A program made the translations under genes and the position numbers. Shown piece by piece: positions 1 through 37,451 of a stretch of 37,451 bases of DNA. How positions within the stretch are numbered: the first letter of the stretch is position 1; each line of letters starts with the position of its first letter. Source of the stretch: a virus; IMG/VR virus record IMGVR_UViG_3300010218_000026; one strand, given 5' to 3'. The notes beneath the pieces were generated by a model, which had not been told where the DNA came from, did no database searches, and saw only the letters and a program-made list of their open reading frames with translations.

Positions 1-55
1 CAGCAAGCGTTCAGCGACTTCCGGGTTCTGGCCGAGGTGATGAAGCACCTTGTGG
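1..55. repeat. Terminal direct repeat, copy 1 (identical to 37397..37451); most simply a circular-assembly overlap
   Basis: The first 55 nt (cagcaagcgttcagcgacttccggg...gaagcaccttgtgg) are repeated exactly as the last 55 nt of the window. Confidence 0.95.
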
Positions 56-528
56 CCGGCATCCATCGCAGTCACGGCTTCGAGAAACTCGGGCGATGCG
101 CCGCCGAGCATCTGGAACGTGCGCAGCGACGAATCCCAATCGGGAAATTCAGTCTTGCCCGCGTCAAAGACCTTGTTGCAGGCATCGTTGAACTTCTCTT
201 CCTGGATCAGGCGCTTGGCTTCGGCCCGAATCTCGTCAGCGGTCATCTGCTTAGGCTGAGACTGGCTGTCTGCCGGCTGCTGGTACTGCCGCAACCGCGC
301 TTCGAGTTCTTCGCGCTGTCGTCTTTCCTCGTGTTTCTCCCGCGTGAGCTGGTCAATGCGCCGTTGAACCCAGTCGTTCTTGGGCTTTTCCTGCTGCGGC
401 TGCTCGACGTTCTCTGCGGGTTGCTCGGCGCCCGGTTCCGTGCTGACTTCAGCGGGCAGTTGCGCCTGTTCCGTGGAGGCCGTAGGCGTGACGTTCTCTA
501 CTGCTGATGCGTTCTCATCGGTTTGCAT
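1..528 (-). CDS. Scaffolding-like protein, 5' part; the gene crosses the window junction and continues 37396 down to 37202 (240 aa in total)
   Basis: A reverse-strand ATG at 528..526 opens a frame (MQTDENASAVENVTPTAST...AMDAGHKVLHHLGQNPEV) that runs off the window start. Through the 55-nt overlap it joins ORF 37202..37444 in frame. The protein is acidic, Q/E-rich and helical, and lies directly upstream of the coat gene like P22 gene 8. It is not in the ORF track because it is open at the edge. Confidence 0.7.
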   Translation of the reverse strand, partial: MQTDENASAVENVTPTASTEQAQLPAEVSTEPGAEQPAENVEQPQQEKPKNDWVQRRIDQLTREKHEERRQREELEARLRQYQQPADSQSQPKQMTADEIRAEAKRLIQEEKFNDACNKVFDAGKTEFPDWDSSLRTFQMLGGASPEFLEAVTAMDAGHKVLHHLGQNPEVAERLL

Positions 529-575
529 GGACGTATCCAAGGATTGAGCCTCGTGATGCCGCACGAGTACGGAAA

Positions 576-608
576 GCAAAAAGGCCCGCTTCTTTGGAAA
601 CGGGCCTT
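576..608 (-). terminator. Rho-independent terminator between the 102-aa ORF/tRNA-like element and the scaffold gene
   Basis: The minus strand reads aaggcccg-tttccaaagaag-cgggcctt followed by tttgc: an 8-bp GC-rich stem plus a T run. Confidence 0.6.
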
Positions 609-681
609 CTGGAAAGCTGTGGTGCTGATCTATACTTCTGTCAGGACTCAGGGTCTGGGGCGGTGCTAGCCCAAACCAGAT

Positions 682-752
682 TCGCGAGTAGTGTCATTGG
701 TGTACACGCCGGGATAGCCCGGAGATTGCGGGTTCGATTCCCGCCTCGCCGA
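682..752 (+). ncRNA. tRNA-like element (probable degenerate tRNA / tRNA pseudogene)
   Basis: Hand-folded cloverleaf. Acceptor tcgcgag/ctcgccg pairs at 6 of 7 positions and is followed by U8-A9. The D arm is gtgt-cattggtgt-acac with GG in the loop. The T arm gcggg-TTCGATT-cccgc is perfect, and the discriminator is A. The anticodon arm is only ccggg-atag-cccgg (4-nt loop), so no anticodon can be read and no CCA is encoded. Confidence 0.45.
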
Positions 753-763
753 GTCCTCCCCTC

Positions 764-1072
764 TTAGCGCTGACCGCCGATGATGTACTGCTCACTCGTC
801 GGCACGATCGCGCCGGCCGTCGTGTTCACGAACTGGATTGCCAGAGTGTTCGCCGCCGAGACGCGCACATTGCCGATCGACAGACCTGCTTGATGCGACG
901 CCTTGTTGATGTCGAGCGAGTCGCCGACTTGCAGGCCGGTAACCGTGAACGTCTGCTCAGCCGTCGTGTTGGCGCCGACCGATGCGGGCGTCAGCGTCTG
1001 ACGGATGATGAACAGCGTTGAGACTGGCGTCAGATTCGACGCGTCCTGCAATACACCGATATAGCCGGCCAT
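764..1072 (-). CDS. Hypothetical 102-aa protein between portal and scaffold (small beta-rich protein; decoration/accessory head protein is only a guess)
   Basis: ORF-track ORF. The ATG is 10 nt after the portal stop and is preceded by aggga. High GC3. Confidence 0.6.
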   Translation of the reverse strand: MAGYIGVLQDASNLTPVSTLFIIRQTLTPASVGANTTAEQTFTVTGLQVGDSLDINKASHQAGLSIGNVRVSAANTLAIQFVNTTAGAIVPTSEQYIIGGQR

Positions 1073-1082
1073 GATCGAATCC

Positions 1083-3239
1083 CTATTGAGGTTGAGCGGG
1101 CAAAGAAAAACCCGCGCTCGGCGGGTTCGGTTGGGGTTGATTCTGCTGCGCGCTATCGGGCGGCAAGGGAGGATTCCCCTCTGGCGCTCCGGTCTGCATC
1201 ATCTGCATGACGACCTGTGTGGCCACATGCGCGACGACTTGCGGGTCGAGCGGCTGACCTAGCGCCTGCAAGCGCTTCGTTTCAGCTTCGTAAGATTTGA
1301 TGCGCAGTTCATCGGCATCCTTGCCTTGCTGCGCCTGTTGAAGCAGCGCCGATTGATGCTCGATCATCTGGCCCATCTGCTGCATCTTCTGCTCCATGTC
1401 CTGCTCTTGCGGGCTCGGACCTTCGCCAAGAATCGGCTTCGGAATCGTGCGATGCAGGCGCTCAGCAACTTCATCAGCCATCGGGAAGTCAGCAGCCTTG
1501 AACAGCAGATCGCCGGCCACCTTCATCAGGTCCTGATCCTGCGACATGATCTGCGTCAGAGCGTGGAAGGCTTCCTGCCGGCGCGTCTCATAGTTCGGGC
1601 CGACCTCTACCGTCACGTCATAGCGGCCAATGCCGGGGTTGTAGATCAGTTGCGCGGACTCTGCGGCTGTCGGCTTGTCGGCGCCTTGCGGAGGCATCTG
1701 CGCCGGCGCGCCGTCAGGCGTACCAACTGCATGCGGCTGCTCCGGATTGATCTGTGCGAAGTCCTCGCTACCGTCCTCACCGACGATGCGCACCACGCGT
1801 TCCGTGTCGTACACCTTCGGGATCAGGTCAACCATGATGCGGCCGGTGTAGCGGATTGCTCGAGCAACGTTGTCGATGAAGTGATACGTGGCCTTGTCGC
1901 CCTGACGTTGACGCGCGGCGATGGCCACACCGGCATCAGCGTTCGACGGCGCACCGAACTGCTCCTGATACTGACCCGAGGTCATCATCAGTTCCTGCTG
2001 AGCCGTTTGCATGGCTTGCAGGTACGCAGAAGCTCCTACAGGAGGCTGCTCGCGCATTGGGCGCTCTATCTGTGAGCCGTCCTCGCGCAGGCCGTTGTAG
2101 GGCAGATACGCCTTGTTGTCCTTGTTCGCGTTCGCCCACTCGTCTTCATAACCTTCCACCGCTTCGACAGCCGCGACATACGGCGTCTTGGTCTGCAACG
2201 CGATGTATTCGACGTTGGCCGAGGTCATGTAGTTGTACATGCGCTGGCCGTCTTTCATGTTGCGCGTGTGGCCCTTGCGCTCGACCTTGCCGTTGATGAC
2301 GATTTCCTCGCCCACCACGCGCACGATCGGCAGATAGCGGCCAGGCCATTCCTTCTTGTCGATGATCTTGTCGCCGGCGATCTTGCACCACTTGAAATGC
2401 GGCTCGCTGATCTCGCGCTTCTTCACGCTCTTATCGTCGAGCAATGACTCGCGCTCTTTCTCGTCTGAGACCTCGGACAGCTTCATCGGCCCTTTGACCG
2501 GATGATTGATCAGCATGTCCTTCTTCTCTGCGCGGTAGAAGTATTCGCACACACGCACGTGATTCTTGTCGAGCCAGGGGTCCCCGGTCGCTTCCATCGG
2601 GAACGTCACGCTCGCCGGATCTTCCTCGGGATACATCGCCTCGTATTCTTCCTTCGGCACGTCCTCAAATACGAATCCGAACTTCGCATCAGCGCCGTCC
2701 GCGGACTGAATGTCCGGATCGAGATAGACGCACAGAGGGTCTTTCACGCGGCGAATGAATATTTCCTGCTCGAATGAGCCGTCGTGCGCATAGTCCGTAA
2801 TGACGCGCCAGTAGCCCAATCCGCCCTGTACCGCGAACTCAGTCGCCGTGTCATATGCGATCTCGGCATGCGAGTTGTACTCGATGTGCCGCATGATGCC
2901 GTCGAGAATCTTCGCGATCTGCACATCGGCCTGACCGTCAATCGGCAGCGTCTTGATGCTCGGCTTGTTCTGCTTGGCGTCGTTGATGATCTGCAAATTG
3001 TGCTGGCGCACCTTGTTGATCGTCAGGCACGGACGTTGATCGCCGTCGCGCGATTGCCTGATCTGGTCGGGCCATTGCCAGTTGTTGTCGGGGTCGCCGT
3101 TGGCAAACTTCATATCCTCGACGAACAGCTTGCGGAACGACGACTCGGCATCCTCGCAACGGGCGAAACGATCCTTCGCTTCCTTGACGATCGGATCGAG
3201 ATCGCTCGATTCAGCGTCGGATTTGCGTTTGCGTGCCAT
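1083..3239 (-). CDS. Portal protein (P22-like)
   Basis: 718 aa. It follows large terminase directly (TAAATG junction). Blocks resemble the P22 portal as I recall it: GLGYWRVITDY, VCEYFYRAEKK, YLPIVRVVGEE..KGHTRNMKDGQRMYNYM. The C-terminal tail is long and Q-rich, like the P22 barrel. Confidence 0.9.
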   Translation of the reverse strand: MARKRKSDAESSDLDPIVKEAKDRFARCEDAESSFRKLFVEDMKFANGDPDNNWQWPDQIRQSRDGDQRPCLTINKVRQHNLQIINDAKQNKPSIKTLPIDGQADVQIAKILDGIMRHIEYNSHAEIAYDTATEFAVQGGLGYWRVITDYAHDGSFEQEIFIRRVKDPLCVYLDPDIQSADGADAKFGFVFEDVPKEEYEAMYPEEDPASVTFPMEATGDPWLDKNHVRVCEYFYRAEKKDMLINHPVKGPMKLSEVSDEKERESLLDDKSVKKREISEPHFKWCKIAGDKIIDKKEWPGRYLPIVRVVGEEIVINGKVERKGHTRNMKDGQRMYNYMTSANVEYIALQTKTPYVAAVEAVEGYEDEWANANKDNKAYLPYNGLREDGSQIERPMREQPPVGASAYLQAMQTAQQELMMTSGQYQEQFGAPSNADAGVAIAARQRQGDKATYHFIDNVARAIRYTGRIMVDLIPKVYDTERVVRIVGEDGSEDFAQINPEQPHAVGTPDGAPAQMPPQGADKPTAAESAQLIYNPGIGRYDVTVEVGPNYETRRQEAFHALTQIMSQDQDLMKVAGDLLFKAADFPMADEVAERLHRTIPKPILGEGPSPQEQDMEQKMQQMGQMIEHQSALLQQAQQGKDADELRIKSYEAETKRLQALGQPLDPQVVAHVATQVVMQMMQTGAPEGNPPLPPDSAQQNQPQPNPPSAGFSLPAQPQ

Positions 3240-4475
3240 TTAGCCCATCCAGGCGCCAGCACCATGCACGGTGCGGCGGATTACAGGTTTGCTCGGCTTC
3301 GGAGCCTTCCCAGCACGTCGGGCGCCCTCGCAGGCATAGCGCAGCGCGTCGATCACGTGGTTATCCTTGTCTTCGAGAATCGGCAGGATCGCCCCGGTTA
3401 ACGGGTCTTCCTTGTATTTGTAGAGCGTCAGTTCGTCGATCAGATGCTTGCAGCGCGGATGCACAACGATGTCAAACGACTTCAGGAACTCGACGCCCTC
3501 TTCAAGCGATTTCGCGCCCTTGATGGCTGCGCGGATCTTCGGGAAACCGTTCTTCTGCATGTGGCTGATCGTCTCGGGCCGCGCAGAATCAGCCGTGATC
3601 GGCCACTTCTCGGCGTCAGGCACGCCCATGAACAGCTCAGGCAGGTTCACAATCTCGCAGCCAACCATGTACGCTTCGTAATCGACATACAGGCGATTGC
3701 CTTCAATGTCGCAGCGGATCAGCACAGAGGGATCGACCGAGAAGCCCCAGTCAGCACCAAGCCTGTGAATCGTCCCGGCAGGCCGCTCGAACTCTTCGAC
3801 GCGCCAATTGCGGAACACGCGGGCTTCGCTGTTCTGCTGATATGCGCCAAGCCAGATATGGGCATACTTGTCCGGGTCGCGAGACTTGTCGTATTCCATT
3901 TCATCGACAAGCTCCTGCGGGAACCACGGGTTATCGCTGAAATTCGCCTCGACGATCACTGCATTCGGCGGTGCGTTCTCGCCTCGCAGCAGCACATCAA
4001 CAGGATCAGTGCTGAAACGCGGGTTCCAGCTAAACCACAGTTCGCTGCCCGGCGCGCGGATTGTCGGCCGCAATAGATCAAGGCTGCGCTGACTGGCTGA
4101 CTGCGCTTCCTCGAACCAGGCAATCTTGAATCCCTCAAGCGATTTGATGGAATCGCTCGTGTGATCCTGCATCCCCTGAAAGATGACGACGCCGCCCTGC
4201 TTGGAATTGATCTGCGCGTCCAGCACGTCGAAGTAATAGCCCGCGTTCAGGCTCTCGATCTTGCTCTCGATGAGCTTCTTGACCGAGAACTTCAGCGACT
4301 TCTGAATCTCGCGCAGGCAGACTGCATCGGTCTTTTCGCGGATGCATTCCTCAACCAGCATCTCAGCGAAGAAGTGGGACTTTCCCGAACCTCGGCCGCC
4401 GTAAGCACCCTTGTAGCGAGCAGGATTGAGCAGCGGCAGATATACGCGCGGCGTCTCAATCGTCAGCGTGCTCAT
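3240..4475 (-). CDS. terL: Terminase large subunit (PBSX/Terminase_3-like)
   Basis: 411 aa with Walker A GGRGSGKS near the N-terminus. ATGA overlap with the upstream small ORF and a position upstream of the portal. Confidence 0.92.
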   Translation of the reverse strand: MSTLTIETPRVYLPLLNPARYKGAYGGRGSGKSHFFAEMLVEECIREKTDAVCLREIQKSLKFSVKKLIESKIESLNAGYYFDVLDAQINSKQGGVVIFQGMQDHTSDSIKSLEGFKIAWFEEAQSASQRSLDLLRPTIRAPGSELWFSWNPRFSTDPVDVLLRGENAPPNAVIVEANFSDNPWFPQELVDEMEYDKSRDPDKYAHIWLGAYQQNSEARVFRNWRVEEFERPAGTIHRLGADWGFSVDPSVLIRCDIEGNRLYVDYEAYMVGCEIVNLPELFMGVPDAEKWPITADSARPETISHMQKNGFPKIRAAIKGAKSLEEGVEFLKSFDIVVHPRCKHLIDELTLYKYKEDPLTGAILPILEDKDNHVIDALRYACEGARRAGKAPKPSKPVIRRTVHGAGAWMG

Positions 4476-4738
4476 TTCGGATCGACGATCTTGCGCTCGA
4501 TGCGGTGGATCAACTCGTGCTCGCCGTTCTCTCCCGTCCCTTGAATCTGCGACAGGTCGGGCAGTGTCTTCTTAAGCAATATCTCTATTGCCCTCATGCG
4601 CGTTGGGCTCAACTCGGACTGCTCTCCATCCTTTCCTGGCTCACCAAGCGCATGATTTTGCAAGACATTTATTAGCTGACTTACTTTAATCTTGGTCCGC
4701 ACGTCATCCTGATGCGTCTTGCGGAGACGAGCGGCCAT
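4472..4738 (-). CDS. terS: Putative terminase small subunit
   Basis: 88 aa, helical, translationally coupled (ATGA) to the large terminase. The C-terminal RAIEILLKKTLPDL motif is typical of small terminases of this type, from recollection. Confidence 0.55.
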   Translation of the reverse strand: MAARLRKTHQDDVRTKIKVSQLINVLQNHALGEPGKDGEQSELSPTRMRAIEILLKKTLPDLSQIQGTGENGEHELIHRIERKIVDPK

Positions 4739-4740
4739 GA

Positions 4741-4974
4741 CTAGACCTCTTCCTTGCTGAAATCCTGTGTAGGCGGCAGGATCAATTCATCCAGAGGGCA
4801 AGATCCAATCCTTCCCTCGCCGGCCTTCGGGAATTGCCCGTGAGGCAAAATGACAGTCACCCATGCGTCATCGAACTGATCTGTGTTGGGATTCCAACGT
4901 GGCGCGTCGAAATCGACAGTGACTTCCTTCCCCCGGTTAGGGCCGGACTTGATGACCATCTGGACCTTACTCAC
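4741..4974 (-). CDS. Hypothetical protein (77 aa)
   Basis: ORF-track ORF. GTG start overlapping the upstream stop (GTGA); an alternative ATG lies 5 codons in. Confidence 0.55.
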   Translation of the reverse strand: MSKVQMVIKSGPNRGKEVTVDFDAPRWNPNTDQFDDAWVTVILPHGQFPKAGEGRIGSCPLDELILPPTQDFSKEEV

Positions 4975-5405
4975 AGCACAGCCCGCACATGCCCGACGAT
5001 CGCTTCGAACTCATCGAGTGCGACACGTTCGGCGTTGGCGAGCTTCGCGCGGAAGGCTGCGATCTTCGCTTCGAGTAGCATCAGATGCGATTCGCGCGGG
5101 AGTTCGTCACCAGCTTCGGCTCCAGTCGCTTGCGAGCCAGAGTTGACCGCATTCGCATCGGAACTGGTCAAGGGGGCGCTCGAAGAGATTCCCGGGACGA
5201 GAGAGCCAGGCGTTCCGGTATCGAAGTTTGGGGCGTCAACCACCGGAGCAGCGTTCACCAGCACGTTTCCAGTGACGGGCATAACAACAGCGACGCCACT
5301 CAACGCGCCGCTAAACGTATCGCCGTTCTGGATGGTGCCAGGCTCTGTGCTGCTCGGCGCTGCGTCGCTCATCTGTGCTGCTGCTTCTGCAATCGGATCA
5401 CTCAT
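4971..5405 (-). CDS. Hypothetical protein (144 aa), first gene of the late operon
   Basis: GGAG lies 7 nt upstream of the ATG at 5405. The N-terminal half is low-complexity A/S/G/P/V-rich and the C-terminus is helical. Confidence 0.6.
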   Translation of the reverse strand: MSDPIAEAAAQMSDAAPSSTEPGTIQNGDTFSGALSGVAVVMPVTGNVLVNAAPVVDAPNFDTGTPGSLVPGISSSAPLTSSDANAVNSGSQATGAEAGDELPRESHLMLLEAKIAAFRAKLANAERVALDEFEAIVGHVRAVL

Positions 5406-5586
5406 GATTCACTCCAATGGTTGAGGGGTGTTGCAGCCCGCGCCGAAAAGAGTTCCGGCAAGCCGGCGGAGACTTTCGGCTTACGCTTCGTCTGCAACTG
5501 ACGCGGTTATCGCACTCACGCCCTGCGGAAGAAGTGCCAGCCCGGTTGTGCTCCGCGACGCCGACCGCCGCGTGACTGGCCGTAAA

Positions 5587-5622
5587 CGAAAAAGCCCCGC
5601 GCGGCGTGAACCGGACGAGGCT
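5587..5622 (-). terminator. Rho-independent terminator ending the early-right operon
   Basis: The minus strand reads agcctcg-(16 nt loop)-cggggct followed by ttttcg. It begins 21 nt after the stop of the 143-aa gene. Confidence 0.55.
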
Positions 5623-5642
5623 TTTGGGGAATTCAGTTTTCT

Positions 5643-6074
5643 CTAGGCGAGCGAACTCACCACAGTTGGATATGCTAAATCAAAATTTCCGGGTTTACAA
5701 CTGTTTTTATCGATCATCCCGAGCGCCACCAGCTTAGGGCAAAGGATCGCCTTCGCTTGAGAGTAGTCGTCGGCTTGTGCGTCAGGATAGCGCGGATTTG
5801 TCCACACCGCATATTCCGACTGGAAATTTCTCATAGCCGTATTGATCGCCACCCGGTAGCGAGTCTCGAGAGCGTGAATCAGCGGCTCGATTACCTTTCC
5901 GACGCTCTCCTTGATGTTCCATTCGACCTCTGCGTTCAGGTCGTCGTAATCCATCCACTGACGGCTGATGCGGAAATCGCGGCATGCAGGCTCAGCCTTC
6001 CCGTATCCGAGCGCCGGCGAATAGTTCTGGTTCCATTCGAACCAGTCGAGCAGGAGTTCGTCGATGCGATCCAT
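5643..6074 (-). CDS. Hypothetical protein (143 aa); positional candidate for a late-gene regulator (Q-like)
   Basis: It is the last gene before the terminator and the late operon. The ALGYGK..C..SRQW.DYDDL pattern loosely recalls Q21/Q82-type antiterminators. This is a weak recollection, not a search result. Confidence 0.5.
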   Translation of the reverse strand: MDRIDELLLDWFEWNQNYSPALGYGKAEPACRDFRISRQWMDYDDLNAEVEWNIKESVGKVIEPLIHALETRYRVAINTAMRNFQSEYAVWTNPRYPDAQADDYSQAKAILCPKLVALGMIDKNSCKPGNFDLAYPTVVSSLA

Positions 6075-6086
6075 GATTTCCCCGAT

Positions 6087-6179
6087 CTATCCGTTGTTGC
6101 CGCGCGCTGCCGAGACAGCGAACCAGGCTATGAGGCCGAGAATGAGCAGCGCGGCGACGATTGCGATTGCTGTTTTCAT
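6087..6179 (-). CDS. Micro-ORF, 30-aa single-TM peptide (MKTAIAIVAALLILGLIAWFAVSAARGNNG)
   Basis: The ATG is 1 nt after the HNH stop, and the stop lies 12 nt before the next ATG. It has a clear hydrophobic core and is below the 60-aa ORF-track cutoff. Confidence 0.4.
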   Translation of the reverse strand: MKTAIAIVAALLILGLIAWFAVSAARGNNG

Positions 6180-6180
6180 G

Positions 6181-6663
6181 TCAGGCCCCAAAGTTGGCGA
6201 ACTCACCGTGAAGCTGGACGGCGGCCGCTGTGTATGCCTCAAATGCCTTTTCCGGACTATCAAACCCTCCAAGATTCTTGGTTTTCCCGTGAGCAGTAAT
6301 GTGCGCCAGCCATTTCCCCCTCGTTTTGCTCCAACTAACCCCTTTGAACCCAGTCGTATTGATCCTACTGGCCCCGCGATTGCACCCATTCTGGGACTGG
6401 TCACAAATTCTCAAATTGTCGCGGCGATTGTCGAGTTTGTTTCCGTTCCTATGATCAACGCGCCTTGTGTCTCCATATTCAAGGCCCATAATCATCCGAT
6501 GCATACCTAGCACATAACGCTTGCGCTTTCCGCGCGCACGTTCGTCAGGCTGCTGACGGGCTGCATAGCCCACGCTATAGAACCACGAGAAAGCGCTCAA
6601 CGCGTCATAGTCTTCATCATCAACAAGCGCCACATTCCCGCCGCTTACCGGAATTGTCTTCAT
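6181..6663 (-). CDS. HNH homing endonuclease with C-terminal AP2 DNA-binding domain
   Basis: HNH motif HRMIMG..VDHRNGNKLDNRRDNLR, and AP2-like GFKGVSWSKTRGKWLAHITAHGKTKNLGGFDSPEKAFEAY. The start is uncertain (ATG at 6663 or 6678, GTG at 6690). Confidence 0.85.
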   Translation of the reverse strand: MKTIPVSGGNVALVDDEDYDALSAFSWFYSVGYAARQQPDERARGKRKRYVLGMHRMIMGLEYGDTRRVDHRNGNKLDNRRDNLRICDQSQNGCNRGASRINTTGFKGVSWSKTRGKWLAHITAHGKTKNLGGFDSPEKAFEAYTAAAVQLHGEFANFGA

Positions 6664-6695
6664 ATCGAGCGTCCACATAAGAATCCCCACTTCGC

Positions 6696-6860
6696 CTAAG
6701 CGAAAACGTCATCGCTAATACCCTGCTTCGGATCGGCGCCGTCAGCCAGCCCGCTATACGCACAGAAATGCTCGAAGTCCGCTTCGAACTTCTCCCATTG
6801 CTCGGGAGTCAGGCGAGCGCGGGATAGCTCGAGGGATTTGGTGGGGTAGGCGTAGCACAT
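6696..6860 (-). CDS. Hypothetical 54-aa protein (MCYAYPTKSLELSRARLTPEQWEKFEADFEHFC...)
   Basis: It fills the gap between the lipoprotein and HNH genes. High GC3 and no clear SD. Below the ORF-track cutoff. Confidence 0.35.
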   Translation of the reverse strand: MCYAYPTKSLELSRARLTPEQWEKFEADFEHFCAYSGLADGADPKQGISDDVFA

Positions 6861-6868
6861 GTCGGCCA

Positions 6869-7252
6869 CTATTGAACGGAAACGTCCGGGATGATCGTCG
6901 AAGGTTTGAAAATGACCTTGTAGTGATATGGGCTCACGTCGGCTGCGTCGATCTGCTCGACGAAGTAGCTGACGTTGCGCGAAAGGCCGAGGAAATGCTT
7001 CTTGTACTTGCCAGCTCCCACCTTGCAGGTCACAGAAAGCTCACCGGCCGGGTCGGCGTTGCCAAGCGAACACAAACCTTCGATGGTCATCATGTAGCTG
7101 CTGTCGATGGTGTTGTAGAACACGATGCGCCGCTCGATCTCAAATTGATCGGCAGCAACGGAAAGATTTTTGGATGCGACATTGGCCTCCCGGTCGCATC
7201 CAGATAAAACCGACAGGAACCCAACGGCGGCCAATATTGCGATTCGCTTCAT
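6869..7252 (-). CDS. Lipoprotein (127 aa)
   Basis: Signal peptide MKRIAILAAVGFLSVLSG-C with a canonical lipobox LSGC. ATGA-coupled to the upstream gene. Confidence 0.8.
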   Translation of the reverse strand: MKRIAILAAVGFLSVLSGCDREANVASKNLSVAADQFEIERRIVFYNTIDSSYMMTIEGLCSLGNADPAGELSVTCKVGAGKYKKHFLGLSRNVSYFVEQIDAADVSPYHYKVIFKPSTIIPDVSVQ

Positions 7253-7578
7253 GTGTTTTTCTCCAAAAGGTGATTGGGCTTACTTGTGTTCGCCGCCAGC
7301 CGCGTCACGCACAGCACCGCCTCTTCTGGCGTCTCGACGGTGTAGATTGGGCCTGTCCATGCTGCGTGAAACTCGGCTTGCGCAGGGGTGAGGCGGCGTT
7401 TGCTAGGGGGTTGAAGCGGGTCTTTGATTTCCATGAGACAGGTGCGGCCGTGGTAATCAACCACGAGGTCGGTCATCCCCTGCCCCATTGTGTGAGTGCA
7501 CACGACGCGCGCCCCGATGGCACGCAGAGCGGCAACTATTTCGGGCTGGTTACGATCGATTTTGGCGGCGTATTTCAT
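7249..7578 (-). CDS. VRR-NUC domain nuclease
   Basis: PD-(D/E)xK arrangement: GMTDLVV ... CLMEIK ... LTPAQAEFHAAW, with size and layout typical of VRR-NUC. Confidence 0.7.
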   Translation of the reverse strand: MKYAAKIDRNQPEIVAALRAIGARVVCTHTMGQGMTDLVVDYHGRTCLMEIKDPLQPPSKRRLTPAQAEFHAAWTGPIYTVETPEEAVLCVTRLAANTSKPNHLLEKNT

Positions 7579-7820
7579 TTCGCCTCGCTCAGCTTGCGCA
7601 TCGTCTTCGGCCCACAGATGATCGTGCGGCCGTTGTCAATGGAGTAAATCTTGTCCTCGGTGCCGAAGAACTGGCGCATCCAGTCGCGCAGCTCGGAGTT
7701 GAACTTTTCCGGCATCAGGTTTGCGAATGCAGGATTTGGCGTCATGCGCGGCACGTCATCGCACAACTGATTTATACGAATGTCCACGCCGAAAAGGCTT
7801 GAATAATTATCGATATTCAT
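7575..7820 (-). CDS. Hypothetical protein (81 aa)
   Basis: ORF-track ORF with start/stop overlaps on both sides. Confidence 0.6.
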   Translation of the reverse strand: MNIDNYSSLFGVDIRINQLCDDVPRMTPNPAFANLMPEKFNSELRDWMRQFFGTEDKIYSIDNGRTIICGPKTMRKLSEAK

Positions 7821-8104
7821 GCCGGCTCCTTTAGATCCTCGGTTACTTCGTCGTCAACGGGTAGGCCGCTTACAGGCTTCATCCAATCGTCCGGTCCGTA
7901 AAGAGGCCGCGCTGAGTCTCTGCGCACGCGATAGTCAAGATCGCGCAGTCCAACGGCTTCGCTGATGTTCTCGCCGTCAACGAACCAAAGAGGCCCAAAC
8001 CGATCATCAGTCTTGTAAAACTTCAAGACCATGACGATCTTCCCAATATTGGCGGGCACCATCGACTTGACGATAATCGCCAGATCACCAGGTTTGCAGT
8101 TCAT
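7817..8104 (-). CDS. Hypothetical protein (95 aa)
   Basis: Start trimmed to the ATG at 8104, which forms an ATGA overlap with the upstream stop (MNCKPGDLAIIV...). Confidence 0.6.
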   Translation of the reverse strand: MNCKPGDLAIIVKSMVPANIGKIVMVLKFYKTDDRFGPLWFVDGENISEAVGLRDLDYRVRRDSARPLYGPDDWMKPVSGLPVDDEVTEDLKEPA

Positions 8105-8382
8105 GATTGCGTCCTCGAAATAACCCACGACAGCAAATCCATCTCGTCGCACTTGAGCTGACGAAGAATGCTGCGGTCTCCGTGAATTCCCCGGCTGCCG
8201 CGGTGGCAGTCAGGGCAAAGCGGCACAGCAAGCCAGTGCTGCGCGCGCTGTGCCATCCCCTGACCTTCGCGAACGTGGTGGATCTCGACGGGCGTATCTT
8301 CTTCGCCGATGCCAAGCAGCGTGCAACAGGCGCAGCCTAGGCGCGCGACCTTGCCGAGATAGGTGGATTCAGCGCGTGTCAT
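8101..8382 (-). CDS. Ref-type HNH nuclease (recombination enhancement function family)
   Basis: YLGKVARLGCACC...EIHHVREGQGMAQRA..VPLCPDCHRGSRGIH matches my memory of the Ref-family Cys/His pattern. Confidence 0.65.
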   Translation of the reverse strand: MTRAESTYLGKVARLGCACCTLLGIGEEDTPVEIHHVREGQGMAQRAQHWLAVPLCPDCHRGSRGIHGDRSILRQLKCDEMDLLSWVISRTQS

Positions 8383-9167
8383 GCTGCCGCCCGTAGCTGG
8401 TTCACTGTTGAGGCAAACGGATTAGCCTCGGCGCGGCGCATGTGATGCCTAGCGCGCGCCCGATGGCGCTCTTGCTCGATTCCTTGCGGCTTCGGACGCG
8501 GCGCATCTTCTCCAGCGCCGAGGCTCCAGCGGCGCGTCGGGGTTCCATTGCGCGGCGCCCAGCTCGAGATATACACAGAGCGGTTTTTCTCAGCGTGGTT
8601 TTCCTTGAGCAGATGAACGACTTGCCGCGAGGTGCATCCGATTGCCTCGGCGAGTTCGATGCTCGTCAGGTCCGGCGTTTCCTTAAGCGTCAGGACAATC
8701 GCTGTCCATATCCATGACGAGAATCCGCGCTTCTTCGTTCCGCGCAGGTGGGAGATGGCACGCTGCACGCCGTAAAGAGTACGGCCCGGGAGTCGATGCA
8801 ACTGCGACTTCACCGTTTTCCCGCTCCATTTGATCTCCCGCAGGATCTTCTTTTCAGCCGGGCTGAAATTCTTGCCGCGGCGCGATTCCGGCTCGGGCTT
8901 TTTAGCCGGGGGGCGCTCCCTCACCAGGACGCGCGCCGCATCAACGCCCTTTCCGTGAGCGTAGAGCTTCACCTTCCTGTTTCCGCCAAGCGGACTAGGC
9001 CCGAAGGAATCGACGTGGATCATGCCGGCGCTATGAGCCAGTCGGATGTATTTATCGACTGACTGCCTGAAATCCCCCGTCAACTCAGTCAATCGGTTCG
9101 GCGATACCGGGCCGTGCTTCTCGATCAAGGCAACGATCTCTTGGATTTTCCTTTGCGGCTTAGCCAT
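8379..9167 (-). CDS. DNA-binding protein with two winged-helix-like segments and a basic linker (262 aa)
   Basis: Start trimmed to MAKPQRKIQEIVALIEKHGPVSPNRLTELTG. A second HTH-like block is TSIELAEAIGCTSRQVVHLLK. Function is unknown. Confidence 0.6.
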   Translation of the reverse strand: MAKPQRKIQEIVALIEKHGPVSPNRLTELTGDFRQSVDKYIRLAHSAGMIHVDSFGPSPLGGNRKVKLYAHGKGVDAARVLVRERPPAKKPEPESRRGKNFSPAEKKILREIKWSGKTVKSQLHRLPGRTLYGVQRAISHLRGTKKRGFSSWIWTAIVLTLKETPDLTSIELAEAIGCTSRQVVHLLKENHAEKNRSVYISSWAPRNGTPTRRWSLGAGEDAPRPKPQGIEQERHRARARHHMRRAEANPFASTVNQLRAAA

Positions 9168-9627
9168 GTTTTGACTCCGAATAATGCTGCATCGCATGTG
9201 TTGGGCCGATCACCTTCGCCGTTGGAACTGCCAACGGAATCCGCTTCGGCTGGCCGATGTCTTTCGTAGCGTCAATCAGCATGCGCTCAAGCCGCATAAG
9301 CCATGCGCGCGTTCCACCAGCCTTTTTGTCCTGCTCGCCCATCAGAAGGTCTTTTCGGTCGCAGCGGATAAGGCGCTCCTGGATCATTCGATAAGCATCT
9401 GGCACGTCGTAGAAAGACGAGTAATGCTTGCGAATGTCGAGCGTCGATTGAACGATCGGCGCCAGGTCATCGCCACGCAGTTCCTGTGAGATAGCGTCGT
9501 TCACAGAGGACGGCTTATTGACGTGGCAAAAGCAGTACCAGCGACCGTCGCTTCCAATCGATCCCAGCAAAGGACATCCGTACGCCGCGCACATGCCCCA
9601 AGGGCGGCCTTCATTTACTTCGTTCAT
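9160..9627 (-). CDS. Hypothetical Cys/His-rich protein (155 aa)
   Basis: Start trimmed to the ATG at 9627 (ATGA overlap with the replication gene stop). It carries a CAAYGCP...WYCFCH cluster. Confidence 0.6.
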   Translation of the reverse strand: MNEVNEGRPWGMCAAYGCPLLGSIGSDGRWYCFCHVNKPSSVNDAISQELRGDDLAPIVQSTLDIRKHYSSFYDVPDAYRMIQERLIRCDRKDLLMGEQDKKAGGTRAWLMRLERMLIDATKDIGQPKRIPLAVPTAKVIGPTHAMQHYSESKHG

Positions 9628-10460
9628 GCTGCGTGCTCCTGTTGCTGAATGACGGCCCTGCAACGCTCCGCCAACGTGGAATGCGTCTCGCCTGCCCGCG
9701 GGTAGATGCCAAGCTCAGATGCCTTACGCTCGATACCGGCCGGCGAGCGATCCCAGTTATCGAATTTCGGTTTTGCAGGGGAAACGCCGGTGAGCTTCAC
9801 CTGAGCCGCCTGGCTCTTCCAGCCCTCGAGCTTTTTCAGAACGTAGCCAATCGAGACTGCTTCATTCGGCTTGGACTCCCTCGTTTCCTTGCAGCAAGCC
9901 TCCAGCGTTTCCAGATCAACGCCCTGCTCAGCAAGAGCGATAACGCTCGGGTGACTCGGATTCGAATTGATTGAGTACTTGCGAAGCACGATTGAAATTT
10001 GCGCAGGCATGCTCGGTGTATGTGTTGTTTCTTCTCTTTCTCTTTCTCTTTCTCTAGCTAACGCATCTGTAACTTCGTCATCGACTTTCTGTAACGCTGT
10101 CTGCGTTACATCAGCGTTACCTCGATGATTTGCAACTCGCTTTGCAGTAACGGCGCGCTTCTTCGCGGAGGCTCCGTTGTGTTCCTCGAAACGACAAAGA
10201 GCAACGCCTTGAGGATCGTCGGATAGCCACCCGATCTGGATTAAGGCGCTAGCGAACCCCGCAATCCCAGTCTTGCGGTCTATCGAGCGAGCGGACAACC
10301 CGGGCATGCATCCATCTTCGGAATGCTGGTCAGCGGTAGCCCATAGCCAATACAACCCGCCGACGATGACGGCCTCACTGGTGTCAGTGAGATCACATAG
10401 ACGCGCAACCCTAGGGTCATCCCAAAGGTTGCTGCGCATCTTGATCCAGTCACCGGCCAT
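9624..10460 (-). CDS. Replication initiation / replisome organiser protein
   Basis: The N-terminus WIKMRSNLWDDPRVARL...GGLYWLWATAD resembles the phage replisome-organiser N-terminal domain. There is a central (RE)n linker. It sits downstream of the cro/CII-like genes. Confidence 0.7.
   Translation of the reverse strand: MAGDWIKMRSNLWDDPRVARLCDLTDTSEAVIVGGLYWLWATADQHSEDGCMPGLSARSIDRKTGIAGFASALIQIGWLSDDPQGVALCRFEEHNGASAKKRAVTAKRVANHRGNADVTQTALQKVDDEVTDALAREREREREETTHTPSMPAQISIVLRKYSINSNPSHPSVIALAEQGVDLETLEACCKETRESKPNEAVSIGYVLKKLEGWKSQAAQVKLTGVSPAKPKFDNWDRSPAGIERKASELGIYPRAGETHSTLAERCRAVIQQQEHAA
10032..10152. repeat. ori-like cluster inside the replication gene: (TTCTCT)x4 tract plus GTAACGC/GCGTTAC iterons
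   Basis: A perfect hexamer x4 lies at 10032..10055. GTAACG(C) or its complement occurs at 10059, 10069 (GTAAC only), 10091, 10103, 10114 and 10147, with 11-12 bp spacing among the central three. Confidence 0.5.
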
Positions 10461-10461
10461 G

Positions 10462-10542
10462 TCAGTTCCTAAGCAACTTCCAGCAGCCCAATGCGCAAAT
10501 CACAAAGAGCCCAACCATCCAGAGCGAAATGAAGTCGCTCAC
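10462..10542 (-). CDS. Micro-ORF, 26-aa TM peptide (VSDFISLWMVGLFVICALGCWKLLRN)
   Basis: The GTG start overlaps the upstream stop (GTGA), and the stop lies 1 nt before the replication gene ATG. The core is hydrophobic. Confidence 0.3.
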   Translation of the reverse strand: MSDFISLWMVGLFVICALGCWKLLRN

Positions 10543-10931
10543 GCTGCGCTCCGCTCGAGCATCGCGATACGTGCATGCAAGCGCGCGATCTGCTCGGCCG
10601 GCGACTCGATCAACTCCGCAAGTTGGTTCTTGCGCATTTCCGCGTACTGGCTGATTGCCCAGTTCGAGCAAAGATGCTGAAGAATCAATTCCTGATCGGT
10701 CGTCAGATAGCCCTGACCGTTCTTCACCTTCGTCAGGTGCGGGGCCGCAAAGCCCAGGTATTCCGCGATCTCGCCCTCACGAATACGGCGAACGCGCTTG
10801 TCGAGACAGAGCCGAATAGCGTCGCCGTAGTCCTCGCAGGTCTCGACCAATCCGCTATCCAGATGCCGAGGCTTGGGGATCTCCATCAGCACCGGCAAAG
10901 CCAGTTGCATGAGGTCATTGAAATTTTTCAT
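10539..10931 (-). CDS. HTH regulatory protein in the CII position (130 aa)
   Basis: HTH-like EGEIAEYLGFAAPHLTKVKNGQ and a coiled C-terminus. It is the second gene of the early-right operon. Confidence 0.55.
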   Translation of the reverse strand: MKNFNDLMQLALPVLMEIPKPRHLDSGLVETCEDYGDAIRLCLDKRVRRIREGEIAEYLGFAAPHLTKVKNGQGYLTTDQELILQHLCSNWAISQYAEMRKNQLAELIESPAEQIARLHARIAMLERSAA

Positions 10932-10985
10932 CGGTATTAACCGTTGTTGGCTGTTGCGTTAACTGTTGCAACGCAGCGAAATTTT

Positions 10986-11001
10986 AGGGGTCCTAAGACC
11001 C
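10986..11001 (-). terminator. Hairpin between the cro-like and CII-like genes (tR1-like, weak)
   Basis: ggggtc-ttag-gacccc followed by taaaattt on the minus strand. Confidence 0.3.
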
Positions 11002-11020
11002 CCAAAGAAAAATGAAAAAC

Positions 11021-11311
11021 TCAAGCAACCATCTTGGCGAGCTTTTCGCCGCCGCTTGTGCCGCCCACTGGTGGCTGAACGTCGTCGCTGGCTTTCGCGC
11101 GATCGACGATATTGCTGGGCGGCCAGCCGACCAACTCTTCGCGGTTCTCGCCAGTCAGCTCGGAGAGCAAAATGCATCTGTCGGCCGGGACGCGGCCGCG
11201 CTTGATCCAATCCTGAACCGCCTGGTAAGAGACGCCCATTTGCCGCGCCATATCGGCAATGGAGTCGAACTTGGCGACGGCTCGCTTGAGTGCAGGGTTC
11301 TTCTTGCTCAT
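11021..11311 (-). CDS. cro: Cro-like / YdaS-type HTH repressor (96 aa)
   Basis: HTH IADMARQMGVSYQAVQDWIKRGRVP. It is divergent from the CI-like gene across an operator-bearing 110-bp region. Confidence 0.7.
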   Translation of the reverse strand: MSKKNPALKRAVAKFDSIADMARQMGVSYQAVQDWIKRGRVPADRCILLSELTGENREELVGWPPSNIVDRAKASDDVQPPVGGTSGGEKLAKMVA

Positions 11312-11344
11312 GGCTTATGTCAGAGGTTGTTGAATCTGAAACCC

Positions 11345-11374
11345 ATCTTAGCACAAGCGTGGCTTGTACCACAA
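11345..11374 (-). promoter_or_regulatory. PR-like promoter candidate
   Basis: The minus strand reads TTGTGG, an 18-nt spacer, then TAAGAT. The palindromic operator lies in the spacer. The -10 element ends 33 nt upstream of the cro-like ATG. Confidence 0.4.
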
Positions 11375-11407
11375 GAAACATTTCAATTGCCACAAGGTTT
11401 CCCTGTG
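11352..11407. promoter_or_regulatory. OR-like operator cluster (17-bp sites CACAAG-N5-CTTGTG)
   Basis: CACAAGcgtggCTTGTA lies at 11352..11368 and CACAAGgtttcCCTGTG at 11391..11407. A weaker site with only the CACAAG half lies at 11370..11386. Confidence 0.55.
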
Positions 11408-11421
11408 GAGAAAATGGCGCC

Positions 11422-11928
11422 ATGAACTTCCATAAACGTCTGAGGAAACTGCAAGCTGATAACGGCCTGACTTTCAAGGCCATAGCCGACGCATGCTCGG
11501 TCAGCTATCAGACGGTGCAGCAGTGGGCGAAAGAAGACGGGACATTCCCGAAGATAGAAAACCTGGAGCCGCTTGCCGGCGTGCTAAAAACAACGCCCTG
11601 GTTCCTTCTCTTTGGAATTCATGCAGGCGGCGAATCAGCGAATAGAGACCCTTTCCCCCCTCTGTCCGACGAAGCGGAAGATCTGATTCAGTGTGTCATG
11701 CACCTGGACAGGGGCGATTCTTACAGCAGAAAGTTATTCGAAGCGACTAAGGGTTTACTGCTACTCGCGTTGCAGGACAAACGGCCGGAAGATGCACAAG
11801 CGGGACTTGATTTGCCTACTCTTACAGCTCAGCGCCTCGAGCAGGGAGAAAAGCAAGCGCAAGAAATACTGGCCCGCGACCTTCCATCCGGGGAAAAGCA
11901 TGAGCCACCAAAGCGCCGCGGTCATTGA
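11422..11928 (+). CDS. cI: CI-like repressor (XRE-family HTH, 168 aa, no S24 peptidase domain)
   Basis: Start trimmed to the ATG at 11422, with GGAG 11 nt upstream. HTH LTFKAIADACSVSYQTVQQWAKEDG. The C-terminal 100 aa lack the Ala-Gly and Ser...Lys LexA-type motifs. Confidence 0.75.
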   Translation: MNFHKRLRKLQADNGLTFKAIADACSVSYQTVQQWAKEDGTFPKIENLEPLAGVLKTTPWFLLFGIHAGGESANRDPFPPLSDEAEDLIQCVMHLDRGDSYSRKLFEATKGLLLLALQDKRPEDAQAGLDLPTLTAQRLEQGEKQAQEILARDLPSGEKHEPPKRRGH

Positions 11929-12067
11929 TCTGGAAACATACAGACGGGCACGCATACCTGAGAGCAACACCAAACGAGAAGCCAAGGAAGACCCACTACA
12001 TTTAACCGCCGAACTCGCCTGGCATCTTCTCCAGGCGATCCAGGTCGTCAAAAAACTCCCCCACTGA
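11900..12067 (+). CDS. Hypothetical 55-aa protein overlapping the 3' end of cI
   Basis: The ATG at 11900 is preceded by gggga. It ends 6 nt before a strong terminator, at the position of rex/sie-type genes. Below the ORF-track cutoff from this start. Confidence 0.4.
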   Translation: MSHQSAAVIDLETYRRARIPESNTKREAKEDPLHLTAELAWHLLQAIQVVKKLPH

Positions 12068-12073
12068 TAACCC

Positions 12074-12097
12074 TCCCGCTTCGGCGGGATTTTTTTC
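12074..12097 (+). terminator. Rho-independent terminator of the immunity transcript
   Basis: tcccgc-ttcg-gcggga followed by an 8-nt T run (ttttttt after a). Confidence 0.8.
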
Positions 12098-12106
12098 GCT
12101 CTCTCG

Positions 12107-12147
12107 CACAGTTTTTACTTGCGTCACAGTTTCTTCTTGTGTACAGT
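12107..12147 (+). promoter_or_regulatory. PL-like promoter with two OL-like operators
   Basis: -35 TTGCGT (12119..12124), a 17-nt spacer, -10 TACAGT (12142..12147). The spacer is CACAGtttcttCTTGTG (12125..12141), and a second site CACAGtttttaCTTGCG lies at 12107..12123. Both resemble the OR sites. Confidence 0.5.
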
Positions 12148-12192
12148 ACTCACATCAGCAACACCACACCACGCAACTCTGTGAGGCGCGAA

Positions 12193-12339
12193 ATGAACTT
12201 CCACCGGCTGCATACCGTGATCGTCCTTCTGGCTAATGCCTACCTCGAAATTGCCTGTCCGAACATGGAGCAGCCGGAAATGCGCCGTCACTGGCTGATG
12301 CGTCGGACGGTGGACTATCGCAACGTCTGCTGGTGCTAA
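12193..12339 (+). CDS. Hypothetical 48-aa leader ORF (MNFHRLHTVIVLLANAYLEIACPNMEQ...)
   Basis: GAGG lies 6 nt upstream. High GC3. The stop sits just before the AGGAGA SD of the next gene. Confidence 0.35.
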   Translation: MNFHRLHTVIVLLANAYLEIACPNMEQPEMRRHWLMRRTVDYRNVCWC

Positions 12340-12349
12340 GGAGAGCGAC

Positions 12350-12568
12350 ATGGAACTCGAAAAAAGCGGAAAGATTGCCGCAAATATCCGCCAGTTGATT
12401 GCGGAGCTGGAGCGTCAGGTCAAAGAGCAATCGCACGAGAACACGACTGAATTCCGCGTCGTTATCACGCACGAAGGCGCGCAGGTTTCGCAGATCACTA
12501 GCGGCCCCGAGTACCTGCGCTCGAACGGGTTGACGGCCACGAACCTTCGCGGCGAACGGATCGTTTAG
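12350..12568 (+). CDS. Hypothetical protein (72 aa)
   Basis: Strong SD aaggagagcgacATG. ORF-track ORF. Confidence 0.65.
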   Translation: MELEKSGKIAANIRQLIAELERQVKEQSHENTTEFRVVITHEGAQVSQITSGPEYLRSNGLTATNLRGERIV

Positions 12569-12577
12569 GAGCCAATC

Positions 12578-12952
12578 ATGAGCACACTGAACTACTGCGC
12601 AAAGCAAGCCACGGCGATGGCTGATTTCGCCACCGAGAGCGCCAAGTCAAAGATGGACAGCTCTATCGACTCCGAGGAATCACGCGAGGAAATGATCGCG
12701 GCGCGCACTCAGGAGCTGATCGTCAAGCGCATGGTGGAAATGGCGCCCATCGACATTGTTGCTGGCCTGCAAGGTGCGAATGAAGGCGCGGCAGCAGTGA
12801 TGCGGACTCATCTGCTGTCGGGAAACATGGAAGTGTTCGGTGTCATGGCGCGCGCTCTGGTGCATCTGCACATCGAGCAGGACTCCGAGATTATGGCGCG
12901 CGACTGGATGGACAAGATTGATGCAGAAGTTGCCAGGTGGGGTGCGCAATGA
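12578..12952 (+). CDS. Hypothetical protein (124 aa)
   Basis: SD aggagccaatcATG. ORF-track ORF. Confidence 0.65.
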   Translation: MSTLNYCAKQATAMADFATESAKSKMDSSIDSEESREEMIAARTQELIVKRMVEMAPIDIVAGLQGANEGAAAVMRTHLLSGNMEVFGVMARALVHLHIEQDSEIMARDWMDKIDAEVARWGAQ

Positions 12953-13107
12953 AAAAGCCTCTTGCTGGAAAGCGTGCCTTCGAAGCTAGGGGACGCCGCG
13001 CGCAAGGTCTCGGGCTTCCGCTCACGATGCGCGGTAAAGGTAACTGGCCGAATTGGGCGATCGCTGCTTACGGACGCGGGTACGCAATGAACGGAGCGTT
13101 GAAATGA
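12949..13107 (+). CDS. Micro-ORF, 52 aa, basic (MKKPLAGKRAFEARGRRAQGLGLPLTMRGKGNWPNW...)
   Basis: ATGA overlaps at both ends link it into the operon. Below the ORF-track cutoff. Confidence 0.4.
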   Translation: MKKPLAGKRAFEARGRRAQGLGLPLTMRGKGNWPNWAIAAYGRGYAMNGALK

Positions 13108-13181
13108 TCCCCCTCGGCTACTTCCTTGCCTATTGCTTAATGGCTGCGCCCTTCATCGCTCTGGTGCGAGGTGGGGAATGA
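13104..13181 (+). CDS. Micro-ORF, 25-aa TM peptide (MIPLGYFLAYCLMAAPFIALVRGGE)
   Basis: ATGA overlaps at both ends and a hydrophobic core. Confidence 0.35.
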   Translation: MIPLGYFLAYCLMAAPFIALVRGGE

Positions 13182-13465
13182 GCGATTACTCAAGACTTGT
13201 CACGAGCGCTGAAGTCTACGCCGTGATCATGGCGCGCCACCGCGATCAGATGTCTGCATTCGGTTCTTTCAGCGATCCCGATGGCACGTTCAATGGTGGC
13301 TCTGGCGAAGTCGGCCGGATGGACACAATTTGGGGAATCGCAGGCTGCGATTATCCGATTCTGGAAATTCAGACGCGATGGGATATTGATCCGGAGCAGC
13401 CTCATAAACGCATCAACCAGAAGCATTCCTATTTTCTGCTGATGGCGGAAAAGGATGAATCGTGA
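13178..13465 (+). CDS. Hypothetical protein (95 aa)
   Basis: Start trimmed to the ATG at 13178 (ATGA overlap): MSDYSRLVTSAEVYAV... Confidence 0.6.
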   Translation: MSDYSRLVTSAEVYAVIMARHRDQMSAFGSFSDPDGTFNGGSGEVGRMDTIWGIAGCDYPILEIQTRWDIDPEQPHKRINQKHSYFLLMAEKDES

Positions 13466-13605
13466 ACATCGAACCGCATTCCGATCTGCGCGGAGCCGAT
13501 GCACTGATTCTGGCGTGGGCTGCTCTGTTCGGTGCGTGCTTCTCGACGCTGCTGCTGATTTCGTTTTTCGGCGACCGCTTTCTCAACTCACTTTGCCGGG
13601 GCTGA
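13462..13605 (+). CDS. Micro-ORF, 47-aa TM peptide (..ADALILAWAALFGACFSTLLLISFFGDRF..)
   Basis: The GTG start overlaps the upstream stop (GTGA). The core is hydrophobic. The next ATG follows 1 nt after its stop. Confidence 0.35.
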   Translation: MNIEPHSDLRGADALILAWAALFGACFSTLLLISFFGDRFLNSLCRG

Positions 13606-13606
13606 C

Positions 13607-13690
13607 ATGCGCGCTGCTATCGACTGGAGCATAGCCGTGGTGTGCGGCGTCTTGCTGGCTCTCGCTGGCGTTCACGGGTGGACAACATGA
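13607..13690 (+). CDS. Micro-ORF, 27-aa TM peptide (MRAAIDWSIAVVCGVLLALAGVHGWTT)
   Basis: ATG at 13607, with an ATGA overlap onto the next gene. Confidence 0.35.
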   Translation: MRAAIDWSIAVVCGVLLALAGVHGWTT

Positions 13691-14049
13691 ATGAAGAACT
13701 GAAAGACGCGGAGCGGGAAGCGTTTGAGAATTGCCTGAACGCGGGGACTTTCGACGTTGATCGTGTGAGCGACTTCCACGATTTCGAGATTGAGGCGGCG
13801 TGGAGGGGATGGCAAGCCCGCGCCGCTCTCACCGCCGAAAAGGTGGCGGACGATGCTCGCGACGCAGCCCGCTATAGGTGGCTGCGTCAAAACTGCTTTG
13901 ATTGGGCCGCTCCGGGAGAAGGAGATTCGTTCGATCACATCGAACTGCACTTTGAACATGAGTTGTTGGGACGCGATGACTCAACAGTAGACGAGGCGAT
14001 TGACGCAGAAATCGCCCACAACCATCTCACTGCCGGAGCCAAGTCATGA
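13687..14049 (+). CDS. Ea22-like small protein (120 aa)
   Basis: Start trimmed to 13687 (MNEELKDAEREAFE...). It contains ARYRWLRQ, a motif I associate with Ead/Ea22-like early proteins. Confidence 0.55.
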   Translation: MNEELKDAEREAFENCLNAGTFDVDRVSDFHDFEIEAAWRGWQARAALTAEKVADDARDAARYRWLRQNCFDWAAPGEGDSFDHIELHFEHELLGRDDSTVDEAIDAEIAHNHLTAGAKS

Positions 14050-14183
14050 AGCGCTGGAACGAATTCTCGAATCGCCACCCGCTGCTGTCCATTGTCCTCG
14101 GGTATCTCGTAGTAGTGGCGATAGCGCTGGTACTGCTGCCGGATGACTCGGTGCAGATGGCCGCGGCGATACATAGAACATGA
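14046..14183 (+). CDS. Micro-ORF, 45-aa TM peptide (MKRWNEFSNRHPLLSIVLGYLVVVAIALVLLPDD...)
   Basis: ATGA overlaps at both ends and one clear TM helix. Confidence 0.4.
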   Translation: MKRWNEFSNRHPLLSIVLGYLVVVAIALVLLPDDSVQMAAAIHRT

Positions 14184-15064
14184 ACGCGCGTGATTGGCAC
14201 GCGGCAGACACTTTACAGGCTTACGAGGAGCAGGCAATGGAACTCGCAGAAAAGAACGCTGTGACCGATTACGACATCGTGGAAGAACAGCACCCGACAG
14301 GGATCATGCGCGCGCCGCAGCAGCAGGCTATTTCGACGGTTAGCGCGACGCCGGCCGATCTGTTGCGGATTGCTGTCGAAAGCGGCGCTGACCTAGATCG
14401 TCTCGAGCGGTTGATGGCTCTCCAGGAGCGCTGGGAGGCATCGGAGGCGAAGAAAGCATTCCATGTCGCTATGTCCTCATTCAAATCTGAGCCGGTGGAG
14501 ATATTCAAGCGCAAGCAAGTCGGCTATACCACCAAAGACGGCGACTTTGTTGGCTACAAGCATGCTGAACTTTCAGACGTAGCGGATGCCGTCGGTCCGG
14601 CTATGGCGAAGCATGATCTTTCGTATCGCTGGGACGTGAGGCAGGAAAGCGGTCAGATCACTGTGACTTGCATCGTTACGCATGTCCGCGGTCATTCAGA
14701 ATCAGTCGTGATGAGTGCGGCGCCTGACAGCTCGGGGAAAAAGAATCCGATCCAGCAGGTTGCATCGGCAATCAGCTATTTGCAGCGCTACACCCTTCTT
14801 TCTGTGACTGGTATGGCAACGAAGGGAATGGATGACGACGGCGGGAAAGCAGACCAAACGGCCGATGAACTGGAAGCGCAAGCCAAGGCGCAAGCCGCTG
14901 TTGATGATTGGATTTCCAAGGTGAAATCCTCAAATACGGAGCAGGCCGTTCGAGATACATGGAAGATTGCGGCGCCTGCGCTTCATCCGTTCGGAAAGGA
15001 TGCACATCAGGCCGTGAAAAGCGCTGTCGAAAGCAAGATCGCTGACTTCAAGGCGGCTCAATGA
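14180..15064 (+). CDS. erf: ERF-family single-strand annealing protein
   Basis: 294 aa. The central block FVGYKHAELSDVADAVGPAMAKHDLSYRWDV..ITVTCIVTH..GHSE and the ISYLQRYTLL motif match my recollection of P22 Erf-like proteins. It is paired with an exonuclease gene. Confidence 0.7.
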   Translation: MNARDWHAADTLQAYEEQAMELAEKNAVTDYDIVEEQHPTGIMRAPQQQAISTVSATPADLLRIAVESGADLDRLERLMALQERWEASEAKKAFHVAMSSFKSEPVEIFKRKQVGYTTKDGDFVGYKHAELSDVADAVGPAMAKHDLSYRWDVRQESGQITVTCIVTHVRGHSESVVMSAAPDSSGKKNPIQQVASAISYLQRYTLLSVTGMATKGMDDDGGKADQTADELEAQAKAQAAVDDWISKVKSSNTEQAVRDTWKIAAPALHPFGKDAHQAVKSAVESKIADFKAAQ

Positions 15065-15828
15065 AGATCATCCAGTGTGAGCAAGGCTCGCCTGAATGGC
15101 TGCGAGCCCGAGCGGGATGCATAACCGCAAGCATGTTCTCTACCGTGCGCAAGAAGGTCGGATGCCTTGATGAGCGGCAGACGCAGTATGTCGCAATGCG
15201 CCGGCTGGGCGTGCCTGAGAAAGAGGCTATGGAGACGGCTGGCTACAAGGTCGTTCCCAAGTCCGACATCATCACGCGCGCGCTTGCTGGTGAAAAGATT
15301 GGCGACTGGTCTGATGCTGCAAAAGACTACGCGTTCCGCCTAGCAATCGAGCGCATCAGCGGGACGCCTCTCGATGACGGTTTCGAGACGTGGAGCATGA
15401 GACGAGGCCACGAACTTGAGCCACACGCTCGGATGGAGCATGAGGCGCAGACGGGACTCTTGGTAGAGCGAGCCGGGTTTGTCACAACGGATGATGGTGT
15501 GTTCGGAGCGAGCGCAGACGGCCTGATTGATCCTGACGGCGGCAGCGAATACAAGTGTTTCCTCGCGCCCGACAAGCTTCGCACGATCCTGATCGACCAT
15601 GACGCAAAAGACGTGATGGAACAGGCGCAAGGGTGCATGTGGCTATGCGGCAGGAAGTGGTGGCATGTTGGTCTGTACTGCCCTGCTCTTGAGTCTGTAG
15701 GCAAGCAATTCACGATGATCTCCGTCAATCGAGACGAGGAATTCATCGAGAAAATGGAACTTGATCTGATTGAGTTCGCGGGCTTCGTCGATCAATACGA
15801 AGCTGCACTTCGGAGGCAAGCAGCATGA
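15061..15828 (+). CDS. YqaJ-type (lambda Exo-like) recombination exonuclease
   Basis: The N-terminus QGSPEWLRARAGCITASMF is the hallmark YqaJ start. D...E.K-type residues follow. ATGA overlap with erf. Confidence 0.8.
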   Translation: MKIIQCEQGSPEWLRARAGCITASMFSTVRKKVGCLDERQTQYVAMRRLGVPEKEAMETAGYKVVPKSDIITRALAGEKIGDWSDAAKDYAFRLAIERISGTPLDDGFETWSMRRGHELEPHARMEHEAQTGLLVERAGFVTTDDGVFGASADGLIDPDGGSEYKCFLAPDKLRTILIDHDAKDVMEQAQGCMWLCGRKWWHVGLYCPALESVGKQFTMISVNRDEEFIEKMELDLIEFAGFVDQYEAALRRQAA

Positions 15829-16208
15829 CAGTCTACGTTCTTCGCACGGCTGAGATTGCCAGTCGCATGCTGGCGGAAATAAAGACGATCGCCGGCCCCG
15901 CAGCAGCAGCAGGAAAGCCGGTTGTGGTCGAGGTAACTGACTACGACAGCATAGGCTCTAACGAGCAACTTCGGTTTCTGTTTGGTGCGGTACTCAGCCA
16001 AATTTCTGAACAGGTGGAACTGGACGGGAAACGATTCGATAAGGACGCTTGGTACGGGCATTACCTGCATAAATTCGCGCCCAAGAAAGACACGCCTAGC
16101 GGATTGATCCCGATCGGAGTCAGTCAGATGAAAAAGCGCGAACGGGCGGAATTCACTACGAAGATTCAGGCTGACGCGGCGCAGGAATATGGCGTCGAGT
16201 TCGCATAA
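15825..16208 (+). CDS. ninB: NinB/Orf-like recombination mediator
   Basis: KPVVVEVTDY..SNEQLRFLFGAVLSQIS..DAWYGHYL and the C-terminal AEFTTKIQADAAQEYGVEF parallel lambda NinB as I recall it. Confidence 0.55.
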   Translation: MTVYVLRTAEIASRMLAEIKTIAGPAAAAGKPVVVEVTDYDSIGSNEQLRFLFGAVLSQISEQVELDGKRFDKDAWYGHYLHKFAPKKDTPSGLIPIGVSQMKKRERAEFTTKIQADAAQEYGVEFA

Positions 16209-16247
16209 CGATTACCCCCGAACCGCGCAGACAGCGCGGCGTGCTTA

Positions 16248-16274
16248 GGGCGGCTAGGTCAGCGCCCGTTTTTT
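16248..16274 (+). terminator. Rho-independent terminator inside the early-left operon
   Basis: gggcg-gctaggtca-gcgccc followed by gtttttt. Confidence 0.6.
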
Positions 16275-16304
16275 ACAACTGTTCGGCTATGCCGGCGAGG
16301 GAAT

Positions 16305-16934
16305 ATGAGCAAAGAACGTCCGATCCTGTTCAGCGGCACCGATGTGGTACGCGCTCTGCTCGACGGCAGCAAGACGCAGACGCGCCGACCGGTAAAGGGC
16401 TTTGCGCTAGAACTGCTGAAGCCCGATAACTTCACGCCCGAATACGTCGCTCTGCCCGAAAACGGAAACAGTCCGTATGGGTATGCGGGTGACCGTCTGT
16501 GGGTGCGCGAGACGTGGATGGATCTCACTGGAACCGGAATCGAGCGCTCGACAGGTGACCACAGCCGGTATGCATATGGCGCCGATACCCCGCCGGGCAG
16601 CTATGGCGATCAATGCCGCAAGGATTACGGGCTTAAGTGGCGTCCGTCTATCCACATGCCGCGCCCGGCGTCGCGCATCACGCTAGAAGTCACTGGCGTG
16701 CGGGTCGAGCGGTTGCACGACATCTCGCACGACGACGCCTTGGCCGAAGGTGTGGCGAACTTCGCATCGACGCTGAACGACGAGCCGCACCCGAGCGGAG
16801 AATCGCCGGAGCAGGCTTCTAGGCGGCTTAAGTGGCCACAACGCCAGTTTCGCGCGTTGTGGGAATCGATAAACGGCGCCGAGTCGTGGGCCGCGAACCC
16901 TTGGGTCTGGGTCGTCGAATTCAAGCGCCTCTGA
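16305..16934 (+). CDS. ASCH/PUA-like domain protein (209 aa)
   Basis: The N-terminus ILFSGTDVVRALLDGSKTQTRRPV and the later DRLWVRETW are patterns I associate with ASCH-like phage proteins. Confidence 0.5.
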   Translation: MSKERPILFSGTDVVRALLDGSKTQTRRPVKGFALELLKPDNFTPEYVALPENGNSPYGYAGDRLWVRETWMDLTGTGIERSTGDHSRYAYGADTPPGSYGDQCRKDYGLKWRPSIHMPRPASRITLEVTGVRVERLHDISHDDALAEGVANFASTLNDEPHPSGESPEQASRRLKWPQRQFRALWESINGAESWAANPWVWVVEFKRL

Positions 16935-16960
16935 TCTGACCAACCCGCAAGGAACCCGAC

Positions 16961-17170
16961 ATGAAGCGCGACTGCTTGGATTGCATTCACAGCACCCGCG
17001 GCGAATACCCGAAGTGCCGGCATCCAAGAAATCTTCGGGCTGATCTGTTTGGCGAATACCCGGTGTTTGTGTATTGCTTCGGCCACCGCGAATTTGGCGG
17101 TGTCGATGAACAGAGAATGCCAGCGATCTGCGGCAAGTCCGGACGATGGTTTGACGATGGCGAACAATAG
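16961..17170 (+). CDS. Hypothetical Cys-rich protein (69 aa)
   Basis: ORF-track ORF. The SD context aggaacccgacATGaa is repeated verbatim at the next gene. Confidence 0.55.
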   Translation: MKRDCLDCIHSTRGEYPKCRHPRNLRADLFGEYPVFVYCFGHREFGGVDEQRMPAICGKSGRWFDDGEQ

Positions 17171-17179
17171 GAACCCGAC

Positions 17180-17860
17180 ATGAATACCACCACTACCAAG
17201 ATCGCTGGAGAGGCTATGCAAATCACAGACGAGCAGATTGACAAGCTGATTCGGGAGTACCGGCTGGATGGCACGGACAGTGTCGCAATGTTCAACTTTG
17301 CCCGCGCCCTGCTTGCAAGCACGGCTGCCGCAGAAGATTGGGCGCGACTTGCAAAGATCGGAGTCCGCCAAAACGCCGGATCTGGTATCTCACCCCCCAC
17401 CGCTCCCGCGCAATCGTGCGGTGATTGCCATGACGGCGAGTGCTATGTGGACGGATCTGAAAATTGCATCCTTAGGGTTGCCGCGCAATCGTGCGGTGAC
17501 GCATACGCGGGAGCGCGCGAGGACTTGGCTATCTGGAAGAAACGCGCACTCGAAGCCGAAGCGCTGAATCGTAAGTTCATGGACGAAATCAACGGGCTAA
17601 CTCATATGGGCGAGCCACATTTATCGTGCGGTGACGCCGAGCAAGCAGACGAGGCGGTGGCGCGGGATGCGGAGCGTTATCGGTGGATGCGAGACTTCAA
17701 TGTTCGCTGCAAGGATGGCGTAGATGTTAAACCGCCCTGCGAGCATGTTTTCGCATCAATATATTCGCATGCAGTCGGGACGATCCCAGCTACACGCCTG
17801 GTAACTGGTGATGAGCTAGACCGTGCCATCGACGCCGCTCGCGCAAAGGACAGCAAATGA
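17180..17860 (+). CDS. Ea22-like protein with three SCGD repeats (226 aa)
   Basis: ERYRWMRD motif, and AQSCGD / AQSCGD / LSCGD encoded by a repeated 15-19 nt string. Confidence 0.6.
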   Translation: MNTTTTKIAGEAMQITDEQIDKLIREYRLDGTDSVAMFNFARALLASTAAAEDWARLAKIGVRQNAGSGISPPTAPAQSCGDCHDGECYVDGSENCILRVAAQSCGDAYAGAREDLAIWKKRALEAEALNRKFMDEINGLTHMGEPHLSCGDAEQADEAVARDAERYRWMRDFNVRCKDGVDVKPPCEHVFASIYSHAVGTIPATRLVTGDELDRAIDAARAKDSK

Positions 17861-18576
17861 ACACGACAAATCACACTTCGCCGAGCGGTGAGGACGCCGC
17901 AAATGGGGCGATTGGGGAGCGGGAACACCCTGCATGGGAGCACGAGCTTAAGACCGACCCGGAAGTATTTGCGGCCGTGCTGGATGGCAGCAAGACGCAC
18001 GAAATCCGCTTCAATGACCGCGATTTCAAGATAGGCGACACGCTGCTGCTTCGCGAGACGCGCTACACCGGTCAGGAAATGCGTGGCCCTGAGCCGCGCC
18101 CGCTTGAATACACGGGGCGCGAGACAACTCGCGTGGTGAGTCACGTGTTGGAAGGTTATGGCCTGAAACCGGGCTGGGTGATTCTGTCGTTCGCCCGCGC
18201 CGCTCTCACCGCCGAAAAGGTGGCAGCGGAGCCGGTGGCGTATGACATGACTTACACAAACGGGAACCGTAGCTTGGTCTACCCTAAAGAATTGGCGCAC
18301 ATCGAAAAAGCCCGAATCGTGACCGGTTATGTCGCGGCGCCGCTCTACACCGCCCCGCAACCAGCACAGACACAGGTGGCGCTGACGGACATAGATCAAT
18401 ATCGCATGCAGATGGCCGGAATCTGCACGGCAGCGCTTGGGCACTGGAAGGAAGGCGACGATTTGCACCCCGACTACGACACTCCCGCCCTGCACGATGT
18501 CGCAGCACTTTATGCCAAATACGAGGAGAATCGCGCCCTTCTCGCCGCGCAACCTGTGAGCGGAGGGAAATCGTGA
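17857..18576 (+). CDS. DUF3850 (ASCH-like) domain protein with C-terminal extension (239 aa)
   Basis: HELKTDPEVFAAVLDGSKTHEIRFNDRDFKIGDTLLLRE matches the DUF3850 signature as I remember it. ATGA overlap with the upstream gene. Confidence 0.65.
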   Translation: MNTTNHTSPSGEDAANGAIGEREHPAWEHELKTDPEVFAAVLDGSKTHEIRFNDRDFKIGDTLLLRETRYTGQEMRGPEPRPLEYTGRETTRVVSHVLEGYGLKPGWVILSFARAALTAEKVAAEPVAYDMTYTNGNRSLVYPKELAHIEKARIVTGYVAAPLYTAPQPAQTQVALTDIDQYRMQMAGICTAALGHWKEGDDLHPDYDTPALHDVAALYAKYEENRALLAAQPVSGGKS

Positions 18577-18836
18577 CTGACGTTGAGCGCTTCGAATCGG
18601 TGATGTCTGAAAGGCTTGGCCCGCACGCCATCATCAAAGTTGAAGGTGAGTACGTTCAGCCGGCCATGCGGCTCGCGTTGATTGCATGGCAAGCATCCCG
18701 CCGCGCTGCGCTCGAGGAAGCGGCGGTCGCCTGCGACGACGTAGCCAAGGCCCGCAGCGTGGTCGAAATGGCCGTCGGCGCAAAGCTCTGCGTGGATGCT
18801 ATCCGCAAACTCGCCAAGGAGACAAATAATGGTTGA
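18573..18836 (+). CDS. Hypothetical protein (87 aa)
   Basis: ORF-track ORF with start/stop overlap. Confidence 0.55.
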   Translation: MTDVERFESVMSERLGPHAIIKVEGEYVQPAMRLALIAWQASRRAALEEAAVACDDVAKARSVVEMAVGAKLCVDAIRKLAKETNNG

Positions 18837-19422
18837 AGACCTGATTAAGCGGCTGCGGGACACGGTCGAGGAAGAGGCTGGCCACGGCGTGCGCAACGAA
18901 GCCGCCGATCTGATCAAGCGTCAGGCAGAAGACATCGCCGAGAACGATGCGATTATTGACGAATTGCGCGACCACCTCACCGCCCTTGAGTCCGAGCGCG
19001 ACGCTCTACTCGCGGCAGCATGGAAAGAGGCGGTGGCGATCTATCAGGTGCAGACGTCATGCAACGGATGGACGGATCATAGCCGGGAAGAGTATGAAGG
19101 TGCCCGACTACCGCGCCGCGTCGTCTACACCGCTCCCACCGCCGCTCTTGAGAAGGGAGGCGGGCGGGATGCGTGGCAGCCGATTGAGACGGCGCCGAAG
19201 GACTGCGTAATCCAGTTATGGGTGCCGCCGTTCGGCATATGGATTGATGGGCCGTGGCGCGGAGCATGGAGCTACGTCGCTCAGCAATGGACTTTGCATA
19301 GCCCATTTACCGCTGCAGACGGCAGGAGCATTTCCGCCTCTGCCATTCCTCATCCGACGCACTGGCAGCCACTACCCGCACCGCCGGCCGCCCTGTCTCA
19401 GAAAGCGGGAGAGCAGCAGTAA
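18829..19422 (+). CDS. DUF551 domain protein with N-terminal coiled coil (197 aa)
   Basis: Start trimmed to the ATG at 18829 (AGGAG 7 nt upstream). WQPIETAPKD...PTHWQPLPAPP is the DUF551 signature. Confidence 0.65.
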   Translation: MVEDLIKRLRDTVEEEAGHGVRNEAADLIKRQAEDIAENDAIIDELRDHLTALESERDALLAAAWKEAVAIYQVQTSCNGWTDHSREEYEGARLPRRVVYTAPTAALEKGGGRDAWQPIETAPKDCVIQLWVPPFGIWIDGPWRGAWSYVAQQWTLHSPFTAADGRSISASAIPHPTHWQPLPAPPAALSQKAGEQQ

Positions 19423-19478
19423 ATGGCAGACGCAGCACAACGCATGGTTGAAACCACGAAGAACGCATGGGGTGTTAA

Positions 19479-19694
19479 ATGAAAGTCAGGTTGGATGAAT
19501 GGCTCAAGCGTGAATTCGATCCGCCGCCGGCTATCCGCACTGCTCGCCTGTGGATCAACGCAGGGAAAATCTATCCGGCACCGGTAAAGGTTGGCCGGTC
19601 GTACTATGTTGAGCAGAACGCCGTTTTCAATGACGGAACCGCGCGCCCTTCTCTCGCCCACAGGGTATTACAAAAACATGGCCGCACGTCCTAG
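19479..19694 (+). CDS. xis: Excisionase
   Basis: 71 aa. KVRLDEWLKREFDPPPAIRTARLWINAGKIYPAPVKVGRSYYV fits the lambda-type Xis pattern. Its 3' end overlaps int. Confidence 0.75.
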   Translation: MKVRLDEWLKREFDPPPAIRTARLWINAGKIYPAPVKVGRSYYVEQNAVFNDGTARPSLAHRVLQKHGRTS

Positions 19695-20763
19695 AATTCG
19701 CCGCCGAGCAAACTGGCCGGACAATCTGTATGAACCGCGCCCAGGCTATTACACATGGCGCGACCCGATCAGCAAAGAGACGCATATTCTCGGTCGCATG
19801 CCTCTCGCCCAAGCGATCCACGAAGCACAGGAGGCTAATCTGGCGCTCGTCAGCCTGAAGCCGAAGATGACGCTTGCCGAGCGCCTCAACTTGCGCAAGG
19901 AAACAGTAAATGACCTTCTGCTAAAAATGCCGACCCGAGGAGCAGACAGCACCATTCGAAGCCGAAAATACTACGATGCTTACATAAGCAAGTGCATTGG
20001 ATCTGTCCCATGCGCAGAGCTGACAACGAAGCACATCGCGGACATGCTAGAGCAACTGATCGATGCAGGGAAAGCCCCATCTGCCCATAACATTCGCACA
20101 CGTCTTGTTGCCATCTGCAAGCGAGGCGCTGCGCTAGGTTGGATAACCAGCGGAAATCCGGCAGCCAACACAGAGCAGGAAAGGCTAATCGTCAAGCGGC
20201 GCCGGCTGCGTGGGATCGAGGAATTTAACGCGATCTACGAGAAGGCGCCAGAGGTATGCGACTGGCTGCAAAACGCCATGCTGCTTGCCCTTGTCTCAGG
20301 ACAGGATCGTTCTACCTGCGCACGGTGGGAGCGCGCATCAATAAAGGATGGAATCGCAACCGCGTTCCGCAAGAAGACCAAGGTATATATCGAGATCCCG
20401 ACTTCTCTGCGCATGGATGCGATCGGCATGTCACTCGCTGACGTGATCGCGCGGTGCAGATCGACTGGCGTCGTCAGTAAATATCTGATCCATCACGTCC
20501 GAAACAAGGGCGGCGCAAAGAGCGGTCAGCCTGTCAAGATCGACTCGCTCACCCGAGCATTTGCGGAAGCGCGCGAGCTGGCCGGAATCACTGGCGACGA
20601 TGCACCGACCTTTCATGAGATTCGAAGCCTCGCCAAGCGGCTCTATGAAAAGCAGGGAGGCATCGACACCAAGGCATTGCTTGGTCACATGACAGAGACC
20701 GCCGCCGATCTGTACGCAGACAGCCGTGGAATCGAGCCGATCCGCGTCAAAATCGGCGCCTGA
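19678..20763 (+). CDS. int: Tyrosine integrase (lambda-type)
   Basis: Start trimmed to MAARPRIRRRANWPDNLY (arm-binding N-terminus). C-terminal catalytic motifs FHEIRSLAKRLY and LLGH...TAADLYAD (R, H-x-x-R, Y). Confidence 0.92.
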   Translation: MAARPRIRRRANWPDNLYEPRPGYYTWRDPISKETHILGRMPLAQAIHEAQEANLALVSLKPKMTLAERLNLRKETVNDLLLKMPTRGADSTIRSRKYYDAYISKCIGSVPCAELTTKHIADMLEQLIDAGKAPSAHNIRTRLVAICKRGAALGWITSGNPAANTEQERLIVKRRRLRGIEEFNAIYEKAPEVCDWLQNAMLLALVSGQDRSTCARWERASIKDGIATAFRKKTKVYIEIPTSLRMDAIGMSLADVIARCRSTGVVSKYLIHHVRNKGGAKSGQPVKIDSLTRAFAEARELAGITGDDAPTFHEIRSLAKRLYEKQGGIDTKALLGHMTETAADLYADSRGIEPIRVKIGA

Positions 20764-20764
20764 G

Positions 20765-20970
20765 TTTTGAACTCATTTTGAACAAATTTTGAACACACCA
20801 AGCCAGGTAAGGCTTTGCTGGACGAACCACAGTTCTGAAACAAATATAGCAATGAAGCCGGATTTTTCTATGTGAATCATCGACTTGCAGCGTTTTATAG
20901 CCCCAAAAAATGGTGCGAAAACGTCCTATCGCGTCGTATACAAATCAAACAGTTACATAGTGTTTTGAAC
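20765..20970. promoter_or_regulatory. attP candidate region with arm-type repeats TTTTGAAC
   Basis: TTTTGAAC occurs at 20765, 20776 and 20787 (11-bp phasing) and again at 20963. The region is AT-rich, non-coding and immediately downstream of int. Confidence 0.55.
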
Positions 20971-21079
20971 AGTCTTTAAAGAAACTCGCTAACCCGCTGG
21001 CTGCCAGTCATCACTGCCAGTGAAATGGGCGAATGGCCTGAATCGTGTAGACTGCGCGCGATACCAAAAAGCTCAGACG

Positions 21080-21259
21080 ATGAACGATCAGCCGCCCCTT
21101 TACATCAAGATTGTCGTCCGGTCCGCGGGCGCAGTGTCCGTCGCCTCCATCCTATGGATGCTGTCAGGCGCGCAGATCCCGACCGAGACATGGATGATCA
21201 GCGGCGCCGGCATCCTCCTGTGGGTGTGGAGTGAATGGGACTGGTGGAAGCGCAAATGA
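21080..21259 (+). CDS. Small two-TM membrane protein (59 aa), coupled to the acyltransferase
   Basis: There are two hydrophobic helices, and the stop overlaps the acyltransferase ATG (ATGA). The start is uncertain (a GTG at 21020 is also in frame). Confidence 0.5.
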   Translation: MNDQPPLYIKIVVRSAGAVSVASILWMLSGAQIPTETWMISGAGILLWVWSEWDWWKRK

Positions 21260-22353
21260 AAAACCGAAACTTCGGGCTGGACGTGGTTCGCATGTTCGCC
21301 ATCCTGCCGGTGCTCGCCGTGCACTACTCCGCGTTCGCGCTCAAGGATGTGCCGCAACTGATCTACGTTACCGGCGATCTTGGCGTCGAGATATTCTTCG
21401 CGCTGAGCGGGTTCCTGATCGGCGGGATTATCCTGCGCGACTTCGAGCGCGGCTTTTCGTGGCGCGTCAGCCTCAATTTCTATGTGCGCCGGTGGATGCG
21501 CACGCTGCCGCTCTACTACGTCTTCTTCGTGGCATCGGCATTCGTCACCATTTACGGGCTCACGCTGGACAAGGTGTGGTCCGCGAAGTGCCTCGCTTAC
21601 CTCCTGTTCCTGCAAAATCTCGCGTGGCCGATGCTGGCCCAGTGGTATCACGAGAGCTGGTCACTGGCCATCGAAGAGTGGTTCTATCTGATCTTCCCGG
21701 CCATGTTCGCGGTGCTCGTCGGCGTGCCGGCGCGCGCGCGGATTCTGGTTATCGCGGTGACCCTCATCGTCGTCCCGCTCGCCCTGCGCATATGGTTCTA
21801 CGATCCGAGCACGGATTTTGACCTGTACGTGCGCCGCATCGTCGCGCTGCGGCTCGACGCCATTGCCTTCGGGATTCTGGCTATCTGGGCCGTGCGGACG
21901 TTCCCGGCCGGCATGCGTTACTGGAAGAACGTGATCGGCCTCGCGGGCGCTGCTGGCGTGTTCGCAACCATCCAGATACTGATGGGCCGGATTGACGTCG
22001 GCGTGTTCTTCCTGCGCACGTTTTCTTTCTCGCTCGCCTCGGCGTCCTTCGCGGCTATTGTTGTGTGGGCGTATTTCCAGTCATGGGCGCATCTGGAAGC
22101 GGGCGGGGAATCGAAGGTGATCGGCTGGTTCAGCACCCGGAGCTATGCCCTGTATCTGTGTCATGGCAGCGTCGTGCGGACCATGCTCCGGCATGGATGG
22201 TTTGCCGAACGCCCGGTCGTCTCGTTTCTAATCTTCGCGACCGCGACGTTGGTATTGGCAGAGGCGGCGCACCGGCTGATCGAACAGCCATTCATGCACC
22301 GCCGGCCACGAGAGATTCACACGGCGATTAGCGGACGCGTCGTGCGCGAATAA
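21256..22353 (+). CDS. Acyltransferase family 3 (Oac/OafA-like O-antigen or glycan acyltransferase)
   Basis: The N-terminus NFGLDVVRMFAILPVLAVHY..DLGVEIFFALSGFLIG is the acyltransferase_3 signature. The protein is a multi-TM protein located between attP and the tail end of the late operon, as in Sf6 oac. Confidence 0.85.
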   Translation: MKNRNFGLDVVRMFAILPVLAVHYSAFALKDVPQLIYVTGDLGVEIFFALSGFLIGGIILRDFERGFSWRVSLNFYVRRWMRTLPLYYVFFVASAFVTIYGLTLDKVWSAKCLAYLLFLQNLAWPMLAQWYHESWSLAIEEWFYLIFPAMFAVLVGVPARARILVIAVTLIVVPLALRIWFYDPSTDFDLYVRRIVALRLDAIAFGILAIWAVRTFPAGMRYWKNVIGLAGAAGVFATIQILMGRIDVGVFFLRTFSFSLASASFAAIVVWAYFQSWAHLEAGGESKVIGWFSTRSYALYLCHGSVVRTMLRHGWFAERPVVSFLIFATATLVLAEAAHRLIEQPFMHRRPREIHTAISGRVVRE

Positions 22354-23254
22354 CTCCGGTAGCTGTCAGCGTGCTCGTGCTGAAACTTGCGGCGGCAGTC
22401 AGAAAAACTGTGGTGGACCCTGATACATTGAACCGCTGTACCGGCGCTACCAGTGAAAGGTTGTTCGATGCCGCCTGGGTAGCGCTGTTTATCGCTCTGA
22501 TACCGTTAGCTCCATTCGCCCCTGTCGTCGTCGTAACCGTAGTTTGGGCGATTGTAATTATCGTGCCGGCAGCTGATATAAATTCGACGTTCCCGCTCAC
22601 GTCCCAATCACCCGCAGTCAGCACGATGCTCGTGATATTGGCAGTCGTCCCACTGGTCAGGGAAACACCAGTTCCGGTGGCCGTCAGGAACTCGCCAACG
22701 CTACCCGCATTCGCATTGTCAGCCGCGGTTGTTCCTTTGATTCCAACCGTGCTCGACGGAGAGATCAGACCTGACGCAGAGAGCGTCGTAAATGATCCTG
22801 CTGTTCCAGTAACGCTGCCCGAGAACACCACGTTGCCGGCGTCGTCCATCGACATCGGCGTCGCGCTGTTCGTGCTGTTGACGATCTGGAATGCACCATT
22901 GAACGCGCGGATAAACTTGTTCGGCGTTGTAACTCCGTTGCCTCCGAGGACAATCGCTGCGCCCGATCCGGTATTGCCAGTGGCGTTAACGACGATCGTG
23001 CCGCCGCTTGTCGCTGAATTCGTGATCGTTAAGACACCCGTCAGGTTGGGCGACGCAGACGGCGCCGCACCAGTCACGTTCGCAACCTGCACATTCGCCC
23101 ATGCGGGCGCGGTCGATGCCCCCGTCGAGATGATCGCCTGGCCTGAACTCGATCCGGCCGGATTGAGCAACTGCACCGGGTTGAGCGTGGCTCCGAACGA
23201 GGAAACAGAAGCGCATGCCAGCGCGAGAGCGGTGAGGATTCTTTTCATGGTCAT
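22328..23254 (-). CDS. Secreted (Sec signal, possibly lipidated) tail-fibre-like repeat protein (308 aa)
   Basis: Signal peptide MKRILTALALACASVSSFGA. The mature part is S/T/G/A/N-rich with the fibre-like motif SASPNLTG and a C-terminal block LTAGDWDVSGNVEF. ATGA-coupled to the upstream gene. It converges on and overlaps the acyltransferase gene by 26 nt. Confidence 0.7.
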   Translation of the reverse strand: MTMKRILTALALACASVSSFGATLNPVQLLNPAGSSSGQAIISTGASTAPAWANVQVANVTGAAPSASPNLTGVLTITNSATSGGTIVVNATGNTGSGAAIVLGGNGVTTPNKFIRAFNGAFQIVNSTNSATPMSMDDAGNVVFSGSVTGTAGSFTTLSASGLISPSSTVGIKGTTAADNANAGSVGEFLTATGTGVSLTSGTTANITSIVLTAGDWDVSGNVEFISAAGTIITIAQTTVTTTTGANGANGIRAINSATQAASNNLSLVAPVQRFNVSGSTTVFLTAAASFSTSTLTATGVIRARRVR

Positions 23255-23490
23255 TTACCGTCAGGAATTACGGCGTCGTCGCCGATAGTTGATGTGAGAG
23301 CCTTGTCGCAGTGGCCGCGGTTGATCCAGTTCAGCGCCTTGCAGAGGATGCATCCCCATCGGCGGCCGGCGTTGCGCGCCTTTGCTGCGCGCTCACTGAT
23401 CGTTTCGTTTGGCGAACCTGCTGCGAGCGTGTTGAGCGCCTGGTCGAGCAGGATCAGCCAGTTCATCAGGTAGCGAAGAATCAGGTTCAT
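23251..23490 (-). CDS. Hypothetical protein (79 aa)
   Basis: ATGA overlaps at both ends. N-terminus NWLILLDQALNTLAAGSPNETISERA and a Cys-containing C-terminus. Confidence 0.6.
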   Translation of the reverse strand: MNLILRYLMNWLILLDQALNTLAAGSPNETISERAAKARNAGRRWGCILCKALNWINRGHCDKALTSTIGDDAVIPDGK

Positions 23491-24050
23491 TGAGGCGCCC
23501 CCGGCGTGGATTGAGCGAGCAACTCCGTCTTGCGATCACTCGACTGGCTGCTACCGAAGTAGTAAGCGACGACCGCTGACCACGAAGCTCCAAGGGCTCC
23601 CAGCATCAGCATCAGGGCGTCGTGCGCTTCCTTCTGGATCGGATAGAACATCATCAGCGCGAGGCAGCCGAAGAAACCAAGCGTGACGAAGACAGCGAGA
23701 AACGGCGCCGTCATGCTCTTGGTGCTGATCTGCATGGCGCGTGCGCTGGCGCGGTCCTGAACTGCCAGAGAAGCAAGCGTCTCCGTGTTCTTGAATCCGG
23801 CCTGCGCCATTGCGAGCGCATAGTCCTGATCTTTGGCCCTCATGGCTGCGAGCTGCTCAGGCGTCGCACCACTGATCGCCGCGGCGAGTGATGCTTGACG
23901 ATCATCAGTCGATGCATCGGGTTTGGGTGTGATGCCGAATACGCTTTCCAGCGCAACTACAGCCCCGCCAGCCAGCGGGCCGCCGAGTGCTGTAGCGATC
24001 GTTGGAGCCAGTGTCTTGACGACGTTCAATGCTGATGTCCAGGCGCTCAT
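23487..24050 (-). CDS. Membrane protein, putative 3-TM holin-like lysis protein (187 aa)
   Basis: Start trimmed to the ATG at 24050 (ATGA overlap with the endolysin stop). It has a hydrophobic N-terminus and two C-terminal TM helices (APFLAVFVTLGFFGCLALMMF, LMLMLGALGASWSAVVAYYFG). Confidence 0.5.
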   Translation of the reverse strand: MSAWTSALNVVKTLAPTIATALGGPLAGGAVVALESVFGITPKPDASTDDRQASLAAAISGATPEQLAAMRAKDQDYALAMAQAGFKNTETLASLAVQDRASARAMQISTKSMTAPFLAVFVTLGFFGCLALMMFYPIQKEAHDALMLMLGALGASWSAVVAYYFGSSQSSDRKTELLAQSTPGAPQ

Positions 24051-24529
24051 GACGCGGCCCTCCGCAGGTTGCCGGCGATACGGTTCGCCCATCCTTTACC
24101 GAAGCTCTCGAAAGCAGCGAGGCTCGTGTAGTAGAGAAGTCGCGAGGCGTTGAACAGGATGATGAGTTTCATTGGATCTGCCGCGCGCACTGCGCCGACC
24201 GTGATAGAGCCAATCACGCCGTCAGCCGTGACGCCGGCCGCCTGCTGAAGCCATTGCGCCGGGTGCCCGCCGTTGTATGCGGCGTCGAACACCTGAAAGC
24301 CAATGCGCGGGTCGAACTGGTCGCACTGATACGCATCCCAATAGTTCTTCTTCGCGATTGCCTTGGCAGTCTCGAGCGGAAGGTCTTTCATATCGCCGGC
24401 ATAGCCCCATGCGCGCGCGACGCGGGCCGTCACTCCGAACATGGTTTCTCCACCAGGATCGGCCGGGTTGTTCACATAGCCGCCCTCATTGCCTATAAGG
24501 GCCGAGAAAGCGTCATCGAAGGCGCTCAT
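24047..24529 (-). CDS. Endolysin, GH108 muramidase with PG_binding_3 domain
   Basis: FSALIGNEGGYVNNPADPGGETMFGVT is the GH108 catalytic signature. The C-terminal half is consistent with the associated peptidoglycan-binding domain. Confidence 0.85.
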   Translation of the reverse strand: MSAFDDAFSALIGNEGGYVNNPADPGGETMFGVTARVARAWGYAGDMKDLPLETAKAIAKKNYWDAYQCDQFDPRIGFQVFDAAYNGGHPAQWLQQAAGVTADGVIGSITVGAVRAADPMKLIILFNASRLLYYTSLAAFESFGKGWANRIAGNLRRAAS

Positions 24530-24705
24530 TTCTGGCTCCTGTATTTGCGGATCGAGATATAGGTCTGAACGACGCTATAAATGGTTGATGCGAGTAACGC
24601 GAGGCCGGACAGCGTGATGCTGTCGAGCGCATGGCCCATTACCACCCCGACCCAGGCCGGCGCCGTCTTTGCGGCGGCGACAATTTGTTCTTTGTAATGA
24701 TCCAT
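24526..24705 (-). CDS. Holin candidate (59 aa; not in the ORF track)
   Basis: MDHYKEQIVAAAKTAPAWVGVVMGHALDSITLSGLALLASTIYSVVQTYISIRKYRSQK has two hydrophobic segments and a basic tail. SD AAGGA lies upstream, and the stop overlaps the endolysin ATG (ATGA). Confidence 0.6.
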   Translation of the reverse strand: MDHYKEQIVAAAKTAPAWVGVVMGHALDSITLSGLALLASTIYSVVQTYISIRKYRSQK

Positions 24706-24718
24706 TGTCGGCCGTCCT

Positions 24719-26878
24719 TTAAGGCGTATAGAACTGGTTCAGATACCAGATCGACGCGTATTTGAAGAACTTATAAATCGAAGATGCGGTAGTTGGTTGA
24801 TTCACACTGTTGTGAATCGAAATGCCCAAACCATTGACGTACGTCGTGTTCGCGTTGCCGGACTGAACTGTGAATTCCTGCCCGTCGAATCCCCCGACAA
24901 AGTTGGTTAGGTTCGTCGCGCCTCCGTTCACAACGGTTGCCGCATCGAGCCCCATAATTAACGGGGCCGTCCCGGCGATGGCCGGAAGTGGAACTGGGTG
25001 TTTGTTTTTCCTGAATGACCAGCCAACATAATTCGCGCTCGGCCCCGACGCCTGGAACGCGTTACCGTTGACGCCAGTCAATTGCGAAAAATCGTTGTCG
25101 CAAAACTCGCAATTCAGGTAGGTCAGGTTGCTGCGAAACCCGATATTCAGGCCGAAAATCGTATGCGGCGTCGGGTTGAAGTCGATCACCCGGTTGCCGT
25201 TGATCTTGATGTTTTCGTATAGCGCAGTCGGGATACTTGCGGTCAACGTCGCATCGACCCAGATGCCGTCTTGAGATCCATTCCCGGCGAAGTTGCAGGA
25301 ATCGATGATGTTGTCCACCACCGTCGCATTCGCGAGGTTCCCGCCGAGGTCAGTGCCGAGCTTGATGCCCTGCTGGGAAGAGAACCGGATGTAGTTGTTG
25401 CTGACGATGTGATTGGAGCTTACGTCGATGCCAAACAGGCCCGCGTAGATGACGACGTTGGAATCGAATACGAGCCCCTCGTTCGCACGTGTTCCATCCT
25501 GTCCGAGACCGATCCCGTCATTGCCTGCGTTGCGGTTGTCGTAGCAGATGTTGTTGGAGACCGTGATGTACTGATCCCCTGCGCCGACCACTATCATGAA
25601 ACCGTTCTCTGCCGCGCTGCTGACGATATGGGTAGGAGGCGTGGCGCGGTTGACGTAGTTGCCCTCGATGACAACGTACTGCGCCACCGTGAAATTGCTG
25701 ATGTTGGAGTTGTAGCCCGTCTGGATTGCGCTCGAGCCGCAACTGATGATGGAGTTGTCCTTGATCTCCCCATTCGTCGAGCAATAGGCGGTGATGCCGC
25801 CCCACCCGATATTTTCCAGCCGGTTGCGGTTGAACCTGTAGTTCGACACGCTGCCGGTCGCCGGATTGAGGATGATGCCGTTGTAGATGAAGTTGCGGAT
25901 ATAGCAGTTTTCGACAAACAGGCCGGACACCGGCAAGGTATTCGAAACCGCTCCGAAAGCCTGCGCGGCGTTGTTCGCGATATTCCCGTCCATGCCGAGA
26001 TCACGAATGCCACAGTTATTGCCGTTCAGGATAAAAACTGCATTAGGATTGAAGCCGTTGAAGCCGGTCGCATTCGACGGGACAGTAACTGTCGTGGCGT
26101 ACATCGAATCGCCGCAGATCGTCACGTTCGACGGAACCACGATTGACGATGAAACCACTGTCGTGCCATGCGGGATAAACACCGTACCGCCGCCCCTCGA
26201 TGAGGCATAGACGACCGCCGCGCGAATGGCGCTGGTATCGTCCGTGACGCCATCGACCTTGCCGCCAAAGCGCGGGTCAGTCACGTCGATGAAGTTGTTG
26301 ATGCGGTTGTAGAGCGCGCTGCCGCTGGAAACAGAGGCGTCGGTCACTGAGCCGGGGTTGGGAGTGCCGATCGCGATGGTTGTCCCGATCTTGACGTTGA
26401 CCTCTTGCACGCCCACCGGGATCGGACTGTTGAACGTGAGCGTCGTCCCTGAAACCGACATCTGGTCGTCGGCCTGATATGCAGCGTCGAAGAACACCCA
26501 CATGTTCGCCGAAGCGCCCGGCGCGATCGGAAGGGTCAGCGTTGTCGTCACCCCCGGAGTAAAGTTCGTGCCGCTGACATACTTCGCATCCGTGATGTTG
26601 CCGACCAGACCAGAATTGGAATCCTCCGTTACCTGATCCCAGACCGTGACACCCGACGAGTCCTTAACGATCTGGCGATAAACGCCCGAGCCCCAGATCA
26701 GTGCCTGACCGCGGCTGTCGAGCGTGACAGGATTGGTGTTGGCAATCGTGCCTGCCGCGTCCTGATATGTCGGCTTCGGGTTCAGCGTGCCGGGGAAATA
26801 GAACCCCACTGTGCCGCTTGCCAAGGGAAGCCCGTTCTGGTCAATGAACTGCGACTTCGCGTTCGGGAGGATTTGCAT
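24719..26878 (-). CDS. Tailspike / depolymerase with right-handed beta-helix (pectate-lyase-3-like)
   Basis: 719 aa. FIDVTDPRFGGKVDGVTDDTSAIRAAVVYASSRGGGTVFIPHGT is the Pectate_lyase_3 N-terminal signature. Many N/G/I-rich beta-helix rungs follow. Confidence 0.85.
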   Translation of the reverse strand: MQILPNAKSQFIDQNGLPLASGTVGFYFPGTLNPKPTYQDAAGTIANTNPVTLDSRGQALIWGSGVYRQIVKDSSGVTVWDQVTEDSNSGLVGNITDAKYVSGTNFTPGVTTTLTLPIAPGASANMWVFFDAAYQADDQMSVSGTTLTFNSPIPVGVQEVNVKIGTTIAIGTPNPGSVTDASVSSGSALYNRINNFIDVTDPRFGGKVDGVTDDTSAIRAAVVYASSRGGGTVFIPHGTTVVSSSIVVPSNVTICGDSMYATTVTVPSNATGFNGFNPNAVFILNGNNCGIRDLGMDGNIANNAAQAFGAVSNTLPVSGLFVENCYIRNFIYNGIILNPATGSVSNYRFNRNRLENIGWGGITAYCSTNGEIKDNSIISCGSSAIQTGYNSNISNFTVAQYVVIEGNYVNRATPPTHIVSSAAENGFMIVVGAGDQYITVSNNICYDNRNAGNDGIGLGQDGTRANEGLVFDSNVVIYAGLFGIDVSSNHIVSNNYIRFSSQQGIKLGTDLGGNLANATVVDNIIDSCNFAGNGSQDGIWVDATLTASIPTALYENIKINGNRVIDFNPTPHTIFGLNIGFRSNLTYLNCEFCDNDFSQLTGVNGNAFQASGPSANYVGWSFRKNKHPVPLPAIAGTAPLIMGLDAATVVNGGATNLTNFVGGFDGQEFTVQSGNANTTYVNGLGISIHNSVNQPTTASSIYKFFKYASIWYLNQFYTP

Positions 26879-26892
26879 GTGGGCCTCAAAAC

Positions 26893-26918
26893 AAAAAAGC
26901 CACCTCTTTGGGTGGCCT
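26893..26918 (-). terminator. Rho-independent terminator (second of a tandem pair) just upstream of the tailspike gene
   Basis: The minus strand reads aggccacc-caaaga-ggtggc followed by tttttt. Confidence 0.7.
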
Positions 26919-26924
26919 ATAATG

Positions 26925-26948
26925 AAAAAGCCCTCACAGGGAGGGCTT
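26925..26948 (-). terminator. Rho-independent terminator (first of a tandem pair) after the ejection-protein genes
   Basis: The minus strand reads gccctc-cctgt-gagggc followed by ttttt. Confidence 0.7.
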
Positions 26949-27046
26949 CGGAGATTTCAATGAATAGTGATCAGTTCTGGAGTACGGTATTCAGGACACT
27001 GGTTTTCTGTCTGCTTGTCGTCGTTATCCCCCCGATATACCGTCGG

Positions 27047-29377
27047 CTATTGCGGGCGTGTGACCGCATTGACGAGCGCATTGCCCGCCGGCGCGGCGAG
27101 TGGGACCCCGTACTTGGAAAGCGCATTCCCTACTGGGACCGCGAACCCGGGGCGCGCCGTAAGTAGGGCTTGCGCGGTCTTCTGCCCCATCGCTGTATAA
27201 GGAAGCGCCCCGACGCCCATCGCAGCAGCAAGAGGCGCGGTATAGCCAGGCACGAAAGCCTGCCCAAGCGCAGCCGGTCCCATCAGAGCTAGTAGCGCGC
27301 GCCCTGGAGTGCCGGAATCAGGATATTTCGCCCCGAGGACCGACTGTCCCGCGCTAGAAAAGTCCTGCATGAGCGCATTGCCGGTCGCCGTTGCCCCCTT
27401 GCCTGCCGACTTATCGGCGCCGCGCACAGCATTGTTCAATTGGGCGGCTGTAAAAACGCCTTCATTGTTCATTGCACCTTGTGATCCGGCCGCCGCGCGC
27501 AAGCGCACGAAGTTGGCATAAGCCGCATTGGCCTTCGCGAGGTCTTGAACAGCATCCGAGGCGTTGTTGCGCGGCAATGACTGCTCGACAAGATTTTTCA
27601 CCTCGCCGATTGCCTGCCCGAGCTGCTGATTATCGAATGACGGATCGCCAGATAGCCCCCGAGAGATTCGGCCGAGTTCGCTCTGTACGCCCTTCAGCGT
27701 TGCGCCATCCATTTCGCCCTGCGGCGATAGTTTGCCGACGATCTGGTTTTTAACCACGTTCATGAACTGCGACTGCTGGGCCGGTGGCAGGTTCTGCGCC
27801 AGCCCAGCAAGGTTGCCGAGATCCGACTGGAACTGTGGGTCAGCCTTAAACGTCAGCTTGGAAAGCGCGTCGTCGTAGGCATTGCTGATCGTCTTTTGAA
27901 CTGCTGCCACGCCTTCATTACCGATCGGTCCGTCATAGGTCTGCCCGAGCGGCTTCAACACTTCGTTGTAGGTCGCCTTATTGAACCCCTGAACTGCACG
28001 CTGCTGTCCGTTCTTGATCATGTCCCCAAGAAATGGAACGCTGGTCAATTTGGATTCTGTGCGCGCGGCTGCGCCTCCGAGAATCTGACCTGGGGTAAGC
28101 GGTACGCCGGCATCCAGCAATTTTTGTTGCGCGGCACCGACAGTCGGCGAGATAGCGCCACCAATTGCACGCATGAGCGGGTTCGCAACTCCTCCAACGA
28201 TCGCCCCAGTTCCCGCCTGCTGGAGCTTCTGGCTCGCGTATCCTTTGGACGTATCCGTCACGGGCTCGATCAGGCTATTGGCAGCCCCGGATAGTGCGCC
28301 GGCGCCGATCCCGCCAAGCAATCCACCACCGGTCGGCATCGCAGCAGCCAACGGAATGGAGCCGATAGCGTTCCCAACGCCGCGGCCTACATCTACCCCT
28401 GTCCCGCCATTTGCGGCGCGTTGAGCGGCATATTGAGCATCCTGAGACTGGATGGTCTGATCGATCTGCGGGACAGCCGCGTTCAGATCTTTCGTGAACT
28501 GGGCATCGGGCGCGATCTTGTTGGCAAGCCATGCACCGCCATGCGCAAGGGACTGGACGCCTCCCTTGATGGCATCGCCGATACCCATCGTGACCGAGCC
28601 GGGAGCCTGCCACGGCTGACCAGTCACGGTTGGTTGAGCAGCATCCGGTTGGGGCGCTGCTGCCTTCGGTGCATCCTTGGCCGACATCACGCTATTCGCC
28701 ATCGCGAGCAGAGGATCGTCAGCGGGCTGTGTCGATGCCGTGGCAGACGTGGTCGACGAAGAGGCGGCTGGCGAGCCCGCCATGACGCCGTGAGCCATAT
28801 CCAGCAAGGGATCGCCTGTGGTCGACGACTGCGCGGGCGTGGGTGCTGACTGCTGCGGTTTTGCTTGCGGCATGATCTGTTGTCCAGTAGCCGAGATGAC
28901 GGGCGCGCCCATCTGCTGCGGTCTGAGTTCGGCAGCGTTGGCAGTCCCTGAGATAGCCGACGCAATCGCGTCCCCGAATTTCCTCACCATTCCAACGGCG
29001 CCAGCCAGCTTGTTTGCATAAGCCGAATCTTCGGCATAGCCGCCTGCCTTAAGCGCTTTGCCGTATGCAGACGCATCAGAACCCGCTCCTACGGCTCCCT
29101 TGTAGTTGCTGCTGATCAGGTTCGCGAAGTCGTTGCCGAACGCCTGCGGGTTCGCATAGGCGCGGTACTGGTCATTTGAGCCAGTCTGGTTATCCGTCGC
29201 GGCGACGCCCGGCCCCTTGATGTTGCCCAGATTGTTCGTGCCCGGGATTACCGACTTGCCCCATCCCGTCTCAAGTCCCCATTGCCCGAGCAGCACATCA
29301 GGAGCGACACCGATCCTCTGGCCGACGCTCGCCGCGACCGGCGCATATTGCTGGATGAACCCTTGAATGTCCGGCAT
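27047..29377 (-). CDS. Internal virion / ejection protein with N-terminal FlgJ-type glucosaminidase (peptidoglycan hydrolase) domain
   Basis: Start trimmed to the ATG at 29377 (TGATG junction). LLGQWGLETGWGKS..NNLGNIKG..YRAY..GGYAEDSAYANKL matches the glucosaminidase (PF01832-type) pattern. The remaining roughly 600 aa are A/G/Q-rich. Confidence 0.75.
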   Translation of the reverse strand: MPDIQGFIQQYAPVAASVGQRIGVAPDVLLGQWGLETGWGKSVIPGTNNLGNIKGPGVAATDNQTGSNDQYRAYANPQAFGNDFANLISSNYKGAVGAGSDASAYGKALKAGGYAEDSAYANKLAGAVGMVRKFGDAIASAISGTANAAELRPQQMGAPVISATGQQIMPQAKPQQSAPTPAQSSTTGDPLLDMAHGVMAGSPAASSSTTSATASTQPADDPLLAMANSVMSAKDAPKAAAPQPDAAQPTVTGQPWQAPGSVTMGIGDAIKGGVQSLAHGGAWLANKIAPDAQFTKDLNAAVPQIDQTIQSQDAQYAAQRAANGGTGVDVGRGVGNAIGSIPLAAAMPTGGGLLGGIGAGALSGAANSLIEPVTDTSKGYASQKLQQAGTGAIVGGVANPLMRAIGGAISPTVGAAQQKLLDAGVPLTPGQILGGAAARTESKLTSVPFLGDMIKNGQQRAVQGFNKATYNEVLKPLGQTYDGPIGNEGVAAVQKTISNAYDDALSKLTFKADPQFQSDLGNLAGLAQNLPPAQQSQFMNVVKNQIVGKLSPQGEMDGATLKGVQSELGRISRGLSGDPSFDNQQLGQAIGEVKNLVEQSLPRNNASDAVQDLAKANAAYANFVRLRAAAGSQGAMNNEGVFTAAQLNNAVRGADKSAGKGATATGNALMQDFSSAGQSVLGAKYPDSGTPGRALLALMGPAALGQAFVPGYTAPLAAAMGVGALPYTAMGQKTAQALLTARPGFAVPVGNALSKYGVPLAAPAGNALVNAVTRPQ

Positions 29378-30807
29378 CAGAACGCCCCGAGCGCCTTCAT
29401 GGCCTGATAGTCCTTCGTCCACTGCTGAAGCTTTCCTTCAGTCTTCAGCTTCTGCATGGCGGCCTGTTGCGCGGCGGGGTCACCGAGCGAGCGAACATAG
29501 GACACGTCGGGATTGAACGACTGGTTCCACTTCGTTTCGAACTGCGGGAGCGCGCTCGTGTTGTTGCCGTTCTGCGCGAGGAAGTTGGTGGTTGCCTGCT
29601 GACGGTCTAGAACAGCCTGTTGCAGACCCTTCACGTGCTGGATCGACTCGAGCAACGCCGGCGCGTTCATATGTGCCGGGTCTGGTTGGCCTGCCTTCGC
29701 CGCGGCAAGACGTGAATCACTGCCTGATAGACCGAGCGAGGATGCAGCCTGATCGGCGGCGCTGTTCAGATAGTTCACGAGAAGCTGATTGTTCTTGACC
29801 GAATCCGATCCGGCCTGAATGCCGAACGTGTTCAGCAGTGCGGGGACATTCAGCGCCGCGGCTGCGCCCTTGCCTGCGATCGTGCCTTGCAGAGCCTGCG
29901 CCGCCATGTCGTAGGTCTGCATGAGCGGCTTGGCCTGGCTTGCGGCCTGCTGAAGCGAGCTATAGCGTTGACCGGCAGCATCAGCGATACCCTGCGCGCC
30001 CATTGGGGGAGCCGTCTGATAGCCGCCGCCTTGCTGCTGCGGAACCTGACCGGAATCCATTTGGCCCTTCGTGTACGTGACCTGCTGGCCGCCCTGGTTG
30101 ATCGTGACCCCGGGCGCAAGTGCTTCACTCCTGGAGAGACCGTTCTGGACCGTATAGCCGACCGTGCCGACGCCGCCACCAGCCGCTAGCGGATTCTGAT
30201 TTACCGCAACAGTCGCCGGACCTGTGTTGACCTGCGCATACTGCGGCAGCATCGCGTGTAGCTGCGTCTCGCCGCTGAGTGCCGACATGTAGTGCTGCTG
30301 CACCCAGCCGCGCAATGCCTGCGGATCTTGCGGCATCGACTGCATTTCAGCCTGATACACCTGCGGCGTGATCGCACCGGCCTGCAATTGCGTCGTGGCG
30401 AATCCCTGAACGTCCTGCGGAGACAGATCGGGTTTCGTCAAAAGACTGCCGAGGCCCTGACGCAAACCGCTTTGCGCCTTGATCGATTGATCAAGTTGGC
30501 CGGTTTGCAGAGTCTGTTGCTGTTGCTTCTGTGTATTGATGCCCTGAATGACCTGTGGCAGGTTGTACGCGGCGGCTGGGTCCTGGCTAAGGATGCCGAC
30601 GAGCTTGTTATTGTCTACCTGCCCGGTCGTCGGGTCAGTTGCCTGCTGATAGGCGGCGGAGGTGGCGCGGTTGGCGTCGAGTTGCTGTTGCTGCGCGAGG
30701 CCGCTGGCATTGAGTGCGCGGAACTGCGCAACGGATAGCGCCTGCTGAAGCGGATTGATAGGCTTCGGGGCGTTCGCGTTCAGGGCGATTGATGGATCGA
30801 TGGGCAT
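29377..30807 (-). CDS. Q-rich ejection / internal virion protein (476 aa)
   Basis: Low-complexity Q/A/G-rich protein, placed between two other ejection-type proteins (analogy to P22 gp7/gp20/gp16). Confidence 0.6.
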   Translation of the reverse strand: MPIDPSIALNANAPKPINPLQQALSVAQFRALNASGLAQQQQLDANRATSAAYQQATDPTTGQVDNNKLVGILSQDPAAAYNLPQVIQGINTQKQQQQTLQTGQLDQSIKAQSGLRQGLGSLLTKPDLSPQDVQGFATTQLQAGAITPQVYQAEMQSMPQDPQALRGWVQQHYMSALSGETQLHAMLPQYAQVNTGPATVAVNQNPLAAGGGVGTVGYTVQNGLSRSEALAPGVTINQGGQQVTYTKGQMDSGQVPQQQGGGYQTAPPMGAQGIADAAGQRYSSLQQAASQAKPLMQTYDMAAQALQGTIAGKGAAAALNVPALLNTFGIQAGSDSVKNNQLLVNYLNSAADQAASSLGLSGSDSRLAAAKAGQPDPAHMNAPALLESIQHVKGLQQAVLDRQQATTNFLAQNGNNTSALPQFETKWNQSFNPDVSYVRSLGDPAAQQAAMQKLKTEGKLQQWTKDYQAMKALGAF

Positions 30808-30816
30808 TTTTGTCCT

Positions 30817-31575
30817 TTACACCGTGAAGCCATATCCATTGCTGCCGGCGGCCATGCCGGCGCTACTTGGTGCCGCTGCAGCGCTCGCATTGTTCTTCAA
30901 CAGGCCATATGTAAGTGCGCTATTGCCGATCCCATTCAGACCACTCGCCAGAGCATTTGCACTGCCGATCGTTCCGGCCGCCTGCGCGTTCGCTCCGCTC
31001 GTGAGCGTGTTTCCAATGTTGCCGACCGCCTGCGCTCCGAGAGAACCATTCGTCGCCGCCGCGTTCTGGCCGCTGCCAACGATGTTCGTGAGCCGGTTGA
31101 CGTTGTTCGCCGCGCTGCTGTAGTTCGTGTTGAACGTCTGCAACGCGCGGTTGAACACATCGTTGTACGTTGAATCGGCCAGCCCCGTCGCATAGCTCGC
31201 GGCACCCTTCATCGCAGCACCAGAGACGCCAAGCCCCCGCGCGGCCGCGCTGTTCTGCACCGCTTTCAGACCTTGCTGCTGCGTGAACTGATAACCGGGC
31301 GCCGACATGGCATCGGCGGTATTCGGCGCAGTGAACTGCTGCGTCAGCATCGGGTTAGAAAGCGCCGTCTTCAGCGGATTGATATAGCTCGCGCCCAGAT
31401 CCATGTATGGCTTCAGATTTTGCTGCGTCTGTTGCCATTGATCGTTTTGCAAGTCCGCCGAATATTTCGCCGCGTCCGACTGCGTATTTGCCGCGCTCTT
31501 TGATGCGCTGGAACTCATGGCGCTGGATGCCACGCCCCCGACGACTGCTGCGCCGGCTACCGCTGCTGCGACCAT
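30817..31575 (-). CDS. A/S/N/G-rich ejection / internal virion protein (252 aa)
   Basis: Hydrophobic N-terminus and low-complexity composition. The call rests on position only. Confidence 0.55.
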   Translation of the reverse strand: MVAAAVAGAAVVGGVASSAMSSSASKSAANTQSDAAKYSADLQNDQWQQTQQNLKPYMDLGASYINPLKTALSNPMLTQQFTAPNTADAMSAPGYQFTQQQGLKAVQNSAAARGLGVSGAAMKGAASYATGLADSTYNDVFNRALQTFNTNYSSAANNVNRLTNIVGSGQNAAATNGSLGAQAVGNIGNTLTSGANAQAAGTIGSANALASGLNGIGNSALTYGLLKNNASAAAAPSSAGMAAGSNGYGFTV

Positions 31576-31578
31576 GAT

Positions 31579-32037
31579 TTAATCCCCCAGCCACTTTTCG
31601 TAGGTAGTCTCGACAGGTTGGAAGTCGAGAAACTTGAACAATGCAGACGCGTCATGCTGAACTTTGCTGCCGATCGCCCACCGCCTGACGCCGCGGCGCT
31701 TCAGTTCCTTTTCGACGAAACGGAACATGCGCACGCCAGCGAGCCCAGTCCGTTTGTCCTCGCGCACGAAGAAAATGTCGGGCGAACATGTCAGGCAGTC
31801 GCGGTAATGCAAACCCGGCGCGATGAAGCAAACGAAGTACGCAACGATCTCGCCGCGCTCGCGCCCGATGACCATCATCAGAGAGCCGTCAAGCTCCCGC
31901 GCGCGGTAGACCTCGACCATCGGATCGAGCGGCACACCGTGATCCTTGTGCGTCGAGATTTCGCCGTAATGCTTGCGCAACAGCGGCAGCAACTCGGCAT
32001 AGACGCCAGAGAACGGCTCGATACTGAACGTGATCAT
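31579..32037 (-). CDS. GNAT-family N-acetyltransferase (152 aa)
   Basis: Start trimmed to the ATG at 32037 (ATGA overlap with the dioxygenase stop). Motif A-like FFVREDKRTGLAGVRMFRFVEKELKRRGVRRW. Confidence 0.65.
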   Translation of the reverse strand: MITFSIEPFSGVYAELLPLLRKHYGEISTHKDHGVPLDPMVEVYRARELDGSLMMVIGRERGEIVAYFVCFIAPGLHYRDCLTCSPDIFFVREDKRTGLAGVRMFRFVEKELKRRGVRRWAIGSKVQHDASALFKFLDFQPVETTYEKWLGD

Positions 32038-32615
32038 CGCGAAGTCCGAATGTCGATGACCATAGAAACGCGGTCGTCCGAACTGTTGTTGATGACCTCG
32101 TGAACCTGGCTGTTGTCGAACCAGAAGCATTCGCCAGTGATCATGTTGATCTGCTCGTCACCAGCCTTCAGCACAGCGCCGGGAAGTCCATGCAGCACGA
32201 TATGGAAGCGCGTGTAATAGCTCGTCTGCTCGGGCGTGTCCGGGTGCGGAAAGATGCGGCCGCCGGGACAAATCTTGTTGATCATCACGCGGCCAAGACG
32301 CTCACCGCCGACGCGCGCCATCAGATTCATGACGAGCGTCCGCGCTTCATGCAGGACCTTGTACGCGGGATAGTCGATCGCCTCGTACTGGTCGTATCCG
32401 GCCAACTGGTTCTGTTTGTACAGTTCGATCTGTTCTTCCGTCAGCCCTTCGACCTTCTCCGGGAAGCGCAGCATGATCGTCTCTGTTTCGCCGAACGGAC
32501 CTTGCGGGTAGTGGCGAAGAAAAGTGTCCTCTTTCCAGAGATCGGGACGACGGCGGATAGCCAGCATCAGCGGATTGACATCAACGCCGTTTGCGAGGAA
32601 GTGGAAGTTTTTCAT
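32034..32615 (-). CDS. Aspartyl/asparaginyl beta-hydroxylase-like Fe(II)/2OG dioxygenase (cupin, 193 aa)
   Basis: PGGRIFPHPD (H-x-D), RFHIVL, and FWFDNSQVHEVINNS..RVSMVID (distal His) follow the order typical of the Asp_Arg_Hydrox family. The ATG abuts the upstream TAA. Confidence 0.65.
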   Translation of the reverse strand: MKNFHFLANGVDVNPLMLAIRRRPDLWKEDTFLRHYPQGPFGETETIMLRFPEKVEGLTEEQIELYKQNQLAGYDQYEAIDYPAYKVLHEARTLVMNLMARVGGERLGRVMINKICPGGRIFPHPDTPEQTSYYTRFHIVLHGLPGAVLKAGDEQINMITGECFWFDNSQVHEVINNSSDDRVSMVIDIRTSR

Positions 32616-32948
32616 TTAGCTCGGCACGTATTCAATGCCGCTGACGTTCAGCGTGCAGGCGAGGCCATCGGCGAAAATCTGCGTGCTGGGCTCGAGCTTG
32701 TGATTGATGACTTCGGGAATCGAGACCGTCACGCCGGCGCCGACAACCTTGCTGCCGATCTTCGTCGGCGAGCCCGCTGTGCCGCCGTTCGGCACCTTGT
32801 AGATATTGACCGTCACCGGCGATCCAGTGGGATTCGACACGCTCACCGCGTGGACAGCGCCATAGGTCGATGTTGGCGTCGTGTAGTAGGCGACAGCAGA
32901 GCCCGTCAGGGTCTGCCCTGCCACCATTTCCCGATATTTCGTCGTCAT
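32616..32948 (-). CDS. Hypothetical small beta-rich protein (110 aa)
   Basis: GAGG SD upstream. ORF-track ORF. Confidence 0.6.
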   Translation of the reverse strand: MTTKYREMVAGQTLTGSAVAYYTTPTSTYGAVHAVSVSNPTGSPVTVNIYKVPNGGTAGSPTKIGSKVVGAGVTVSIPEVINHKLEPSTQIFADGLACTLNVSGIEYVPS

Positions 32949-32951
32949 GCT

Positions 32952-33458
32952 TTAGCCTCGCGCATAGACTTTTGACACGCCGACCGGAATGGCCGAAGTG
33001 AAGGTGATCGTGTTTCCCGATATGCTGTACTGGTCCGTGGCCTGGAACGACGCATCGAAGTGCACGAGAACTGAAGCCTTCGACGCGTAGACCTTTGAAA
33101 GCGTCAGCGCTGTCGTAGTGCCGGGCGTGAAGTTCGTTCCGGCGGTAAAAATGTCCTCGACCGGATCGGATGCAAAGGCAGGTATCGCCACAGCCTCCGG
33201 AGGAAAGTCAAATGCTGCTGGTTGCCAAGCAACCGGTGCAGGCGCGTCTTCAGCGGGCGCGAACAGCGGATAGATGGCCTGAGCGTCGATCAGTGGCGAG
33301 TAATCGATCTGCGTGCTGGGTGTAGGAGTACCACCGCCGCCTGAACGCTGGAACAGCGCAAGCAGGAACGCCCACCATACCGGGCTGATTGGCTCGGGTC
33401 GACCGACGAGAAACGACGCGCTCGGCTGCGGGATATTCGCGTTGGTCGCCTCGGTCAC
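32952..33458 (-). CDS. Tail-associated protein (168 aa) sharing a C-terminal domain with the tailspike
   Basis: The GTG start overlaps the gp10-like stop (GTGA). The C-terminal 65 aa (GTNFTPGTTTALTL...SISGNTITFTSAIPVGV) are paralogous to tailspike residues of about 95-165. Confidence 0.6.
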   Translation of the reverse strand: MTEATNANIPQPSASFLVGRPEPISPVWWAFLLALFQRSGGGGTPTPSTQIDYSPLIDAQAIYPLFAPAEDAPAPVAWQPAAFDFPPEAVAIPAFASDPVEDIFTAGTNFTPGTTTALTLSKVYASKASVLVHFDASFQATDQYSISGNTITFTSAIPVGVSKVYARG

Positions 33459-34879
33459 GTGCGCGCCCTCGACACGTCAACCCATGCGCCATTCAATGCA
33501 GTTTTCACCGGCGCCGACCACGACAGTTCGAACACGCGGTCACGCGCATAGCCGAGCCGCTGATACTGGATCGATGTCAGATAAGCACCAACCTTCCCGA
33601 GCGATCCCTGAATGTAATTCCCCCAACTGCGCCCGCGGTCATCGCTCCAGCGAAGTCTGATTTCCGGCTCTGCTGAGTCATCGGGTAGCCCATTGCCGAC
33701 TTCCATATCCGCGATGAACTGGCGGAACATGACGCGGTTTCCGTCGCCACCCAGGATATGCGGGAAGGCGCGGATATACTCCATCGTCACGCCGTTATCG
33801 GTGTAGGCGTTCTGGTCAAGGGCATAGACCGCGCCCGTTTCCCAATCGCCGACCAGATTGCGGCCGTTGTTGAATGAATGGCAGTTCATCCGGTGCCGGC
33901 TCAGTGTGCCATCGTCTTCCAGATAGGCTCGCTGATGCCATTGCTGCGTCACGACGTCAAAGCACCAAGTGGCATTCGCAGTCGGGAACGTCAGCACATA
34001 GAAGGCGTGGCCGCCCTGCTGATACGAAAATCCTATCGCGTCATCCACGCGCGAATACTTGGAAAATTCCTGCTCGATCGAATGCGTTGAGATGCGCTCG
34101 GCCATGTAATTGCGGCCGGCGAAAACGACGTTCTGACCTTGCAGGTCTTTCCCGAGCCAGAATAGCGCCAGATCGATCTTCGCGACCGAGTGTTTCGCCG
34201 CGCACCCGTGCTCGATGAACACGCCAGGCATGCGGCCAAACGTAAAATCCGTCGCGCCGGTGTTGTACCAGACCTCGGTCGTCAGTTCGCCGAACAGCCA
34301 GATTTCACGGTGCATCACGGCGAGCGTGACCAGGTTGTCGGAATAGGTCGATTTCGACGCGATGTCGAGCGGATCGAACGCCACGCTTCCGAACAGCGAG
34401 ATAAAGAACTGCGTAGTCCCTGGCCGATTGAACAGGAAATAGCCGTCAACCAGATCGACCTTATCCGCGCCGTAGAACGCCGGGTCGGAACACAGCGTCA
34501 TCACATTCGATGACAGGTTTATCGTGAACCCTGCCGCAGTGCCGTCAACGATGAACACATCGGTTCCGTTGTCCACCATCGATACCGGACCAGAACGCGA
34601 CGCCAGAACGCCCATGAGCGTGTAGACGTTCGTCGAACTGACCGAATACACGTTCTGCCCGACTGCCTCGTAACGGTTGCCATTGCTCGCCGTGTAGATG
34701 CAGCGGCTTTCGCCTGCGTCGGGCGGGGTCGATACCAGCGTCAGGCCCGGCGTCGGGTAGTAGGTGAACGGACACGGTGCGTCTTGAGGATTCGCCTCTG
34801 CGTACAGGTTCACGCAGCGCTGAGCCTCGGCAATAACGCTGCGCGTCTGGTATGCGCCGGTTGTGAGCGGGACTCGCAT
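33455..34879 (-). CDS. Tail hub protein, P22 gp10-like (474 aa)
   Basis: Size, position after the gp4-like gene, and beta-propeller-like blocks (EIWLFGELTTEVWYNTG, HAFYVLTFP, VFELSW) resemble P22 gp10 as I recall it. Confidence 0.6.
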   Translation of the reverse strand: MRVPLTTGAYQTRSVIAEAQRCVNLYAEANPQDAPCPFTYYPTPGLTLVSTPPDAGESRCIYTASNGNRYEAVGQNVYSVSSTNVYTLMGVLASRSGPVSMVDNGTDVFIVDGTAAGFTINLSSNVMTLCSDPAFYGADKVDLVDGYFLFNRPGTTQFFISLFGSVAFDPLDIASKSTYSDNLVTLAVMHREIWLFGELTTEVWYNTGATDFTFGRMPGVFIEHGCAAKHSVAKIDLALFWLGKDLQGQNVVFAGRNYMAERISTHSIEQEFSKYSRVDDAIGFSYQQGGHAFYVLTFPTANATWCFDVVTQQWHQRAYLEDDGTLSRHRMNCHSFNNGRNLVGDWETGAVYALDQNAYTDNGVTMEYIRAFPHILGGDGNRVMFRQFIADMEVGNGLPDDSAEPEIRLRWSDDRGRSWGNYIQGSLGKVGAYLTSIQYQRLGYARDRVFELSWSAPVKTALNGAWVDVSRART

Positions 34880-35598
34880 CAGTTGCTCGAGTTGTCGCTG
34901 TAGATGTTGTAGCGCGATTTCGTCATCAGTCCGCGCGGCATCGTCAAAGACGGAATCTGCGTGTTCATGCGCTTGATCACCCGCTTCGCGTTCATCGCGA
35001 GCCGCACCAGCGAGGGCGGCGGCTCAAGCTGATAGGACGGGCACAGGTAGATCCCGAGGTTGTAGCGCAGCGCGGCGAGATACGGCGGCGGCAGATTGAT
35101 GACAGTGGCAGCCGTGGGAAGCTGCGGCAGCGTCTCCATCGTCACGATGTGCAGCTCGTAGCTGCTGTTCGGCACCGGATAGAGGAACAGGTTGCCTAGC
35201 GGAAATGCCGAGTCATAGAACGCATACTCGGGGAACGACGACAGCGTTTTGAGGCTGATGCGCGAATAGTCCTCGCGCGCGTCGATCATCGTGATTCGGT
35301 AATCGACAGCACTTCCCGCGCCGCTGCTTTGCAGGCGAGCGTATGCCGCGTTGATCTTGACCGGGCGCGTGACATTGAAGTCGCCACCGAGACCGACCGT
35401 GTAGGAAACTGACCCGTTCGCCTGATGCGCGGTATCGACCAGGTGATAGACGCTCAACCGCTCCGCATCCCACTGGCCGAGCATCATGTTCAGCGTCGCG
35501 AGCGCGTCGGCCGTATCTTCGGCCGAAATGGCCTGCCCGATGCCGACCGCGCCGATATCCTTCAGCGCCATCATGAACAGATCAGTTCCGGTCGTCAC
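34879..35598 (-). CDS. Head-to-tail adaptor, P22 gp4-like (239 aa)
   Basis: DLFMMALKDIGAVGIGQAISAEDTADALATLNMMLGQW parallels P22 gp4 DLVRAALRKLGV...DAVDDLEAMMAEW. GTG start with a GTGA overlap. Confidence 0.6.
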   Translation of the reverse strand: MTTGTDLFMMALKDIGAVGIGQAISAEDTADALATLNMMLGQWDAERLSVYHLVDTAHQANGSVSYTVGLGGDFNVTRPVKINAAYARLQSSGAGSAVDYRITMIDAREDYSRISLKTLSSFPEYAFYDSAFPLGNLFLYPVPNSSYELHIVTMETLPQLPTAATVINLPPPYLAALRYNLGIYLCPSYQLEPPPSLVRLAMNAKRVIKRMNTQIPSLTMPRGLMTKSRYNIYSDNSSN

Positions 35599-35927
35599 AC
35601 TGCCTCCAGCGCCGTGCGGATCTTGTCAGCCGACCAGCGCTTGTCGATCTTCACGCCCTTTTCCTCGGCGATCTGGATCAGTGCCGCACGTTCGTCGGTC
35701 TGCTCGGGTTCAAGCGCGGCCTCTTCTTCACCGCTGTTCACGAGCTTGCCGCCGACCCACTTCGGGTAGTGCTGGAACGTTTCGGAATCGACATGCACTT
35801 TCGGCGGTACATGCTTGTAGTCCGACCAGCCTTCACCGAGCGCTTCGAGTTCCTCGCGTGAATGCACAAGGCGTTCTTCCTCGCCTTTGCGCGTCCACTT
35901 CGGGAACTCCTGATATTCGTAGGGCAT
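35595..35927 (-). CDS. Hypothetical protein (110 aa) with two (F/Y)PKW motifs and a C-terminal HeH/SAP-like helix pair
   Basis: Start trimmed to the ATG at 35927 (GGAG 6 nt upstream). The longer ORF-track version would overlap the coat gene by 70 nt. Confidence 0.6.
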   Translation of the reverse strand: MPYEYQEFPKWTRKGEEERLVHSREELEALGEGWSDYKHVPPKVHVDSETFQHYPKWVGGKLVNSGEEEAALEPEQTDERAALIQIAEEKGVKIDKRWSADKIRTALEAV

Positions 35928-35947
35928 GAGCCACTCCAGAAGGATGC

Positions 35948-35982
35948 AGGGGCCGCACGTTATTCCGAACATGACGGCCCCT
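35948..35982 (-). promoter_or_regulatory. GC-rich hairpin just downstream of the coat gene (attenuator or mRNA stabiliser candidate)
   Basis: aggggccg-(19 nt loop)-cggcccct, an 8-bp stem with no T run. Confidence 0.35.
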
Positions 35983-35989
35983 TGTTCAA

Positions 35990-37192
35990 TCAGCCGGCGA
36001 TACGGCAGGCGAGTTCCTGATAAATCGGACGCCATCCGTACAAAACGTCGATACGGCAAGGGAACGTGTCCGTGCCAATCGCGTACTGACGCACGATCCG
36101 CATGGAGATGCCCTTGTGATTGCGGCGGCCGGCGAAGTCCACGCCTTCCGGCATTTGCAGGTCAGCCGTGGCGAGCGTGAAGGCGTTCTTGTGGTACGCC
36201 AGGTTCACGGTGTACTGCGTGCCCGCGGCAACGTCCCACGTGACGACAGCAGCGTTCGCCGGGCCGGCCGAGACCGTCTGGTACTGCTGGTTCGACGCGG
36301 CCGTGTTGATCGCCGGGAAGATCGAGAGCGTTGCATTGCCCGAGCCGTCAGCCGTCGCCGCAGCCGTCACGGTGAACTGACGCAGCACGCGCGTGGACTG
36401 ACGCGATTGCGGGTTCACTGCGAAGACGCCAGCGATGGTGAACGTGTCGCCCGCGGCAACCGTGCCAGCAGCGCCGAGGCCGGTCACGAGCAGCGTGCTA
36501 CCCGTTTGACCTGCGCCCGAGACCGTGCCGTTGGTGCGCGTGCCTGCGGTCGCCTGACGAATGTTCTGGTCCATGCCGATGTCGAAGCCCAGCGCCGGAA
36601 CGAAGATGCCGCTTTCGTACTGGTCACTGATTGGGCGCGGCGCGTTGAAGAGACCTGCGGCAGCCTTGACCATCGAGCCGTTTGCAGCCGGGTCCCACAC
36701 GACCGTACGCTGACCGTCGCGCGGCGTGGCTTCCTGATCGAGGCGCGTGCCGGCAGCGAGCAGCGTCGCGATGTCGTTCGGCGTGGTGCCTGCGGTGCCG
36801 ACCTGGTTCGCGACCGACGTGTACAGACCGAGGCCGTCGAAGTCGATCTTGTTCGCGATGGTCGCCATTGCCGGTTTCAGGTAGCGATCGGCGAAGTCGT
36901 CGATGTTCAGCGTGAGTTCCTGCGACGAGAACGTGAAGTCAACGTGGAACTGCGTGTCGAGCGTGACCGGCACGACGGTTTCCACCACGTTTTCGATCGC
37001 GAGCGCGGGGCCAGTCGTACCGACGAAACGCACCGGCTTGCGCACGTTCACGGTCGAGCCGACCTTTGCGCCCTTGACGGCAAACTCGTCGCTGTATTCC
37101 TTGTTGACCCGGCCCGAGAAGGCCAGGTTGTTTTCAAGGATCATCAACGACTTGTCGAGGATCTTGCTGGTATTGAGAAGGGTATTAGCCAT
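35990..37192 (-). CDS. Major capsid protein (P22 coat gp5-like)
   Basis: 400 aa. The N-terminus MANTLLNTSKILDKSLMILENNLAFSGRVNKEY is typical of the P22-coat family. It follows the scaffold gene with a GAGG SD. Confidence 0.85.
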   Translation of the reverse strand: MANTLLNTSKILDKSLMILENNLAFSGRVNKEYSDEFAVKGAKVGSTVNVRKPVRFVGTTGPALAIENVVETVVPVTLDTQFHVDFTFSSQELTLNIDDFADRYLKPAMATIANKIDFDGLGLYTSVANQVGTAGTTPNDIATLLAAGTRLDQEATPRDGQRTVVWDPAANGSMVKAAAGLFNAPRPISDQYESGIFVPALGFDIGMDQNIRQATAGTRTNGTVSGAGQTGSTLLVTGLGAAGTVAAGDTFTIAGVFAVNPQSRQSTRVLRQFTVTAAATADGSGNATLSIFPAINTAASNQQYQTVSAGPANAAVVTWDVAAGTQYTVNLAYHKNAFTLATADLQMPEGVDFAGRRNHKGISMRIVRQYAIGTDTFPCRIDVLYGWRPIYQELACRIAG

Positions 37193-37201
37193 TTTTCAGC
37201 C

Positions 37202-37451
37202 TCATTTGGAGCCGTGTTTCTTCCACCACGCGATCTGCTCTGCGGCCGAGGCGAATTCCTCAGGCTCGACAGGCGACGACCGTCCGCCGATCGGGTTGAT
37301 CGGTGCGGGGGCGTTGGAAACGGGTTTGGGTTTCGCCTGACCGACCGTCGTCTCGAGACGGGCCAGTTCAAGCGCCATGCGCAACGGAGGAAGGGACAGC
37401 AAGCGTTCAGCGACTTCCGGGTTCTGGCCGAGGTGATGAAGCACCTTGTGG
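37202..37451 (-). CDS. Scaffolding-like protein, 3' part (same gene as 1..528 via the circular junction)
   Basis: The frame is open to the window end, and the last 55 nt duplicate 1..55. The C-terminus is ...EEFASAAEQIAWWKKHGSK. Confidence 0.7.
   Translation of the reverse strand, partial: HKVLHHLGQNPEVAERLLSLPPLRMALELARLETTVGQAKPKPVSNAPAPINPIGGRSSPVEPEEFASAAEQIAWWKKHGSK
37397..37451. repeat. Terminal direct repeat, copy 2 (identical to 1..55)
   Basis: Exact 55-nt identity with the window start. Confidence 0.95.

Follow-up and report, generated by a model that had tools for sequence, protein, structure and literature searches.

A predicted Fe(II)/2-oxoglutarate oxygenase gene coupled to an IVP-A-type GNAT gene in the ejection-protein operon of a P22-like podophage

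In the 37,451-nucleotide stretch of viral DNA analyzed here (the window), the gene for an apparently active Fe(II)/2-oxoglutarate (2OG) oxygenase of the aspartyl/asparaginyl beta-hydroxylase family, hereafter the hydroxylase, is followed directly by the gene for a small GNAT-fold protein. Both genes lie within an unbroken late operon on the minus strand, with the tail hub gene upstream and three ejection-protein genes downstream, and the locus is best explained as the start of the operon that encodes the ejection proteins (internal virion proteins, IVP) in a temperate P22-like podophage. The new element is the hydroxylase coupled to IVP-A, the GNAT itself being already known; no description of a hydroxylase/IVP-A pairing was found in the literature searched. 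The pairing recurs in well over 100 related phages, hinting that their ejection proteins are perhaps chemically modified.

Organization of the locus

The genes considered here are, in operon order:

33455..34879, minus strand: gp10-like tail hub (head closure Hc3), matching phrog_578 at 2.3e-114
32952..33458, minus strand: small tail-associated ORF of 168 aa, between the hub and the 110-aa gene, with a weak tail-fibre PHROG match
32616..32948, minus strand: 110-aa protein directly upstream of the hydroxylase, matching phrog_20100 (unknown function) at 2.2e-5
32034..32615, minus strand: PF05118 2-oxoglutarate/Fe(II) oxygenase of 193 aa, assigned by Pfam (E = 5.8e-14), fold, and conserved residues
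31579..32037, minus strand: GNAT-fold protein of 152 aa in the IVP-A slot, assigned by phrog_1249 (1.4e-10), fold, and literature
30817..31575, minus strand: IVP-B, a P22 gp7-like ejection protein, matching phrog_598 "DNA ejection" at 3.3e-34
29377..30807, minus strand: gp20-like ejection protein of 476 aa, low in complexity, assigned by position and size
27047..29422, minus strand: gp16-like ejection protein, the last gene of the operon, with an N-terminal glucosaminidase domain (PF01832 at 2.1e-19)

The hydroxylase ATG (32615..32613) abuts the TAA (32618..32616) of the 110-aa gene, the hydroxylase TGA (32036..32034) overlaps the GNAT ATG (32037..32035) in an ATGA junction, and the GNAT TAA (31581..31579) is separated by 3 nt from the ATG (31575) of the gp7-like gene. 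Positions and junctions are as the first-pass annotation of the window had given them, including the overlap from which it proposed translational coupling of the two genes. An alternative GNAT ORF of 183 aa (31579..32130) is also present; because GNAT homologues are 150–153 aa long, its additional residues are taken as an upstream extension and the ATG at 32037 as the true start. No sigma-70-like promoter was found anywhere in 26500..37451, and the only convincing terminators, hairpins at 26949..26897 on the minus strand, lie 3' of the final ejection gene, in agreement with the earlier claim that moron-type signals are absent around the pair. The phage also carries a genuine conversion-type gene, encoding an O-antigen acetylase-like protein, which adjoins the integrase gene.

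Gene for gene, the order of hub, small ORF(s), 150-aa gene, and gp7-, gp20-, and gp16-like genes is that of P22 10-26-14-7-20-16. Compared with the P22 late operon, there is an extra gene, that of the hydroxylase, just before the gene-14 slot, and the gp16-like protein has an N-terminal muramidase domain, which is of the FlgJ type (TIGR02541 FlgJ at 2e-11). The 476-aa gp20-like protein has no family match among Pfam or PHROG profiles; its gene is kept in synteny across related loci, and the 168-aa ORF is variable or missing in them. A megablast search of the locus against cultured phages gave no match. In Pseudomonas phage PfAn1, the ORF that precedes the hydroxylase gene is a homologue of the 110-aa gene (E = 1e-6); the idea that this ORF and the hydroxylase form a travelling cassette was rejected, as no homologue of it lies beside the relocated prophage copies of the hydroxylase described below.

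The two proteins and the IVP-A slot

The hydroxylase matches PF05118 over residues 94–190 with 52.7 bits, the gathering cutoff being 22.6, which places it in the Asp/Asn beta-hydroxylase family proposed at first pass, and PF05118 is present in all 120 of the hydroxylase homologues among the matches listed. Its AF2 model (pLDDT 91, pTM 0.88) has a double-stranded beta-helix fold, for which a Foldseek search of the PDB returned 483 matches at E ≤ 1e-3, PHD2 and AlkB included, with L-proline cis-4-hydroxylase, AspH, and proline 3-hydroxylase at TM 0.57–0.67. The H-x-D...H motif noted earlier is made up of H124, D126, and H172, the predicted iron ligands, and R182 is the predicted 2OG-binding Arg; all four residues are unchanged both in 38 close homologues and in a set of 12 sequences whose identity goes as low as 31%, and the HMMER alignment pairs H172 with the distal His of AspH and R182 with its Arg. 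Judged from its sequence, the protein is apparently an active Fe(II)/2OG oxygenase.

The double-stranded beta-helix core is common to the PF05118 family (human AspH, LpxO, OlsC), whereas the phage protein, unlike its AspH-family relatives, is minimal and soluble, with 193 aa and neither TPR nor membrane domains; it also has the canonical HxD...H triad where the first motif of human AspH reads H-T-G. Its best structural matches, L-proline cis-4-hydroxylase (4p7w) and proline 3-hydroxylase (1e5r), reach TM 0.59–0.67 with E values down to 5e-10, and 1e5r gives in addition a weak sequence match that spans the catalytic core. Identity to the two is just 16–19%, however, the phage protein is ∼90 residues shorter, and its context is a virion-assembly operon, whereas enzymes of the 4p7w/1e5r type belong to metabolism. 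Because the closest solved structures are hydroxylases of free amino acids, nucleosides, and proteins, the fold implies no protein substrate. An LpxO-type function, which had been raised from membership of the family, was rejected, since the NCBIfam LpxO equivalog NF033391 requires 500 bits and the protein reaches 15.

For the GNAT, the expected PF00583-type match was obtained with its relatives and not with the protein itself, which scores 14.1 bits and falls under the threshold of 20.7. Family members from three other loci lie above that threshold (L112, 32.4 bits; L113, 28.8 bits; L002, 24.0 bits), several close homologues have precomputed PF00583 matches, and the protein matches phrog_1249, annotated "acetyltransferase." Its AF2 model (pLDDT 93) has the GNAT alpha/beta fold and matches the VpV262 and CRP-4 N-acetyltransferases in BFVD at TM 0.73–0.85, and the family profile retrieves acetyltransferases only from the PDB (E ∼1e-3 to 0.1). 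Motif A, the CoA pyrophosphate loop with the pattern Q/R-x-x-G-x-G/A, is canonical in part: R96 (position 1) is invariant and G101 (position 6) is mostly kept, but the central Gly is not; polar residues H23, E26, Y44, Y67, H77, Y78, D87, R96, and K125 are invariant among sequences at 29%–83% identity. The protein is a putative acyl-group transferase.

The first-pass annotation held that enzymes are absent from this position in the P22 paradigm, which is contradicted by P22 gene 14 (151 aa; Pfam PF11039/DUF2824), located in the same slot directly upstream of gene 7; T7 gene 13 (138 aa; Pfam PF11090) is in the equivalent slot. Hardies et al. (2016; PMC4819975) described the IVP-A slot as a small non-structural gene with acetyltransferase matches by HHpred, matches that extend to T7 IVP-A, and listed standard IVP-A homologues in P22 and epsilon15; T7 IVP-A is needed for morphogenesis and infectious particles and is not retained in virions (PMC4819975). 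The Cobavirus paper likewise equates the GNAT with T7 gp13 (PMC6775973). Since IVP-A has already been described with an acetyltransferase-like fold, the GNAT is a known core morphogenesis gene and not a novel add-on; that it is the IVP-A of this phage, equivalent to P22 gp14 by position, is the best explanation of these observations. As far as the GNAT is concerned, the reported loss of T7 IVP-A from virions weakens the earlier suggestion that the pair might be co-ejected effectors.

The GNAT and the known IVP-A proteins are of similar size (138–167 aa for T7 gp13, P22 gp14, and the GNATs of VpV262, SIO1, Cobavirus, and Zobellviridae) and have an acetyltransferase-like fold in common with podovirus IVP-A, the VpV262 and CRP-4 GNATs being structurally close; phrog_1249 is common to the GNAT here and to those scanned from Vibrio phages, Manatee Spring, PfAn1, and DC33. 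A GNAT without a hydroxylase occupies the same slot in Zobellviridae Vibrio phages and other podophages (loci L112–L114), and for T7, P22, phiRIO-1-like phages, and Cobaviruses there is no description of a hydroxylase placed before IVP-A and translationally coupled to it, the arrangement seen here. A BLASTP comparison of the GNAT with P22 gp14 and T7 gp13 found nothing, hhalign of a 14-sequence GNAT profile against the single gp14 and gp13 sequences and against a 22-sequence P22 gp14 profile gave no signal, and the GNAT has no PF11090 or PF11039 match. One structural match points toward T7, to the T7-like "host specificity protein A" from Citrobacter phage CR8 (E = 8.5e-5, TM 0.51/0.57, rank 43). 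The P22 gp14 profile gives a marginal match to the PseH N-acetyltransferase in the PDB (E = 0.09); its matches to designed "Cake" repeat proteins were discarded as artefacts, and a large protein search with P22 gp14 returned close DUF2824 relatives only. The link between the GNAT and gp13/gp14 is thus drawn from position, the one weak structural match, and the published HHpred results (PMC4819975), and not from our own sequence and profile comparisons.

Conservation and distribution of the pair

The gene neighborhood that had been predicted to be conserved is so. The GNAT gene lies downstream in 44/44 IMG/VR loci found via the hydroxylase and the hydroxylase gene upstream in 80/80 found via the GNAT, so that the pair is present in 124/124 close loci; after de-duplication, the two genes are adjacent in 168 of 178 distinct loci, and the start codon overlaps the stop in 132 of those 168. 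The arrangement extends to the Limnohabitans DC33 clade, whose proteins are 33%–40% identical to those studied here and in which the pair has the 4-nt overlap in 35 of 37 loci (in one of the others the GNAT ORF overlaps the end of the hydroxylase, and the remaining one is truncated by the contig end), to Pseudomonas phage PfAn1, where the pair is adjacent, and to prophages in bacterial genomes, where it is adjacent in 32 of 39, from >15 genera. In the one paper found to name a homologue, the DC33 authors entered the hydroxylase as an "AMG."

Among loci in which the hub is <60% identical, median identities are 71% for the GNAT, 61% for the hydroxylase, 50% for the hub, 50% for the gp7-like protein, and 31% for the gp20-like protein; no other genes of the module are as well conserved as those of the GNAT and the hydroxylase, with the GNAT foremost. 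Hydroxylase identity nevertheless tracks that of its neighbors weakly (r = 0.55 with the hub and 0.51 with the GNAT, compared with 0.95 for hub versus gp7-like protein) and falls into two classes across loci. In five Burkholderiaceae prophages, the hydroxylase gene is on the opposite strand, between the terminase and scaffold genes and beside an HNH endonuclease gene, which implies that the hydroxylase can function uncoupled from IVP-A and from the late-operon strand. These five relocated copies are the only moron-like cases; the pair itself has neither a promoter and terminator of its own nor a patchy occurrence in close relatives. Where the hydroxylase occurs without a GNAT (loci L003 and L185), it lies directly upstream of the gene for a "DNA ejection" protein; a 190-aa gene upstream of the lone L003 hydroxylase was considered as a cryptic GNAT and rejected, as it gave no signal. 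The hydroxylase acts like a semi-independent accessory gene, one with an evolutionary history of its own and occasional relocation.

Possible roles in virion assembly

In the mechanism that we propose, the GNAT would be IVP-A, the small acetyltransferase-fold morphogenesis gene ahead of IVP-B, and the Fe(II)/2OG oxygenase gene would have been inserted directly upstream of it. The ATGA overlap would cause the two to be translated together, and both enzymes would be produced late, along with the ejection proteins. Most likely, the pair would then act on a phage protein before packaging, as modifying enzymes or as assembly factors, and the likeliest targets would be the gp7-, gp20-, and gp16-like ejection proteins encoded directly downstream. 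We infer that the hydroxylase and the GNAT share one substrate and that this substrate is an ejection protein. Overall, a late-expressed enzyme pair that modifies or assembles phage proteins, probably the ejection proteins, is the account that we favor, with a measure of caution.

The separate evolutionary history of the hydroxylase, with its two identity classes and correlations of ∼0.5 with its neighbors, would also fit an auxiliary or host-directed gene, alone or along with the GNAT, that hitch-hikes in the late operon and is unrelated to virion or ejection proteins, whether a moron-like AMG, an anti-defence factor, or a modifier of the envelope or of host proteins. The five prophages with an opposite-strand hydroxylase beside an HNH endonuclease, away from the IVP genes, point the same way, as do the frequent occurrence of PF05118 and other 2OG oxygenases as stand-alone genes in many unrelated viruses and the AMG label chosen by the DC33 authors. 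Such a gene would hardly be expected, however, to keep one precise position in 168 of 178 loci, mostly with a 4-nt overlap onto IVP-A, and to do so between lineages that share only ∼33% identity. The hydroxylase gene lacks a promoter and a terminator of its own, even the exceptional copies remain within the morphogenesis gene block, the conversion-type O-antigen acetylase-like gene is placed by the integrase instead, and the low equivalog score speaks against LpxO; we consider a host-directed role unlikely.

If both proteins were non-catalytic chaperones or scaffolds that retain enzyme folds and load the ejection proteins into the procapsid without chemistry, this would agree with the requirement for T7 IVP-A in morphogenesis and its absence from virions (PMC4819975), with the Pfam label "probable scaffold protein" for PF11090 (T7 Gp13), and with the degenerate motif A and below-threshold PF00583 score of the GNAT. 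The hydroxylase, however, retains its whole Fe(II)/2OG site unchanged over deep divergence, a pattern difficult to account for without catalysis; in the GNAT, nine polar residues are invariant despite identities as low as 29%, and its gene is more conserved than any other in the module. The coupling of a conserved GNAT to a catalytic-looking hydroxylase, both the most constrained genes of the module, points toward chemistry over pure chaperoning, and we regard a purely structural role for both as rather doubtful.

The chemistry might also be of another kind. The hydroxylation of acylated products has precedents in OlsB/OlsC in ornithine lipids and LpxO on lipid A, and acyltransferases activate RTX pore-forming toxins. 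By analogy, the GNAT could be an N-acyltransferase that lipidates a membrane-inserting ejection protein, with the PF05118 enzyme hydroxylating the acyl chain. The acyl-chain hydroxylase LpxO belongs to PF05118 and matches the phage hydroxylase weakly, one BFVD neighbor of the GNAT is annotated as N-myristoyltransferase-like and others as N-acyltransferases, and IVP-B homologues are membrane-inserting pore formers. Against this, membrane segments are lacking, the solved structures that lie nearest belong to hydroxylases of amino acids and proteins and not to lipid enzymes, the LpxO equivalog test failed, and lipidated ejection proteins are not known from any podophage; lipidation seems to us quite improbable.

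Returning to an enzyme pair that acts on the ejection proteins, this phage group provides a new lead on the role of IVP-A (T7 gp13, P22 gp14), and modification could be followed by straightforward mass spectrometry, as a shift of +16 Da and as one of +42 Da or an acyl mass. Were the hydroxylase host-directed after all, the finding would be more ordinary and would still correct routine annotation as an "AMG" or a resistance-type acetyltransferase. A more specific and speculative version of the favored account, which we put forward as a long shot, is that IVP-A-type GNATs are true transferases that activate ejection proteins covalently before packaging and that, throughout this large phage group, the partner 2OG oxygenase modifies the same target a second time by hydroxylating a residue or the acyl group. 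If true, this would give a phage DNA-ejection apparatus its first enzyme-dependent pathway of post-translational maturation, a functional analogue of the acyltransferase activation of RTX pore-forming toxins, and it would account for T7 gp13 and P22 gp14 being essential though missing from virions.

Gene layout of the hydroxylase/GNAT pair

Analysis of the window established that two enzyme-fold proteins, one of them with an intact predicted catalytic site, head the ejection-protein operon as a strongly constrained pair that would be co-transcribed and translationally coupled. Flanking genes were identified with PHROG and Pfam scans.

Genes of the late operon discussed here
34879..35598, gp4-like adaptor, upstream of the pair (PHROG/Pfam scan)
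33455..34879, gp10-like tail hub, upstream (phrog_578 at 2e-114)
After the hub and upstream of the hydroxylase, two small ORFs of 168 aa and 110 aa
32615 to 32034, minus strand, hydroxylase ORF, 193 aa (ORF reading, PF05118)
32037 to 31579, minus strand, GNAT ORF, 152 aa (ORF reading, phrog_1249)
30817..31575, gp7-like "DNA ejection" protein, downstream (phrog_598 at 3e-34)
Downstream of the gp7-like gene, a 476-aa low-complexity protein
27047..29422, minus strand, gp16-like protein, 791 aa, last ejection gene, with an N-terminal FlgJ-type glucosaminidase domain (PF01832 at 2e-19)
3240..4475, minus strand, large terminase (window start)
1083..3239, minus strand, portal (window start)

On the minus strand, where all these genes lie, the hydroxylase starts with an ATG directly next to the TAA of the 110-aa gene before it, and its TGA shares bases with the ATG of the GNAT (ATGA at 32037..32034); 3 nt separate the GNAT TAA from the ATG of the next gene. 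These junctions had been described correctly in the first-pass annotation. The scans likewise support its placement of the pair between the hub plus two small ORFs and the ejection genes. Within 26500..37451 there is no sigma-70-like promoter, and convincing terminator hairpins are found only after the last ejection gene (26949..26897), in agreement with the earlier view that the pair has no flanking promoter or terminator. The gp16-like gene (27047..29422, minus) is annotated with a GTG start that lies 46 nt inside the preceding gene, and the true start may therefore lie further downstream.

The window encodes a portal, large terminase, major head protein, tailspike and integrase. With a scaffold-like ORF and the major head protein at its end (35990..37451) and terminase and portal within 1..4475, the two ends join into one continuous late operon on a circle; the 37,451 bp are therefore probably the complete, circularly permuted genome of a temperate P22-like podophage. 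An O-antigen acetylase/O-acetyltransferase-like gene (21235..22353, plus strand; phrog_3333 at 7e-35 and phrog_6705 at 8e-21) comes shortly after the tyrosine integrase (19591..20763, plus strand), a typical position for a lysogenic-conversion moron, unlike that of the operon-embedded pair.

Folds, conserved residues and the IVP-A slot

The hydroxylase matches Pfam PF05118 well over threshold (E=5.8e-14), bearing out its assignment to the Asp/Asn beta-hydroxylase family. The closest solved structures to its AlphaFold model (pLDDT 91, built from 38 homologues) are L-proline cis-4-hydroxylase, human AspH, proline 3-hydroxylase and a nucleoside-antibiotic hydroxylase (TM 0.57-0.67). The H-x-D...H motif noted earlier corresponds to an iron triad, H124-x-D126...H172, that is invariant together with R182 in 38/38 close homologues and also in 12 sequences from Pseudomonas, Limnohabitans and spring-water phages, down to 31% identity. 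In a catalytic-core alignment R182 pairs with an Arg of AspH, and several AspH R735 variant entries among the structural neighbours are complexes with 2-oxoglutarate or its analogues; human AspH has H-T-G at the first motif in the same alignment, whereas the window hydroxylase has the canonical carboxylate. The protein is thus predicted, very probably, to be an active 2OG/Fe(II) oxygenase. As an LpxO equivalog it scores 15 bits against a cutoff of 500, and that reading was rejected.

The GNAT of the window falls below the PF00583 threshold (14.1 versus 20.7 bits). The proposed GNAT fold nevertheless holds as a prediction, because the protein matches phrog_1249 "acetyltransferase" (1.4e-10), its homologues exceed the PF00583 threshold, a 14-sequence profile run against PDB sequences matches acetyltransferases only, and its model (pLDDT 93) resembles viral N-acetyltransferases, including those of Vibrio phage VpV262 and Roseobacter phage CRP-4 (TM 0.73-0.85). 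Invariant across 29-83% identity are H23, E26, P39, Y44, Y67, L76, H77, Y78, D87, R96 and K125. The motif A reported earlier is only partly canonical, with R96 and G101 kept but the central Gly not conserved. The Burkholderiales clade has an invariant segment H77-Y78-x2-C81-x2-C84-x-P86-D87 (residues 77-87 of 31579..32037, minus), in which H77, Y78 and D87 are invariant family-wide but C81 and C84 are not; possible roles are a substrate site or, specific to this clade, a metal or disulfide site.

The claim that the P22 arrangement has no enzymes at this position does not hold up: in the P22 order 10-26-14-7-20-16, gene 14 (151 aa, Pfam DUF2824) sits exactly where the 152-aa GNAT does, and in T7 the genes for tubular tail B and gp14 flank gene 13 (138 aa, PF11090). 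This slot, termed IVP-A, holds a small non-structural gene that matches acetyltransferases in phiRIO-1-like phages and likewise in T7, where it is needed for morphogenesis yet is not kept in virions (Hardies et al. 2016, PMC4819975); a GNAT at the same position in Cobavirus was equated with T7 gp13 (PMC6775973). In Zobellviridae Vibrio phages, one oyster-associated phage and one spring-water phage, a phrog_1249 GNAT stands by itself, with the hub or tubular tail B on one side and the large internal proteins on the other. Position and predicted fold show that the GNAT belongs to the IVP-A slot, and it is a known IVP-A gene, not an inserted extra. For common descent with gp13 and gp14 the basis is published work: our sequence comparisons did not reproduce homology to either, and independent support from the analysis is limited to a Foldseek match of the GNAT model to a T7-like "host specificity protein A" (E=8.5e-5, TM 0.51/0.57) and a marginal match of the P22 gp14 profile to PseH.

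Conservation, exceptions and history

At least 568 viral stretches encode a hydroxylase relative in a profile scan. A GNAT lies immediately downstream in 44/44 IMG/VR loci retrieved with the hydroxylase, and a hydroxylase immediately upstream in 80/80 retrieved with the GNAT. Over all fetched loci after de-duplication, the conserved neighbourhood suggested as a check is present in 168 of 178 distinct hydroxylase loci, and the GNAT start codon overlaps the hydroxylase stop in 132 of these 168 adjacent pairs. The Limnohabitans DC33 clade, at a protein identity of only 33-40% to the window, has the pair with a 4-nt overlap in 35 of 37 loci; of the other two, L217 has a GNAT ORF that overlaps the end of the hydroxylase gene, and one is truncated by the end of its contig. 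Pseudomonas phage PfAn1 has the adjacent pair with full synteny through the ejection genes. The two genes are also paired in 32 of 39 bacterial-genome loci, in genera including Achromobacter, Paraburkholderia, Caballeronia, Ralstonia, Janthinobacterium, Massilia, Acinetobacter, Rhodanobacter and Hyphomicrobium. The pairing is widespread, in hundreds of environmental contigs and in prophages of many proteobacterial genera.

Among the exceptions, L031 and L216 are contig-end truncations, and in L165 a 310-nt insertion separates the genes. Two spring-water/metagenome podophages (L003, 8863..10040, and L185) have no recognisable GNAT; their hydroxylase gene is followed directly by one for a phrog_21132 "DNA ejection" protein. 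The 190-aa gene that precedes the lone hydroxylase in L003 matches no family and shows no similarity to the GNAT profile. In five Burkholderiaceae prophages of Caballeronia, Robbsia and Paraburkholderia (L251, 3941..5085; L253, L254, L255, L257) the hydroxylase lies on the opposite strand, between terminase and scaffold/coat genes, with an HNH endonuclease (PF13392 at 5e-15) directly after it, and the two may form a mobile unit; L254, L255 and L257 have a GNAT-like ORF just upstream of the portal.

Two database labels deserve comment. The betaproteobacterial-type module also occurs on contigs assigned to Patescibacteria or "Candidatus Paceibacterota" MAGs (L241, L252, protein P0224); one of these contigs is 39 kb, whole-phage size, and they are most likely phage contigs mis-binned into MAGs. 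Limnohabitans phage DC33 (PQ492659) is listed in GenBank under Inoviridae, filamentous ssDNA phages, evidently a record error; by electron microscopy (TEM) and genome description it is a tailed 39-kb dsDNA podophage.

Median identity to the window in 82 distinct loci with hub, both enzymes and gp7-like gene (in parentheses, the 37 loci with hub identity below 60%)
GNAT: 80% (71%)
Hub: 74% (50%)
Hydroxylase: 64% (61%)
gp7-like: 61% (50%)
gp20-like: 58% (31%)

In 71 of these 82 loci the best-conserved gene is the GNAT or the hydroxylase. GNAT identity tracks that of the hub (r=0.78) and the gp7-like gene (r=0.82), whereas hydroxylase identity tracks its neighbours weakly (r=0.55 with hub, 0.51 with GNAT); the GNAT therefore behaves as part of the vertically inherited core and the hydroxylase as an exchangeable accessory, still almost always retained at one site. 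Hydroxylase identity is bimodal (~85-95% or ~45-62%, loci L004-L111) and uncoupled from hub identity (hub 50% and hydroxylase 87% in L032, 80% and 52% in L084), which indicates that alleles have been replaced by recombination at fixed flanks.

Proposed function

We lean slightly towards a coupled, constrained pair in which hydroxylase and GNAT would act late, upon phage proteins, before packaging. An enzyme or assembly factor that acts on internal proteins would fit the phenotype of IVP-A in T7, which is essential but not part of the virion. The ejection proteins encoded downstream would be the best candidate substrates, and lone hydroxylases also directly precede an ejection gene; that the ejection proteins specifically are the targets is a possible but rather doubtful refinement. 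The separate history of the hydroxylase and its relocated, HNH-linked copies would also suit a host-directed or auxiliary metabolic (AMG) role, against which stand its positional fidelity and the absence of expression signals of its own. Were both proteins non-catalytic chaperones, the invariance of the Fe/2OG site would be hard to explain; acylation by the GNAT combined with acyl-hydroxylation by the hydroxylase is speculative.

The GNAT half of the pair is of a kind known from earlier work, IVP-A. No paper describing a PF05118 oxygenase coupled with IVP-A turned up in literature searches; the only paper found that mentions a member, that on DC33, lists DC33 ORF8 as a metabolic gene and leaves its context unremarked. 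The hydroxylase/IVP-A pairing offers a practical experimental handle on the role of IVP-A.
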